In this document: positions 1 through 32,382 of the stretch, in pieces | Numbering within the stretch: the stretch's first letter is position 1 | Layout: each line of letters starts with the position of its first letter | Source of the DNA: Chloroflexota bacterium | GTDB lineage: Bacteria > Chloroflexota > UBA11872 > VXOZ01 | Assembly: GCA_009839775.1 (NCBI GenBank) | Contig: VXOZ01000005.1 | Span: 1-32,382 of the forward strand | DNA: 32,382 nt | Direction: 5' to 3' | Notes under the pieces: model-generated | What the model saw: the letters and a program-made list of their open reading frames with translations, nothing else | Databases searched by the model: none | What the model was told of the DNA's origin: nothing | Program-made: the position numbers and the translations under genes

Positions 1-202
1 TTCAACTATCTCGTCCCTGCCCCCCCCCGCCCCCCCCCTCACACCCCCCCCCCGCGGGGGTGGGGGGGGGGGCCTCCGCCGCGGCGGCCTTTTTTTGCCC
101 CCCCCCCCCACGGCGCATTGCCGAGTGTTTGGAGAGAAACACTGCGTTTTGATTGCGGCTGGAATAAGATGCCGTCTTTGGTGTAAGCTTACTAAGTGAT
201 TC

Positions 203-279
203 GCCGGCATAGCTCAGTTGGCCAGAGCAGCTGTATCGTAAACAGCGGGTCGTGGGTTCGAATCCCTCTGCCGGCTCCA
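203..279 (+). tRNA. tRNA-Thr (anticodon CGT)
   Basis: Manual cloverleaf. Acceptor is GCCGGCA/TGCCGGC and the D arm is GCTC-AGTTGGCCA-GAGC. The anticodon stem GCTGT/ACAGC carries loop ATCGTAA (CGT). The T arm is GTGGG-TTCGAAT-CCCTC with one T-T mismatch. Discriminator T and an encoded CCA follow. Confidence 0.85.
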
Positions 280-505
280 ATTTATGAAGCAAAACCCCGC
301 TGATGAAGCGGGGGGGGGTGCGTTAGGAGACATTCAAAAGCGTGACGGCCGGCTCCGCCTATAAACAAGCAGATCGTCGCGACAGCGCAGGCTGTCACAA
401 CAACGAACGGCAACGGGTTGCCGCCCCAGCTTATCAAATCCAAAAACACACCGTAAGTATGCCATTATTATATAATAATAATTACTTACTAGTCAAATAA
501 ATCTC

Positions 506-534
506 TTGAAAAAGCTTATCCTAAGTGTTATAAT
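506..534 (+). promoter_or_regulatory. Sigma70-like promoter TTGAAA-17 bp-TATAAT with TGn extension
   Basis: TTGAAA at 506-511, a 17-nt spacer ending in TGT, and TATAAT at 529-534. The leader downstream contains the hairpin CTGGCA...TGCCAG and runs to the ORF starting at 688. Confidence 0.6.
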
Positions 535-687
535 TTAAACAACTGGCATAAGCTTTGTGCCAGCGATCCTTGAAATCGTAACGATCTGCTTCAATCGGCT
601 TCTTCTTGAGGCCGTATTGGAGTTGATTACCCTGCAAATCGGTACTTACATACCGCACCGACAAACACCTAAATGAAGGAGAAGAGA

Positions 688-1011
688 ATGGAACTGCATC
701 TTTTGCGTTCATTCTTGGGGTACTGGAAGGTCATTGCTGGCCGGCTCAAGCCTTACGGCCGTTGCCTGCTGTTGAGCGTCGTTTTCGGCCTGATCCTGCT
801 CGCGATGATAATCGTCAGCGCGATTCTGGTAGTCAGCGCTTTGGCAAACGGAGTCAGCTTGCTGATCCTGCCGGTCATCCTGCTCTTCCTCTCCGCCTGC
901 TACCGCGTGGTAAATCAATTTATCAAGCTGAGCGACTGCGCTGAGGAGGACCTGACCGACAAAATACCCCGACTGACCGAACAGGCAGCCCCGGCTGCCA
1001 TCCGACACTAG
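688..1011 (+). CDS. Small hypothetical membrane protein (two or more TM helices)
   Basis: ORF 673..1011 in the track. I prefer the second ATG at 688 because AAGGAG lies 6 nt upstream of it. The core is long and hydrophobic (LLLSVVFGLILLAMIIVSAILVV..., LLILPVILLFLSA). Confidence 0.6.
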   Translation: MELHLLRSFLGYWKVIAGRLKPYGRCLLLSVVFGLILLAMIIVSAILVVSALANGVSLLILPVILLFLSACYRVVNQFIKLSDCAEEDLTDKIPRLTEQAAPAAIRH

Positions 1012-1060
1012 GAGGTGTCCCATCTGCTGCGGATCGGTGACCGGACCGCAGGGTTAGGCT

Positions 1061-1086
1061 CCGGCGAAGCGATTCGCCGGGGTTTG
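1061..1086 (+). terminator. Hairpin CCGGCGAA-GCGA-TTCGCCGG followed by GGTTTG, a possible terminator
   Basis: Perfect 8-bp stem with a 4-nt loop, about 50 nt after the stop at 1011. The T tract is weak. Confidence 0.4.
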
Positions 1087-1176
1087 ACCAGATTGTTCTG
1101 GAGCAGGTCGTCACGGTTTCAAATTCAAAACGAGACTCACAAGCAAGGAGCCAGCCGAAGTTGAAATCTGAAAGTT

Positions 1177-1461
1177 ATGGACAATTTGGAAGAATCGACC
1201 CGGCTGAGCGTATCGGAACAGTTCGAACTGGCCGATGCCACCTTCAGCGACCCGGAATCAACTCTGAAAGAATATGGCGCAAATATCCTGCGCCTGGCTC
1301 AAAACGTCGAAAACAGCGAGATACGCGAATTGGGAAACAAATTGGCTGAACTCGCCGTCACCCACCGGCCGGACGACCTGAAGTCGACCTTGGATTACTG
1401 TAGCGCCCGGCGCATATGCGCCGAGGAGCTGTATCTGCACTTTTACGGAACCGGCTGTTAA
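1177..1461 (+). CDS. Hypothetical protein (94 aa, acidic, soluble)
   Basis: Longest ORF in this interval. The competing overlapping ORFs are shorter and look like shadows. No recognisable motif. Confidence 0.5.
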   Translation: MDNLEESTRLSVSEQFELADATFSDPESTLKEYGANILRLAQNVENSEIRELGNKLAELAVTHRPDDLKSTLDYCSARRICAEELYLHFYGTGC

Positions 1462-1510
1462 GATTTGTGAATATCACCGCGGCGTAACCCCTGAAGGAAG
1501 CCCTCGCAAT

Positions 1511-1598
1511 TTGCCATATTTAAGTATAAATGTTATAGTATAAATACCGCACTTTGACAATAGAAGCTACGGTGATTCATTCCACGCCGGGATGAATC
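1511..1598 (+). promoter_or_regulatory. Promoter plus conserved 5' leader module, copy A
   Basis: TTGCCA (1511-1516), a 17-nt spacer ending in TGT, and TATAGT (1534-1539). The transcribed block ...GCACTTTGACAATAGAAGCTACGGTGATTCATTC follows, with hairpin GATTCAT/ATGAATC at 1574-1598. Positions 1527-1582 match 2971-3026 at 47 of 56 positions by manual alignment. Confidence 0.6.
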
Positions 1599-1644
1599 TC
1601 AACCAGGCGGCTGACCGCCGCCACATCACCCAAGGATAGAAGCG

Positions 1645-1932
1645 ATGTCCGATGATATCACAGCGAGGCTGGCGGTGCTGGAAGCGAAAAACGAGGCCTC
1701 GGCTAAAGGAATCCATTTCCTGCTTGCGGCGATCTCGACGGCAGTCTTCTTTTGCGCCGGGGCTATCTCGGTTCAATATGGCCTGAATGCCGTACTCCAA
1801 GTGGTAGCTGCCTCCGCATTCTGCTTCGCGCTGTTGTTCACCCCTGTCAATCTGGCGCTCTATGTCGCCGCGAGCATGAAAAGAGCCCGCACGCTTGAAG
1901 CGAGCAAGCCGGTCGCAGAACCGCGGGGCTGA
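1645..1932 (+). CDS. Small hypothetical membrane protein (95 aa, 2 TM)
   Basis: AAGGA lies 8 nt upstream of the ATG. A short N-terminal amphipathic segment (ARLAVLEAKNE) is followed by two hydrophobic helices. Confidence 0.6.
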   Translation: MSDDITARLAVLEAKNEASAKGIHFLLAAISTAVFFCAGAISVQYGLNAVLQVVAASAFCFALLFTPVNLALYVAASMKRARTLEASKPVAEPRG

Positions 1933-2030
1933 GGTGAGCGGAACCCGCCTGGAAAAGACCCGGACATCTCAAACTGTCCGGGTTGATTCCTGGAATAAAT
2001 CACCGTGTTTTCTATATTTCTCTATACTAC

Positions 2031-2105
2031 TGGAGCCGACGACGAGACTTGAACTCGTGACCCCATCCTTACCATGGATGTGCTCTACCGCTGAGCTACG
2101 TCGGC
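2031..2105 (-). tRNA. tRNA-Thr (anticodon GGT), copy 1
   Basis: The reverse complement folds as acceptor GCCGACG/CGTCGGC, D arm GCTC-AGCGGTA-GAGC, anticodon stem CATCC/GGATG with loop ATGGTAA (GGT), and T arm ACGAG-TTCAAGT-CTCGT, then T and CCA. It is identical over 75 nt to 3598-3672. Confidence 0.9.
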
Positions 2106-2382
2106 GCAATTTCAAGAATACCATACAAACCGACGGCACGATTCCAGATACCCGCTGACGGAGCAAGCGGGCTTCCCGCATAGGGTCGCTTTCAGAGGAG
2201 GGCAGTACTAAGAATTACTGCAATCCCTTCAAAGCGGCTTTTGTAATTACAAAATATTCAAGTTTGTCGGCAGCGAGTCCTCCGGAGCGAAGCAAAAGCT
2301 TCAAACTCCGGAAAGACTCGCCGCGTCCGCCGGTTTTATCGGACTGAGGAGGGGGTATCCGATCTCGCCCCGGCCGGGGCTT

Positions 2383-2847
2383 CTAGCTGAAGTTGACCAG
2401 CGCGATCCAGGCTGCGGCCAGATGGTCGACCGCCCGGAACATGCTGTTCGCTTCCGAGCTGACGTTGTCGGCCGCCGGATCCGCGCGGTCAACGATGGAC
2501 CTCGCGCAACCCAGCTCGAACTCGGCACGCGTCAGCGCGGGGCTGTTCGCCTCCAGGTTGGTGCTGGAGCCGATTCGCTCCGAAACGCGGTCGCCGACGG
2601 TCTGGCAGAGGCCTGCAATGTCTGCCCTGACCTCCGCCAACTCGTGGCAACCCGAATGCGGTGCGCCGGCTGCTGCCTGCAGCCTTTCTCTGGATTGATC
2701 CAGAATTGACCTCGTCTCTCTGAAGGGGATGCACGGAATAACCGCGCCCCCTTCTGCGATAAAAGACAATGCCTTCTCCTCTCTATCACAGAACGGATGC
2801 CATCGAACTGAAACAGCCGATATCTCCTCTGGATTTTCAACGGGCAT
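2383..2847 (-). CDS. Hypothetical protein (154 aa)
   Basis: A minus-strand TGTTATAAT extended -10 lies at 2880-2888, with GAGGAG in the short leader. It is the only ORF here with promoter support; several overlapping ORFs on both strands look like GC-rich shadows. Confidence 0.5.
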   Translation of the reverse strand: MPVENPEEISAVSVRWHPFCDREEKALSFIAEGGAVIPCIPFRETRSILDQSRERLQAAAGAPHSGCHELAEVRADIAGLCQTVGDRVSERIGSSTNLEANSPALTRAEFELGCARSIVDRADPAADNVSSEANSMFRAVDHLAAAWIALVNFS

Positions 2848-2955
2848 ATCCGAGAATCGCTCCTCGGATACTGGTATATATTATAACACTTTAGCTTATT
2901 ATTGTAAATAATCTCGGCCATATTGTGCCATTAAGCGCGGCGCAACTCCTCTATA

Positions 2956-3035
2956 TTTGCTTTTTAGGCATAAATGTTATAATATAAACATTGCTCTTTG
3001 ACAACTGAAGATACGGCGATTCATTCAATGAATCG
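2956..3035 (+). promoter_or_regulatory. Promoter plus conserved 5' leader module, copy B
   Basis: TTTGCT (2956-2961), a 16-nt spacer ending in TGT, and TATAAT (2978-2983). The conserved block ...GCTCTTTGACAACTGAAGATACGGCGATTCATTC follows, with hairpin CGATTCA/TGAATCG at 3017-3035. Confidence 0.6.
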
Positions 3036-3111
3036 TACCGGGTCGACCGACTCGGATACTGTCACCCACATATCGCGGCTCGAAGCTGGCCGTTACAAAG
3101 GAGAAAAACCC

Positions 3112-3516
3112 ATGGCTGATAAACCAATCAACGCCGTTGGCGGCAAGGTCGACAAGGGGACTATGGGGCTTCTGTACCCTCTGCCAGTCCTGCTTGTGCT
3201 CATTGCGTGGATGCCATTCGAGAAGCTCGTCTTCAACGAAAACTACTTGGCGTCGTTTGCGGCGGGGTACGCTGTCACCTTGGCGGTGATTGCCATTGCC
3301 TACGAGGTGCTCAGGCGGAAATTCGTCGGCATGGACACCCTCAGCTTCCTGATCGTTCCGGCATTCGGAGCGGCGGGGGCTGCCGGCAACGCGTTCGTTG
3401 CGACAGAAAACTCAGGTAATTTCGCGGCCACCTACGTAGTGGTTGCGAACGCGGGGTTTTTCACGGTCGCAACCATCGTCGCGATCAATTGGGCGGTTAT
3501 CACAAGACTCCGTTGA
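3112..3516 (+). CDS. Hypothetical integral membrane protein (134 aa, about 4 TM)
   Basis: The ATG at 3112 is preceded by AAAGGAGAAAAACCC. The track ORF begins at 2998 with a TTG inside the conserved leader, which I reject. The sequence is very hydrophobic and rich in Ala, Gly and Val. Confidence 0.65.
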   Translation: MADKPINAVGGKVDKGTMGLLYPLPVLLVLIAWMPFEKLVFNENYLASFAAGYAVTLAVIAIAYEVLRRKFVGMDTLSFLIVPAFGAAGAAGNAFVATENSGNFAATYVVVANAGFFTVATIVAINWAVITRLR

Positions 3517-3597
3517 GTCGACGACCCGGTGGCTCCGGTAGCTTTTAGCTGCCGGGGCACACCCCGGAATCAATCGCCGTGTTTTTACATTTTCTTC

Positions 3598-3672
3598 TGG
3601 AGCCGACGACGAGACTTGAACTCGTGACCCCATCCTTACCATGGATGTGCTCTACCGCTGAGCTACGTCGGC
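3598..3672 (-). tRNA. tRNA-Thr (anticodon GGT), copy 2
   Basis: Identical over 75 nt to 2031-2105, with the same fold. The flanking hairpin and pre-tRNA flank are also related to those of copy 1. Confidence 0.9.
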
Positions 3673-3934
3673 CCAGTTTACAGGATATCATAATAACACC
3701 GGCGAGCTGCGTGTCGCGGCGCCGGACAACCTGGCCGCCCCGATGCCGCATGAATTATAAATATAAGATCTTACCGGACAGGAGCGCGGGACGGGTTTCT
3801 TTTCGGATTATACGGCAGGCCCAATCGGCGGATAATTACGTTTTCATGAATTTATACCACAACCAGCACTAACGACCGGGGCCCCTGCGGCTGCGAGAAG
3901 AAATGAATCCTCCCGCAACCGCGGGGCATCGGCC

Positions 3935-4759
3935 TCAGTTGGCCTCGGTCGGCCTCAGAATCGGAAAATCGAAAAGCTCGTCAACGGCGGCGAATACCCT
4001 CTCAATAACTTCGCCCGTTACTTCGTCGGAATGTTTGACGCCGGAGTCGGCCTCGCGCAACAGCTCATCGTACTCCGTCAGAGCCCGGTTGAGTTCTTCT
4101 ACCAACTCCGAGTCGTCGTCAGCCAGCTGAAAAGCCGCCAAATTAGTCCGGCCATTCGGCAAGAATCGGTTTCGCGATTCATACCCCTCGGCCAGCCTGT
4201 TGATGGCTTCGGTCACTTGCTCGGTGCCGGCCGGCGAGTCCGTATGGAAGGCGAAGATTGAGAGCGACTCATTGGAGCTGAGATCGGCTATGATCACGGT
4301 TGCCTCGGTCACGGCATGGTATTCGCAGCCACCACCTCCTTGGCAGGGCTGGTAGTTGAGCGAAACCACTAAGCAACGGTCGGCTTGCTGGCTGATTGTG
4401 CAGTACCCGTCGGCTGCCGCCAAATCTGCGGTTATATTTTCGACATAGGCGTCAGTTTCGGAGAATACCGTCGGCTGCCTAGCTACTTCGTCTAGGGGCG
4501 TCATGGAGAAGTAAACGGGGTGTTGAGGCAATACGTCACGCAGAAGAGCCCAACGCTGTTCCCGACTCAAAAGCCGGCCGTCGTAAGCCGCCTCATTGGC
4601 GATTACGACGCTGAACGCGCCCGGTTTGTCGAACCCAATAACTCCCGCCTCCCATTCTGGTCGGTCTTCGCTACCGCTGCAGGCGGTGCTGGCAATCAGC
4701 AAGATCGCCAACAATAGGCCGACGCCCGGATGCTTGAGTTGCGGAAAAAGACGAGGCAT
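3935..4759 (-). CDS. Putative secreted lipoprotein, function unknown
   Basis: The ATG at 4759 is preceded by AAAGGAGAGG. The N-terminus MPRLFPQLKHPGVGLLLAILLIASTAC has a signal peptide and a lipobox-like STAC. The track ORF extends to 4828 without an RBS. Confidence 0.65.
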   Translation of the reverse strand: MPRLFPQLKHPGVGLLLAILLIASTACSGSEDRPEWEAGVIGFDKPGAFSVVIANEAAYDGRLLSREQRWALLRDVLPQHPVYFSMTPLDEVARQPTVFSETDAYVENITADLAAADGYCTISQQADRCLVVSLNYQPCQGGGGCEYHAVTEATVIIADLSSNESLSIFAFHTDSPAGTEQVTEAINRLAEGYESRNRFLPNGRTNLAAFQLADDDSELVEELNRALTEYDELLREADSGVKHSDEVTGEVIERVFAAVDELFDFPILRPTEAN

Positions 4760-4905
4760 CGGCCTCTCCTTTCTATGCTGGTTGTGGCTTGTAAAGTTAC
4801 AGCCGCGATTCTGACTGCCGGCACTCATTGTAGCCGGACAGATCGGAAAAGCAGACTATCTCTTTACTGTATAATATTTATACATCTAGCGCAAGCGACG
4901 CATCC

Positions 4906-4975
4906 TTGCCCGTTAAAAGCATTGGTTATATAATATAGGTATCGCACCTTGAAAATACGGCGGTTTGTTTCAAAT
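4906..4975 (+). promoter_or_regulatory. Promoter plus 5' leader module, copy C (more diverged)
   Basis: TTGCCC (4906-4911), a 17-nt spacer and TATAAT (4929-4934). This is followed by ...GCACCTTGAAAATACGGCGGTTTG..., which keeps the GCxCxTTGAxAA and TACGGxG blocks of copies A and B. Confidence 0.5.
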
Positions 4976-5033
4976 CGAGACAGGCTAAAACACCGAGCGG
5001 CTGCCTGCTGCTCCAGACCGAAAAAGGAACAAC

Positions 5034-5282
5034 ATGTCTTTTAACGAGGACGAGAGGATTGCGCGCTTGGAAAAAGCGATGGACGAAGCCTGGAAGCGCT
5101 TGAGTCGGTCCACGACGTTTTTAGCGCTTGCCGTCATCTTCGGCTGCGTTGCCGTCGTCTTCGGCGGCGCCAACCTCCCGGGCATAGCCTCGGGCTTTGC
5201 CATAGGGGTTTGGACCTTAAATTTATCCGGCCGTTGGCGGGAATACCGTTCCGCTGAACAAAAATTCCTCGAGCGCCCGTGA
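5034..5282 (+). CDS. Small hypothetical membrane protein (82 aa, 2 TM)
   Basis: AAAGGAA lies upstream of the ATG. The layout matches 1645..1932: a short N-terminal helix (ARLEKAMDEAW) and then two hydrophobic helices. Confidence 0.6.
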   Translation: MSFNEDERIARLEKAMDEAWKRLSRSTTFLALAVIFGCVAVVFGGANLPGIASGFAIGVWTLNLSGRWREYRSAEQKFLERP

Positions 5283-5527
5283 CGGCGCTGGCAGCAGCTT
5301 CTCGGATTGGCTCGGCCGGTTTTAATCGGCCGGGCTGAATCCTTGAAACCAACCGCCGTATTTTTATCCGCAAACCAAGGCGACTGGCTGGAGCGCAAAG
5401 CCGCTCTTCTGTTCCTCAGGTAATGCGCCGAGCAGTCTTAGAATTTGCGTCAATTTGCCGCCGCCCCTTAAACTGGCAGCTCTTTTGTGATATGCTTATC
5501 AGGGTTGATTCTAAAATATTTCAGACC

Positions 5528-5746
5528 ATGGCCAAGAAAAGCAAGAAGAAAGCCAAGAACAAGCGCTCGTTGGTGGCGCTGGTCAGCACCGTTACGGGCC
5601 ATCGCTACGTGATCAAGAAGAACAGCACCAATACGCCCGACAAGCTGGAGCGGCGCAAGTATGACCCTTTGATCCGCAAAACGGTCGTCTACAGGGAAAC
5701 CGCCAAGAATCTGGGCCGCAACGAGGTCAAGCCGCGAAAGAAGTAA
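5528..5746 (+). CDS. rpmG: 50S ribosomal protein L33
   Basis: MAKKSKKK...LVSTVTGHRYVIKKNSTNTPDKLERRKYDPLIRKTVVYRE matches the L33 core pattern (xKNxxNTPxxLExxKYxP...H.E). It is the non-Cys (zinc-less) type. I use the internal ATG at 5528 rather than the track start at 5423. Confidence 0.85.
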   Translation: MAKKSKKKAKNKRSLVALVSTVTGHRYVIKKNSTNTPDKLERRKYDPLIRKTVVYRETAKNLGRNEVKPRKK

Positions 5747-5813
5747 TTTTAACTATATCCAAAAAGGCTTCCGTGCCTTATACTGATAACACTTAAGACA
5801 ACTTAACCGATAG

Positions 5814-6137
5814 ATGAGCACCCAGACCGCCAATACCCAGAAAATCAGGATCAGGCTGAAAGCCTACGACTACAAGGTGATAGACCAGTCCGCCAAACAG
5901 ATCGTCAACACGGCGCTCAGGACCGGCGCGTCCGTCAACGGCCCCGTGCCGCTGCCGACCAAGCGGACCGTTTACACTGTCGTCAAAAGCCCGCACGTTT
6001 ATAAAAAAGGCCGGGAACAGTTCGAGATGCGCATCCACAAACGCCTGGTGGACATCATCAACCCCACCGCCCAGACGATAGACAACCTGACCCACCTCTC
6101 GTTGCCGGCGGGCTGCGATATAGAGATGAAAATGTAA
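5814..6137 (+). CDS. rpsJ: 30S ribosomal protein S10
   Basis: [73 protein letters not shown] is a clear full-length S10 signature. Confidence 0.95.
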
Positions 6138-6140
6138 AAA

Positions 6141-6164
6141 CCGACTCCAAGAGCCGGTTTTTTT
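6141..6164 (+). terminator. Rho-independent terminator after rpsJ
   Basis: Stem CCGACTC/GAGCCGG with one mismatch and loop CAA, followed by T7, starting 4 nt after the rpsJ stop. Confidence 0.8.
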
Positions 6165-6236
6165 AACGCTTGCGGCGGTCAGCCGTTCGTACTGGCAAAC
6201 CCCGTTCCCGGCAAAGGGAACGGGGCGAGCCGGGGA

Positions 6237-6563
6237 TCAGATGCGGCAACGCACAGGTCTGGTCAAAACCTCGCGGGCCCGCACAAGGTAGAAGGGCTCC
6301 AGGGACCGGATCGCCATGGCCGTGTCGCTGATGTCGTTTTTCACGTCATCGCGACTGGTACCTGCCGGCGGGTCTGCGACTTGCCGGCGCAACCGCCTGT
6401 AGCGCTTACGAGCCAGCCGGCGCAACCAGAAACGGTTGCGCCTGATAGCGAGGCAGGCCTTGGTGTCCGATCCGGATATGACAGCGTGCATGAGGTGCTC
6501 GAACCGCTTGGTCAGCCGTTTGCCGGCCGTAATCGCTTCCAGCATGTTCAACTCCCTGCTCAT
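6237..6563 (-). CDS. Hypothetical basic protein (108 aa, Arg-rich)
   Basis: The ORF has GAAAGGAA upstream of the ATG. A minus-strand TGTTATAAT at 6758-6766 implies a leader of about 190 nt. No recognisable domain. Confidence 0.5.
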   Translation of the reverse strand: MSRELNMLEAITAGKRLTKRFEHLMHAVISGSDTKACLAIRRNRFWLRRLARKRYRRLRRQVADPPAGTSRDDVKNDISDTAMAIRSLEPFYLVRAREVLTRPVRCRI

Positions 6564-6854
6564 CGGGTTCCTTTCTCCGAACGCGCCCTCCTTTTGAGGA
6601 TCGCCTCCTGTCCTGCAACCCAGAACAGAAGGCGGACCCTCAAGTTATAAATTCCCGGCTTAGTTTGCTACTACTCCCGCGCCTATGCGCCACAGGGGAA
6701 GACAGCAAACCGCCGCAAGTGTTAAAGATCAACGCCCCTCGGGGAGGGGGGTTTGCATATTATAACACCTTTAGCAGAATAAATCCACGCTGCCTTTGAC
6801 AAATAAGCATAATCATGATAATCTTGGAAGCTATATTATATCCTTATTCAACGT

Positions 6855-7532
6855 ATGGAAAGGTTAGACAGCCGAACGAAACAAGAAACCGGCGAAGGGA
6901 TGCTTGAGCGCCTGCGGAAGGGTTCGCTGGAGCACCAGCTGGTGGCCAGCTTGGTCGACAGCCTGGCGAATGCCGACCAAGCCGCCGCCCATGCTTTTGC
7001 TTGCCAAAAATTACGCGAATCGACTAGCAGGATGATAGAGAGGTGCCGAGAAGACAAAGGGGGCGGATGGCTCAGTCATTCTTATTACTTGCCAATCTAC
7101 AAATTTTACCGATCATTTTATGAAAGCTGCAGCCAAGCGGGCTGCCTGCATCTGGATACGGATAACTGCCTGAGGGCGGGCCGCCGGGAGATTGATTTCA
7201 ATCCGAGCCAGAAATTTGACATGTTGGTAGAGGGTATCGGCGGTAACGAGGCGGATTTGCCGTTGACCGAACCGGTTTTCATGATCGAATACCAAGAAGT
7301 CAGGAGCTTGTTGCTGACGGAAGAAGAACAGCCGCGTAAAGCCCGGCTGGTTAAAGAGTACAGAATGACCGCCGCGGCAATCAAAGAATTCATTGATAAC
7401 GACCGAATAAACTCGGCTGCCGAGAAGGGGTTTATTTTTCAACATTACAAGCAGCCGCTGGAGCAACTGGCGGAAACCTGCCTTGACCTCGCCCTGAGCA
7501 TGGAGTACGCCCACCACCATCTTGCCGACTGA
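6855..7532 (+). CDS. Hypothetical protein (225 aa)
   Basis: Long ORF downstream of TTGACA (about 6808) with a -10 in TGATAAT/TAATCT. No clear RBS, so the start is uncertain. The antisense ORF 7113..7604 looks like a shadow. Confidence 0.55.
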   Translation: MERLDSRTKQETGEGMLERLRKGSLEHQLVASLVDSLANADQAAAHAFACQKLRESTSRMIERCREDKGGGWLSHSYYLPIYKFYRSFYESCSQAGCLHLDTDNCLRAGRREIDFNPSQKFDMLVEGIGGNEADLPLTEPVFMIEYQEVRSLLLTEEEQPRKARLVKEYRMTAAAIKEFIDNDRINSAAEKGFIFQHYKQPLEQLAETCLDLALSMEYAHHHLAD

Positions 7533-7615
7533 CCCACTGCCGGCAATCGGCCAGAAGAAAAAGCGCCTGCACGAGCTGGCGCGCAAATGTTTGGCAATGT
7601 TCATATGTGAGATTG

Positions 7616-7663
7616 CGGCACCCCGCCCCTGCCTCCATGCGGAGACAAGGGTAGGGGGTGCCG
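7616..7663. terminator. Long compound hairpin between convergent genes, a possible bidirectional terminator
   Basis: CGGCACCCC (7616-7624) pairs with GGGGTGCCG (7655-7663). An inner CTCC/GGAG stem is present. The hairpin lies between the stops of 6855..7532 (+) and 7676..8158 (-). Confidence 0.4.
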
Positions 7664-7675
7664 ACTGAGCTGGCG

Positions 7676-8158
7676 TTACCAGAATCCTTGCAGTTGGTCT
7701 TTCAATTCGAGCAGGATATCGCCCAGACGCCGCAAACCGGTTGCGATTTCGTCCAGGCCGCCGGAAACCCGGCTCAGTCCCGCGTTGACTCGAATAACGC
7801 CGTCGTTGACGGCTTCGACCTTGTGCTTGGCCGCGACCAGTTTCTCATTGGCTGCCGCCAGATGAACGGCGGCTTCGGCCGGGTTGTCACCGGCCGCCAC
7901 CAGCTCATTGCTCGCTTCAAGGATCAGCTCGCTGATTTGAGGCAGCTCGCCGTTAACCTCGGCCAAGCCGGCGCTCGTTTCTTCCAAGCCGTCACTGACC
8001 TCGAAGACGCCGGCGCTGACTTGCTCCACCGAACGGCCTGCTTCCGCCAAGCTGTCGCGAATGGTGTTGGATCTGAGGAAGTTGAAAGTGACAATTGCCA
8101 GAAACAACAGGGCAACCAACGATACCGCGATCAGCAACCTCTTGATTTTGGAGAACAT
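7676..8158 (-). CDS. Membrane-anchored protein with xxxLxxG-type heptad repeats
   Basis: GGTGAGGA RBS, an N-terminal TM helix (LLIAVSLVALLFLAIVTF), and repeated SAGL/SDGL/NAGL/SGGL/ATGL units like the heptad repeats seen in YhgE/Pip-type proteins (recalled from memory). Confidence 0.6.
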   Translation of the reverse strand: MFSKIKRLLIAVSLVALLFLAIVTFNFLRSNTIRDSLAEAGRSVEQVSAGVFEVSDGLEETSAGLAEVNGELPQISELILEASNELVAAGDNPAEAAVHLAAANEKLVAAKHKVEAVNDGVIRVNAGLSRVSGGLDEIATGLRRLGDILLELKDQLQGFW

Positions 8159-8343
8159 GTAGTCCTCACCACCTTCCCGGTGTCGTGGAGCCGATGCGGG
8201 TGACCGCTAGCTCAGATTGTTAAGGGTCGTCCTTCAGTTCTGGTCAAAGAACTGCGGAACTGCTTATATTATGACACATTATAGAGGTTTATACAAACAA
8301 AGGCCGCCGGGGTTGCATGCAAAATAACGCTTCTTCGCAAATA

Positions 8344-8826
8344 CTAGGCCAGCTGTTCAGATTGAGCGTTTTGCCTAAGTTGGGGCTGCAGCAGCTCCAT
8401 GACAGCGGCGGCCTCATTCGTGTCTATCGGCAGCATGCCTTTTTCTTCAATGTAGTCGTCGAGGGTTTTTTCACCGGATTCGGTAATCCTCCAACGGCCT
8501 ATGCCCACGACATAGCCCTGCTGCTGGATGTAGCATGACGAGTCGGCCACCTTGAGGCGGAATTCTTTAGCGTCCGCATGCGATACGCCGTTGTCGCTAT
8601 CGGGCAAGGTTCCGAAAGAACGGAACAGCCGGACATCGGGCCCAAGGGAACGGCCCCCAGTGGCAACTGCTTCAACTTGATTGATATTGGCGTATTGCCC
8701 GGCTTGGTTGATAATTCTGATCAAAGCCAAAAGAGCCTTGCTGAGCGGCAAGGTGTCGATTTCAGCGATTCTTTCCCGGCGGACGGCTTCCCAACGCTCG
8801 TTCATGACAATCACATTATATAACAT
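8344..8826 (-). CDS. Hypothetical protein, possibly a winged-helix protein
   Basis: The track ORF reaches 8904 but its first 26 codons overlap tRNA-Ser. The first non-overlapping ATG is 8826, with 8805 as an alternative. The C-terminal GYVVGIGRWRITESGEKTL looks like a winged-helix wing. No RBS was found. Confidence 0.45.
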   Translation of the reverse strand: MLYNVIVMNERWEAVRRERIAEIDTLPLSKALLALIRIINQAGQYANINQVEAVATGGRSLGPDVRLFRSFGTLPDSDNGVSHADAKEFRLKVADSSCYIQQQGYVVGIGRWRITESGEKTLDDYIEEKGMLPIDTNEAAAVMELLQPQLRQNAQSEQLA

Positions 8827-8840
8827 CCATCGAAGAAGGC

Positions 8841-8932
<92 letters not shown>

Positions 8933-9063
8933 AGATACCAGACCAAAGCCTACGGCATTAAATATACCAGAGCGAGGCGCGCATGGCGCTCATTTGGGCA
9001 AAATAAGAAGGGGGCGGGGGGTTCGCAAAATCCGGCCGAAGCATCGCAAAGATGCTTGCGAGT

Positions 9064-9092
9064 TTGATTAAAAACTTCTGATATGTTCTAAT
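9064..9092 (+). promoter_or_regulatory. Promoter TTGATT-17 bp-TCTAAT (TGn-extended), 8 nt from the ATG at 9101
   Basis: TTGATT at 9064-9069, a 17-nt spacer ending in TGT, and TCTAAT at 9087-9092. Only AACAAACT separates the -10 box from the start codon, implying a leaderless or near-leaderless mRNA. Confidence 0.5.
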
Positions 9093-9100
9093 AACAAACT

Positions 9101-9412
9101 ATGAGCGAGAGTTTTTACGAACGAGAATTAGACCGGGTAGACGAGAACCGAAACAATAAGACCTTTTCGGACAATCTAGATACGGACCATGTCGATTACC
9201 AGCACGGGTACAAAAACTCGAAAAACAAGAAAGGCGGCAGAAGAACCCCGACCTCGCTGAGCACCCTGAGCTTGGCCAGATCTATCATGCGGGAAAACGG
9301 CGACGACATGACGGCGGAAGAAATTATCCGAACTATCGAGGGCGAAGGGCGCACGGTAACGTCGGCGTCCAGAAACCACATCTTCAGGCTCGTGGAGAGG
9401 GCGGGCAACTGA
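9101..9412 (+). CDS. Hypothetical protein (103 aa)
   Basis: The ORF sits directly downstream of the promoter above. A basic linker (KNSKNKKGGRR) precedes a C-terminal helical segment (MTAEEIIRTIEGEG) that could be a small HTH. No firm assignment. Confidence 0.5.
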   Translation: MSESFYERELDRVDENRNNKTFSDNLDTDHVDYQHGYKNSKNKKGGRRTPTSLSTLSLARSIMRENGDDMTAEEIIRTIEGEGRTVTSASRNHIFRLVERAGN

Positions 9413-9446
9413 AAACGCAGGCTGAGAACCCGAACTCAAGCACGCC

Positions 9447-10151
9447 ATGGAAAGAATACACCCAGAAGAGACGCGAACCGCGGAGCCGGAAATCTTAACC
9501 CCTTTGACCTTCGTCCAGGTTGAAAGTTGCGCCGATATCGACGCCAGGTTGGCGGCCATCTTGGAGGCGCTTGAAGAATGCTCCCGCCAAAAGAGCCTTA
9601 TTTCCCCCGGATACCTTAGGAGGGATAAAATCAGCAACGGCTGCCAGCAAGACGATTACGGCCGGCCAATCAGACTGGTGGAAGGCAATTCCTCCTGCTA
9701 CCATATGCACACTCGGGAATACGAGTCGGCGACCCCGGCATTAGTAGTCACCAAAGGGACGTACGGCGACTACAGCTTTAACGGCCAGTCTTCCGGCAAA
9801 GCCCAAATGGCCGTCACTTATTGGTTGCGGCCGGCCCTGCTTCTCAACGGTCAGGAACTGGAGTCGGCCAGAGAAAGGTCGGTCAGGGAAATATGCGCCA
9901 AATACGCGAAGGACAGTCTAAAGTACGCCTATATCTTGGAGTATGAACTCGCGTCCCGGACGAGATCCGAATCTGGGACTGACAGAATCATCAGAAAGCA
10001 TATCAGCGCCCATTTCAGGAACGGCGAAGCGGTTGAAGCCAGTATCCTGGACCGCGTTGGCGAAAACCGCCAAGCCTCGGAATTGATTATCATGCGCAAC
10101 CGCTTGGGTGAGCTGAGCCAAGAGATCAGACACCCACCGGCGTTCGCGTGA
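9447..10151 (+). CDS. Hypothetical protein (234 aa)
   Basis: Long ORF co-directional with 9101..9412 and 35 nt downstream of it. No recognisable motif. Confidence 0.55.
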   Translation: MERIHPEETRTAEPEILTPLTFVQVESCADIDARLAAILEALEECSRQKSLISPGYLRRDKISNGCQQDDYGRPIRLVEGNSSCYHMHTREYESATPALVVTKGTYGDYSFNGQSSGKAQMAVTYWLRPALLLNGQELESARERSVREICAKYAKDSLKYAYILEYELASRTRSESGTDRIIRKHISAHFRNGEAVEASILDRVGENRQASELIIMRNRLGELSQEIRHPPAFA

Positions 10152-10156
10152 TATAT

Positions 10157-10888
10157 TCAAGCGTTGAAAACAAGCAGGTAGATAATCATGGCGGTTGCCA
10201 TTGCGGCCATTGCCCGCCGGACGAAGTTGTTGCCGCCCTTGACAGCCAATCTCGAGCCTATTTGAGCGCCTATCATGTTGGCAAGCAGCAGGGCGATCCC
10301 GAACCTGAAGTCTATCAAGCCGCTGAAGAGAAGCATGCCGATAGCCAGCAAGCTGCTCAAACCGTTGGCCAACAAAGCGGCGGCAACCGCCTGCAACGCT
10401 GTCAGCCCCCTGAAGTAAATCAAGGCCGAAACGGCCAGCAAGTTGTTACCGAAACCCCCGGCCGCGGCAAAACGGGCCGCGGAATAAACCCAAGGCCAAG
10501 CCCTCTTGGGGCGGCGTTCCGTAACCGGAGCCTCTTTTTTCCTTATGACAAACAGCAGGACGATGACCAGGCTGGCAATAATTAGCTTGGTAAGCAAATC
10601 TTCACTAACGCGGATAATCAAAAAAGTGCCCGCTGCGGTAGCTAGCAAATTAAGAACAACGATAGGCGGCAGGGCTCGCTTTTTAAACTGCTTCGCGCGG
10701 CGCAGGTTGCGTAAAGCCGGCGGATAGAAACCGGCGTCTCCGAAAATATGGGTCGCAACGGCGCTGTTGACGGGCAAGCCGATGTAAAGAAGAGCCGCTA
10801 GCTGGATGATGCCGGCTCCACCACCGGACATCGAACCCACCAGAGCGGCCAAGAAACCGGCCGCGGTAACAATCGCAATGTCCAGCAT
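10157..10888 (-). CDS. TauE/SafE (TSUP, DUF81) family anion exporter
   Basis: Polytopic membrane protein of 243 aa. It has the duplicated G-rich motifs typical of TSUP/TauE proteins (GSMSGGGAGIIQLAALLY..., AAGGFGNN...). A minus-strand TATAAT at 10896-10901 lies 7 nt from the ATG. Confidence 0.8.
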   Translation of the reverse strand: MLDIAIVTAAGFLAALVGSMSGGGAGIIQLAALLYIGLPVNSAVATHIFGDAGFYPPALRNLRRAKQFKKRALPPIVVLNLLATAAGTFLIIRVSEDLLTKLIIASLVIVLLFVIRKKEAPVTERRPKRAWPWVYSAARFAAAGGFGNNLLAVSALIYFRGLTALQAVAAALLANGLSSLLAIGMLLFSGLIDFRFGIALLLANMIGAQIGSRLAVKGGNNFVRRAMAAMATAMIIYLLVFNA

Positions 10889-10983
10889 GGTGGCTATTAT
10901 AATTCAAGATTGGGTAGCAGTTCCCTCGCATGGGTGTAAATAGTTTATAATTTACTTTTGTAAGTCAACAGTTTGACTTTTGA

Positions 10984-11060
10984 AGGGGAGTAGCTCAGTT
11001 GGCTAGAGCATCGGTCTCCAAAACCGAGGGTCGCAGGTTCGAATCCTGTCTCCCCTGCCA
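10984..11060 (+). tRNA. tRNA-Trp (anticodon CCA)
   Basis: Acceptor AGGGGAG/CTCCCCT, D arm GCTC-AGTTGGCTA-GAGC, anticodon stem TCGGT/ACCGA with loop CTCCAAA (CCA), and T arm GCAGG-TTCGAAT-CCTGT, then G and CCA. Base composition changes sharply right after position 11060. Confidence 0.9.
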
Positions 11061-11125
11061 GACATGATGTTTGGCAGAAACATAAGATAACTACACATCT
11101 GTTGAATATAATTTTATGAGGTGTT

Positions 11126-13744
11126 ATGGCTTTTGACTCATCACAAAAATGTGGATCACTGTGGAGAAAGTGGGATATACAAATACAGCCCATAAAAAAT
11201 GCATGGCTTCCTAATCTTGAGAAAAATAAAAATGCAATCAAAAAGGCAACTAGAGAATATCTTCAACAAGCGACAGATGCAGAGATGTCCGTCGTAGCGA
11301 TTACTGATCATAATTGTGGTATGGCCGTAGATGCAGCATTACAAATCATCGAGGAGGAAGGCTGCAACATTAAAGTGCTTCCAGGTGTAGAAATCGATAC
11401 AGAAATTGGATACCAATTACTTATAATTTTTAACCCAGCTTATAGAGAAGCAATCTGTAAAGACACTTGGGAGGACGCCGTGGAGCATTTCTTGAACAAC
11501 ATTTGCAATCTGCCCTCGCCGGTAATTAATATGGACGGTCAAGCCAAGTCCATTGGCGGAGACATTCATGCAGTATTAACCCGCATATGCAAAGAAGATA
11601 TAGGTGTACCCGTTTTTGCGCATTGTCAAAGTGATAAAGGTTTGTTCAAAAAAGCAACGCCCGCTCGTCGTCAAGAGTATTTCAATAATTATCTACAAGG
11701 CAAGTATTACTTTGCGCTTGATCATAAGAGTGATGAAAGCATAGAGGCAACAAAAGAGACTATTAAGGGCTGGGGGATGGACGAGAGTAAATTTGCTTAT
11801 GTGAAGAGTTCTGATTCTCATCAAGCTTCTTTATCGGGATCTGTTTTCTCTTGGATTAAAGCAGATCCTACATTCGAAGGCCTAAGGCAAATTATCTATG
11901 AACCGATGGAGAGGATAAGAATACAGATAGAGGATCCTTCTCTGGAGTACAATAAGCCTTATTTCTCGAAAATTAATATAAAAAAGCAGATTGGGGTATT
12001 TAATCGGAAAGACAATCAGGTTTATCTATCTCAAAACACACTCACCTTGAATAAGAATCTGGTCACAATTATAGGTGGCCGCGGAACCGGTAAGAGTATT
12101 TTAATCGACTATTGGGCGAGCATTTTTGAAAAAAATATATCTGATGAGCCAGAGCGCTATTCCAGCAAAGAAGATTTTTGCATAGAGTACGCTAAAGACA
12201 ATGTGCTCAATCCGAGCACAGAAATCTATTGCGGTAATGGAGAAAATTATCTGGATTTTATTTACATACCGCAATCTCAGTTAAAAGAGGTTTCACAAAA
12301 AGATAGGATTGAGGAAGAGGTGAAGCAGTTATTGGATCTAGAAAACCTGCATTTTTCTCAGAGTTTAAACAGTGAGATCCAAAGCCTCTTGGAAAATATT
12401 AACAAGCTTGATAGCTGGTTTCTAGAAGAGGATGAAAAGGGGAGGCAATGGAATCAGGCAGAATATATCAAAGTTCGCCGAGCTAAGAATGAAAAACTGC
12501 TTCTAAGTATCACAACGCAAGACAATAGAGAGAAGCTCAAAAAGTATACCGATAACATCAGTGCAATAGAAGAGGTAAAAAACAGCCTAAGGTATTTAAA
12601 CGATACTAGCCAAAAGATAGTACAGACGCAAAGAATACTCAATTCAAATATAGACGAGATTAACCTCAGACTATCTTCTATTACAGGATCCAAAAAAATA
12701 GAATCATTATCTTTCAAGAGCCAGCTGGCAAGTATCGAAGAAAACATAGATCTTTTGGGCCGGCAAGAGGAAGAAAAACGAGATGAAAATGAAAAAATCA
12801 AGGCGGATTTTGAAAAAGAGGGCTTTGTTGGGGACTTGGTCAGCCTGCTAAAGAATGCCAGAATGTACCAGGCCAATATTAAGGATGCAGACCAAAGACT
12901 ATCGGTCATAGAGAAGAAGGAGGAGGAACTACAAGAACTTCTTGTTAAGAGAAATAAGCTAGCTTTTAAATTTAAGGATGAGTATGAGAAACAAAAAGGT
13001 AAAATAGATAAGTCATGGCGCGATATTTTAGAAAAACACGAGGGTGCGCATAAAGACCTGATAGAAAGAATTTTACTTAAGGACGGTAGGATATCTGTTG
13101 AGGGGGAAATTGTTTTTGATCAGGGCAAATTTTACGAGAAATTACTTGATATTGTCGATAAGCGCACGTACAAAGATATTGGTGCCTTAAAAGAAAAAGT
13201 AGGGGTATCCAGTTTTGACGACTGGGTGGTGTTTGTAAATGCAGAACTTAAAAATTTTCTGGATAGTGAAGATCCATCTAGATCTGAGAAGATTATGAGT
13301 GTAATTTTTAGCCCTAAAGAACGTAAGGACTACTTGAGGACTACACCTAAAATCAAATATGATAGCAAGAACTTGGATCGCTTATCTGCTGGACAAAGAG
13401 GGACCGTTTACTTATGCCTGAAATTGGCTACGCATGCTTTCTCTAAACCCATTATTTTTGACCAACCAGAGGATGATTTGGATAACCAGTTTATTGTCAA
13501 TGAGCTCATTGGCATATTCAGGCAACTCAAATATTATCGTCAAATCATTATTGCGACTCACAACGCTAACTTAGTTGTTAATGCGGACGCTGAGCAAATA
13601 ATCATCGCAGACAATGTTGATGAAAAACTATTTTACACCTCCGGCTCTCTAGAAAATCCGGCAGTAATAAATAAGGTCTGTAATATCCTAGAAGGTGGCG
13701 AAGAGGCCTTTGAGAGAAGGAAGAATAGATACCATCTCAACTAA
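11126..13744 (+). CDS. PHP-domain / Rad50-SbcC-like ABC ATPase fusion protein (TrlF/PplA-like candidate defence protein)
   Basis: The N-terminal region of about 270 aa carries PHP-like motifs: VAITDHN, PGVEID, VFAHCQSD and SSDSHQ, then WIKADPTFEGL. Walker A is GGRGTGKS (nt 12074-12097). A Lys/Glu-rich coiled-coil insert of about 350 aa follows. The ABC signature is LSAGQRG (from nt 13382), Walker B is IIFDQPEDDLD (13451-13483) and the H-loop is ATHNAN. Confidence 0.8.
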   Translation: MAFDSSQKCGSLWRKWDIQIQPIKNAWLPNLEKNKNAIKKATREYLQQATDAEMSVVAITDHNCGMAVDAALQIIEEEGCNIKVLPGVEIDTEIGYQLLIIFNPAYREAICKDTWEDAVEHFLNNICNLPSPVINMDGQAKSIGGDIHAVLTRICKEDIGVPVFAHCQSDKGLFKKATPARRQEYFNNYLQGKYYFALDHKSDESIEATKETIKGWGMDESKFAYVKSSDSHQASLSGSVFSWIKADPTFEGLRQIIYEPMERIRIQIEDPSLEYNKPYFSKINIKKQIGVFNRKDNQVYLSQNTLTLNKNLVTIIGGRGTGKSILIDYWASIFEKNISDEPERYSSKEDFCIEYAKDNVLNPSTEIYCGNGENYLDFIYIPQSQLKEVSQKDRIEEEVKQLLDLENLHFSQSLNSEIQSLLENINKLDSWFLEEDEKGRQWNQAEYIKVRRAKNEKLLLSITTQDNREKLKKYTDNISAIEEVKNSLRYLNDTSQKIVQTQRILNSNIDEINLRLSSITGSKKIESLSFKSQLASIEENIDLLGRQEEEKRDENEKIKADFEKEGFVGDLVSLLKNARMYQANIKDADQRLSVIEKKEEELQELLVKRNKLAFKFKDEYEKQKGKIDKSWRDILEKHEGAHKDLIERILLKDGRISVEGEIVFDQGKFYEKLLDIVDKRTYKDIGALKEKVGVSSFDDWVVFVNAELKNFLDSEDPSRSEKIMSVIFSPKERKDYLRTTPKIKYDSKNLDRLSAGQRGTVYLCLKLATHAFSKPIIFDQPEDDLDNQFIVNELIGIFRQLKYYRQIIIATHNANLVVNADAEQIIIADNVDEKLFYTSGSLENPAVINKVCNILEGGEEAFERRKNRYHLN

Positions 13745-13749
13745 AGAGA

Positions 13750-16700
13750 TTAGAGATTTCTATATTTCTTAAAACTCTCTACCTGTTCAAAGATTTCCTT
13801 ATACACCTCGTCACGATCAACAGGGGGATAGTTGTGGTCAGCTAGTAAAACAATAAGATTGGCTTTCAATTCCGCTTTGATATCTTCACGCTTATCCCAG
13901 GCAGCGTATCTGGTTTTGCTGTCAACTAGTGATTTGACCGATTTAGCAAGATTAACTAATTTATCGTCGGGGTACTCAAAATTATATTTGACTGTTAGGG
14001 CTTTTAGGATGTCGTAAAATGCCTTCTCTTCGACTACGATTCCGAGTTTTTTGAAGGAGTGGTATTCTTCCTTAAGGTTATGGATGAGGTCGACGATTTC
14101 ATTTGTAAAATCCTCGACAACTTCACTGACCAACATATCTTCTTTACGCTTGTTGTATTTATCCACTAATACTTTAAGTTTTTGCGAGAAATCAATGCTC
14201 TTGATTTTGTTCACTTTCTTGAAATCATCAATGGCTTTGGAAAGCAGTCGTTGAAGTAGTTTAAGTTTAGTATTGGGTAGTTGTATCTGCTCTATTTTTT
14301 GCAGGTACTTATCATCAAAAACATCAATCTTAGCTGTTTGATCCTCGCTTAATTTTAAAATTTCCTCAATTCCTTCACTCTTCAAGGCTTCTTGTATCAT
14401 TGCGCTCACGCGTTTGTTCATTTGGGCAGCATCAGGGGCTTCACCTTTAGTCAATTTATATATGATGGAGCGGATAGCTAGGTAAAAATGAATGCGATCC
14501 CGCTCTTTATCTGAAAATGAATGTGAATCACCGCTACAGATATTGTATGCAGCCTTCATGCGCTTTACGAGACGCATAAAACGCCTCTCGATATCATACG
14601 TAGTCTGTGCGTATTCAGCGGCCATATTGAGTGTATGCAGCTGCTCGACGGGTGAACCATCGAAATATTTTGAACCATCAAATTTGTGAAAGATTTTATC
14701 CAGTAAATGCAAATGATCCTTTACTATCACTACAGACTGTTGGATATCTTCGATATTGCCAAGGCTTGTCTTATCATATTGCGCCAATGCCAGATTCATT
14801 TGCTTTTTGATACCGATATAATCTACGACAAGCCCCTTAATTTTGCCGCCAGCCTTGCGGTTGACGCGCGAAATAGTTTGAATCAGCGTATGTTTTTGAA
14901 TGGGTTTATCCAGATACATCGTATCGAGGAAAGGTACGTCAAAGCCGGTCAACCACATATCGACTACGATAGCTATACGGAAGTTTGATTTTATAAACTT
15001 GAATTGACGATCTAGCTCCTTGCGGTCTGCCTTGGTGCCAAGCATGGAATATAATGCCGGGTCATCGTCTTGGTTCCGGGTCATAACCAATTTTATGCGC
15101 TCCATAGGCTTGATTTCGCGCTTTTCTCTTTCACTCAGTTCAATGCCATCTGCCGCGAATTCAACTTCCACCCATTCAGGTCGTAATGCGATGATTTCTT
15201 TGTATAACGAGTAGGCAATTTGTCTACTACTCGAAACGAATAACGCCTTGCCAGCAATGGTCGCGTTTTCTTTGATACGGTTTTCATAATGCTCCACGAA
15301 GTCTGCTGCCAGCGAACGGACACGATCAGGGTCGCCCAAAATCATGGATAATTTGGTATTGGCTTTTTTGCTTTCTTCTATTTGATATTCACTAGCGCCG
15401 GCCTCTGCAGCTTGAGCGTAATACTTCTCAATTTCTCTTAATTTACTATTGTCCAGCAGCACCTTTGCTGCACGTCCCTCATATGTAATATCCACGGTGA
15501 TTTCATCTTTCACTGATTCCCGCATAGTATAACTATCGACCACTTCGCCAAAAACATCTAACGTAGCATCTATTGGCGTGCCTGTGAAACCGACATAAGT
15601 CGCATTGGGTAGCGAATCATGTAAGTACTTAGCAAATCCATATGAGCGTTGCACGCCGTCAGAAGTGACGACAACTTTCTGATCAAAATTCACCTGACTG
15701 CGATGAGCTTCGTCGGATATGCAGATTACATTACTGCGACCACTTAGCAAACTGGCCTTTTCAGAGAATTTCTGGATAGTGGTAAGGAATACTCCGCCAC
15801 TTTGGCGATTCTTCAGAGATTCATGTAGTTGAGAACGGCTGTCAATACTGAAGATAGTGGAATCTCCAATAAATGTCTTAGCGTTAGTAAAAAGTCCGGC
15901 CAATTGGTCATCCAAATCGGTACGGTCAGTAATCAGCAGGATTGTAGGGCTCTCAAAATCTACGCTTTTCATCAATAAGCGTGCAAGGTAAAGCATTATG
16001 TAGCTTTTACCGCTGCCGGTCGCACCAAAATATGTACCACCGCGGCCGTCACCGCTGGGGCGCCGATGCTCTTTAATATTCTCGTACAATTTGGTTGCGG
16101 CATAGAACTGCGGATATCGGCAAACAATCTTCTCCTCCTTATTGGTTGTATCGGGAAAATAAATGAAGTGCTGAATTACTTCTCTCAGGCGCGTTTTATC
16201 AAAAAGGCCTTCTATCATAGTATATAGAGATTTAATACCGTCGCATTCAAACACCTCTGCGCCATCAGTTTTACGCCATGCATAAAAGAATTCGTAAGGG
16301 GCAAAGAATGACCCCATTTTTGTGTTTGCACCATCACTGATAACGCAGAATGCATTGTACTTGAATAGCGTTGGTATATCCCTGCGATAACGATTAGTTA
16401 ATTGAATATAGGCATCATGCAATGTGGTGTTTTCACGTATGGCGCTCTTGAACTCGAAAACCACCAACGGTATTCCATTTATGTATAAAACACAGTCCGG
16501 TATGCGAGTCTCAAATCCCCTTATTTCAAGCTGATTTATGATTTTATAGATATTTTTATCGCTATTAGAATAGTCAATCAGCTCAATATAAAGATCCTTT
16601 TTATTGTGATCCTCTCGCTTCAGTAAAAAACCATCTGATATCTGGCGCATAATTTTCTTATTACTGCCATACAAATCTGATTCTGGTAGTAGCTTAAGCT

Positions 16701-16899
16701 CGCGTAGTATGGAGGAAATTTCGCTATCAGTAATACCGTCAGATGCATAGCGTCCCGACAGGTACTTGCGTAAATCATCGGCTAATAATACCTCGGTCAA
16801 TTTACGATCTATATCATCTCCACAAACATGTGTGATATTTTGCTCACTGAGTAGTGAGATGATAGCTTGTTCTAATTTTTCTTCCGTAAATTTCTGCAT
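13750..16899 (-). CDS. hsdR: Type I restriction enzyme R subunit (endonuclease/helicase)
   Basis: 1049 aa. The N-terminal PD-(D/E)xK region is IPDCVLYINGIPLVVFEFKS. SF2 helicase motif I is GATGSGKS and motif II is DEAH (ISDEAHRSQ). There is a long helical C-terminal domain. The gene is last in the M-S-R operon. Confidence 0.93.
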   Translation of the reverse strand: MQKFTEEKLEQAIISLLSEQNITHVCGDDIDRKLTEVLLADDLRKYLSGRYASDGITDSEISSILRELKLLPESDLYGSNKKIMRQISDGFLLKREDHNKKDLYIELIDYSNSDKNIYKIINQLEIRGFETRIPDCVLYINGIPLVVFEFKSAIRENTTLHDAYIQLTNRYRRDIPTLFKYNAFCVISDGANTKMGSFFAPYEFFYAWRKTDGAEVFECDGIKSLYTMIEGLFDKTRLREVIQHFIYFPDTTNKEEKIVCRYPQFYAATKLYENIKEHRRPSGDGRGGTYFGATGSGKSYIMLYLARLLMKSVDFESPTILLITDRTDLDDQLAGLFTNAKTFIGDSTIFSIDSRSQLHESLKNRQSGGVFLTTIQKFSEKASLLSGRSNVICISDEAHRSQVNFDQKVVVTSDGVQRSYGFAKYLHDSLPNATYVGFTGTPIDATLDVFGEVVDSYTMRESVKDEITVDITYEGRAAKVLLDNSKLREIEKYYAQAAEAGASEYQIEESKKANTKLSMILGDPDRVRSLAADFVEHYENRIKENATIAGKALFVSSSRQIAYSLYKEIIALRPEWVEVEFAADGIELSEREKREIKPMERIKLVMTRNQDDDPALYSMLGTKADRKELDRQFKFIKSNFRIAIVVDMWLTGFDVPFLDTMYLDKPIQKHTLIQTISRVNRKAGGKIKGLVVDYIGIKKQMNLALAQYDKTSLGNIEDIQQSVVIVKDHLHLLDKIFHKFDGSKYFDGSPVEQLHTLNMAAEYAQTTYDIERRFMRLVKRMKAAYNICSGDSHSFSDKERDRIHFYLAIRSIIYKLTKGEAPDAAQMNKRVSAMIQEALKSEGIEEILKLSEDQTAKIDVFDDKYLQKIEQIQLPNTKLKLLQRLLSKAIDDFKKVNKIKSIDFSQKLKVLVDKYNKRKEDMLVSEVVEDFTNEIVDLIHNLKEEYHSFKKLGIVVEEKAFYDILKALTVKYNFEYPDDKLVNLAKSVKSLVDSKTRYAAWDKREDIKAELKANLIVLLADHNYPPVDRDEVYKEIFEQVESFKKYRNL

Positions 16900-16911
16900 T
16901 GCTATACTTGT

Positions 16912-18030
16912 CTAGGTATTCTGCGTTACGCCGCGTATAAGCACGGGTGCGATGGCATGAAGCTTAGTTCTCAAAGCCTCATTGAGGCGCTTACGAGTTT
17001 CAAGCACACGATGCATGGCGACAATAGATTTTTGCACTTTTATACTTGGGATGGGTAGGGATACTCGGCACATATCATCCCAGTTGAATGTCTCGCGAGC
17101 GCTCCCCCAAGAATGAAAGCGAGCATACCGATTAAACTCGGGTCTTTTCACCCATAGTAGCAGAAATTCAGGCAACAATTTTTGGCTATCTATGACTTCA
17201 AAGACAGTGTAGATACTTGAAACGATAACAATGTTAGAGTGCATGAGCGCCATTGCAATCTTATCACCACGGCGAGAAGTATCTGCTACGTAAGCAAATT
17301 GCTGGGGTCTAACTATCTTATATAGAGATAAATCAAGTTTGCCCTGCTTAGCCTTAGAATGTATAAATTCTTTTGAAGTAGAAATACCTCTAAGATCTGT
17401 GATTTCCAAATCTTGATTTCTGACATCAACCTGTCGGATGTGATCGGCTAACTTTTGTCTGGGTGTTACTTTTGCTAACTCTTCCATAAATGTATTTATG
17501 ATAGACTCCAGGCTGTCAAGGCTCTCCTCGTGGGATCTTTGCAATTGCAAAAGGGAATGATACACAGAGGAATAACACTCCTGTATTTTAGGAGTTGGGA
17601 CAGGTATTGGGATGTCACAGAAACGGCTCCATTCCAAGCTGGCACGAATACTGGAATCACATACATAGCTACAGTATCTATCAAATTCAGATCTTAGGAA
17701 GATAAGCATTAAATAAGCTGGCAGAAGCCCATCTCCTTGATTTATTGCGAATATTTTGTATGCAGGAGATACAATCGCAGGCTTCTTGCTATCATACAAA
17801 GCCACGCCAAGTCGATTATCTCTTCCGATCTGCATTAGGTTGATGAGGAATTGGTTCTTCTGTATTATCTGGTATTTAGATAGGTCAGTTTCTGATAAAT
17901 TGGCAACTGTAGGAATATATTTTTTATTAATACTTATGCCCAATACTTGAGTAATAGTACTTCCGCTGTTGCGCTCATCCACTAAAGAAATGTAGTCGCC
18001 TAGGCGTTTGTCATTCGAGCTCATATCCAA
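16912..18030 (-). CDS. hsdS: Type I restriction-modification S (specificity) subunit
   Basis: 372 aa with two variable target-recognition regions separated by helical conserved regions: a central ...YHSLLQLQRSHEESLDSLESIINTFMEEL and a C-terminal ...AMHRVLETRKRLNEALRTKL. It overlaps the hsdM stop by 20 nt. Confidence 0.88.
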   Translation of the reverse strand: MDMSSNDKRLGDYISLVDERNSGSTITQVLGISINKKYIPTVANLSETDLSKYQIIQKNQFLINLMQIGRDNRLGVALYDSKKPAIVSPAYKIFAINQGDGLLPAYLMLIFLRSEFDRYCSYVCDSSIRASLEWSRFCDIPIPVPTPKIQECYSSVYHSLLQLQRSHEESLDSLESIINTFMEELAKVTPRQKLADHIRQVDVRNQDLEITDLRGISTSKEFIHSKAKQGKLDLSLYKIVRPQQFAYVADTSRRGDKIAMALMHSNIVIVSSIYTVFEVIDSQKLLPEFLLLWVKRPEFNRYARFHSWGSARETFNWDDMCRVSLPIPSIKVQKSIVAMHRVLETRKRLNEALRTKLHAIAPVLIRGVTQNT

Positions 18031-19570
18031 GTTCTTTGAATGCCTGTATTAATTCCTTGCGCGCCGCTTGTTCAACTTTGAGTAATTCTGAGAATTCAAC
18101 TTGCATACGTCGCATCTCCTTGTCAAAATCTATGCCGGAGTCACGGTCTACAAATTCTATATACCTACTTGGTGTAAGCGAGTAATCGTTAGCTTTCACT
18201 AAATCTAAACCTGCAACATAGCAAAATTCTGGCACATCTCTGTAAGCGTGGTTCTCTTGCCAGCTGTGGTATGTAGTTGATACTTTAGTAATCTCGTCTT
18301 CTGTAAGCTGGATGTATTTCTTTTCATATTCAGACCCCCAAGTGCGTAAATCCACGAACAGGATCTTGCCAGATCTGTCCTTTAGGTTGCGAATTCTTTG
18401 TGGCGTATTGATCTGACGCTCTTTCTTGTTTTTATTGATAACCCAGAGTGTTACGCTAATATCCGTTGAATAAAATGTGTCGCGTGGCAGTGTAATAATC
18501 GCTTCAATCAGATCATTCTCTATTAGTTTTTTGCGAATATTAAGCGTGTCAGCATCGTTCAGCGCGCCATTAGCCAATAGAAAGCCTGCAACACCATTCT
18601 CGGAAAGTTTAGAGACCATATGCAGAATCCAGCCATAATTGGCATTACTGGCTGGCGGTACATCGTAACCGGACCAGCGAGGGTCATCTATCAGCTCATC
18701 TTCTCCTCGCCAAGCTTTGAGATTGAATGGAGGGTTTGCCATAATGTAATCTGCTTTGAGGTCGGGATGCTGATCTTTAGCAAAACTGTCCGCGGGCTTA
18801 TTGCCTAGGTCAGCAGAAATACCGCGAATTGCTAAGTTCATTTTTGCGAGTTTGTAGGTCGTGGCAATTTGCTCTTGGCCGTATATGGCGATATCTTTCT
18901 TATCTCCCCGATGCGCTTCTACGAACTTCACAGATTGTACAAACATGCCACCGGTTCCGCAACAGGGATCGTAGATTATACCTTTGTATGGTTCAATCAT
19001 TTCAGCGATAAGATTGACGATACATTTAGGTGTGTAGAATTCGCCTTTCATGTTCTTTTCCGCAATGGAAAATTGTTTGAGGAAATATTCATACACTCTG
19101 CCGACAATATCTTGTGATTCGTTCGCTAGGGTATCTATGTTGTTATTGATCTCATCTAGCAGGGAAGCAAGCTTGCTAATTTCCAAGTTAAGCCGAGAAA
19201 AATAATTATCTGGCAGAGCTCCTCTGAGTGATGAATTAGATTTCTCTATGTTGTGTAATGCAGTGTCAATCTTTGCGGCAATGTCTGTCTGTTTGGCGTT
19301 TTGCATAATGTATTGCCATCTGCATTCAGGCTCCAAATAGAAGACATTGTCCTTAGTATAAAATTCTACTCTGTCGAGGTATTGTTCCTTGCCTTCAGCA
19401 GCAAGCCTTCTGCGCTGCCTCTCGAATGTGTCACTGGCGTACTTTAAGAAAATAAGACTCAGCACAACGTGCTTGTATTCGCCCGGCTCTATGCTGCCGC
19501 GAAGTTTATTTGCTGCTTCCCACAGAGTTTCTTCAATACCTTTTTGCTTCTTGGAAGTTTGTTTCGCCAT
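18011..19570 (-). CDS. hsdM: Type I restriction-modification M subunit (N6-adenine DNA methyltransferase)
   Basis: N-terminal HsdM helical domain (LWEAANKLRGSIEPGEYKHVVLSLIFLKY), SAM motif IYDPCCGTGGMF and catalytic NPPF (MANPPFNL). The track start at 19579 is a GTG; I prefer the ATG at 19570 (MAKQTSKK...). Confidence 0.92.
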   Translation of the reverse strand: MAKQTSKKQKGIEETLWEAANKLRGSIEPGEYKHVVLSLIFLKYASDTFERQRRRLAAEGKEQYLDRVEFYTKDNVFYLEPECRWQYIMQNAKQTDIAAKIDTALHNIEKSNSSLRGALPDNYFSRLNLEISKLASLLDEINNNIDTLANESQDIVGRVYEYFLKQFSIAEKNMKGEFYTPKCIVNLIAEMIEPYKGIIYDPCCGTGGMFVQSVKFVEAHRGDKKDIAIYGQEQIATTYKLAKMNLAIRGISADLGNKPADSFAKDQHPDLKADYIMANPPFNLKAWRGEDELIDDPRWSGYDVPPASNANYGWILHMVSKLSENGVAGFLLANGALNDADTLNIRKKLIENDLIEAIITLPRDTFYSTDISVTLWVINKNKKERQINTPQRIRNLKDRSGKILFVDLRTWGSEYEKKYIQLTEDEITKVSTTYHSWQENHAYRDVPEFCYVAGLDLVKANDYSLTPSRYIEFVDRDSGIDFDKEMRRMQVEFSELLKVEQAARKELIQAFKELGYELE

Positions 19571-19697
19571 GCCTAACACATTATATCTTTTAATCAGTGA
19601 AACTAGAAGCCTGACAGCAAGGTATACGGGCAGTTTCTGTTACTATAACCTCAAAGCTTTCGAGCTGGCGCTCCAAGGATTCTAATGCCAAAAAGAT

Positions 19698-19729
19698 GGG
19701 GCTGCACCCAGACTTTACGTTACCTGCCA
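19698..19729. repeat. Repeat R1 (diverged copy of the 31-bp hairpin repeat)
   Basis: GGGGCTGCACCCAGACTTTACGTTACCTGCCA matches R3 at about 24-25 of 31 positions. Weaker similarity extends about 20-25 bp upstream, from 19678. Confidence 0.6.
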
Positions 19730-19838
19730 TAATTGGGAATTGCGCTTCTCGGGGTGCTAGGGCAACATTTGGGGTTATTAGACTTGGGCATCCGGATTGT
19801 GATACACTCTGGCTAATCGAGTTTGGGTAGGTGTGCGT

Positions 19839-20090
19839 ATGAAGAATGAAGGTTCAGAGATGAAACAAATCGAAGGGATAGGATGCCTTGATTGCAGCCG
19901 CACCAATTACGCCGTCAAGGCTATGTTCGAGGGGTCTCGTGAAGGGAATTACTATGTGACTTTGTTTTTGGAGTGCAAAGATTGTGAAAGAATAAACAAA
20001 GTTCTCTTCTCGGATTCCGAGGATATTCTGCAGGAGTGGCAGGATATCTTCACAACAGCAAATAGAATACTCGAGATACCTGAAGGTTAG
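19839..20090 (+). CDS. Small zinc-ribbon-like hypothetical protein
   Basis: Two CxxC pairs (CLDC ... CKDC) about 26 residues apart. The start is uncertain: GTG 19833, ATG 19839 or ATG 19860. Confidence 0.5.
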   Translation: MKNEGSEMKQIEGIGCLDCSRTNYAVKAMFEGSREGNYYVTLFLECKDCERINKVLFSDSEDILQEWQDIFTTANRILEIPEG

Positions 20091-20129
20091 CAGCCCCCTA
20101 CCTTTGCCTTTGGTGTTACGTAGTATATA

Positions 20130-20148
20130 CCCCCCCCCCGGGGGGGGG
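20130..20148. repeat. C10-G9 homopolymer palindrome
   Basis: The sequence is TATAC CCCCCCCCCC GGGGGGGGG TATT: ten C (20130-20139) directly followed by nine G (20140-20148). It ends 2 nt before the -35 box of the TA-1 promoter. Confidence 0.9.
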
Positions 20149-20150
20149 TA

Positions 20151-20179
20151 TTGACTGGAGTGCACACAAGGTGTATAAT
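20151..20179 (+). promoter_or_regulatory. Near-consensus sigma70 promoter of toxin-antitoxin operon 1 (leaderless)
   Basis: TTGACT (20151-20156), an exactly 17-nt spacer and TATAAT (20174-20179). Only 7 nt (TCGTAAC) separate the -10 box from the ATG at 20187. Confidence 0.75.
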
Positions 20180-20186
20180 TCGTAAC

Positions 20187-20480
20187 ATGAATAAAGTAGT
20201 TGTGAATATCAAGGTCGATCAGGAGACCAAGAAAGCAGCTCAGGCATTGGCTAACGATCTGGGTCTGACTCTTAGCGGCCTTGTCAATGCTCAGTTGAAG
20301 CAGTTAGTCAGGCAGCAGCAGCTGGTATTGTACGCCACTTATCCTGAGCAGCCCATGAGTCCTAAATTAGAGGCTGAGCTGGATCAAGTCTATGGAGAGA
20401 TCGAGCGTGGAGATGTCAGCCAGCCTCACGCCAGTCTGGACAGTTTTCTCGATGATTTAAACCAGCTTCCAAGCGAATGA
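20187..20480 (+). CDS. Type II antitoxin, DinJ/RelB (ribbon-helix-helix) family, copy 1
   Basis: MNKVVVNIKVDQETKKAAQALANDLGLTLSGLVNAQLKQLV is a DinJ/RelB-type N-terminus and is a paralogue of 22585..22869. Its stop overlaps the toxin start (ATGA). I prefer the internal ATG over the track start at 20151, which lies in the promoter. Confidence 0.8.
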   Translation: MNKVVVNIKVDQETKKAAQALANDLGLTLSGLVNAQLKQLVRQQQLVLYATYPEQPMSPKLEAELDQVYGEIERGDVSQPHASLDSFLDDLNQLPSE

Positions 20481-20740
20481 TTGTCCGTTACAGCAAAAGA
20501 TTCCAAAAACAATTCCATTCACGATTATCCCCCAAAATGAGGCAGCAGTTCGGGCGACGACTGGAGCTGTTTTTAGCTAATCCGCGACATTCTCGACTGA
20601 ACGTCCATTCCTTGTCCGGGAAGTATGCCGGTTGCTGGAGCATGAATGTGAGCGGTGATGTCAGAGCGATCTTCGAGTATCAGGGCAGCCAAGCGGTAAT
20701 ACTGTTTTTAGTGATCGGCACGCACGCTCAGCTTTATTAA
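20477..20740 (+). CDS. Type II toxin, YafQ/RelE (ParE/RelE superfamily) mRNA interferase, copy 1
   Basis: 87 aa. The pattern ...HSLSGKYAGCWSMNVSGDVRAIFEY...VIGTHAQLY resembles the YafQ/RelE C-terminus (L.G...G......D.R.I....GTH..L). It is translationally coupled to the antitoxin. Confidence 0.8.
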   Translation: MIVRYSKRFQKQFHSRLSPKMRQQFGRRLELFLANPRHSRLNVHSLSGKYAGCWSMNVSGDVRAIFEYQGSQAVILFLVIGTHAQLY

Positions 20741-20819
20741 ACCCCAGTATCTAGGCATAGATCACAGGAAATCTGCCCAGTATCATCTTCAATAACGTCG
20801 AATCCCTTGATCCGCCGCT

Positions 20820-21120
20820 CTAAATCCTGAAACGCCAACGGGACAGGGTTGCACCCAAGCTTTGTCTGGCCTGCCAAGTATCGAGAAACCGCTTAATTCG
20901 ATTCGTATAGTTTTTATTTGATTTTTCCAGGTTAAACCGCTTGGCTTTCAATTGCCTGATAAGTTTGACGCGGCCAACACCGACTGGTCGTACCAGTGAT
21001 ATCTGGAACCGGCAATGTCGCCCCCGTCTGAGCATCTTCGAGCGGTTGCAGATACTTGAACCGATCGCGCTTGCGGGTAATCGCCCGCAGATAGCCGGAC
21101 TGCGACAGGATAAGGTCCAT
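20820..21120 (-). pseudogene. Frameshifted, 5'-truncated gene remnant (helix-hairpin-helix-like; identity unknown)
   Basis: Two overlapping minus-strand ORFs in different frames (20932..21120 and 20820..21035) read through as MDLILSQSGYLRAITRKRDRFKYLQPLEDAQTGATLPVPDIT / PVGVGRVKLIRQLKAKRF.... The GVG-containing segment resembles an HhH motif. There is no promoter or RBS. Confidence 0.4.
20846..20876. repeat. Repeat R2 (31-bp hairpin repeat)
   Basis: GGGTTGCACCCAAGCTTTGTCTGGCCTGCCA is identical to R3 at 28 of 31 positions. It lies inside the 3' end of the minus-strand gene remnant. Confidence 0.8.
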
Positions 21121-21226
21121 CAGTAAAATGCCAGGGTTGATTAAGCTCTCAATTATTTGGTTTTAGTAATTGAAACAGGTGTAAGCTTTTTGATACAATA
21201 GCCGCAATGTTTGCCAAGGAGTTTTT

Positions 21227-22291
21227 ATGGGGTTTGTGTCGGGTTTGAAGGGTGTTTTAAAAAGTCGGGTCGGTCGGCGAATTATAATTTTTTCTTTGTT
21301 ACTGGTGGCGTTGTTCAGCTTTTTCCCAATCGCCAACGCCCAGGCCTCAGCCGGCAACAGTTTCACTTTGGAAGAAATCGATCCCCAGCCGGACAACGAC
21401 AACCACACCCGATGGCAGTACCGGGTGGTAGCCCAGACAGCTCCGGGCGGTTTCAGCCGCTGGCAAGACAGCCCCTGGTACTGGCGCCACCGTGCCAGCG
21501 ACGAGTGTGATAACACCGGCTCCCTGTTCCGGGTCGACCCCAACTCTCCGGACACCGAGGTCTCAGCCGATGGCGGTACGGTGACAGTGAACGTCTACGC
21601 GAGAGCTAACAGCGTCTGGGTTTGTTTTGCCTTGCGTTGCGATGACGGCACCTACATTTACGCCAAGATGAAAAACACCCAGAAGATGCAAACGGTTGTC
21701 AGCGACTCTTGCGCACAGAGCGAACCGGAAGACGACCCCCCGAGGCGAAACAACGACAACGACGACAATGAGCCTCCCATCGAGGAACCTGAAGAAGAGG
21801 ATGAGGTTGTTGTCGACCCTCCGAACAATAATGGCAACAACCAGAACAACAACGGCAACAATTCTCCGTCGCAGCAAACCCAAACTGACGACAGTCAGAA
21901 TCAACCCCAGCAAGAGGCCGAGACCCAAACTGATACGGAGGAGAAAGATGACGAAAATCCGTCACAGCCGCCAGTTCCTCAGCCGCCGGCTGAAGAGCCA
22001 GTCCAGACGGTGACGGCGGTCGCCCAGACGCCGTCGAGCGAAGAAGCTGACGCCACACCGGGCGATGCCGACAAAGACCCGGACGCCTCCTCGCGGCAGC
22101 CAGTGCCGGCTGAAGAAGATTCAATCCGTCCGGCCTCGACCCCTAGCGAGCCGGCCGACGACGAGGATGACGGTCTGTCTTACGGTTGGATTATCGCCGG
22201 AATCGCCGCTACGGCCATCGTCATCGCTCTCTTCTTCTGGCTGCGTCGCCGAGGCAACAACCAAAACGGCAGCAACCGGGGCGATATCTAG
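21227..22291 (+). CDS. Secreted, C-terminally membrane-anchored surface protein with a long acidic/Asn/Pro/Gln low-complexity stalk
   Basis: AAGGAG lies 5 nt upstream of the ATG. The signal peptide is ...FFPIANAQA. A Cys-containing globular domain of about 130 aa is followed by a low-complexity region of about 150 aa (about 21720-22190), then a C-terminal TM helix WIIAGIAATAIVIALFFWL and RRRG. Confidence 0.8.
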   Translation: MGFVSGLKGVLKSRVGRRIIIFSLLLVALFSFFPIANAQASAGNSFTLEEIDPQPDNDNHTRWQYRVVAQTAPGGFSRWQDSPWYWRHRASDECDNTGSLFRVDPNSPDTEVSADGGTVTVNVYARANSVWVCFALRCDDGTYIYAKMKNTQKMQTVVSDSCAQSEPEDDPPRRNNDNDDNEPPIEEPEEEDEVVVDPPNNNGNNQNNNGNNSPSQQTQTDDSQNQPQQEAETQTDTEEKDDENPSQPPVPQPPAEEPVQTVTAVAQTPSSEEADATPGDADKDPDASSRQPVPAEEDSIRPASTPSEPADDEDDGLSYGWIIAGIAATAIVIALFFWLRRRGNNQNGSNRGDI

Positions 22292-22504
22292 GCGCCCCGA
22301 AATCCACTGGTTGGCCTGGTGCTGCAAGATCAAGATTCGCGTCCCTGCCTAGCTCACATACCGGGGAGCCAAAGAGGCTCCCTGTCAGAAGTCCATTTAT
22401 CAGACTTGGAGGACGAAGATTATTGGCAGATCATGCGGGAGGCTCGCGAACGGATCAACTGAAAATGCCGTTCCGTTCCAGATTTTGGAGTGCCGACTAA
22501 AATG

Positions 22505-22535
22505 GGGTTGCACCCAGACTTTGTCTGGCCTGCCG
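22505..22535. repeat. Repeat R3 (31-bp hairpin repeat, best-preserved copy)
   Basis: The sequence is GGGTTGCACCCAGACTTTGTCTGGCCTGCCG. It contains the perfect hairpin CCAGAC-TTT-GTCTGG and a smaller GGGT-TGC-ACCC hairpin. It sits about 50 bp upstream of TA operon 2. Confidence 0.8.
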
Positions 22536-22584
22536 CATAGTCAGTTTGCAAATGTCTAATACTTAATATACACTGAGTATTGAT

Positions 22585-22869
22585 ATGGCTAATACAGTTA
22601 TTACTATCAAGATTGATCATGAGACCAAAAAGGCGGCCAAAGAGCTGGCGGCCGATGCCGGTCTGACTTTGAGCGGCTTGGTCAATAGTTATTTGAAACA
22701 GGTGACAGCTACCAGGCATATTGACCTACGCATACCACAGAAAATGACACCTAAAATGGAAGAATTGTTGGATGAAGCTGAAAAAGATATAGCTGCAGGG
22801 AAGGTTATCGGTCCTTTCAATGATGCCGACGAGGCTATTAAAGCCCTCAAGGCAGAGAAAGCAGACTGA
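22585..22869 (+). CDS. Type II antitoxin, DinJ/RelB family, copy 2
   Basis: MANTVITIKIDHETKKAAKELAADAGLTLSGLVNSYLKQV is clearly homologous to 20187..20480. Confidence 0.8.
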   Translation: MANTVITIKIDHETKKAAKELAADAGLTLSGLVNSYLKQVTATRHIDLRIPQKMTPKMEELLDEAEKDIAAGKVIGPFNDADEAIKALKAEKAD

Positions 22870-22877
22870 CGAGCGGC

Positions 22878-23135
22878 ATGGATGTCTCGTTCGCCAGTAG
22901 ATTCATCAAGCAGTTCAATAAACTACCGGACAAAAGCCAGCAACGGTTTAACAGCCGCCTGAAGCTTTTCATGAGCGACCAGCACCATGTTCTTTTACGC
23001 CGGCATGCGCTCAAGGGCAAATACGCCGGCTACTACAGCATCGATATCTCAGGTGACCTAAGGGCAGTTTTCAGGTATAACTCGAGGGGCTCCGTTATTT
23101 TCTCGTTGATCGGCACTCATTCTCAACTGTATTAG
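22878..23135 (+). CDS. Type II toxin, YafQ/RelE family, copy 2
   Basis: 85 aa. ...HALKGKYAGYYSIDISGDLRAVFRY...LIGTHSQLY is homologous to 20477..20740. It starts 8 nt after the antitoxin stop. Confidence 0.8.
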   Translation: MDVSFASRFIKQFNKLPDKSQQRFNSRLKLFMSDQHHVLLRRHALKGKYAGYYSIDISGDLRAVFRYNSRGSVIFSLIGTHSQLY

Positions 23136-23230
23136 ACAGATTCGATAAACATACTATACTGCTGCATTACGGATTGCAGGCCGAAGCGCGCCTTGCCTGA
23201 ATCATCAAATGACATGGTAAACTTAAAGGG

Positions 23231-24076
23231 ATGATTTCAAAGATGGCGACTAAAAAGATTCTGTTCGTAAGCCTCTTCGTTCTGCTTGCGCTAATCATTA
23301 TGGTGTTTGTTGTCAGTATGATGGTTAGGGATGAAACCGGTCAAGAAGAGACTGCCGGTCAGAGCGAAGGCGACAGTTCGCCGAGCGGAGCACGCGAATA
23401 TTCCAGGGAAGAGCTGGAGGATATTTTGGCGAGCTCTGAGCCTACTTCTTCAGAAAAACGGATCGACATAAATAAATTTTGCTCGCAGAACTCAGATGAG
23501 TGTCTAGCTTTAGTCGGCTATCCGCGCAGTGAGTTGTTGGGGCCGCGTGCCGACAAACTGGAGGCAGAGGGAGATTTTTGCGGAGAGTATCGGTTTAGTT
23601 TTGGCGGGGGGCCGATCGGGGAGCATCAGTACAGGATATGCGGAGACGAGCAGGCGTACGAACGCTGGCAGGCATTTGCGGCGGACATTGAAGAACTTGA
23701 CTCTCAGCTGGATGCCGAATTTCCCTCTACTAGCGGCAAAGCCGCTTGGCAGGCTTATTTAGACGCTTACGATGCGTTGGTGTTAGAGATGGACAAGGAA
23801 TACCCAGGCATCAAGGACGTGGACTGGGATAATTTGAAAGACGGGGAATGGGAGCGTTTCATGAACTACGAAGAAGAATTTGAGGCCAAGCACGAAGAGA
23901 TAAGATACCAACACGGCTTAGTAAGTAAGCTGGGGCAACTTGAAATCGACCCTGCTAAAGAGGAAATATTGATAAAAAGAGCTGAAGCGGGTCAAGAACG
24001 GTTTTGGGAGCTATGGGTTAAACATAGGGTTACATATTCTGTCTCCCATGGAATTGCAATTTATTTCGTAAAGTAA
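23231..24076 (+). CDS. Hypothetical N-terminally membrane-anchored protein (281 aa)
   Basis: An N-terminal TM helix (ILFVSLFVLLALIIMVFVVSMMV) is followed by an acidic linker and a Trp/Glu-rich soluble domain. No recognisable family. Confidence 0.6.
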   Translation: MISKMATKKILFVSLFVLLALIIMVFVVSMMVRDETGQEETAGQSEGDSSPSGAREYSREELEDILASSEPTSSEKRIDINKFCSQNSDECLALVGYPRSELLGPRADKLEAEGDFCGEYRFSFGGGPIGEHQYRICGDEQAYERWQAFAADIEELDSQLDAEFPSTSGKAAWQAYLDAYDALVLEMDKEYPGIKDVDWDNLKDGEWERFMNYEEEFEAKHEEIRYQHGLVSKLGQLEIDPAKEEILIKRAEAGQERFWELWVKHRVTYSVSHGIAIYFVK

Positions 24077-24165
24077 ATCTCTACTTGCTTAAGCGCCCAC
24101 AGTTTGGTGGACGCGCCCGTAACCCCGTATATTGCTTTCCTGCCTAGGTTGCCATACCGTAATAA

Positions 24166-24888
24166 CTAATAATCGCACGGCTTCACCCGGCCGAAATTCA
24201 AGTGGGGTAATTTGTCGCCCACCGCCTGGACGATGGCGGCCAAATCCGACATGGTGCGCAAATCACCGTTGCCGCGGGCAAGTTCATATAGTTGGAGCAG
24301 CGTGTCGCTAACCTCGTTAACTTGTTGGCGGACCGGAAAGTCTAAAAGTTTTTTCACGGCATCAACGACTGCCCGAAAATAAAGCCGGTGGACGGAATTG
24401 CGGCCAACCAGCTCTTGGTCATCCTCAAGCAGAGACCAGTATTTCTCCAAGTCCCAGAAACAGTCGCCCAAGCCGTCCCGTTCAAATGCCTCCAGCCGAC
24501 GGTCAGCCGCCAAACCTTCGTTAAGCCTGTCCAGGTCAATGCTGAGATAATTTTTATTAAACCCCGTGGACGAACGCAGATCCAGAAGCCTGCAATCCCG
24601 CGGTACGAGATTGAGTTTTATGTCTTCTGGCAATTCTGAAAAAGCCTGGCTCAAAGTTCGGTGGGTCCGGCTGTAACGCAGCGCTTCCGAGTGCCAATTA
24701 TCCCCTATGATGGGCTTAAGGCTGTCGGGGTCCTGGTCGGCTAGCGCCTGCAAGGCGGCGTGATCCGGCAAGAACCCGATCCTTTCTTCCAAGGTGCCGA
24801 GTAGCGCTTGAAAGTCCGCCCGCAAATCCTCGTGACGCTTGACTTTGGCGCCCCGCTCTATATTCGGAAGCTCTACTACATTCTCCAC
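24166..24888 (-). CDS. Hypothetical protein (240 aa)
   Basis: Long ORF with a GTG start at 24888, lying 10 nt downstream of a minus-strand TGTCATAAT extended -10 box. No recognisable domain. Confidence 0.55.
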   Translation of the reverse strand: MENVVELPNIERGAKVKRHEDLRADFQALLGTLEERIGFLPDHAALQALADQDPDSLKPIIGDNWHSEALRYSRTHRTLSQAFSELPEDIKLNLVPRDCRLLDLRSSTGFNKNYLSIDLDRLNEGLAADRRLEAFERDGLGDCFWDLEKYWSLLEDDQELVGRNSVHRLYFRAVVDAVKKLLDFPVRQQVNEVSDTLLQLYELARGNGDLRTMSDLAAIVQAVGDKLPHLNFGRVKPCDY

Positions 24889-25021
24889 TGTGCAGGCAAT
24901 TATGACATTAAACCCCGTAATTCACAAATAGCCGCAGTCCGGCGGGTCAAGAGCAACCGAAGGACCCCCGTCCGGCTGTAATTCTTCGAGCCCTGAGTGA
25001 CAGAATCTGGGGCGGGCAAGC

Positions 25022-25762
25022 TTAGTTCTCGGGGAAAACCTTCTCGCAAACGGCCGCTACTTGGCCGATATCCAGCCAGTCGTTAGCCGTCCGGACTCCC
25101 GACTCCATGTCCAGCCAGAAGCGTCTTTGCGGATGGGAGGCAACAAACTCCAAAGCCTGATCGACATTGGCTTGATTGAGGCCGCCGGCATAACCGGAGC
25201 GGATTTCACGGGCATCGGGAGCAAGCCAGTGTTCAAGAGACTCAAGACCTTGACCTCCGGAGAGGTCGAAAAGATACTCGACCTTGGGGTCGGGCAGAAC
25301 CCAGTCGGCTTCAAAGGGCTGCCTTTTTTGGAGAATGACCTTGGGCACGTCTACCGCTTCGGCAAAAGCCGCCACTCTGCCCGCTTCATACTCCCGGGCG
25401 TTAATCTGTACCCGGCTGAAACCGCGGCAGAGACGCAAAACTTCGTCCGTATCACCGTCTCCAAGAGCAGCTCTGGCGAACCGTCCGCAAAGATGGATAG
25501 CTACGGAAATTTCGCTCTTGCGGGTCAAGCCCCGCCACCATTTTATCTCTCCTTCGGCCGGATACCTCCTGGCGTCAGATTGGCCGGAACGGCCGCCCAC
25601 CAAAACCCCGAATTCCACTCTGGGATAACGACTCCAAAGCTCCCAGACAGTTTGGAAATCCGTTTGGTAATCAAGGCCTGTGAAGGTCAGTATCTCCAGG
25701 TTTTCCAAGTTGGCCCTTTCCGGCTGCGAGGATCTTTCGGCGACGGCGCAACTCTCTTTCAT
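25022..25762 (-). CDS. Phosphoribosylanthranilate isomerase (TrpF)-like TIM-barrel protein
   Basis: It has TrpF-like C-terminal motifs: YLFDLSGGQG (compare LLDS..GGTG), GYAGGLNQANV (compare LAGGLNPENV) and WLDMESGVR (compare VDVSSGVE). The track start at 25798 is a TTG inside a TTGACA; I prefer the ATG at 25762. The start remains uncertain. Confidence 0.5.
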   Translation of the reverse strand: MKESCAVAERSSQPERANLENLEILTFTGLDYQTDFQTVWELWSRYPRVEFGVLVGGRSGQSDARRYPAEGEIKWWRGLTRKSEISVAIHLCGRFARAALGDGDTDEVLRLCRGFSRVQINAREYEAGRVAAFAEAVDVPKVILQKRQPFEADWVLPDPKVEYLFDLSGGQGLESLEHWLAPDAREIRSGYAGGLNQANVDQALEFVASHPQRRFWLDMESGVRTANDWLDIGQVAAVCEKVFPEN

Positions 25763-25915
25763 CAACCCCCATGGTAAACCAGATTCGGGTTTTGTCAAAA
25801 CACTGATCCGTATTTTCGAGCTTGCTTTACCGGATTAAAAAACCGGTTCAATATGCGGTAAAATTGGATTGTGGCACAATAAACGATCGCGGGTCAACAA
25901 GAGATTTAAAAGAGT

Positions 25916-26545
25916 ATGAAAGGCACGGTGTATTTGGGCGGAGGAGGCGATGAAACTCAAGCCGCGGCCATAGACGCGATAGTATTTGACAGTAAAAACT
26001 ATGCCCGAAACAGCATAAACTGCCTGTTCGTACCCGTAGCCCTTAATCCCCGAAAATATGGTGAAGCGGAGCGGTGGTTCTCTTCAAGCTACGGCAACTA
26101 TTGCGACAACGTCAATCTTTGCGTCAACCTCTACGACCTCGATTACGAAAAACTGCGTCAGTATAATCTGGTCTATATCGGCGGTGGCGATACCGGCAGA
26201 CTGATGGACCAAATCGAGAAGAGTGGGTTCAAAAGCTTAATCCCCGAGTTCATCGATGCCGGAGGATATGTTTTCGGGGGAAGCGCGGGTGCCATCGCGA
26301 TGGGCAAATCCGTCCTAACCGCGCCGGAAGATGAAGAAACGGCAACCCTCACCACCGGTATCAACTGTATCGGAGATTGGTCGGCCTATCCCCATTACGA
26401 CAACAACTCGGCGGAAGAGGTGCGGGAGCTTGCCCGCCGTCTTAACTCCAACATAGTTGCCATACCGGAAGAGAGTGGGGTTATTTATGACGGTGAGCTA
26501 ATCGCAGTCGGCGCCGGCGTAGAATTCTTTTATGCGCGGCGGTAG
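25916..26545 (+). CDS. Peptidase S51 (dipeptidase E / cyanophycinase-like) family protein
   Basis: VYIGGGDTGRLMDQIEKSGF...GGYVFGGSAGAIAMG matches the S51 pattern (IyvgGGNt..L ... G.SAGa), which has its nucleophile Ser in GSAG. Confidence 0.6.
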   Translation: MKGTVYLGGGGDETQAAAIDAIVFDSKNYARNSINCLFVPVALNPRKYGEAERWFSSSYGNYCDNVNLCVNLYDLDYEKLRQYNLVYIGGGDTGRLMDQIEKSGFKSLIPEFIDAGGYVFGGSAGAIAMGKSVLTAPEDEETATLTTGINCIGDWSAYPHYDNNSAEEVRELARRLNSNIVAIPEESGVIYDGELIAVGAGVEFFYARR

Positions 26546-26709
26546 CGGCAAACCGGTGGGCCAAACCTCCCTTCAATCTCCCTGACGGTCAAGCGCTCGC
26601 TAACCAGCTGCCGGGTTTGTTTTCCGCCGGGATTACCGTGATTTTGTTTATTCAACGCCTGATATACTGGACATTGATGCCGGGAAATAAATGCGACCGC
26701 ATTTGATTC

Positions 26710-27957
26710 ATGAAAAACATTCGCAACCCCTTAGTGCTGGTAGCTGGCCTGCTGATCATCGTCATATCGCTGGCTGTTGTTTACCGCCATTTCAGTTCTC
26801 GTGAAACCGGTCCCGATACCGAAACGGAACCCCAATCCGTTAGTCAAAACGATACCGACCAGCCGACAGTTTCCGACCCGATTCCGAGTACAATTTACGC
26901 CGGGACAGACGAGCTGACCGTCAGCGAAGTGATGACGGGCTTGGATATTCCCTGGGACATCGCCTTCACGCCCGACGGCGTGATGCTGGTCAACGAGAGA
27001 GCCGGCAAACTGACAGCCCGATTGGCGGATGGCGCCTTTCAGGCAGTAGAAGCTGATTTCAGCGACTTGTCGGTCAGGGGCGAGCTGGGCTTGATGGGGA
27101 TGGTCGTCGACCCGCGGTTCGTTGCGAACCGCCGCTTTTACACTTGTCAGGGGGACGGCGGGACAGGGCAGATAAAAGTGGTAGCCTGGCGAATTAGTGA
27201 CGACTACACCCGGGCGGACAGGGTCGATGACCCGCTGGTAGGTGGCATACCCAGCGCCAGTATTCATAACGGCTGCCGTTTGCGTTTCGGTGCCGAAGGC
27301 TACCTGTGGATCTCAACCGGCGACGCTGCCCGAGGAGCAAGCCCTCAAGACTTGAATTCGCTGGGCGGCAAAGTTTTGCGCGTGGACGCCGCCACGGGCC
27401 GGGCCGCTCCCGGCAATCCTTTCAGCGGCTCCGAAAACGCCGAGCTGGTTTACACCTTTGGTCACCGCAACCCTCAGGGCTTGGCCTGGCACTCCGGCAC
27501 AGGTCGGATGTGGGCGGTTGAACACGGCCCCGACGTTGACGATGAGATTAATCTGCTGATACGCGGAGGCAATTACGGCTGGGATCCGGCATCGGCTTCC
27601 AGCAGTTATTATCAGCAGGTGCCAATGACCGACGCGGTAAAATACCCCGACGCCATTGAAGCCAGCTGGTTGTCGGGCGACCCGACCTTGGCTGTCTCCG
27701 GCGCCATATTCTTAACAGGGGAGCGGTGGGGTGGCAAAGAGGGCTGGCTGGCTGTCGCGACACTTAAAGACAGCAGGCTCTATCTTTTCCAATTTGACGA
27801 AGCCGGCAATCTTGAAGACAGTTTCACCGTGCCGGAGCTGGACAATACCTACGGACGCTTGCGGACGCCGATGGTGGGGCCCGACGGCGCCCTTTATATC
27901 AGCACCAGTAATGGCGGCGGCAACGATCTCGTGCTGAGAGTAGCGCCAAGCTTATAA
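26710..27957 (+). CDS. PQQ-dependent sugar (glucose/sorbosone) dehydrogenase family beta-propeller, N-terminally anchored
   Basis: N-terminal TM helix. The motifs GLDIPWDIAFTPDG, GLMGMVVDPRF, HNGCRLRFGAEGYLWISTGD, LGGKVLRV, FGHRNPQGLAW and EHGPDVDDEINLLIRGGNYGW are typical of YliI/sorbosone dehydrogenase-type proteins. Confidence 0.8.
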   Translation: MKNIRNPLVLVAGLLIIVISLAVVYRHFSSRETGPDTETEPQSVSQNDTDQPTVSDPIPSTIYAGTDELTVSEVMTGLDIPWDIAFTPDGVMLVNERAGKLTARLADGAFQAVEADFSDLSVRGELGLMGMVVDPRFVANRRFYTCQGDGGTGQIKVVAWRISDDYTRADRVDDPLVGGIPSASIHNGCRLRFGAEGYLWISTGDAARGASPQDLNSLGGKVLRVDAATGRAAPGNPFSGSENAELVYTFGHRNPQGLAWHSGTGRMWAVEHGPDVDDEINLLIRGGNYGWDPASASSSYYQQVPMTDAVKYPDAIEASWLSGDPTLAVSGAIFLTGERWGGKEGWLAVATLKDSRLYLFQFDEAGNLEDSFTVPELDNTYGRLRTPMVGPDGALYISTSNGGGNDLVLRVAPSL

Positions 27958-28331
27958 CCTTCGGTCTTTAAAGTCTCGGCTGAAGAAGTTCGGCACCAGA
28001 GCGGTCAGGTTGGACTTGCCTGAGGTCGCGGCCATCTTGAACCATTACGTGGGGGTTATATCGCAAATAACATCACTCAATAACGTATAACCTCCGTTAT
28101 GAACGGAGCTAAAGACAATTCGGCGAAAAGAACGGCAGAGCTTAAAAAAGCAATGGCTATTGACGTGAAAAAAGACGCTCCGGAGTCCGCAGAGACTTGG
28201 TGGCGGCGACTGCGCAAACGCCTGAAATTCTTGCTCTGGTTCGGGCATTAGCAACCGAAGTGTTATTTGCGACATAACCCCATCGCCTTGCGGCTAGACT
28301 TACTGGCCGGTTTATATTATCATCGCCGCAT

Positions 28332-28475
28332 ATGGCGGAATGGGAAAACGATCCGAATCTCAGGAAAAAGACGCGCAAAGTTGTCGGAGTCTTAATTATC
28401 ATGATAACGTCAGTTATAGGTGTTTCTATGTTGTTTAAGACCTCTAAATTTTTCTCTGATCTTTTTGGTCTTTAA
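28332..28475 (+). CDS. Possible small membrane protein (47 aa)
   Basis: The ORF is below the track cutoff. It reads MAEWENDPNLRKKTRKVVGVLIIMITSVIGVSMLFKTSKFFSDLFGL and has one clear TM helix. TATTAT lies 11 nt upstream of the ATG. Speculative. Confidence 0.3.
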   Translation: MAEWENDPNLRKKTRKVVGVLIIMITSVIGVSMLFKTSKFFSDLFGL

Positions 28476-28551
28476 GGGCTGGAGTCGCTACAGGGCATAA
28501 TAGCCTTTGGCGTTTCTTTATTTGGCATACAATAAAATTGGATAAAATAAA

Positions 28552-28605
28552 CTTGCCCTCCCTTATTAAAGACTTGAGTCTTTTGCTCATATAAGGGAGA
28601 GCAAG
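28552..28605. other. Long imperfect hairpin (15-bp stem) in a noncoding region, possibly a structured RNA or terminator
   Basis: CTTGCCCTCCCTTAT (28552-28566) pairs with ATAAGGGAGAGCAAG (28591-28605) with one mismatch. The loop contains a second AGACT/AGTCT stem. Confidence 0.45.
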
Positions 28606-28752
28606 CTATATTCAGATGGTAGCTATTTTGGGCAGAAACGTCAAATCACCCCATTTTGGTGCGATATTGTATATAACCCCCCCCCATTACGTGCCCTGTA
28701 CTTTTATAAGATTATATAGTATAACTAGAACAATTAATAAAAGGAGGCGGTC

Positions 28753-29421
28753 ATGGGAGAGAGGGTAAAGCAACCTGAGACAATCGAAGAGGTTCGTACT
28801 TTGTTGGCCGAGAGATTACAGGAGGTGGTCGAACCTGATTCAAACGAGCGCCTACTGGTAAGCCAGACTGAACTGGCGCGGCACGATAAGCTGAAGGCGT
28901 TGCTGCAAAGCAGGCTCTATGGACAGTTGCTCTGGACACTGGAAGAAAACCAGGACCAGGTCCACCCCGAGGCCAATCAGCTTATTAGACATTTAAGCAC
29001 AAGTTACTTGCCTATAGCGGCTGAGTTTTACGCTTCGATGGAAAAATACTGGGAGGATAGGGCTAATCACACACCCGGAGGAGAATCCTCTTGGGAGCTG
29101 TTCGTAACCCGCCCTAACAACGCGCACTCCGATGAAGTGGGATCAGGCTTGCTTCTTACCTCACGCTGGGGGTTGCGTCCGGTTTGCCTGCTGATGAACC
29201 CATATGAGATTGCTCACAATATTACGACTTGCCCCGACGGTATCGACGGCTATTTAAACAGCCGCGTGGATGAGGCAAAAATGGGAGAACAAAGGATAGG
29301 CATCCTGAAAGACATCTGTGAAGAATTCGAGCACGAGCACGGGCAAATCTACGTGAAGCCTTTGAATCATATGGAGCAATATTACCGGCAATCTCTCTCA
29401 TTTTGGCTCACCTGGAGGTGA
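28753..29421 (+). CDS. Hypothetical protein (222 aa)
   Basis: Strong RBS (AAAGGAGG 5 nt upstream of the ATG) and AT-rich promoter-like sequence upstream (TTATATAGTATAACT). No recognisable domain. Confidence 0.65.
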   Translation: MGERVKQPETIEEVRTLLAERLQEVVEPDSNERLLVSQTELARHDKLKALLQSRLYGQLLWTLEENQDQVHPEANQLIRHLSTSYLPIAAEFYASMEKYWEDRANHTPGGESSWELFVTRPNNAHSDEVGSGLLLTSRWGLRPVCLLMNPYEIAHNITTCPDGIDGYLNSRVDEAKMGEQRIGILKDICEEFEHEHGQIYVKPLNHMEQYYRQSLSFWLTWR

Positions 29422-29633
29422 TGCCGCCAAGGCGGCCGCGGCAACCTTAAACCGCTCAAACTTTTACCGAACGGTGGATTACGCTACAATTGGCCACTGT
29501 ACCAATGGAAAAGAACCGGGATGGAAGCCTTAAATACTTCTGATAAAGAGGGTGCTTTGATCAGAAGCCGGACGGGAGGCCGCCCCCTTTTTGAATTATC
29601 ACGGCAGGCAGGCGTTGGCGTATAATGGAATCC

Positions 29634-30182
29634 ATGGAAAAGACGGCAAGCCGCATGGACGCTAAATTCTTGGAAAAGCTGGCGGGGGTGAACCCCGACC
29701 GCGGTCCGGGCTGGTATTATCACGCCGAGCTGAATCCTGACACGAACGTCTTGACCAAAATAGAGGAGGGGGTCGCTAAAAAACCCGCCCCGGAATCAGC
29801 CAATACGTTCGTGTCAGCCAGAATCGAATGCGAATACGCCCCCAATAGCGCAACCGTGATAACGCATAAAAGGGAGTATCTTTTAGACCGCGACGGGTTA
29901 ACCGTTTCCGAAACGATTACGGACTATTGGCCGTATGCCACCGGCAACAACCCCCTCCGCCGAATAGAAACCGAGGCGGTTTCAAGCGGCGAACAACCCT
30001 CCAGGCACCTGACCTACTTCCACCCTGATTGGACGAGCATAATCGTGGCACAGCAAACGGAACATCTGGACGCCAACGGCCAAACCGCCGACGTTCTGCC
30101 CCTCGAAATCCTCCATCCTAAAGGTTATTACAGACTTCAGGAACACCTGCAGGAACTGGACTCAGCCCAGCGTTCGCTTTAG
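29634..30182 (+). CDS. Hypothetical protein (182 aa)
   Basis: The track ORF starts at 29625, but that ATG overlaps a TATAAT box (29621-29626). The next in-frame ATG at 29634 lies exactly 7 nt after the box, giving a leaderless layout. No recognisable domain. Confidence 0.55.
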   Translation: MEKTASRMDAKFLEKLAGVNPDRGPGWYYHAELNPDTNVLTKIEEGVAKKPAPESANTFVSARIECEYAPNSATVITHKREYLLDRDGLTVSETITDYWPYATGNNPLRRIETEAVSSGEQPSRHLTYFHPDWTSIIVAQQTEHLDANGQTADVLPLEILHPKGYYRLQEHLQELDSAQRSL

Positions 30183-30221
30183 ATTACTCCGTCGCTGGCT
30201 GGCAACTACATAACGAAAACC

Positions 30222-30968
30222 ATGACAAAACTTGTCGGAATCCTCAACATAACGCCGGACAGTTTCAGTGACGGCGGCCAAAACGACTCTGCGGAGATCG
30301 CGGTTAAGCGGGCCGAGGAGATGTTTAATGAAGGTGCCTCAATAGTTGATGTGGGCGCTGAGAGCACGAGGCCGGGAGCCGAGGCGATTGGTTGGCGCGA
30401 AGAGACGGCCCGGCTGGCCGGTTTCATGGCGTGCGCCGAAAGCTCGGACTGGAGCATCTCGCTCGACACCTATCACCCGGAAACCATCAGGTGGGCCAGC
30501 CGCCGGCTGTCCTCGTTTATCATTAATGACGTTACCGGCTTCCGGGACGGGGCCATGCGCAGAGCCGCTGCGGTCACGGGCAACAAGGTTGTCGTCAGTC
30601 ACCTGCCGAAAGCCAGCCTCAGTATTCAGGACGCTCACAGGCGGAAACCCGTCGCCTCGGTCGGCCAAGTGGTTGAAGAGTTGCGCAGAGCCGTAGGGCG
30701 ATTGACCGAAGCCGGAGTCGACCCCGACAAGATAATCGTCGATCCCGGGATAGGTTTCGGCAAAAGCCCGGAACTTAACTGGGAGTTGTTGAGGTTCGGC
30801 CTCTACATGCCCGGATACGAGGTGATGGTGGGCTACTCCAGAAAGAAGTTCTTGGGAGAAGATCGCATGGACATTGAAACGAACCGCTTGGCCGGGAAAA
30901 TAGCCATCGAGGCCGGCGCCGGCTACCTCAGGGTGCACGACGTAGAGGGTCACGCTTCGTTAATCTGA
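30222..30968 (+). CDS. folP: Dihydropteroate synthase
   Basis: GILNITPDSFSDGG, VDVGAESTRPGA, SLDTY, INDVTG, DPGIGFGK, GYSRKKF and LRVHDV together form the canonical DHPS motif series. Confidence 0.9.
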   Translation: MTKLVGILNITPDSFSDGGQNDSAEIAVKRAEEMFNEGASIVDVGAESTRPGAEAIGWREETARLAGFMACAESSDWSISLDTYHPETIRWASRRLSSFIINDVTGFRDGAMRRAAAVTGNKVVVSHLPKASLSIQDAHRRKPVASVGQVVEELRRAVGRLTEAGVDPDKIIVDPGIGFGKSPELNWELLRFGLYMPGYEVMVGYSRKKFLGEDRMDIETNRLAGKIAIEAGAGYLRVHDVEGHASLI

Positions 30969-31628
30969 AGTTTGGCCGGGATCCCAATTGTTGAACTTGA
31001 ATCCCGGAATGGCTTCGGCCGGGCGGTCGTTCGCGCGCAGCATCATCGAAAGCCTGGTTTCGGTTTTTAAATTCTGGACGCTGTGCTCGGGTCTGATTTC
31101 TTCATCCGTGTCAATCAGCCCAGGGGCTCTCAGCAAGCACAGATCGCCGGGTAAGACGGGGGATATCATGTCTTGCCCCTTGTGGGTGATAACCAGATCG
31201 CATTCGCCCTCGATGGCGACGATTGCGACAAGGCCGATGAAACGCAAGTTGTCGCGGTGCCGGCTCAACCCGACCTCTTGGTCGTCATAGAGGTGGAAAG
31301 AAAGCTCGTCGGCCTCCCAGTTTTCTAAAGAGGGGAACTCGGCCGACATCTCGTTGACGTAGTCTTGGGTCTTCTCCTTCAAGGCGACCGTATTGGGCAG
31401 GCGGTCCAGGAACGACTGGTCGCCCCGGCTGAGTTTCAGGGCGAAGGTGAAATGGTTCTGGACAATCTCCAAACCCCGTTTATTCTGATAGGTTTCGTGG
31501 GCGTCAAGCCACTCCTTCCCGAGGCCGCCGGCTTCTTTGGCCACCACGGCGACTTCTGAGGGATCGGCGAAGCAGGGGATGATTTCAACGCCCGTGCCCG
31601 ACAAATTTATCAACTCCCTGTAATACAT
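30960..31628 (-). CDS. 2OG-Fe(II) oxygenase superfamily protein (putative)
   Basis: An HxD (SRHRD) ... H (RPEHSV) ... RxS (RLSMMLR) triad occurs with spacing typical of 2-oxoglutarate/Fe(II) dioxygenases. A minus-strand TACAAT lies 7 nt from the ATG. The gene overlaps the folP 3' end by 9 nt (convergent). Confidence 0.5.
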   Translation of the reverse strand: MYYRELINLSGTGVEIIPCFADPSEVAVVAKEAGGLGKEWLDAHETYQNKRGLEIVQNHFTFALKLSRGDQSFLDRLPNTVALKEKTQDYVNEMSAEFPSLENWEADELSFHLYDDQEVGLSRHRDNLRFIGLVAIVAIEGECDLVITHKGQDMISPVLPGDLCLLRAPGLIDTDEEIRPEHSVQNLKTETRLSMMLRANDRPAEAIPGFKFNNWDPGQTSD

Positions 31629-31804
31629 ACTATAGATTGTACCCCAATATGCCGGCGCCGGCCCAATAATGAATTATTAAACGGAGGGCGGGTGGCAGCG
31701 CCGGGCAGGCCGAAGCGGCACAATCCCGCGGCCGCAGCTTTTACGCCTTGGCGAAATTTGGTATCATGGCTGAAGTTGATCGCATTGAAAGAAAAGCTTG
31801 AAAA

Positions 31805-32382
31805 ATGAGAATAGCGTTCGTCGGCAAGGGAGGCAGCGGCAAAACCACCTGCGCCGCCCTCTTCACCCAGCACGTCCTCAACGACGCCAGCGGCAACGTC
31901 TGGGCCGTGGATGCCGACCTCAACATGCATCTGGCCGAACAACTGGGCGTTGACGCTACGGGCCTGAAACATATCTCCGACCCCGCTTCGGAAAAAGACA
32001 TCAAGGCATACCTGAGGGGCGGGAACGGCCGGATCAAGGAACTGTCCCATTTCAAGAAAACCACGCCGCCCGGGGAGGGCTCCGGCTTTATCGTCGTCAG
32101 GGATTCCGACAATTACGTCCTGCGAAACTACGCTTCAATCCGGAACAACCTATTCTTATCAATCGTCGGGTCTTACGATCCGGACGGCATCGGCGCCAGC
32201 TGCTACCATAACAATCTGGCCGTCTTGGAAAGCATGCTGTCCCACACGATCGACGAAGGCGCGCACGTCATCGTCGACATGGTCGCCGGCGTCGACGCCT
32301 TCGCGGGCACGTTGCACGCCCAAATCGACCTTGTGATTCTGGTAACCGAGCCGCCCAAGAAATCCGTGGACGTTTACAAACA
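31805..32382 (+). CDS. CooC/MinD/ParA-type P-loop ATPase (partial, runs off the window end)
   Basis: It is not in the ORF track because no stop is reached. The translation MRIAFVGKGGSGKTTCAALF...AVDADLNMHL...SCYHNNLAVLE...VDMVAGVDAFAGT...DLVILVTEP shows a deviant Walker A and CooC-like motifs. Confidence 0.65.
   Translation, partial: MRIAFVGKGGSGKTTCAALFTQHVLNDASGNVWAVDADLNMHLAEQLGVDATGLKHISDPASEKDIKAYLRGGNGRIKELSHFKKTTPPGEGSGFIVVRDSDNYVLRNYASIRNNLFLSIVGSYDPDGIGASCYHNNLAVLESMLSHTIDEGAHVIVDMVAGVDAFAGTLHAQIDLVILVTEPPKKSVDVYK

Follow-up and report, generated by a model that had tools for sequence, protein, structure and literature searches.

Small membrane-protein genes in a Saccharibacteria contig are flanked by complementary arms predicted to pair the ends of their mRNAs

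The window, i.e., the whole stretch of 32,382 nt analysed here (contig VXOZ01000005.1), is Saccharibacteria (CPR) sequence which was mis-binned into a MAG of a different organism. In its first part, three small ORFs were found, each with a ribosome-binding site ahead of it as the first-pass annotation had stated, and each located between two arms of an inverted repeat. The features of these three units (u1, u2, and u3) are as follows, with the evidence given in brackets.

1511..1539, + strand: u1 promoter, TTGCCA-17-TATAGT with TG (promoter scan)
1560..1584, + strand: u1 5′ arm, AUAGAAGCUACGGUGAUUCAUUCCA (repeat search, arm scoring, covariation, RNAduplex)
1574..1598, + strand: u1 local 5′ hairpin, GAUUCAUUCC / GGGAUGAAUC (folding)
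1645..1932, + strand: ORF1, 95 aa, two TM-like segments, orphan
1958..1981, + strand: GC-rich hairpin immediately ahead of the u1 3′ arm
1991..2015, + strand: u1 3′ arm, UGGAAUAAAUCACCGUGUUUUCUAU, with a U-rich run at its end
2031..2105, − strand: tRNA-Thr(GGT), extra copy
2956..2983, + strand: u2 promoter, TTGCTT/TTTGCT, short spacer, TGtTATAAT (sequence, repeat families)
3006..3026, + strand: u2 5′ arm (repeat search, arm scoring, covariation)
3017..3035, + strand: u2 local 5′ hairpin, CGAUUCAU / AUGAAUCG (folding)
3112..3516, + strand: ORF2, 134 aa, about four TM-like segments, orphan
3567..3587, + strand: u2 3′ arm, then a U-run (repeat search, arm scoring, covariation)
3598..3672, − strand: tRNA-Thr(GGT), ancestral copy
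4906..4934, + strand: u3 promoter, TTGCCC-17-TATAAT (promoter scan)
4950..4973, + strand: u3 5′ arm (repeat search, arm scoring, covariation)
4961..4977, + strand: u3 local hairpin (folding)
5034..5282, + strand: ORF3, 82 aa, membrane protein
5343..5366, + strand: u3 3′ arm and U-run, adjoining the rpmG promoter on its upstream side; site without a tRNA gene

Three promoter-like sites had been proposed. Two were called by the promoter scan (1511-1539 and 4906-4934), and the −10 box of u2 (TGtTATAAT, 2975-2983) was read in the sequence, the consensus scan having missed this promoter because of its spacer length. Transcription of u1 presumably starts at about position 1546. The promoter and leader block shared by u1 and u2 is 83% identical over 64 nt (1519-1582 versus 2963-3026), and a diverged third copy was indeed detected at 4929-4965. 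Tested against a generic promoter, the similarity runs well past the −10 box. An arm profile had only six occurrences in the 2.7-Mb bin, all of them inside the window.

A sister species, represented by contig L092, holds three further units (ua, ub, and uc), which together with u1, u2, and u3 form family A (six units, two species). The family-A ORFs all encode hydrophobic proteins of 82-160 aa with 1-4 TM segments and evolve fast (Ka/Ks 0.6-0.8). The ORF1 ortholog in L092 has 41-44% identity from end to end and 54% within the N-terminal 59 aa; for the ortholog of ORF2, the value is 56%. ORF1 and ORF2 are dissimilar, as previously described: BLASTP gives no alignment and the hhalign probability is 0.07%. 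ORF1 and ORF3 align at 28% over 71 aa (E = 0.07), with just 14 N-terminal residues aligned by hhalign; homology of the ORFs was not demonstrable by profile-profile comparison.

Each leader block is complementary to a block just 3′ of its own ORF. The first-pass annotation, borne out as a whole, had overlooked this main feature, the 3′ partner of the leader. The arm pairs of u1-u3 score 15-20 on an RNA-aware scale versus maxima of 13-16 in ten block-shuffles of the window. The predicted helix has 22-25 bp (17 bp, a conserved 1x1 mismatch, and 5 bp), and the same mismatch position is unpaired in all six family-A helices. All arms fall within the span that runs from a promoter to the end of their unit; all six 3′ arms finish in runs of the type CCGU(G/A)U(U/C)UUU, and all 5′ arms are A-rich at their start. 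Transcript starts and ends, and an mRNA that reaches through the 3′ arm, are inferred.

The pairing was assessed by covariation analysis. In the family-A helix, 94.7% of the cells are paired, compared to 87.6% in shuffles (0/500) and 37-46% in slid controls, and double changes occur at 7 of 22 pairs. RNAalifold recovers the same 5′-3′ helix independently. Covariation, which had been suggested as a check on the leader, is therefore present, with the 3′ arm as the partner. Between the orthologs u2 and ub, a C-G pair of the helix is replaced by U-A, with a parallel change in the pair that closes the local hairpin. On the sense strand of the membrane-ORF units, non-Watson-Crick positions are G.U 15 times and A.C three times. 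However, the covariation events are not independent, since the six units are paralogs from only two genomes, and, judged from the sequence alone, a DNA-level constraint may also keep the arms complementary.

For all six family-A units, folding predicts the earlier described hairpin based on GATTCAT; in u1, it offers an alternative partner for the distal half of the 5′ arm. In predicted folds of 3′-truncated transcripts the local hairpin forms, whereas in full-length folds the long-range helix displaces it in six of seven units; in ub, it stays alongside a partial long-range helix. Predicted Shine-Dalgarno accessibility is identical with and without the 3′ arm, i.e., no translational effect is predicted. 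The cis-acting leader RNA suggested before is supported in that the block is predicted to be structured and covaries, its control of the genes being putative, but it is not self-contained. As its main partner is a distant 3′-UTR element, 370-560 nt downstream of the leader and 3′ of the ORF, the leader is better described as one half of a predicted mRNA end-pairing.

Three more small genes in the window appear to have their own, unrelated end-pairing stems:

570..1122, + strand: u0, arms 570-593 and 1099-1122, with a 107-aa membrane ORF (688-1011) between them and a promoter at 506-534
6160..6728, − strand: u4, 5′ arm 6709-6728 and 3′ arm 6160-6179, 108-aa Arg-rich ORF at 6563..6237
28052..28281, + strand (uncertain): u5, 21-nt arms 28052-28072 and 28261-28281 around a possible 50-aa ORF (28099-28251)

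In u0 orthologs, seven of eight arm substitutions keep or improve the pairing via U-A or U.G changes, and the u4 helix is maintained in L092 and in L095, with compensatory changes. In u4 and u5, non-Watson-Crick positions are few and, read on the presumed sense strand, A.C. In these two units, a similar helix encloses non-membrane ORFs. Whole-transcript minimum-free-energy folds of u0-u5 are closed by the 5′-3′ helix, and in an arms-only RNAduplex matrix no arm has a better partner than its cognate (−25.6 to −38 kcal/mol for the cognate pairs).

The two tRNA-Thr(GGT) copies are identical, as reported, with matching anticodon and Rfam score, and lie in a 104-nt block with 91% identity between the copies. 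L092 has one tRNA-Thr(GGT) in total, and the u2 3′ arm together with the tRNA at 3598-3672 is 94% identical to this only copy. The tRNA does not belong to the module as such, as three of the six units (u3, ub, and uc) are without it. The 3′ trailer of the tRNA at 2031-2105 is antisense to the u1 3′ arm. Ahead of their 3′ arms, u0 and u1 have a GC hairpin with a weak U-tail, which could end some transcripts short of the arm. The hairpin at 1958-1981 probably terminates transcription of the tRNA, because UCUUUUCC comes after it on the minus strand.

An orthologous site has the same order in both species (154-aa gene, promoter, 5′ arm … 3′ arm, tRNA-Thr), but encloses ORF2 in the window versus the ORF1 ortholog in L092. 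The flanks of this swapped cargo are 86% and 94% identical, and homology stops at the inner edges of the arms. The promoter-plus-5′-arm and 3′-arm blocks would be paralogous and maintained by selection while the cargo changes. Homology being confined to these blocks, recombination there probably swapped the cargo between sites; it may also have duplicated one unit along with its tRNA-Thr(GGT). Of the cassette-like exchange proposed before, the exchange of ORFs is supported by the sister genome, but the tRNA as a component is not. Both alternatives of the first-pass annotation consequently gain support, each in changed form.

We consider it probable that these genes are end-paired mRNA units in which the helix governs the mRNA ends and the cargo is exchanged by recombination in the blocks. 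Each of the three genes would be a monocistronic unit. A strong sigma-70-type promoter and then a conserved 5′ tail of about 14 nt would lead into the 5′ arm and the local hairpin; the ORF with its ribosome-binding site would come next, and a GC-rich hairpin ahead of the 3′ arm and a U-run would complete the unit. Before the 3′ arm is transcribed, the distal half of the 5′ arm would be held in the local hairpin; in the finished transcript the arms would pair and close the mRNA as a panhandle, the two folds being mutually exclusive. Most likely, the helix would serve as a clamp for mRNA stability, processing or the 3′ end. It could protect both the 5′ region and the mRNA's 3′ end against the RNase Y, RNase J and 3′-exonuclease machinery encoded by Saccharibacteria, may present a two-turn duplex to RNase III, and its GC core followed by U's may aid 3′-end formation before the convergent tRNA gene or rpmG. 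RNase III, Y, and J were found in five of five related Saccharibacteria genomes.

The arms might instead be DNA-level recombination sites (inverton, shufflon or integron-like), with complementarity kept by recombination or gene conversion and RNA pairing incidental. Arm lengths as found here are typical of inverton repeats, orthologous flanks hold different cargo with breakpoints at the arms, and the region is highly plastic, three related genomes differing in their number of units (0-3) and of tRNA copies (one or two). Nevertheless, we regard this as unlikely. The repeats do not enclose the promoters, the four or more unrelated arm sequences of this single 32-kb window are unsuited to one site-specific recombinase, and a search of the contig for a tyrosine or serine recombinase gave none. 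Unit orientation is constant across three assemblies of the organism itself as well as the sister species, and the 3′ arm is tied to the site rather than the cargo (that of u2 matches ua at 90% and ub at 68%). Further, the unpaired mismatch kept in every family-A helix is contrary to homogenisation, G.U exceeds A.C on the sense strand, and the local hairpin covaries together with the arm. Plain segmental duplication, in which promoter and tRNA flank were copied together and complementarity arose by chance, would explain the u1/u2 blocks (81-91% identical) and the identical tRNAs, but is hardly credible, as the complementarity is far above shuffles, covaries, and is also seen where the tRNA is missing and where the arms are unrelated in sequence. 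Chance complementarity was rejected, being contradicted by the shuffles, the covariation and the compensation in u0 orthologs.

Rather improbable, too, is a long-range intrinsic terminator or insulator, whose GC core (ACGGYG/CRCCGU) and U-run would close behind RNA polymerase and stop read-through into the convergent tRNA gene or the rpmG-rpsJ operon, the mirrored A-run/U-run likewise blocking antisense read-through. The U-run ends of all six 3′ arms and A-rich starts of all 5′ arms fit this, as do plus-strand local GC hairpins without proper U-tails and the convergent tRNA or ribosomal-protein operon adjoining the units. Within the helix, however, the U-run is base-paired to the A-run, the u4 3′ arm already has a normal terminator after it, and the next ORF begins 55 nt past u0. 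Moreover, a terminator stem that closes over 400-600 nt has no precedent known to us. Little credence is likewise given to a hok-like type I toxin lock, in which full-length mRNAs for toxic membrane proteins would be inert through end-pairing until release of the 5′ arm, by 3′ trimming or an antisense RNA, switches translation on; the convergent tRNA-Thr would supply this antisense RNA as its 3′ trailer, a complement of the 3′ arm and mimic of the 5′ arm. In u1, u2, and ua, such a trailer contains the 3′ arm in reverse complement, the family-A cargo is uniformly hydrophobic, and a 5′ element with an adjacent and a 3′-terminal complement is the layout of hok tac/fbi with its metastable hairpin (PMC9841398). 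Against this, the ORFs have 82-160 aa and 1-4 TM segments instead of the usual <60 aa and one TM, Ka/Ks is 0.6-0.8, the promoter scan gave no antisense promoter inside any unit, half of the six units have no tRNA, the helix leaves predicted Shine-Dalgarno accessibility unchanged, and u4 and u5 have a similar helix around non-membrane ORFs.

Among known systems, integron cassettes (attC) and invertons also have conserved flanks with exchanged cargo and inverted repeats at the cargo bounds. In contrast to them, the contig is without integrase or invertase, the promoters lie outside the repeats, the arms remain at their site and the orientation is invariant. The processing stems of rRNA operons (RNase III) are similar, as complements on either side of a functional RNA pair there over 20 bp or more, with hundreds of nucleotides in between; here, the arms flank protein-coding ORFs instead, and RNase III cleavage is putative.

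For end-pairing of mRNAs, hbs (PMC5737220), icaR (PMC3868564) and hok tac/fbi (PMC9841398) may serve as precedents by analogy. The 3′-UTR of Staphylococcus aureus icaR pairs with the 5′-UTR over the Shine-Dalgarno sequence, so that initiation is blocked (Ruiz de los Mozos et al., 2013, PMC3868564), whereas the arm described here lies about 60-90 nt upstream of a Shine-Dalgarno sequence predicted to be unmasked. In the type I toxin-antitoxin system hok/sok, the tac/fbi stem pairs the mRNA ends and the mRNA has a metastable 5′ hairpin (PMC9841398). As there, a 5′ element pairs with an adjacent downstream complement or with an element at the mRNA's 3′ end, a hydrophobic protein is encoded, and covariation backs the pairing (PMC9841398). 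The units differ from hok/sok in the helix (22-25 bp) and the proteins (82-160 aa), no antisense RNA promoter was found in them, Shine-Dalgarno sequestration is not predicted, the design also encloses non-membrane ORFs, and a toxin role is putative. In Bacillus subtilis hbs, a single gene, a 14 bp helix of 5′-UTR and 3′-UTR modulates ribonuclease access to the mRNA (Braun, Durand & Condon, 2017, PMC5737220). Compared to hbs, the predicted helix here is longer (22-25 bp) and belongs to a paralogous, reusable module ahead of different ORFs; the long-range 5′-UTR/3′-UTR helix, the short monocistronic mRNA and an organism of the RNase Y / RNase J decay type are common to both.

The repeated leader was recovered by repeat search (1519-1582 against 2963-3026, 83% identity over 64 nt), as was its third, diverged copy at 4929-4965. 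A consensus scan called promoters at 1511-1539 and 4906-4934, and the three small ORFs were found where the first-pass annotation had placed them, each with an AAGGA or AAGGAG ribosome-binding site. In addition, inverted-repeat arms were detected which bracket the ORFs. The leader's "conserved transcribed block" is consequently the 5′ arm of such a pair, the 3′ arm of which lies past the stop codon. Each 3′ arm stands directly behind a GC-rich hairpin and is followed by a U-rich tract; in units u1 and u2, a convergent tRNA starts 12-19 nt beyond it. Both tRNA-Thr(GGT) copies, at 2031-2105 and 3598-3672 on the minus strand, obtained identical scores (ARAGORN, Rfam) and lie within a 104-nt block of 91% identity (repeat search). 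In Rfam, the tRNAs alone are matched, even at E ≤ 1.

Gene-bracketing inverted repeats in the window (5′ arm/3′ arm; u1-u3, which belong to family A, from the repeat search)
570-593/1099-1122: u0, with a 107-aa membrane ORF
1560-1584/1991-2015: u1, brackets ORF1 (95 aa)
3008-3026/3567-3585: u2, brackets ORF2 (134 aa)
4952-4973/5343-5364: u3, brackets ORF3 (82 aa)
6709-6728/6160-6179, minus strand: u4, with a 108-aa Arg-rich ORF
28052-28072/28261-28281: u5

The window was scanned for inverted repeats with RNA-aware scoring at a spacing of 100-1500 nt, using ten block-shuffles as controls. The top six repeats score 20, 18, 18, 18, 17 and 15, and the shuffle maxima 13-16. Extended complementarity between the two sequences flanking a gene, one before its start codon and one after its stop codon, as in hbs and icaR, is therefore found beyond chance, and at least six genes in 32 kb have a closing stem of their own. 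The arm sequences of u0, u4 and u5 are unrelated to family A, whose arms occur in exactly six copies in the whole 2.7-Mb bin (nhmmer with an arm profile, later Infernal with a 28-nt profile). For all six presumed transcripts (u0-u5), the minimum-free-energy fold is closed by the 5′-3′ helix. An RNAduplex matrix of whole UTRs was uninformative because of length and GC effects and was replaced by one of the arms only, in which the cognate pair is the strongest in every row and column (−25.6 to −38 kcal/mol), also among the three cross-reacting family-A units.

Assignment of the window to the genome of its bin was considered and rejected. The S10 protein encoded in it has its nearest counterpart in Candidatus Saccharibacteria, the contig differs from the bin in GC content (50% vs. 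59.6%) and stands out by tetranucleotide composition, and the 40 genomes closest to the bin (3.5-Mb genomes) share only tRNA fragments with the unit. On these grounds, we treat the window as a misbinned Saccharibacteria (CPR) contig. The other 488 contigs of the bin come from a genus with 3.5-Mb genomes. Relatives were found by searching the S10 protein against a collection of 5.8 billion proteins. With an identical S10, a Ks of about 0.4 and a DNA identity of 75-87%, the 95.6-kb contig L092 from another sample represents a sister species. It carries three further family-A units.

Family-A features of the sister contig L092, and the short 5′ tail in both genomes
ua, L092: ORF1 ortholog, then the only tRNA-Thr(GGT) of L092
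ub, L092: ORF2 ortholog, without tRNA
uc, L092: new membrane ORF (160 aa), immediately 5′ of rpmG
1547-1559, 2991-3003 and 4942-4949, window: tail of approx. 14 nt
4958-4971, 8349-8362 and 8969-8975, L092: tail of approx. 14 nt

This tail, which reaches from the presumed transcription start to the 5′ arm, is kept in all six family-A units as GCAC(U/C)UU(G/A)A(C/U/A)AA; it contains a TTGACA-like hexamer and lies outside both helices. Near the contig start, window positions 130-155 (TTGGAGAGAAACACTGCGTTTTGATT) form the 3′ arm of another gene-bracketing helix, truncated by the contig start. The complete pair is found in L092 (1145-1170/1965-1990) around a 154-aa ORF (1360-1824), followed by a tRNA-Thr(CGT). 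Just past the terminator of the tRNA-Thr(CGT), window positions 337-356 (AAAGCGTGACGGCCGGCTCC) are likewise complementary to the 3′ arm of u0 (1100-1119, score 13-14); this could be a remnant, or else a sequence with which the arm pairs alternatively. Long C and G homopolymer runs occupy positions 20-115; since the parallel scaffold L089 starts at window position 115, these runs may be an assembly-end artefact.

The first-pass annotation had proposed to look for compensatory changes in the leader hairpin. Covariation was indeed found, but with the 3′ arm beyond the stop codon as partner. For this analysis, the six family-A 5′ arms were joined to their own 3′ arms, giving an alignment of paralogous units from two genomes. 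Standard pairs fill 94.7% of the cells vs. 87.6% in shuffles (0 of 500), and both-sided changes occur at 7 of 22 pairs (2 of 500 shuffles). When the partner is slid by 1-3 columns, pairing falls to 37-46%. RNAalifold returns the same helix with 21 pairs. In none of the six helices is the C of GAUU[C]AUU paired. Among the individual changes, ACGG[C]G/C[G]CCGU in u2 became ACGG[U]G/C[A]CCGU in its ortholog ub, and compensations in uc include A[U]GG/CC[A]U and AUUAC/GUAAU. Outside family A, eight substitutions separate the arms of the u0 orthologs; seven of them preserve or improve pairing, mostly as U.G to U-A changes, effective on the sense strand only. Compensated changes preserve the u4 helix across the window, L092 and L095, another close relative. 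Pairing is thus kept by compensatory changes, as expected of end-paired mRNAs of the hbs or icaR type, in family A, u0 and u4. On the presumed sense strand, G.U outnumbers A.C by 15 to 7 over all helices, counted over events which are not independent; in the units with membrane ORFs the ratio is 15 to 3, and u4 and u5 show the opposite trend.

The distal half of the 5′ arm is predicted to have a second partner. In all six family-A units it can pair with the sequence directly 3′ of it (−8 to −14 kcal/mol), and the resulting local hairpin is present in the predicted folds of transcripts that stop short of the 3′ arm. When full-length transcripts are folded, the long-range helix displaces this hairpin in 6 of 7 units; in ub, the hairpin remains alongside a partial long-range helix. 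From u2 to ub, the closing pair of the hairpin changes from C-G to U-A together with the 3′ arm, a three-way covariation. Support by RNAalifold is weak, as the alignment mixes two loop types, so the hairpin is deduced from single-sequence folds and from compensations visible in the sequences of u2/ub and u1/uc. The predicted unpaired probability of the Shine-Dalgarno sequence is essentially the same whether or not the 3′ arm is present: it is unchanged in 5 of 7 units, slightly higher in u3 and slightly lower in uc.

Comparison with the sister contig also bears on the cassette-like exchange of ORFs within a duplicated tRNA module, which had been offered as one explanation in the first-pass annotation. 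The segment comprising a 154-aa gene on the minus strand, the promoter and the 5′ arm (window 2166-3026, L092 4129-4994) is 86% identical between the two genomes, and the segment of 3′ arm, spacer, tRNA-Thr and upstream flank (window 3563-3698, L092 5394-5528) is 94% identical. Between these orthologous flanks lies ORF2 in the window and the ORF1 ortholog in L092. The alignment of the flanks stops with the final base of the 5′ arm and restarts with the initial base of the 3′ arm. Moreover, the 3′ module of u2 is 90% identical to that of ua, at the same site, vs. 68% to that of ub, with the same cargo; hence the arms stayed and the cargo changed. Similarly, the site adjoining rpmG holds ORF3 in the window and an unrelated ORF in L092. 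Exchange of ORFs is therefore supported, but its tie to the tRNA is not, given that three of the six units have none; the second copy of the tRNA (2031-2105) is part of an additional ORF1 unit, absent from L092. In L095, no family-A unit lies between the 154-aa homolog and rpmG. As the simplest mechanism, we infer homologous recombination in the only tracts shared.

In L092, the region between the tRNA and a 275-aa gene has 1.7 kb of extra DNA, with three copies of a TAGTCAATA(A/G)C(C/T)T(A/G)GAA... motif and reverse-strand ORF fragments (5560-5640, 6850-6990 and 8262-8300), which look like insertion-sequence remnants. The rpmG-rpsJ adjacency (window 5528-6137) is common to all close relatives examined (L092, L095-L101), in which rpsJ is separated from the remaining S10 operon. 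In the more distant locus L091, tRNA-Thr(GGT) is co-directional with rpmG and a different gene follows rpmG.

All family-A ORFs (82-160 aa), the u0 ORF and a bracketed ORF in the relative L099 have one to four TM-like segments, and Pfam searches of the cargo ORFs gave no match. As noted at first pass, ORF1 and ORF2 share no detectable similarity; ORF1 and ORF3 resemble each other weakly, and at the N-terminus only. No homolog of ORF1 was found in 5.8 billion proteins. An ORF2 profile retrieved from 1.8 billion representatives only ORF2 itself and one repeat protein; eight stretches of this 880-aa protein (P0123) match residues 65-113 of ORF2 (E = 5e-10), which may reflect a Gly/Ala-rich repeat and not true homology. 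With Ka/Ks values of 0.57-0.78 vs. 0 for rpsJ and 0.02 for rpmG, the cargo ORFs evolve fast; their reading frames and lengths are preserved in both species.

Outside the two genomes, the family-A arm profile found no copy in 80 Saccharibacteria S10 loci or in 5 + 23 whole GTDB Saccharibacteria genomes (with a positive control run), and family A is absent even from relatives with an S10 89-93% identical. The exact tRNA-Thr sequence had no match in the genome contigs searched; a 31-nt part of it matched one distant genome, without units. Gene bracketing as a general Saccharibacteria feature was also considered and dropped: the S10 neighbourhoods of 80 other genomes, 820 kb in all, contain one or two clear cases, L044 and perhaps L067, against two hits in shuffles. 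Palindromic REP-like repeats abound in the bin's other contigs, and the bracketing rate there is therefore not comparable. In L044 (CAYUUV010000008.1, a Saccharibacteria MAG), the bracketed gene is rpsJ itself (989-1285), between the arms of an imperfect 47-nt inverted repeat (688-734/1320-1366). In L099 (S10 92% identical), the segment 10152-10781 has a TTGACA-17-TATAAT promoter and a bracketed 94-aa two-TM ORF, with a hairpin just upstream of the 3′ arm; its outer arm is loosely similar to family A (AAAAU...AUUCAUU).

Helices in L099 (5′ arm/3′ arm)
10226-10251/10756-10781: outer, 26 bp
about 10293-10311/10696-10713: inner, 17 bp

In summary, covarying 5′-3′ complementarity and an alternative local fold occur in units that look monocistronic. 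By position, with promoters ahead of the 5′ arms and with U-runs or a terminator behind the 3′ arms, both arms would lie on a single mRNA, in which the helix would govern the fate of the ends. An end-pairing module would also explain why the non-coding flanks are better conserved here than the enclosed proteins. Since RNases III, Y and J are present in related Saccharibacteria, both hbs-like shielding (PMC5737220) and an RNase III site like those of icaR or rRNA (PMC3868564) are feasible, and the GC core followed by U's suggests a role in 3′-end formation. If the RNA pairing is real, it would suggest a lineage-typical control of mRNA ends where the regulatory repertoire of the genome is reduced, would give annotators a simple signature (a gene-bracketing helix of at least 18 nt inside the UTRs), and could be used in synthetic constructs as a compact, naturally occurring element for stability and insulation. 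A further-reaching reading, which we consider rather unlikely at present, is that this Saccharibacteria lineage, perhaps the wider CPR, packages small accessory genes in a portable, promoter-linked "UTR clamp" whose arms also act as homology handles for swapping or duplicating cargo. If true, this would be an integrase-free gene-cassette system defined by RNA structure.

Of the known systems, hok/sok (PMC9841398) is close in architecture, combining 5′-3′ fold-back with alternative local pairing, which are seen here by prediction and covariation. However, type I toxins of this kind are small toxic hydrophobic peptides, typically under 60 aa, whereas the ORFs here have 82-160 aa and one to four TM-like segments. 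The cis-encoded antisense RNA of hok/sok has its own promoter, but the units contain no promoter-like site on the minus strand, and the sole possible antisense source, the convergent tRNA, is missing from half of family A. Further, the Shine-Dalgarno sequence is sequestered in the full-length hok fold, while essentially no masking is predicted here. An integron cassette array would account for the change of cargo, but uses an IntI-type tyrosine recombinase and an attC site moving with the cargo; here, the 3′ arm follows the site, and contig C108, i.e., the window, has no Phage_integrase match and no Resolvase match that would indicate a tyrosine or serine recombinase. An inverton would occur in both orientations within a population and be served by an invertase; the orientation of the units is identical in three assemblies and the sister species. 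Literature searches turned up no description of end-paired mRNAs for Saccharibacteria or Patescibacteria, and a TRIC-seq preprint does not address 5′/3′-UTR pairing. To our knowledge, bacterial long-range pairing between 5′- and 3′-UTRs has been described for a handful of single genes (hok, hbs, icaR). Compared with these, what differs here is a reusable covarying module around several orphan genes, unrelated to one another, in an ultra-small episymbiont that is uncultured; in addition, the same flanks hold a different gene in the sister genome.

Follow-up and report, generated by a model that had tools for sequence, protein, structure and literature searches.

The 872-aa product of trlF, encoded in a window of 32,382 nt (the whole stretch of Chloroflexota DNA that was analysed), is by its profile match a member of the already-annotated TrlF family, in which a PHP-fold phosphoesterase is fused to an SMC/Rad50-like ABC ATPase. 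At the first PHP metal-binding motif it carries Q-x-Q in place of H-x-H. An initial annotation of this DNA had treated the substitution as a property of this copy, with a possibly altered or inactive metal site, and this was the wrong scope; Q-x-Q is conserved in a whole PHP-module lineage and is, on comparison of its members, the conserved, selected signature of a discrete sub-lineage. The Q-x-Q module is, on the tree evidence, monophyletic and has been recombined onto divergent ATPase modules. By analogy, we propose with a probability of roughly 0.55 that TrlF is a single-polypeptide defence enzyme that, like Ppl, attacks DNA ends under nucleotide control and complements restriction.

These observations show that selection maintains the presumed catalytic motif of TrlF in two states or more, H-x-H and Q-x-Q, between which it has switched repeatedly, that nuclease and ATPase modules are exchanged as cassettes in this family, and that its ATPase naturally carries Gln at the position of the canonical catalytic base. 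Such variant sites could reveal how nucleotide gates the PHP-ATPase defence enzymes, Ppl included, and whether these cooperate with restriction enzymes. If Q-x-Q is benign, the finding is simply that a member of a known defence family has been identified correctly.

Family assignment and domain architecture

The NCBIfam model for TrlF (NF045780) matches the product at 444.1 bits, against a curated equivalog cut-off of 350, and aligns with it end to end (residues 10-870 on profile positions 2-944 of 944), which bears out the family name that the initial annotation had given. We take TrlF to stand for type I restriction-linked, and that genomic linkage is present here, hsdR, hsdS and hsdM lying directly beside trlF. 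Homologues with the same PHP plus ABC-ATPase architecture are found on plasmids, where RefSeq annotates them as 'TrlF family AAA-like ATPase'. A literature search on TrlF returned unrelated matches only (e.g. TRLFS spectroscopy) and no experimental study. A second assignment made there, to PplA of the Ppl system, fails the curated cut-off: the product scores 122.6 bits against a cut-off of 1000 with NF042955 (best stretch residues 746-868 only) and 91.6 bits with PADLOC PDLC02208 (residues 749-868), so that just the last ~120 residues align. Ppl, which also has a PHP domain and an ABC-type NTPase in one polypeptide and is reportedly the single-gene anti-phage system of Gao et al. 2020, is judged from these scores to be a superfamily-level relative and not the same family. 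Membership of the Spaf_1101 family (NF045781) was likewise rejected, at 174.8 bits against a cut-off of 475.

Re-checking on the translated ORF located every motif that had been read from the DNA at its expected coordinates (Table 1). In residue numbers these are WDIQIQP (16-22), VAITDHN (57-63), PGVEID (86-91), VFAHCQSD (163-170), SSDSHQ (228-233) and WIKADPTFEGL (243-253) in the N-terminal part, and GGRGTGKS (317-324), LSAGQRG (from 753), IIFDQPEDDLD (776-786) and ATHNAN (810-815) in the ATPase. The three-part architecture that had been proposed, a PHP-fold phosphoesterase followed by an SMC/Rad50-like ABC head divided by a coiled coil, is also borne out.

Table 1. Positions in the window of trlF, its motifs and modules, and neighbouring genes.
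Feature	Position	Strand	Remarks
tRNA-Trp(CCA)	10984..11060	+	65 nt upstream of trlF; left edge of low-GC islet
trlF	11126..13744	+	872-aa TrlF-family protein, PHP-fold domain and SMC/Rad50-like ABC ATPase; ATG start
PHP-fold phosphoesterase module	11126..11950	+	residues 1-275; Q-x-Q-P[IV]K subfamily; ends in family-invariant WIKADPTFEGL linker
PHP motif I variant D17-I-Q19-I-Q21-P22	11174..11191	+	at H-x-H position
PHP motif II D61-H62-N63	11306..11314	+	invariant in Q-x-Q clade; mostly D-Y in H-x-H relatives
E89 (PGVEID)	11390..11392	+	invariant across all 82 aligned family members
H166 (FAHC)	11621..11623	+	invariant inside Q-x-Q clade
PHP motif IV D230-S-H232	11813..11821	+	D230 invariant family-wide
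Walker A GGRGTGKS	12074..12097	+	K323 invariant
Coiled-coil insertion, antiparallel long helices	12359..13087	+	residues 412-654; DSSP of AF2 model
ABC signature LSAGQRG	13382..13402	+	S754 invariant
Walker B and D-loop IIFD779-Q780-P-E782-DDLD	13451..13483	+	Q780 at Rad50 catalytic Glu position
H-loop ATHNAN (H812)	13553..13570	+	motif match
hsdR	13750..16899	-	type I restriction subunit, HindI-like C-terminus; TIGR00348 460 bits, PADLOC REase_I 1211 bits
hsdS	16912..18030	-	specificity subunit; PADLOC Specificity_I 350 bits; Pfam Methylase_S
hsdM	18011..19579	-	methyltransferase subunit; PADLOC MTase_I 490 bits; Pfam HsdM_N and N6_Mtase
RelB-like antitoxin	20151-20480	+	Pfam RelB 24.5 bits, above cut-off; near right end of islet
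YafQ/HigB-like toxin	20477-20740	+	Pfam YafQ_toxin 28.4 bits, just under cut-off of 30; near right end of islet

The fold assignment comes from structure comparison, because Pfam PHP (PF02811; 22.2 against 26.4 bits, residues 43-93 only) and SMC_N (21.9 against 40 bits) both fell below their gathering cut-offs. The Pfam check suggested at the outset therefore missed the curated cut-offs, but structure comparison recovers both the PHP fold and the SMC-type head. Confident AF2 models were obtained for the full-length product (pLDDT 88.2, pTM 0.74) and for the N-domain (pLDDT 93.4, pTM 0.91). With the latter, the best 27 Foldseek matches in the PDB were all PHP folds; matches included RNase AM (YciV/TrpH; 9etk, 5.5e-8, the best), the PHP domains of Pol III alpha and PolX, and Endonuclease Q (EndoQ), over a range of 5.5e-8 to 1e-5 and with TMq up to 0.60, the value for EndoQ. 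Sequence identity to these nucleases is only 12-17%, and unlike them trlF has Q-x-Q and not H-x-H in motif I. That RNase AM is the best fold match bears on RNA as a candidate substrate.

The full model matched the heads of SMC, RecN, JetC, RecF and Rad50 in Foldseek, and the PDB entry closest to the ATPase part was an Smc head that includes its coiled coil and joint (5xei, 4e-10). A profile compared with the PDB gave Rad50 as the best match (3.6e-9) and weaker matches to AriA (3.7e-6); a profile was required for this, phmmer with the single protein finding no match among PDB sequences. Residues K323, Q383, S754, D786 and H812 vary little or not at all among 82 sequences, and Walker A, Q-loop, signature, D-loop and H-loop can each be recognised, also in the alignment with Rad50. 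A Walker B of the form hhhhD-E with its catalytic Glu, however, is absent; Q780 aligns with the Glu of Rad50 and is at least 90% conserved. The ATPase had been described as intact, which holds for the other motifs but not for Walker B, where the family-wide sequence is D-Q-P-E rather than the canonical one. The coiled coil had been estimated at about 350 aa; its long-helix part spans about 245 aa, within an insertion of about 335 aa. A CxxC Zn hook was sought at its apex, and no Cys occurs in about residues 505-535.

Like SbcCD/Mre11-Rad50, the protein combines an ABC head with a coiled-coil insertion and a metal-dependent phosphoesterase nuclease, the latter here predicted. It differs in that the nuclease has the PHP fold and not the calcineurin-like fold of Mre11 and is fused to the ATPase, in that its coiled coil is short and without a Zn hook, and in its D-Q-P-E, not D-E, Walker B. 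No calcineurin-like Mre11/SbcD partner was found among the annotated genes of the islet (trlF, hsdR/S/M and the toxin-antitoxin pair).

Conservation and exchange of the Q-x-Q module

The H-x-H ligands of motif I are absent from the protein, Q19-I-Q21 aligning column for column with the H-x-H of homologues (Q19 is CAA at 11180-11182 and Q21 is CAG at 11186-11188). At the sequence level the remaining PHP ligand motifs (H62; E89 with H166; D230-x-H232), which have counterparts in motifs II, III and IV of PHP nucleases, are present and conserved in the clade, and D17, D61, E89 and D230 are unchanged throughout the family alignment. The majority of TrlF proteins, plasmid members among them, are of the H-x-H type, whereas this protein belongs to a minority Q-x-Q-P[IV]K lineage and has D-H-N in place of D-Y in motif II. 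H-x-H is found in 90 of the 120 best homologues and Q-x-Q in 13. An exhaustive search of representatives from 1.84 billion proteins was the informative one, a search of a word-indexed database with the N-domain having returned mainly truncated fragments; in it, 19 of the 24 closest cluster representatives carried Q-x-Q, and a second lineage, Q-x-Q-T, was also found.

Members of the Q-x-Q module are 41-64% identical and share the consensus WDLQ[VI]QP[IV]K. Within the clade D17, Q19, P22, D61-H62-N63, E89, H166 and S229-D230 are invariant, and position 21 is Glu in one member, P0015. At 11 loci both CAA and CAG occur at both Gln positions, amid synonymous changes all around, which points to selection for the Gln residues. 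Compared with the query, identity in the N-domain equals or exceeds that in the ATPase in 9 of 10 Q-x-Q-P relatives, the exception being P0015 (41.7 against 42.8%). Replacements of His by Gln recur across the TrlF family.

The two halves of the protein have different relatives. P0005 and P0006 are 58-60% identical to the query in the ATPase and have an H-x-H N-domain that aligns at residues 224-267 only; in P0095 identity to the query is 62% for the N-domain and 25% for the ATPase. In NJ trees, built without support values, 11 Q-x-Q-P proteins form an exclusive clade by N-domain and the same 11 are spread throughout the tree by ATPase. The Q-x-Q module is joined to very different ATPase modules and shuffling is therefore indicated.

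Genomic setting of trlF and its relatives

The AT-rich island that had been noted around trlF is confirmed as a low-GC islet of ~10 kb. GC content is 0.36-0.45 over about 11.0-19.6 kb and 0.44-0.50 on to about 21.4 kb, with flanks of 0.53-0.57. A complete type I R-M system adjoins trlF, as had been stated, its hsdR, hsdS and hsdM being supported by NCBIfam, PADLOC and Pfam, and the hsdR product has the Pfam domains HSDR_N, SWI2_SNF2 and T1RH-like_C. The convergence of trlF and hsdR is likewise as described, with the ORF ends, stop codons included, 5 nt apart. A direct repeat (at least 12 nt) of the tRNA-Trp 3' end, sought as a boundary of the islet, was not found, and no integrase was recognised within it. 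When the surroundings of trlF were scanned for promoters and terminators, promoter-like sites were not in excess of shuffled sequence, and Megablast against E. coli genomes gave no match.

Of eight contexts in the Q-x-Q clade, four are type I loci, in three of which the gene sits between hsdS and hsdR, and the rest have other defence genes; these are plain tallies, and a locus was called type I only if it contained HsdS, because HsdM and HsdR models lost specificity on iteration and picked up N6-MTases and helicases in general. Single-sequence phmmer for the Hsd subunits in 80 genome loci was too insensitive. In the three embedded cases (P0018, P0100 and P0149) the genes lie on the same strand with ORFs abutting or overlapping, and the surrounding operons span the EcoR124-like and EcoEI-like type I families. 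Other Q-x-Q relatives adjoin MmeI-type, GmrSD/HNH and PDC-M33 genes, and H-x-H and Q-x-H relatives adjoin type I, type III and other MTases. Relatives also occur beside type IIG, III and IV enzymes and candidate systems, or alone on conjugative plasmids, so the suggested association with type I R-M does exist and is frequent in the family, but it is not a requirement. More than a thousand sequenced plasmids, and many genomes, carry a gene annotated as TrlF; its taxonomic distribution is patchy and its carriage on conjugative plasmids frequent. The plasmid proteins are solitary and of the H-x-H type (WDLHIHSP), and one copy is annotated 'DNA repair protein'.

Proposed function and its alternatives

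In view of the intact Walker A, Q-loop, signature, D-loop and H-loop, two heads would be expected to dimerise around nucleotide. The head is probably a slow nucleotide switch or sensor more than a motor, because the canonical catalytic Glu is a Gln. The PHP module would then attack nucleic-acid ends, by analogy with the single-gene system Ppl. The initial annotation had called the mechanism in this group essentially uncharacterised, which is out of date for Ppl, described in a 2026 review as an NTP-inhibited ssDNA 3'-5' exonuclease that requires 3'-OH ends (PMC12904381); Ppl protects against T7 and Bas63 (PMC11482910). Transfer of this mechanism is an extrapolation because the similarity to Ppl is limited to the C-terminal ATPase lobe, and for TrlF itself we infer nuclease activity, substrate (DNA or RNA) and polarity by analogy.

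In a working nuclease the metal site would still be built by D17, D61, E89 and D230 with H62, H166 and H232, the two Gln replacing nitrogen donors by oxygen or hydrogen-bond donors, and the site would be remodelled, not dead. One metal site may really be lost, as motif I is short of two canonical His ligands and some related lineages even have Ala or Gly at position 21. The alternative that survives best, although we regard it as unlikely, takes this further: the Q-x-Q PHP would be a catalytically dead structural, ligand-binding or sensor domain, and the protein would do no more than clamp or sense DNA, with ATP, and thereby recruit or regulate another effector such as HsdR. Both motif I His are replaced, and related lineages can have A, G or C at position 21 and have Arg for the motif IV His. 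Insertion between hsdS and hsdR in three relatives fits a regulatory partner, and the best fold matches include the E. coli Pol III alpha PHP domain. That domain is degenerate and without a full metal site (4jom is its restored '3mPHP' mutant). The review cited above also has NTPs binding at the PHP site of Ppl (PMC12904381). A dead domain is harder to reconcile with the four acidic residues and H62, H166 and H232, all kept here and most of them across the clade, with the Glu at position 21 of P0015, which resembles a metal ligand, and with an N-domain conserved at least as well as the ATPase in nearly every comparison; plasmid members, though H-x-H, also work solitary and without an obvious partner nuclease.

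If TrlF is instead an active end nuclease, then beside a type I system it would most plausibly finish foreign DNA whose ends have been exposed by HsdR cleavage. It would not need R-M to work, as some relatives are solitary genes on plasmids, and functional coupling is probably weaker here than in the embedded cases, trlF being convergent with hsdR and transcribed separately from it. A closer coupling is assumed if TrlF is a guardian of the PrrC or PARIS kind, held inactive by the Hsd complex and released as an abortive-infection nuclease upon phage anti-restriction. Such an 'RM guardian' concept has been described, PrrC also has a nucleotide-regulated ABC-like NTPase, and AriA of PARIS is an ABC ATPase (PMC12707154). 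In PrrC/RloC and PARIS AriA/AriB, as in TrlF, an ABC-type NTPase is joined to a nuclease, and the profile match to AriA and the prrC-like position of P0018, P0100 and P0149 accord with this idea. The effector of TrlF, however, is a PHP domain and not an anticodon nuclease or TOPRIM, and nothing resembling an anticodon nuclease domain is present. Many relatives have no type I genes nearby, the gene studied here is not embedded on the same strand in the hsd operon, and the partners come from three or more HsdR families, a range that speaks against a specific fit between two proteins. We consider the guardian role doubtful, more so than a dead PHP domain. Just as doubtful is a broader proposal in which the Q-x-Q module is a distinct exchangeable effector cassette, with changed metal or substrate chemistry (a site of oxygen donors and perhaps another nucleic-acid target) or acting as a non-catalytic sensor of nucleotide or DNA ends. 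The cassette would be passed from one TrlF ATPase chassis to another and be located preferentially within type I hsd operons, where the protein would cooperate physically with the Hsd complex, either guarding it in the manner of PrrC or processing ends alongside it. If it were true, the cassette together with the Glu-to-Gln change in Walker B would make a nucleotide-sensing, not ATP-hydrolysing, SMC-like immune switch.

A defensive role for TrlF is favoured over housekeeping repair, in which the protein would be an SbcCD/Mre11-Rad50 analogue for hairpins and breaks and its place beside R-M coincidental. The best structural and profile matches do include heads of Rad50, RecN and RecF, and the label on one plasmid copy says as much, but the low-GC islet at a tRNA gene, the patchy taxonomy and conjugative carriage, the consistently defensive neighbours and the shuffled modules, which are typical of defence genes, make a repair role very improbable, and for the related Ppl an anti-phage function has been validated by experiment (PMC11482910). 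Sequencing or assembly error, or decay of a pseudogene, is rejected as practically negligible even though a single third-position change would turn either Gln codon into a His codon and the sequence comes from a metagenome-assembled genome: the ORF runs its full length and keeps all its other motifs intact, the same Q-x-Q motif recurs in dozens of independent assemblies with conserved context and synonymous codon variation, and Q-x-Q, being the conserved, selected state of a whole lineage, is neither a lesion nor an error of sequencing.

Gene, family and fold

All sequence motifs quoted in the initial annotation were recovered at their residue and nucleotide positions, as were the two Gln codons of the Q-x-Q motif, and only 5 nt lie between the end of trlF and the stop codon of the next gene, which is convergent and encodes 1049 aa. 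NCBIfam, PADLOC and Pfam identify the three genes past trlF as hsdR, hsdS and hsdM, and HsdR is HindI-like. The AT-rich island is also real, with GC dropping from ~0.55 to ~0.40 at ~11.0 kb and returning at ~21.4 kb. The window takes up a whole contig (32,382 bp) of a Chloroflexi MAG; the trlF product is deposited there under the name 'hypothetical protein'. A Shine-Dalgarno-like GAGGTG lies just 5' of the gene. No integrase was recognised in the islet, and a direct repeat of the tRNA-Trp 3' end (at least 12 nt), looked for at the islet, was not found.

Features of the window and of loci encoding homologous proteins (P numbers, proteins; L numbers, loci)
Feature	Location	Description
Four tRNA genes	203-279, 2031-2105, 3598-3672, 8841-8932	Within first 9 kb: Thr-CGT, Thr-GGT x2 (minus strand, ~1.5 kb apart), Ser-CGA
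tRNA-Trp(CCA)	10984-11060	trlF starts 65 nt after it
Low-GC islet	11000-21400	~10 kb, starting directly after tRNA-Trp(CCA): trlF, hsdR/S/M, RelB/YafQ-like pair
trlF	11126-13744 (+)	ATG start; 872 aa
Gln codons of Q-x-Q	11180-82, 11186-88	CAA, CAG
Walker B	13451-13483	Residues 776-786, IIFD-Q-P-E-DDLD
RelB-like antitoxin, YafQ/HigB-like toxin	20151-20740	Overlapping genes, right side of islet
P0018		hsdM-DUF3800-DUF2513-hsdS-trlF-hsdR; EcoR124-like R; trlF and hsdR overlap by 35 nt
P0100	L087 10001-12608; L088 6453-9060	P0018-like layout; trlF split into 717 + 106 aa, hsd operon otherwise intact
P0149	L098 5908-7722	hsdM..hsdS-trlF-...-HEC-01A/B-hsdR; EcoEI-like R; NTP_transf_2/Polbeta and NTase_sub_bind domains fused to or preceding hsdS at this location
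P0086		Adjoins MmeI-type IIG enzyme and Schlafen/AlbA_2 protein
P0148		3' of GmrSD/HNH-like gene
P0004, P0003	L085 977-4679; L086 2522-6315	3' of PADLOC candidate system PDC-M33
P0095		Context uninformative
P0011	L092 1-18769	Q-x-H TrlF with HsdR, HsdM/S fusion and PD-(D/E)XK protein

The earlier assignment to TrlF was correct: the curated NCBIfam model NF045780 matches the protein end to end with 444.1 bits (cut-off 350), and it is a genuine member of this already annotated family. Two other NCBIfam assignments were rejected, Spaf_1101 (175 bits, cut-off 475) and Ppl (123 bits, cut-off 1000); the alignment to the PADLOC Ppl model is confined to the last ~120 residues. Because Pfam PHP (22.2 against 26.4) and SMC_N (21.9 against 40) were both sub-threshold, the folds were tested by structure. 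A confident full-length AlphaFold2 model built with 82 homologues (pLDDT 88.2, pTM 0.74) resembles the coiled-coil-bearing heads of SMC, cohesin, RecN, JetC, RecF and Rad50 (best match 5xei, 4e-10), and the family profile matched Rad50 (3.6e-9) and AriA (3.7e-6) among PDB sequences. When residues 1-275 were modelled on their own (pLDDT 93.4, pTM 0.91), the top 27 structure matches were PHP-fold proteins only, including RNase AM, BAD_1165, the Pol III alpha PHP domain, Endonuclease Q (TMq 0.60) and Cv1693. The proposed architecture, a PHP domain followed by an ABC ATPase split by a coiled coil, therefore holds. Within the insertion, long helices span residues 412-654 (~245 aa) and lack a Cys hook.

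The Q-x-Q motif as the mark of a discrete, exchanged module

Replacement of H-x-H by Q-x-Q is not confined to this copy: 13 of the best 120 homologues share it, with H-x-H in 90, Q-x-H in 7, Q-x-E and Q-x-C in one each, and 8 without this part of the alignment. The extended motif of the window protein's group reads WRKWDLQ[VI]QP[IV]K. Lineage size was determined by an exhaustive HMMER search with the N-domain alone against 1.84 billion cluster representatives, which gave 1062 relatives at E <=1e-3 and 24 at E <=1e-30; 19 of the latter carry Q-x-Q, two H-x-H, one Q-x-H and two no recognisable motif. The search also found a second lineage, Q-x-Q-T..LD, among which very close relatives carrying H-x-H or Q-x-H are interspersed (for example P0164, QVQTYIDPR; P0165, HTHTYLDPN; P0166, QVHTYLDPN), as well as the rarer variants Q-x-C, Q-x-G, Q-x-A and H-x-Q. 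At least eight changes of motif class are required by the N-domain tree. One protein of 2858 aa (P0181) matched N-domain residues 181-232 in 19 separate stretches and may be either built of fragment-like repeats or a low-complexity artefact.

In 11 loci of the window protein's lineage (the Q-x-Q-P clade), CAA and CAG are each used at both Gln positions, amid synonymous differences in the neighbouring codons. The His codon, a single third-position change away, is not taken. Residues D17, Q19, P22, D61-H62-N63, E89, H166 and S229-D230 are invariant within the clade, position 21 being Glu in one member; D17, E89 and D230 also stay constant across all motif classes, and D61 is nearly constant. In nine of ten Q-x-Q-P relatives compared with the window protein, N-domain conservation equals or exceeds that of the ATPase; in the tenth (P0015) it is 1 point lower. 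These sequences show selection on the Gln residues.

Identities were determined separately for the N-domain (residues 1-270) and for the ATPase (residues 271-872). Q-x-Q N-domains are 41-64% identical to that of the window protein, H-x-H N-domains only ~25-30%. P0005 and P0006 combine an ATPase 58-60% identical to it with an H-x-H N-domain that aligns at residues 224-267 only, and in P0095 the N-domain is 62% and the ATPase only 25% identical. In neighbour-joining trees of 77 proteins, the N-domains of the 11 Q-x-Q-P proteins make up a clade of their own, but their ATPases are spread over the entire tree. The split identities and discordant trees therefore show the Q-x-Q domain to be a discrete module that recombination has joined to various ATPase chassis, close to the invariant WIKADPTFEGL linker.

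Genomic context of TrlF

The claimed linkage to type I R-M stands for four of the eight informative contexts in the Q-x-Q-P clade (window counted, P0095 left out), which involve three different HsdR families, but many relatives lie beside other systems or are solitary. Relatives with H-x-H or Q-x-H adjoin type III systems, a type I system in a phage-like region, or nothing recognisable. Among 80 species-representative genome loci of the wider superfamily, five adjoin a complete type I system (M+S+R), a sixth M+S only, and at least 20 more have other methyltransferase or helicase restriction-type genes within 6 kb. A homologue is also present on 1147 PLSDB plasmids, mostly conjugative plasmids of Enterobacteriaceae, and the best matches among them bear the annotation 'TrlF family AAA-like ATPase'. 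Both copies examined are H-x-H, and each is solitary beside an integrase. The family is a resident of defence islands in which coupling to R-M is frequent but not obligatory.

Several individual loci deserve mention. The 717-aa P0100 product occurs on 8 contigs, and in the two that were read trlF is split, the 106-aa ORF being the ATPase C-terminus; this may be a disrupted copy. In P0003 and P0004, the two closest full-context relatives, trlF follows a conserved three-gene cluster with matches to PDC-M33 (A and C) and DUF6339, which may be a recurring TrlF partner besides R-M. The nucleotidyltransferase domains near P0149 look like an MNT/HEPN-like toxin-antitoxin, and its hsd operon serves several defence genes as a landing pad. 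The P0011 genes lie between a portal/minor-capsid set and a major-capsid/tail set and have the look of a defence cassette carried within the morphogenesis region of a phage or prophage.

ATPase head, proposed mechanism and alternatives

Walker A, the Q-loop, the signature, the D-loop and the H-loop are invariant or nearly so in the aligned family, so the description of the ATPase as intact holds for these motifs but calls for qualification at Walker B. Here the family-wide sequence is D-Q-P-E, with Glu at +2, and alignment to Rad50 (IILD-E-P-T..LD) places Gln at the position of the catalytic Glu, the residue altered in 'EQ' ATP-trap mutants. Conservation of Q780 is 90% or more, and no peptide of the family is more conserved than DQPEDDLD. 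Because Gln sits at Rad50's catalytic position, the head may be a slow nucleotide switch, not a fast ATPase. Such a switch would agree with the single-gene system Ppl, in which, according to a review (PMC12904381), NTP binding inhibits, and nucleotide depletion with 3'-OH ends activates, an ssDNA 3'-5' exonuclease.

By analogy, we infer that a nucleotide-dependent head dimer would gate the PHP nuclease, which would attack nucleic-acid ends as in Ppl and, beside type I R-M, would degrade DNA with ends exposed by HsdR cleavage. The conservation pattern speaks more for a remodelled pocket that still functions than for one in decay, and it is unlikely that the PHP module is a non-catalytic sensor domain. 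For a PrrC/PARIS-like role as guardian of the Hsd enzyme there is precedent (PMC12707154), and trlF occupies a prrC-like position in three of the four type I loci of the clade; this role is a little less likely still. A housekeeping repair enzyme is improbable for a family found in defence islands. That Q-x-Q is an artefact is scarcely credible in a motif found in dozens of separate assemblies.

No description of a Q-x-Q cassette, H-to-Q switching, cassette exchange or the Walker B Gln was found in the searchable literature. What appears new, at the subfamily level, is a selected Q-x-Q PHP cassette exchanged between ATPases, together with recurrent H-to-Q switching around invariant carboxylates and a natural Gln at the Walker B catalytic position. 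Among distant TrlF-like proteins (~24% identity, no recognisable W..WD motif), seven loci (L051, L052, L054, L057, L064, L065 and L071) have directly 3' of the gene a conserved partner of ~410 aa with Schlafen/AlbA_2 and HATPase_c_4 domains, and the pair looks like a distinct two-gene system.

Follow-up and report, generated by a model that had tools for sequence, protein, structure and literature searches.

A 36-nt direct repeat lies between small accessory gene blocks

The window analysed here, a stretch of 32,382 nt from a Chloroflexota bacterium, contains a tRNA-Trp gene, a low-GC defence island and a series of small accessory gene blocks, between which lie three direct copies (R1, R2 and R3) of a 36-nt repeat family (Table 1). 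All copies lie on the strand of tRNA-Trp, 8.6–11.5 kb downstream of it and at module boundaries, with R1 marking the point at which the 38–43% GC island begun at tRNA-Trp ends. A sequence-only reading of this DNA had proposed that the repeats delimit four blocks, and this partition is confirmed: the R-M island, the zinc-ribbon ORF with RelB/YafQ operon 1, a 349-nt stretch with the surface-protein gene, and RelB/YafQ operon 2. Apart from the 8.7-kb R-M island, the modules span 1.1–1.7 kb. TA operon 2 is a paralogue of TA operon 1 (43% and 48% amino acid identity), and the 349-nt stretch of module 3 contains a promoter-like site for the surface-protein gene as well as what the earlier reading had taken for a gene remnant.

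Table 1. Features at the repeat locus, in window coordinates.
Feature	Position	Strand	Remark
tRNA-Trp(CCA), 3′ end ...CCTGTCTCCCCTGCCA	10984–11060	+	Left border of low-GC island
Module 1: low-GC (38–43%) defence island	11061–19589		TrlF/Ppl-like PHP+AAA ATPase and type I hsdR/S/M
TrlF/Ppl-like PHP+AAA ATPase	11126–13744	+	In module 1
Type I hsdR/S/M	13750–19579	-	In module 1
ORF46-1 (MAGNVKSGCSPIFLALESLERQLESFEVIVTETARIPCCQASSFTD)	19590–19730	-	46 codons; first 12 codons are R1
R1, core AAGATGGGGCTGCACCCAGACTTTACGTTACCTGCC then A	19693–19729 (36-nt core 19693–19728)	+	Distal end of low-GC R-M island
Module 2 cargo	19833–20740	+	Zinc-ribbon-like ORF and TA operon 1
Zinc-ribbon-like ORF	19833–20090	+	Module 2
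RelB/YafQ-type TA operon 1	20187–20740	+	Module 2
ORF46-2 (..AGQTKLGCNPVPLAFQDLERRIKGFDVIEDDTGQISCDLCLDTGV)	20737–20877	-	46-codon paralogue, TTG start; first 12 codons are R2
R2, core GGGACAGGGTTGCACCCAAGCTTTGTCTGGCCTGCC then A	20840–20876 (36-nt core 20840–20875)	+	Pattern search and nhmmer
Module 3 cargo	20878–22291	+	349-nt stretch and surface-protein gene
Gene for 354-aa Pro/Asp/Asn-rich membrane-anchored protein	21227–22291	+	Module 3
Partial third ORF copy (AAGQTKSGCNPI)	22420–22551	-	Homologous only in ~12 core codons
R3, core AAAATGGGGTTGCACCCAGACTTTGTCTGGCCTGCC then G	22499–22535 (36-nt core 22499–22534)	+	Consensus-like; flanks unlike other copies
RelB/YafQ-type TA operon 2	22585–23135	+	Starts 50 nt right of R3

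The three same-orientation copies first described as 30/31-nt cores agree to within 1 nt with the coordinates of the 36-nt family. R2 and R3 are identical at 28/30 positions (28/31 counting the next base, as had been reported), and direct reading of the sequences gives 24/30 for R1 and R3. Over the full core R3 matches R1 and R2 at 29/36 positions each and is thus the copy nearest to both others. Searching with a 30-mer at ≤3 mismatches recovered R2 and R3, with 0 matches in 100 shuffles, and nhmmer returned exactly three copies from the 32-kb window (E 1e-11 to 1e-21), all else lying above E ~1. Outside the 2.9-kb region no copy is present in the window's other 29.5 kb, nor in ten other loci (L007–L010 and L014–L016 from related genomes; L011–L013 from other search hits), and when genome, metagenome and viral collections were scanned by pattern and by tblastn, the matches, if any, were chance ones within unrelated genes; dispersed copies were thus sought in the window, the ten loci and these collections, and none came up. 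R1, R2 and R3 recur in two further assemblies of this sample, and exact-protein look-ups returned SAMN12347673 as the sole sample, giving no population variant and no second genome with the repeat. No terminal inverted repeats bracket the copies.

The core opens a pair of 46-codon ORFs and is conserved at the nucleotide level

Similarity between R1 and R2 extends ~103 nt to the left of the core (52/103 identical), giving 55% identity over 141 nt, whereas the left flank of R3 matches the other copies at 26–27/103 positions, which is random; the weaker similarity of about 25 bp formerly ascribed to the upstream side of each copy does not describe either case. R3 is flanked at random identity on both sides (25–26% left, 25–32% right), and the similarity of R2 to R3 has sharp edges at either end of the core.

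On the minus strand the core forms the 5′ end of a 46-codon ORF, in a frame other than that chosen in the sequence-only reading. The stop of ORF46-1 lies 11 nt short of the GTG start of the hsdM ORF (19579), and that of ORF46-2 overlaps the yafQ-1 stop. The two products align over 38 residues with 47% identity and 71% positives (E 1e-9 in the window), and the BLOSUM score of this frame is 84 against 10–57 in the other five frames, a value equalled by 0/5000 column shuffles. Both ORFs are intact, have the same length and stop at the same aligned position, and their tails show a synonymous excess (pS 0.84, pN 0.43; Fisher p 0.0009), so that ORF46-1 and ORF46-2, judged by their substitution pattern, appear to evolve like coding sequence. 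At R3 GCG stands in place of the aligned start codon, a TTG 5 codons further upstream could serve as a start, and the tail shows no relationship to the other two.

These coding traits speak for a strong rival, if one on the unlikely side, in which R1 and R2 are ordinary paralogous small genes for a lineage-specific, acidic, Cys-containing 46-residue protein and R3 is a degraded third copy. The repeat would then be an N-terminal motif, AG(Q/N)(T/V)Kx GCxP(I/V), kept highly similar at the nucleotide level by short-patch gene conversion between paralogues, and its location between modules would be incidental. The divergence of the whole R1/R2 ORFs (pS 0.68, pN 0.40) equals that of RelB/YafQ operons 1 and 2 (pS 0.65–0.80, pN 0.37–0.42), which fits old paralogues of similar age. 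Against this, ORF46 had no homologue in Pfam, NCBIfam, PADLOC, PHROGs and PDB, nor among 1.84 billion representative proteins, where the sole matches were spurious repeat proteins. The ORFs are also uncalled in public assemblies, neither a sigma-70-like promoter nor a Shine-Dalgarno sequence was found upstream of them, and the AlphaFold model has a pLDDT of 49.6 with no recognisable fold. The ATG/TTG starts, moreover, follow almost automatically from the reverse complement of ...CCA followed by T or A.

The substitution pattern within the R1/R2 ORFs also differs sharply between core and tail, pS being 0.24 in the former and 0.84 in the latter (p 0.006). Since synonymous sites of the core are conserved and R3 keeps the core alone, the core appears to be constrained or homogenised at the DNA level. 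A consensus-like R3 core within random flanks cannot be explained by uniform pseudogene decay and is poorly accounted for by conversion in which flanking homology is lacking; it points instead to DNA-level selection or to recombination at the core. Recombination at the core, like the order of the insertions and a role for the 46-residue product, is something we infer.

The same frame analysis bears on the proposal that the repeat duplicates the 3′ end of a protein-coding target gene, represented by a frameshifted remnant at 20820–21120 and copied with each insertion. The minus-strand translations quoted in its favour are correct: a 71-codon ORF crosses R2, and in that frame a 13-codon ORF terminates within R3. 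In related islands the 3′ end of the recombinase gene overlaps the att site, which makes such a geometry possible. The frame concerned (..WQARQSLGAT..), however, meets a stop within the R1 core, and the extended R1/R2 homology lies on the opposite side of the core. Searches of Pfam, NCBIfam, PHROGs and 5.8 billion proteins returned no homologue of the remnant, intact or otherwise, nor does the remnant resemble the recombinases of the relatives. We regard a duplicated gene end as very improbable.

The repeat does not behave as a conserved hairpin

The repeat had been described as hairpin-forming and, possibly, as a structured RNA; the first description did not hold, and the second was not supported. 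The CCAGAC-TTT-GTCTGG palindrome is perfect in R3 only, degraded in R2 and absent in R1, and the copies share no conserved dyad. DNA folding energies cannot be told apart from those of shuffles on both strands (z -0.6 to +0.9). A search of Rfam as permissive as E 10 gave no match at the repeats, and folding the alignment of the copies, the check proposed for covariation in the hairpins, gave a positive covariation term, i.e. no covariation.

Membership of a known hairpin class (attC of the CALIN type, REP/MITE-like palindrome, Xer/dif-type site or intrinsic terminator) is largely refuted by these data and can be given hardly any probability. The two perfect small palindromes within R3 speak for such a class, as does the resemblance of the modules to chromosomal integron arrays, which consist of small co-oriented modules that include TA operons. 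The locus shares with integron cassettes and CALIN elements small units of ~1–1.7 kb, mostly co-oriented and made up of TA operons and orphan ORFs, with a conserved site after each. It differs from them in that no RYYYAAC/GTTRRRY pair (50–150 nt apart) occurs on either strand of 19400–23400, leaving the copies with no R″/R′ core sites. Nor is there an imperfect palindrome or bottom-strand hairpin, and no integron integrase (IntI) gene was found in the window. The repeat here, in addition, overlaps a coding 5′ end. With neither an R″/R′ pair nor a stable or conserved hairpin, the earlier suggestion of an integron-like cassette recombination site is not sustained. No intrinsic terminator was called at the repeats, there is no T-run after the stem, and the confinement of just three copies to 2.9 kb likewise runs counter to the known hairpin classes. 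The pdif modules of Acinetobacter plasmids are also small and often carry TA systems; short recombination sites mark their limits, and the gene for the recombinase lies elsewhere. These pdif sites, 28 bp long and of the XerC/XerD type, have an 11-6-11 dyad and are arranged as inverted pairs, whereas the copies here are direct and have no conserved dyad.

The same observations weigh on a reading of the core as a cis-regulatory DNA or RNA motif, whether bound by a protein or serving the small ORF as translation-initiation region or antisense-RNA target, and reused before three divergently arranged gene groups. It would account for the conservation of the core at synonymous sites, and each copy does face the next + strand gene or operon head-to-head, the distances to the start being 105, 350 and 50 nt, with R3 adjoining the promoter region of TA2. 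The distance to the downstream promoters nevertheless varies, no copy lies near the TA1 promoter (20151–20179), the window encodes no candidate regulator, and the lack of conserved palindromes, RNA structure and covariation counts against it as well. We consider this reading quite unlikely.

The core ends in a tRNA-Trp look-alike

The last 14–16 bases of the core (...TTTGTCTGGCCTGCCA) resemble the 3′ end of tRNA-Trp. When the last 16 nt are anchored at the repeat end, R2, R3 and R1 match tRNA-Trp at 12, 11 and 9 positions, respectively, and the other four tRNAs in the window reach ≤7/16 in this test. Only 4 of the 991 CCA-ending sites in the window (~0.4%) match R2 as well, and these include tRNA-Trp and R2 itself; a 14-mer search with ≤2 mismatches likewise matches the tRNA-Trp end. 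An unanchored local-alignment scan was not significant, two other loci outscoring tRNA-Trp for R2 and 4% of windows scoring at least as high for R3. The likeness is short, R1 sharing only CCTGCCA with tRNA-Trp, and if the core is read as a tRNA end two acceptor-stem pairs are broken (GG in place of CC). The right flanks of tRNA-Trp and R1–R3 show no convincing likeness.

The closest relatives of the HsdM protein (73–75% identity; L014, L015 and L016) are encoded in islands that begin at the 3′ ends of tRNA-Glu, tRNA-Glu and tRNA-Gln, respectively, contain R-M operons homologous to the present one and encode large serine recombinases of 421–562 aa. The stop codon of the recombinase gene falls within the tRNA in L014 and L015, and the 13.7-kb island of L016 is closed by 26 nt that repeat the tRNA-Gln end. 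In the present window no recombinase domain was found by Pfam in the 30 ORFs scanned, and a tblastn search with the serine recombinases of the relatives recovered no remnant.

Relation to tandem islands and to target duplication

Among known systems, the copies most closely resemble tandem tRNA/tmRNA-linked islands, including integrase-less, cis-mobilisable elements formed by accretion. The ssrA islands of Dehalococcoides are tandem islands bounded by direct repeats, some of them integrase-less, and an att repeat within a gene at the edge of an island is also described there (PMC3146451). Common to such islands and this locus are short same-orientation repeats along an accessory region directly downstream of a tRNA-type gene, the separation of unrelated cargo modules by the repeats, some modules having no integrase, and additional conserved sequence only on the upstream side of the repeat. 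The att repeat can, in both, sit within a gene at the island edge, and the canonical form, a serine recombinase with a tRNA-end repeat, is present in related genomes (L016). The locus departs from these islands in that its repeat is unfaithful to the tRNA 3′ end (≤12/16, with 7 nt common to all three copies and the tRNA), the window has no integration module, and the modules, all small save the R-M island, are of putative mobility.

Furuta et al. 2010 described R-M and other units inserted with long target duplication, in which two near-identical direct repeats of >30 bp flank the insert on both sides (PMC2853133). Direct repeats >30 bp at defence-type units that have no mobility genes, and an R-M unit of deviant GC, are shared features. 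The R-M island here, by contrast, has a copy on one side only, R1 and R2 are far from near-identical over their 141 nt, and the close R2/R3 match runs across just 30–36 bp. No empty-site genome was found for this comparison.

Proposed origin and implications

We tentatively favour, as the best explanation and as a possibility somewhat short of even, that the copies are candidate att-type junctions of small modules that accumulated by accretion downstream of tRNA-Trp and each end in a small ORF. The three copies would represent the conserved right-hand ends of stacked accessory modules, each end comprising a ~36-bp sequence kept at the nucleotide level and closing with a sequence like the 3′ terminus of tRNA-Trp (TGTCTnnCCTGCCA). 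Each end would at the same time supply the opening 12 codons of a short ORF reading leftwards into the module, complete at R1 and R2 and reduced to the core at R3. Such an arrangement would most likely have arisen by serial site-specific integration, or by accretion, at the tRNA-Trp 3′ end or beside it, the copies being attR-type junctions. The modules (the R-M island; the zinc-ribbon ORF with TA1; the surface-protein gene) would now be integrase-less remnants of the cis-mobilisable type, with the recombinase lost or encoded elsewhere in the genome. The att-like scars suggested in the sequence-only reading thus survive in altered form, favoured by the nucleotide-conserved core, the sharp R2/R3 edges, the tRNA-Trp look-alike end and the R-M islands at tRNA ends in relatives; the target-gene 3′ end from which they had been suggested to derive does not.

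A further step, which we hold to be decidedly improbable, would make the 36-bp core the recombination site of a mini-cassette platform, so far undescribed, in small-genome (CPR-like) bacteria, through which a trans-acting recombinase stacks integrase-less cassettes of 1–2 kb, with TA, defence or surface genes, at a tRNA gene. If this were true, each cassette would end in a 46-codon ORF overlapping the site. In the excised circle ORF46 would lie directly downstream of the other end of the element, and its product could therefore be a directionality or regulatory factor.

A three-copy direct repeat downstream of tRNA-Trp

A repeat search of the window returned a single three-member family of direct repeats with a 36-nt core (R1, R2 and R3), and an nhmmer profile of the copies matched at these three sites alone within 32 kb (E 1e-11 to 1e-21), with no fourth copy and nothing further below an E of about 1. 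R3 has the most consensus-like core, with 29/36 identical positions to R1 and to R2, whereas R1 and R2 agree at 24/36; in the inner core, R2 and R3 are identical at 28 of 30 positions. The 30-mer of the sequence-only reading, with up to three mismatches, matches at R2 and R3 only, and 0 of 100 dinucleotide shuffles matched. An assembly artefact is ruled out by ENA scaffolds and Logan contigs, two further assemblies from this sample that are collinear across R1, R2 and R3. The repeat is real, and the three same-orientation copies claimed earlier are borne out by repeat search, shuffles, profile and both assemblies.

The island directly after tRNA-Trp has 38–43% GC, ends at hsdM (19579), lacks a recombinase and encodes a TrlF/Ppl-like PHP+AAA ATPase and a type I hsdR/S/M operon; ORF46-1, a 46-codon ORF, and R1 follow immediately. 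The second block holds a zinc-ribbon-like ORF and the RelB/YafQ toxin-antitoxin operon 1 (TA1), then ORF46-2 and R2, and the third a 349-nt stretch and a 354-aa low-complexity membrane-anchored protein, then R3. RelB/YafQ operon 2 (TA2) begins 50 nt past R3, and every copy is head-to-head with the next + strand unit. The GC steps at R2 and R3 are not crisp, sharply deviant GC being found in the restriction-modification (R-M) island only. Shared cassette ends of TA1 and TA2 were rejected on comparison of the flanks, which shows homology restricted to the coding regions.

Coordinates of the repeat copies and other features of the window
Feature	Position	Strand	Remark
Poly-C runs	20-55		window start
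Tandem duplication	1519-3697		~1.5 kb
tRNA-Thr(GGT)	2031-2105	-	in duplication
tRNA-Thr(GGT)	3598-3672	-	in duplication
tRNA-Trp	10984-11060	+	
Low-GC defence island	11061-19580		
ORF46-1	19590-19730	-	46 codons, through R1
R1	19693-19728	+	36-nt core
Region of C10G9 palindrome	20114-20187		longer inverted repeat and TA1 promoter
C10G9 palindrome	20130-20148		
YafQ-like toxin gene	20477-20740		
ORF46-2	20737-20877	-	46 codons, through R2; stop at same aligned position as ORF46-1
R2	20840-20875	+	36-nt core
47-codon ORF	22319-22462	+	
R3	22499-22534	+	36-nt core
17-nt inverted repeat	22583-22599 / 23125-23141		15/17
YafQ-like toxin gene	22878-23135		
C10G9 look-alike	28655-28685		

Several side features were recorded. 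The C10G9 homopolymer palindrome, part of a longer inverted repeat, directly precedes the TA1 promoter (TTGACT-17-TATAAT). Two other same-sample assemblies break at the tract and one reads C8G9; the tract may be slippage-prone or a hard-to-sequence site. Its look-alike reads TTTGGTG..TGTATATA(A)C9. The tandem duplication contains two identical-scoring tRNA-Thr genes as well as repeated promoter-like TATAAT...TTGACA motifs. The arms of the TA2 inverted repeat are exactly the first relB-2 and the last yafQ-2 codons, with a weaker equivalent in TA1; they could let the 5' and 3' ends of the operon mRNA pair, or may be due to chance. Neither YafQ-like toxin gene is among the genes called on public contigs.

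Tests of known repeat classes

The repeat had been described as hairpin-forming, and this label is wrong. The palindrome CCAGAC-TTT-GTCTGG is perfect in R3 only, R2 reading CCAAGC-TTT-GTCTGG and R1 being without any 3' arm, and single-stranded DNA folding of 66-nt windows around the copies, on both strands, gives stabilities no greater than those of shuffles (z -0.64 to +0.93). A structured RNA element, also proposed, is rejected on the same folding and on three further results: the consensus fold of 106-nt windows (-6.3 kcal/mol) has a positive, that is unfavourable, covariation term, an Rfam scan with E up to 10 gave no match at the repeats, and no terminator-like site coincides with them. 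The cassette recombination site, taken as an integron-type attC, is rejected on a core-site scan with no RYYYAAC/GTTRRRY pair anywhere in 19400-23400; no integrase or recombinase domain was detected with Pfam in 30 ORFs across the window. Memberships in the integron, Xer and RNA-element classes fail their tests, as does REP/MITE membership with regard to a conserved palindrome. Whichever reading of the repeat holds, hairpin, attC and structured RNA can be set aside.

R1 and R2 head two paralogous 46-codon ORFs

Similarity among the copies extends to one side only, the sequences being unrelated to the right of ...CCTGCC. R1 and R2 can be aligned gap-free for ~103 nt further left (52/103 identical), whereas R3 is at random identity over the same stretch (26-27/103); the weaker similarity said to extend upstream of each copy thus holds for R1 and R2 and not for R3. 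The products of ORF46-1 and ORF46-2, the minus-strand ORFs that begin with R1 and R2, share 47% identity and 71% similarity in a 38-residue alignment (E 1e-9 in a search of the translated window), and their aligned translations have a BLOSUM62 score of 84 in this frame versus 10–57 in the other five, a score reached by 0 of 5000 column shuffles. Outside the core, pS is 0.84 (saturated) and pN about half of this at 0.43 (Fisher p 0.0009); with the similarity of the products and the frame-specific score, this is evidence that the R1/R2 tails evolve as coding sequence. The pair has diverged (pS 0.68, pN 0.40) to the same extent as the two RelB/YafQ operons (pS 0.65–0.80, pN 0.37–0.42; 43% and 48% amino acid identity). 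There is good support for two old paralogues of 46 codons, one headed by R1 and the other by R2, with R3 as a copy of the core alone. Neither 46-codon ORF is among the called genes on public contigs. The 47-codon + strand ORF (..HLSDLEDEDYWQIMREARERIN) overlaps the R3 ORF tail on the opposite strand and has no family match.

The frame of the sequence-only reading (..WQARQSLGAT..), in which the repeat was the duplicated 3' end of a target gene, meets a stop within R1. The supposed frameshifted gene remnant at 20820-21120 has no relative in Pfam, NCBIfam or PHROGs and its frameshift-repaired composite no match among 5.8 billion proteins; with no intact homologue in any of these, the duplicated-end proposal is very unlikely.

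Conservation of the core

In codons 2–12, pS for R1 against R2 is 0.24, versus 0.84 in the tail (p 0.006), and R3 combines its core with two flanks at random identity, a pattern that a uniformly decaying pseudogene would not resemble. R3 is without the aligned start codon, having GCG there and TTG five codons upstream; the start codons of R1 and R2, ATG and TTG, are weak evidence, because ...CCA with a T or A after it yields them when reverse-complemented. The low core pS, taken together with an R3 core between random flanks, suggests that the core is more than an N-terminal motif, its ~36 bp being under selection as DNA or else the product of sharp-edged copying or recombination.

Searches for relatives

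A strict DNA pattern had 0 matches, whether among genome contigs (596 Gb) or JGI metagenome contigs. Relaxed and codon-degenerate patterns, run on viral contigs, gave three chance matches only, two with no similarity past the search pattern (L011, L012) and one inside a 621-aa ORF (L020), and blastn against plasmids and phages gave nothing. The sole match of a tblastn-confirmed locus search with the ORF46 alignment is a chance one, antisense in a Christensenellales glycosyltransferase, with none in metagenomes or viruses. The ORF46 profile retrieved four repeat-protein artefacts only from 1.84 billion representative proteins and nothing from PDB, PADLOC or PHROGs, and the AlphaFold model was uninformative. 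Exact look-ups of six window proteins returned sample SAMN12347673 only, and the exact YafQ-1 toxin product is not on record. Synteny via TauE relatives (70% identity; four loci, L007-L010, on contigs of about 0.1–0.9 Mb) is not conserved, these loci having no tRNA-Trp and no repeat; a nearer TauE relative (protein P0006) is 89% identical.

The closest HsdM relatives (L014, L015 and L016; 73–75% identity) belong to hsdMSR operons in islands that begin at the 3' ends of tRNA-Glu, tRNA-Glu and tRNA-Gln, respectively, and encode serine recombinases of 421–562 aa. In L014 and L015 the recombinase gene runs into the tRNA gene and has its stop codon there, and the 13.7-kb island of L016 ends in a 26-nt repeat (25/26) of the tRNA-Gln end. 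The core and ORF46 are absent from all three islands, and the window contains no remnant of such serine recombinases. The right edge of R2 (CTGCCA|AGTATCG, 20870-20883) agrees at 11/13 positions with the tRNA-Gln/island junction of L016 (CAGCCA|AGTATTG, 4168-4181), a match that may be due to chance or to a common att-flank preference.

Likeness to the tRNA-Trp 3' end and origin of the arrangement

The copies end in ...TTTGTCTGGCCTGCC(A) and tRNA-Trp in ...CCTGTCTCCCCTGCCA. Anchored at the end, R2, R3 and R1 match the last 16 nt of tRNA-Trp at 12, 11 and 9 positions, respectively, versus ≤7 for the other four tRNAs in the window. Among 991 CCA-ending sites in the window, four match the preceding 13 nt of R2 as well as tRNA-Trp does, tRNA-Trp and R2 included, and the terminal 14-mer with ≤2 mismatches has four matches versus 0.24 expected, the tRNA-Trp end among them. 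In an unanchored local-alignment scan tRNA-Trp was not ranked first; GG in place of CC would disrupt the acceptor stem, and R1 and tRNA-Trp have only CCTGCCA in common. The resemblance offers moderate evidence for what may be a link between the core end and the tRNA-Trp 3' end.

We tentatively suggest, while stopping short of calling it probable, that the core marks the junctions of modules that accreted on the downstream side of tRNA-Trp; the modules would have been stacked there one beside another, with the core left at their junctions. Such tRNA-linked accretion is the same architecture as the canonical form in the related R-M islands of L014-L016. The ssrA islands of Dehalococcoides are likewise tandem and bounded by direct repeats, include integrase-less cis-mobilisable units, and can have the att repeat embedded in an island-edge gene (PMC3146451). 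The att-like scars of the sequence-only reading are kept in this modified form, as possible tRNA-Trp-linked junctions. The main rival is a strong one: the ORFs would simply be small orphan paralogues, with conversion maintaining the likeness of their conserved 5' end. Against the junction reading stand a window in which no recombinase was detected and exact-protein look-ups that led to one sample only. Insertion with long target duplication, a related alternative described for R-M units (PMC2853133), fits poorly because the R-M island has a repeat copy on one side only and R1 and R2 are merely 55% identical.

The arrangement is of a known kind and its member lineage-specific and unassignable, which limits the novelty. 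If only an orphan small-gene pair and a fragment are present, the result is an annotation note on two uncalled 46-codon ORFs. If the core does mark junctions, the locus would illustrate the way in which a defence and toxin-antitoxin region is built up in very small genomes, tiny integrase-less modules piling up beside a tRNA gene with one short site reused, and the core with ORF46 would be a sequence tag to trace such modules in related genomes.
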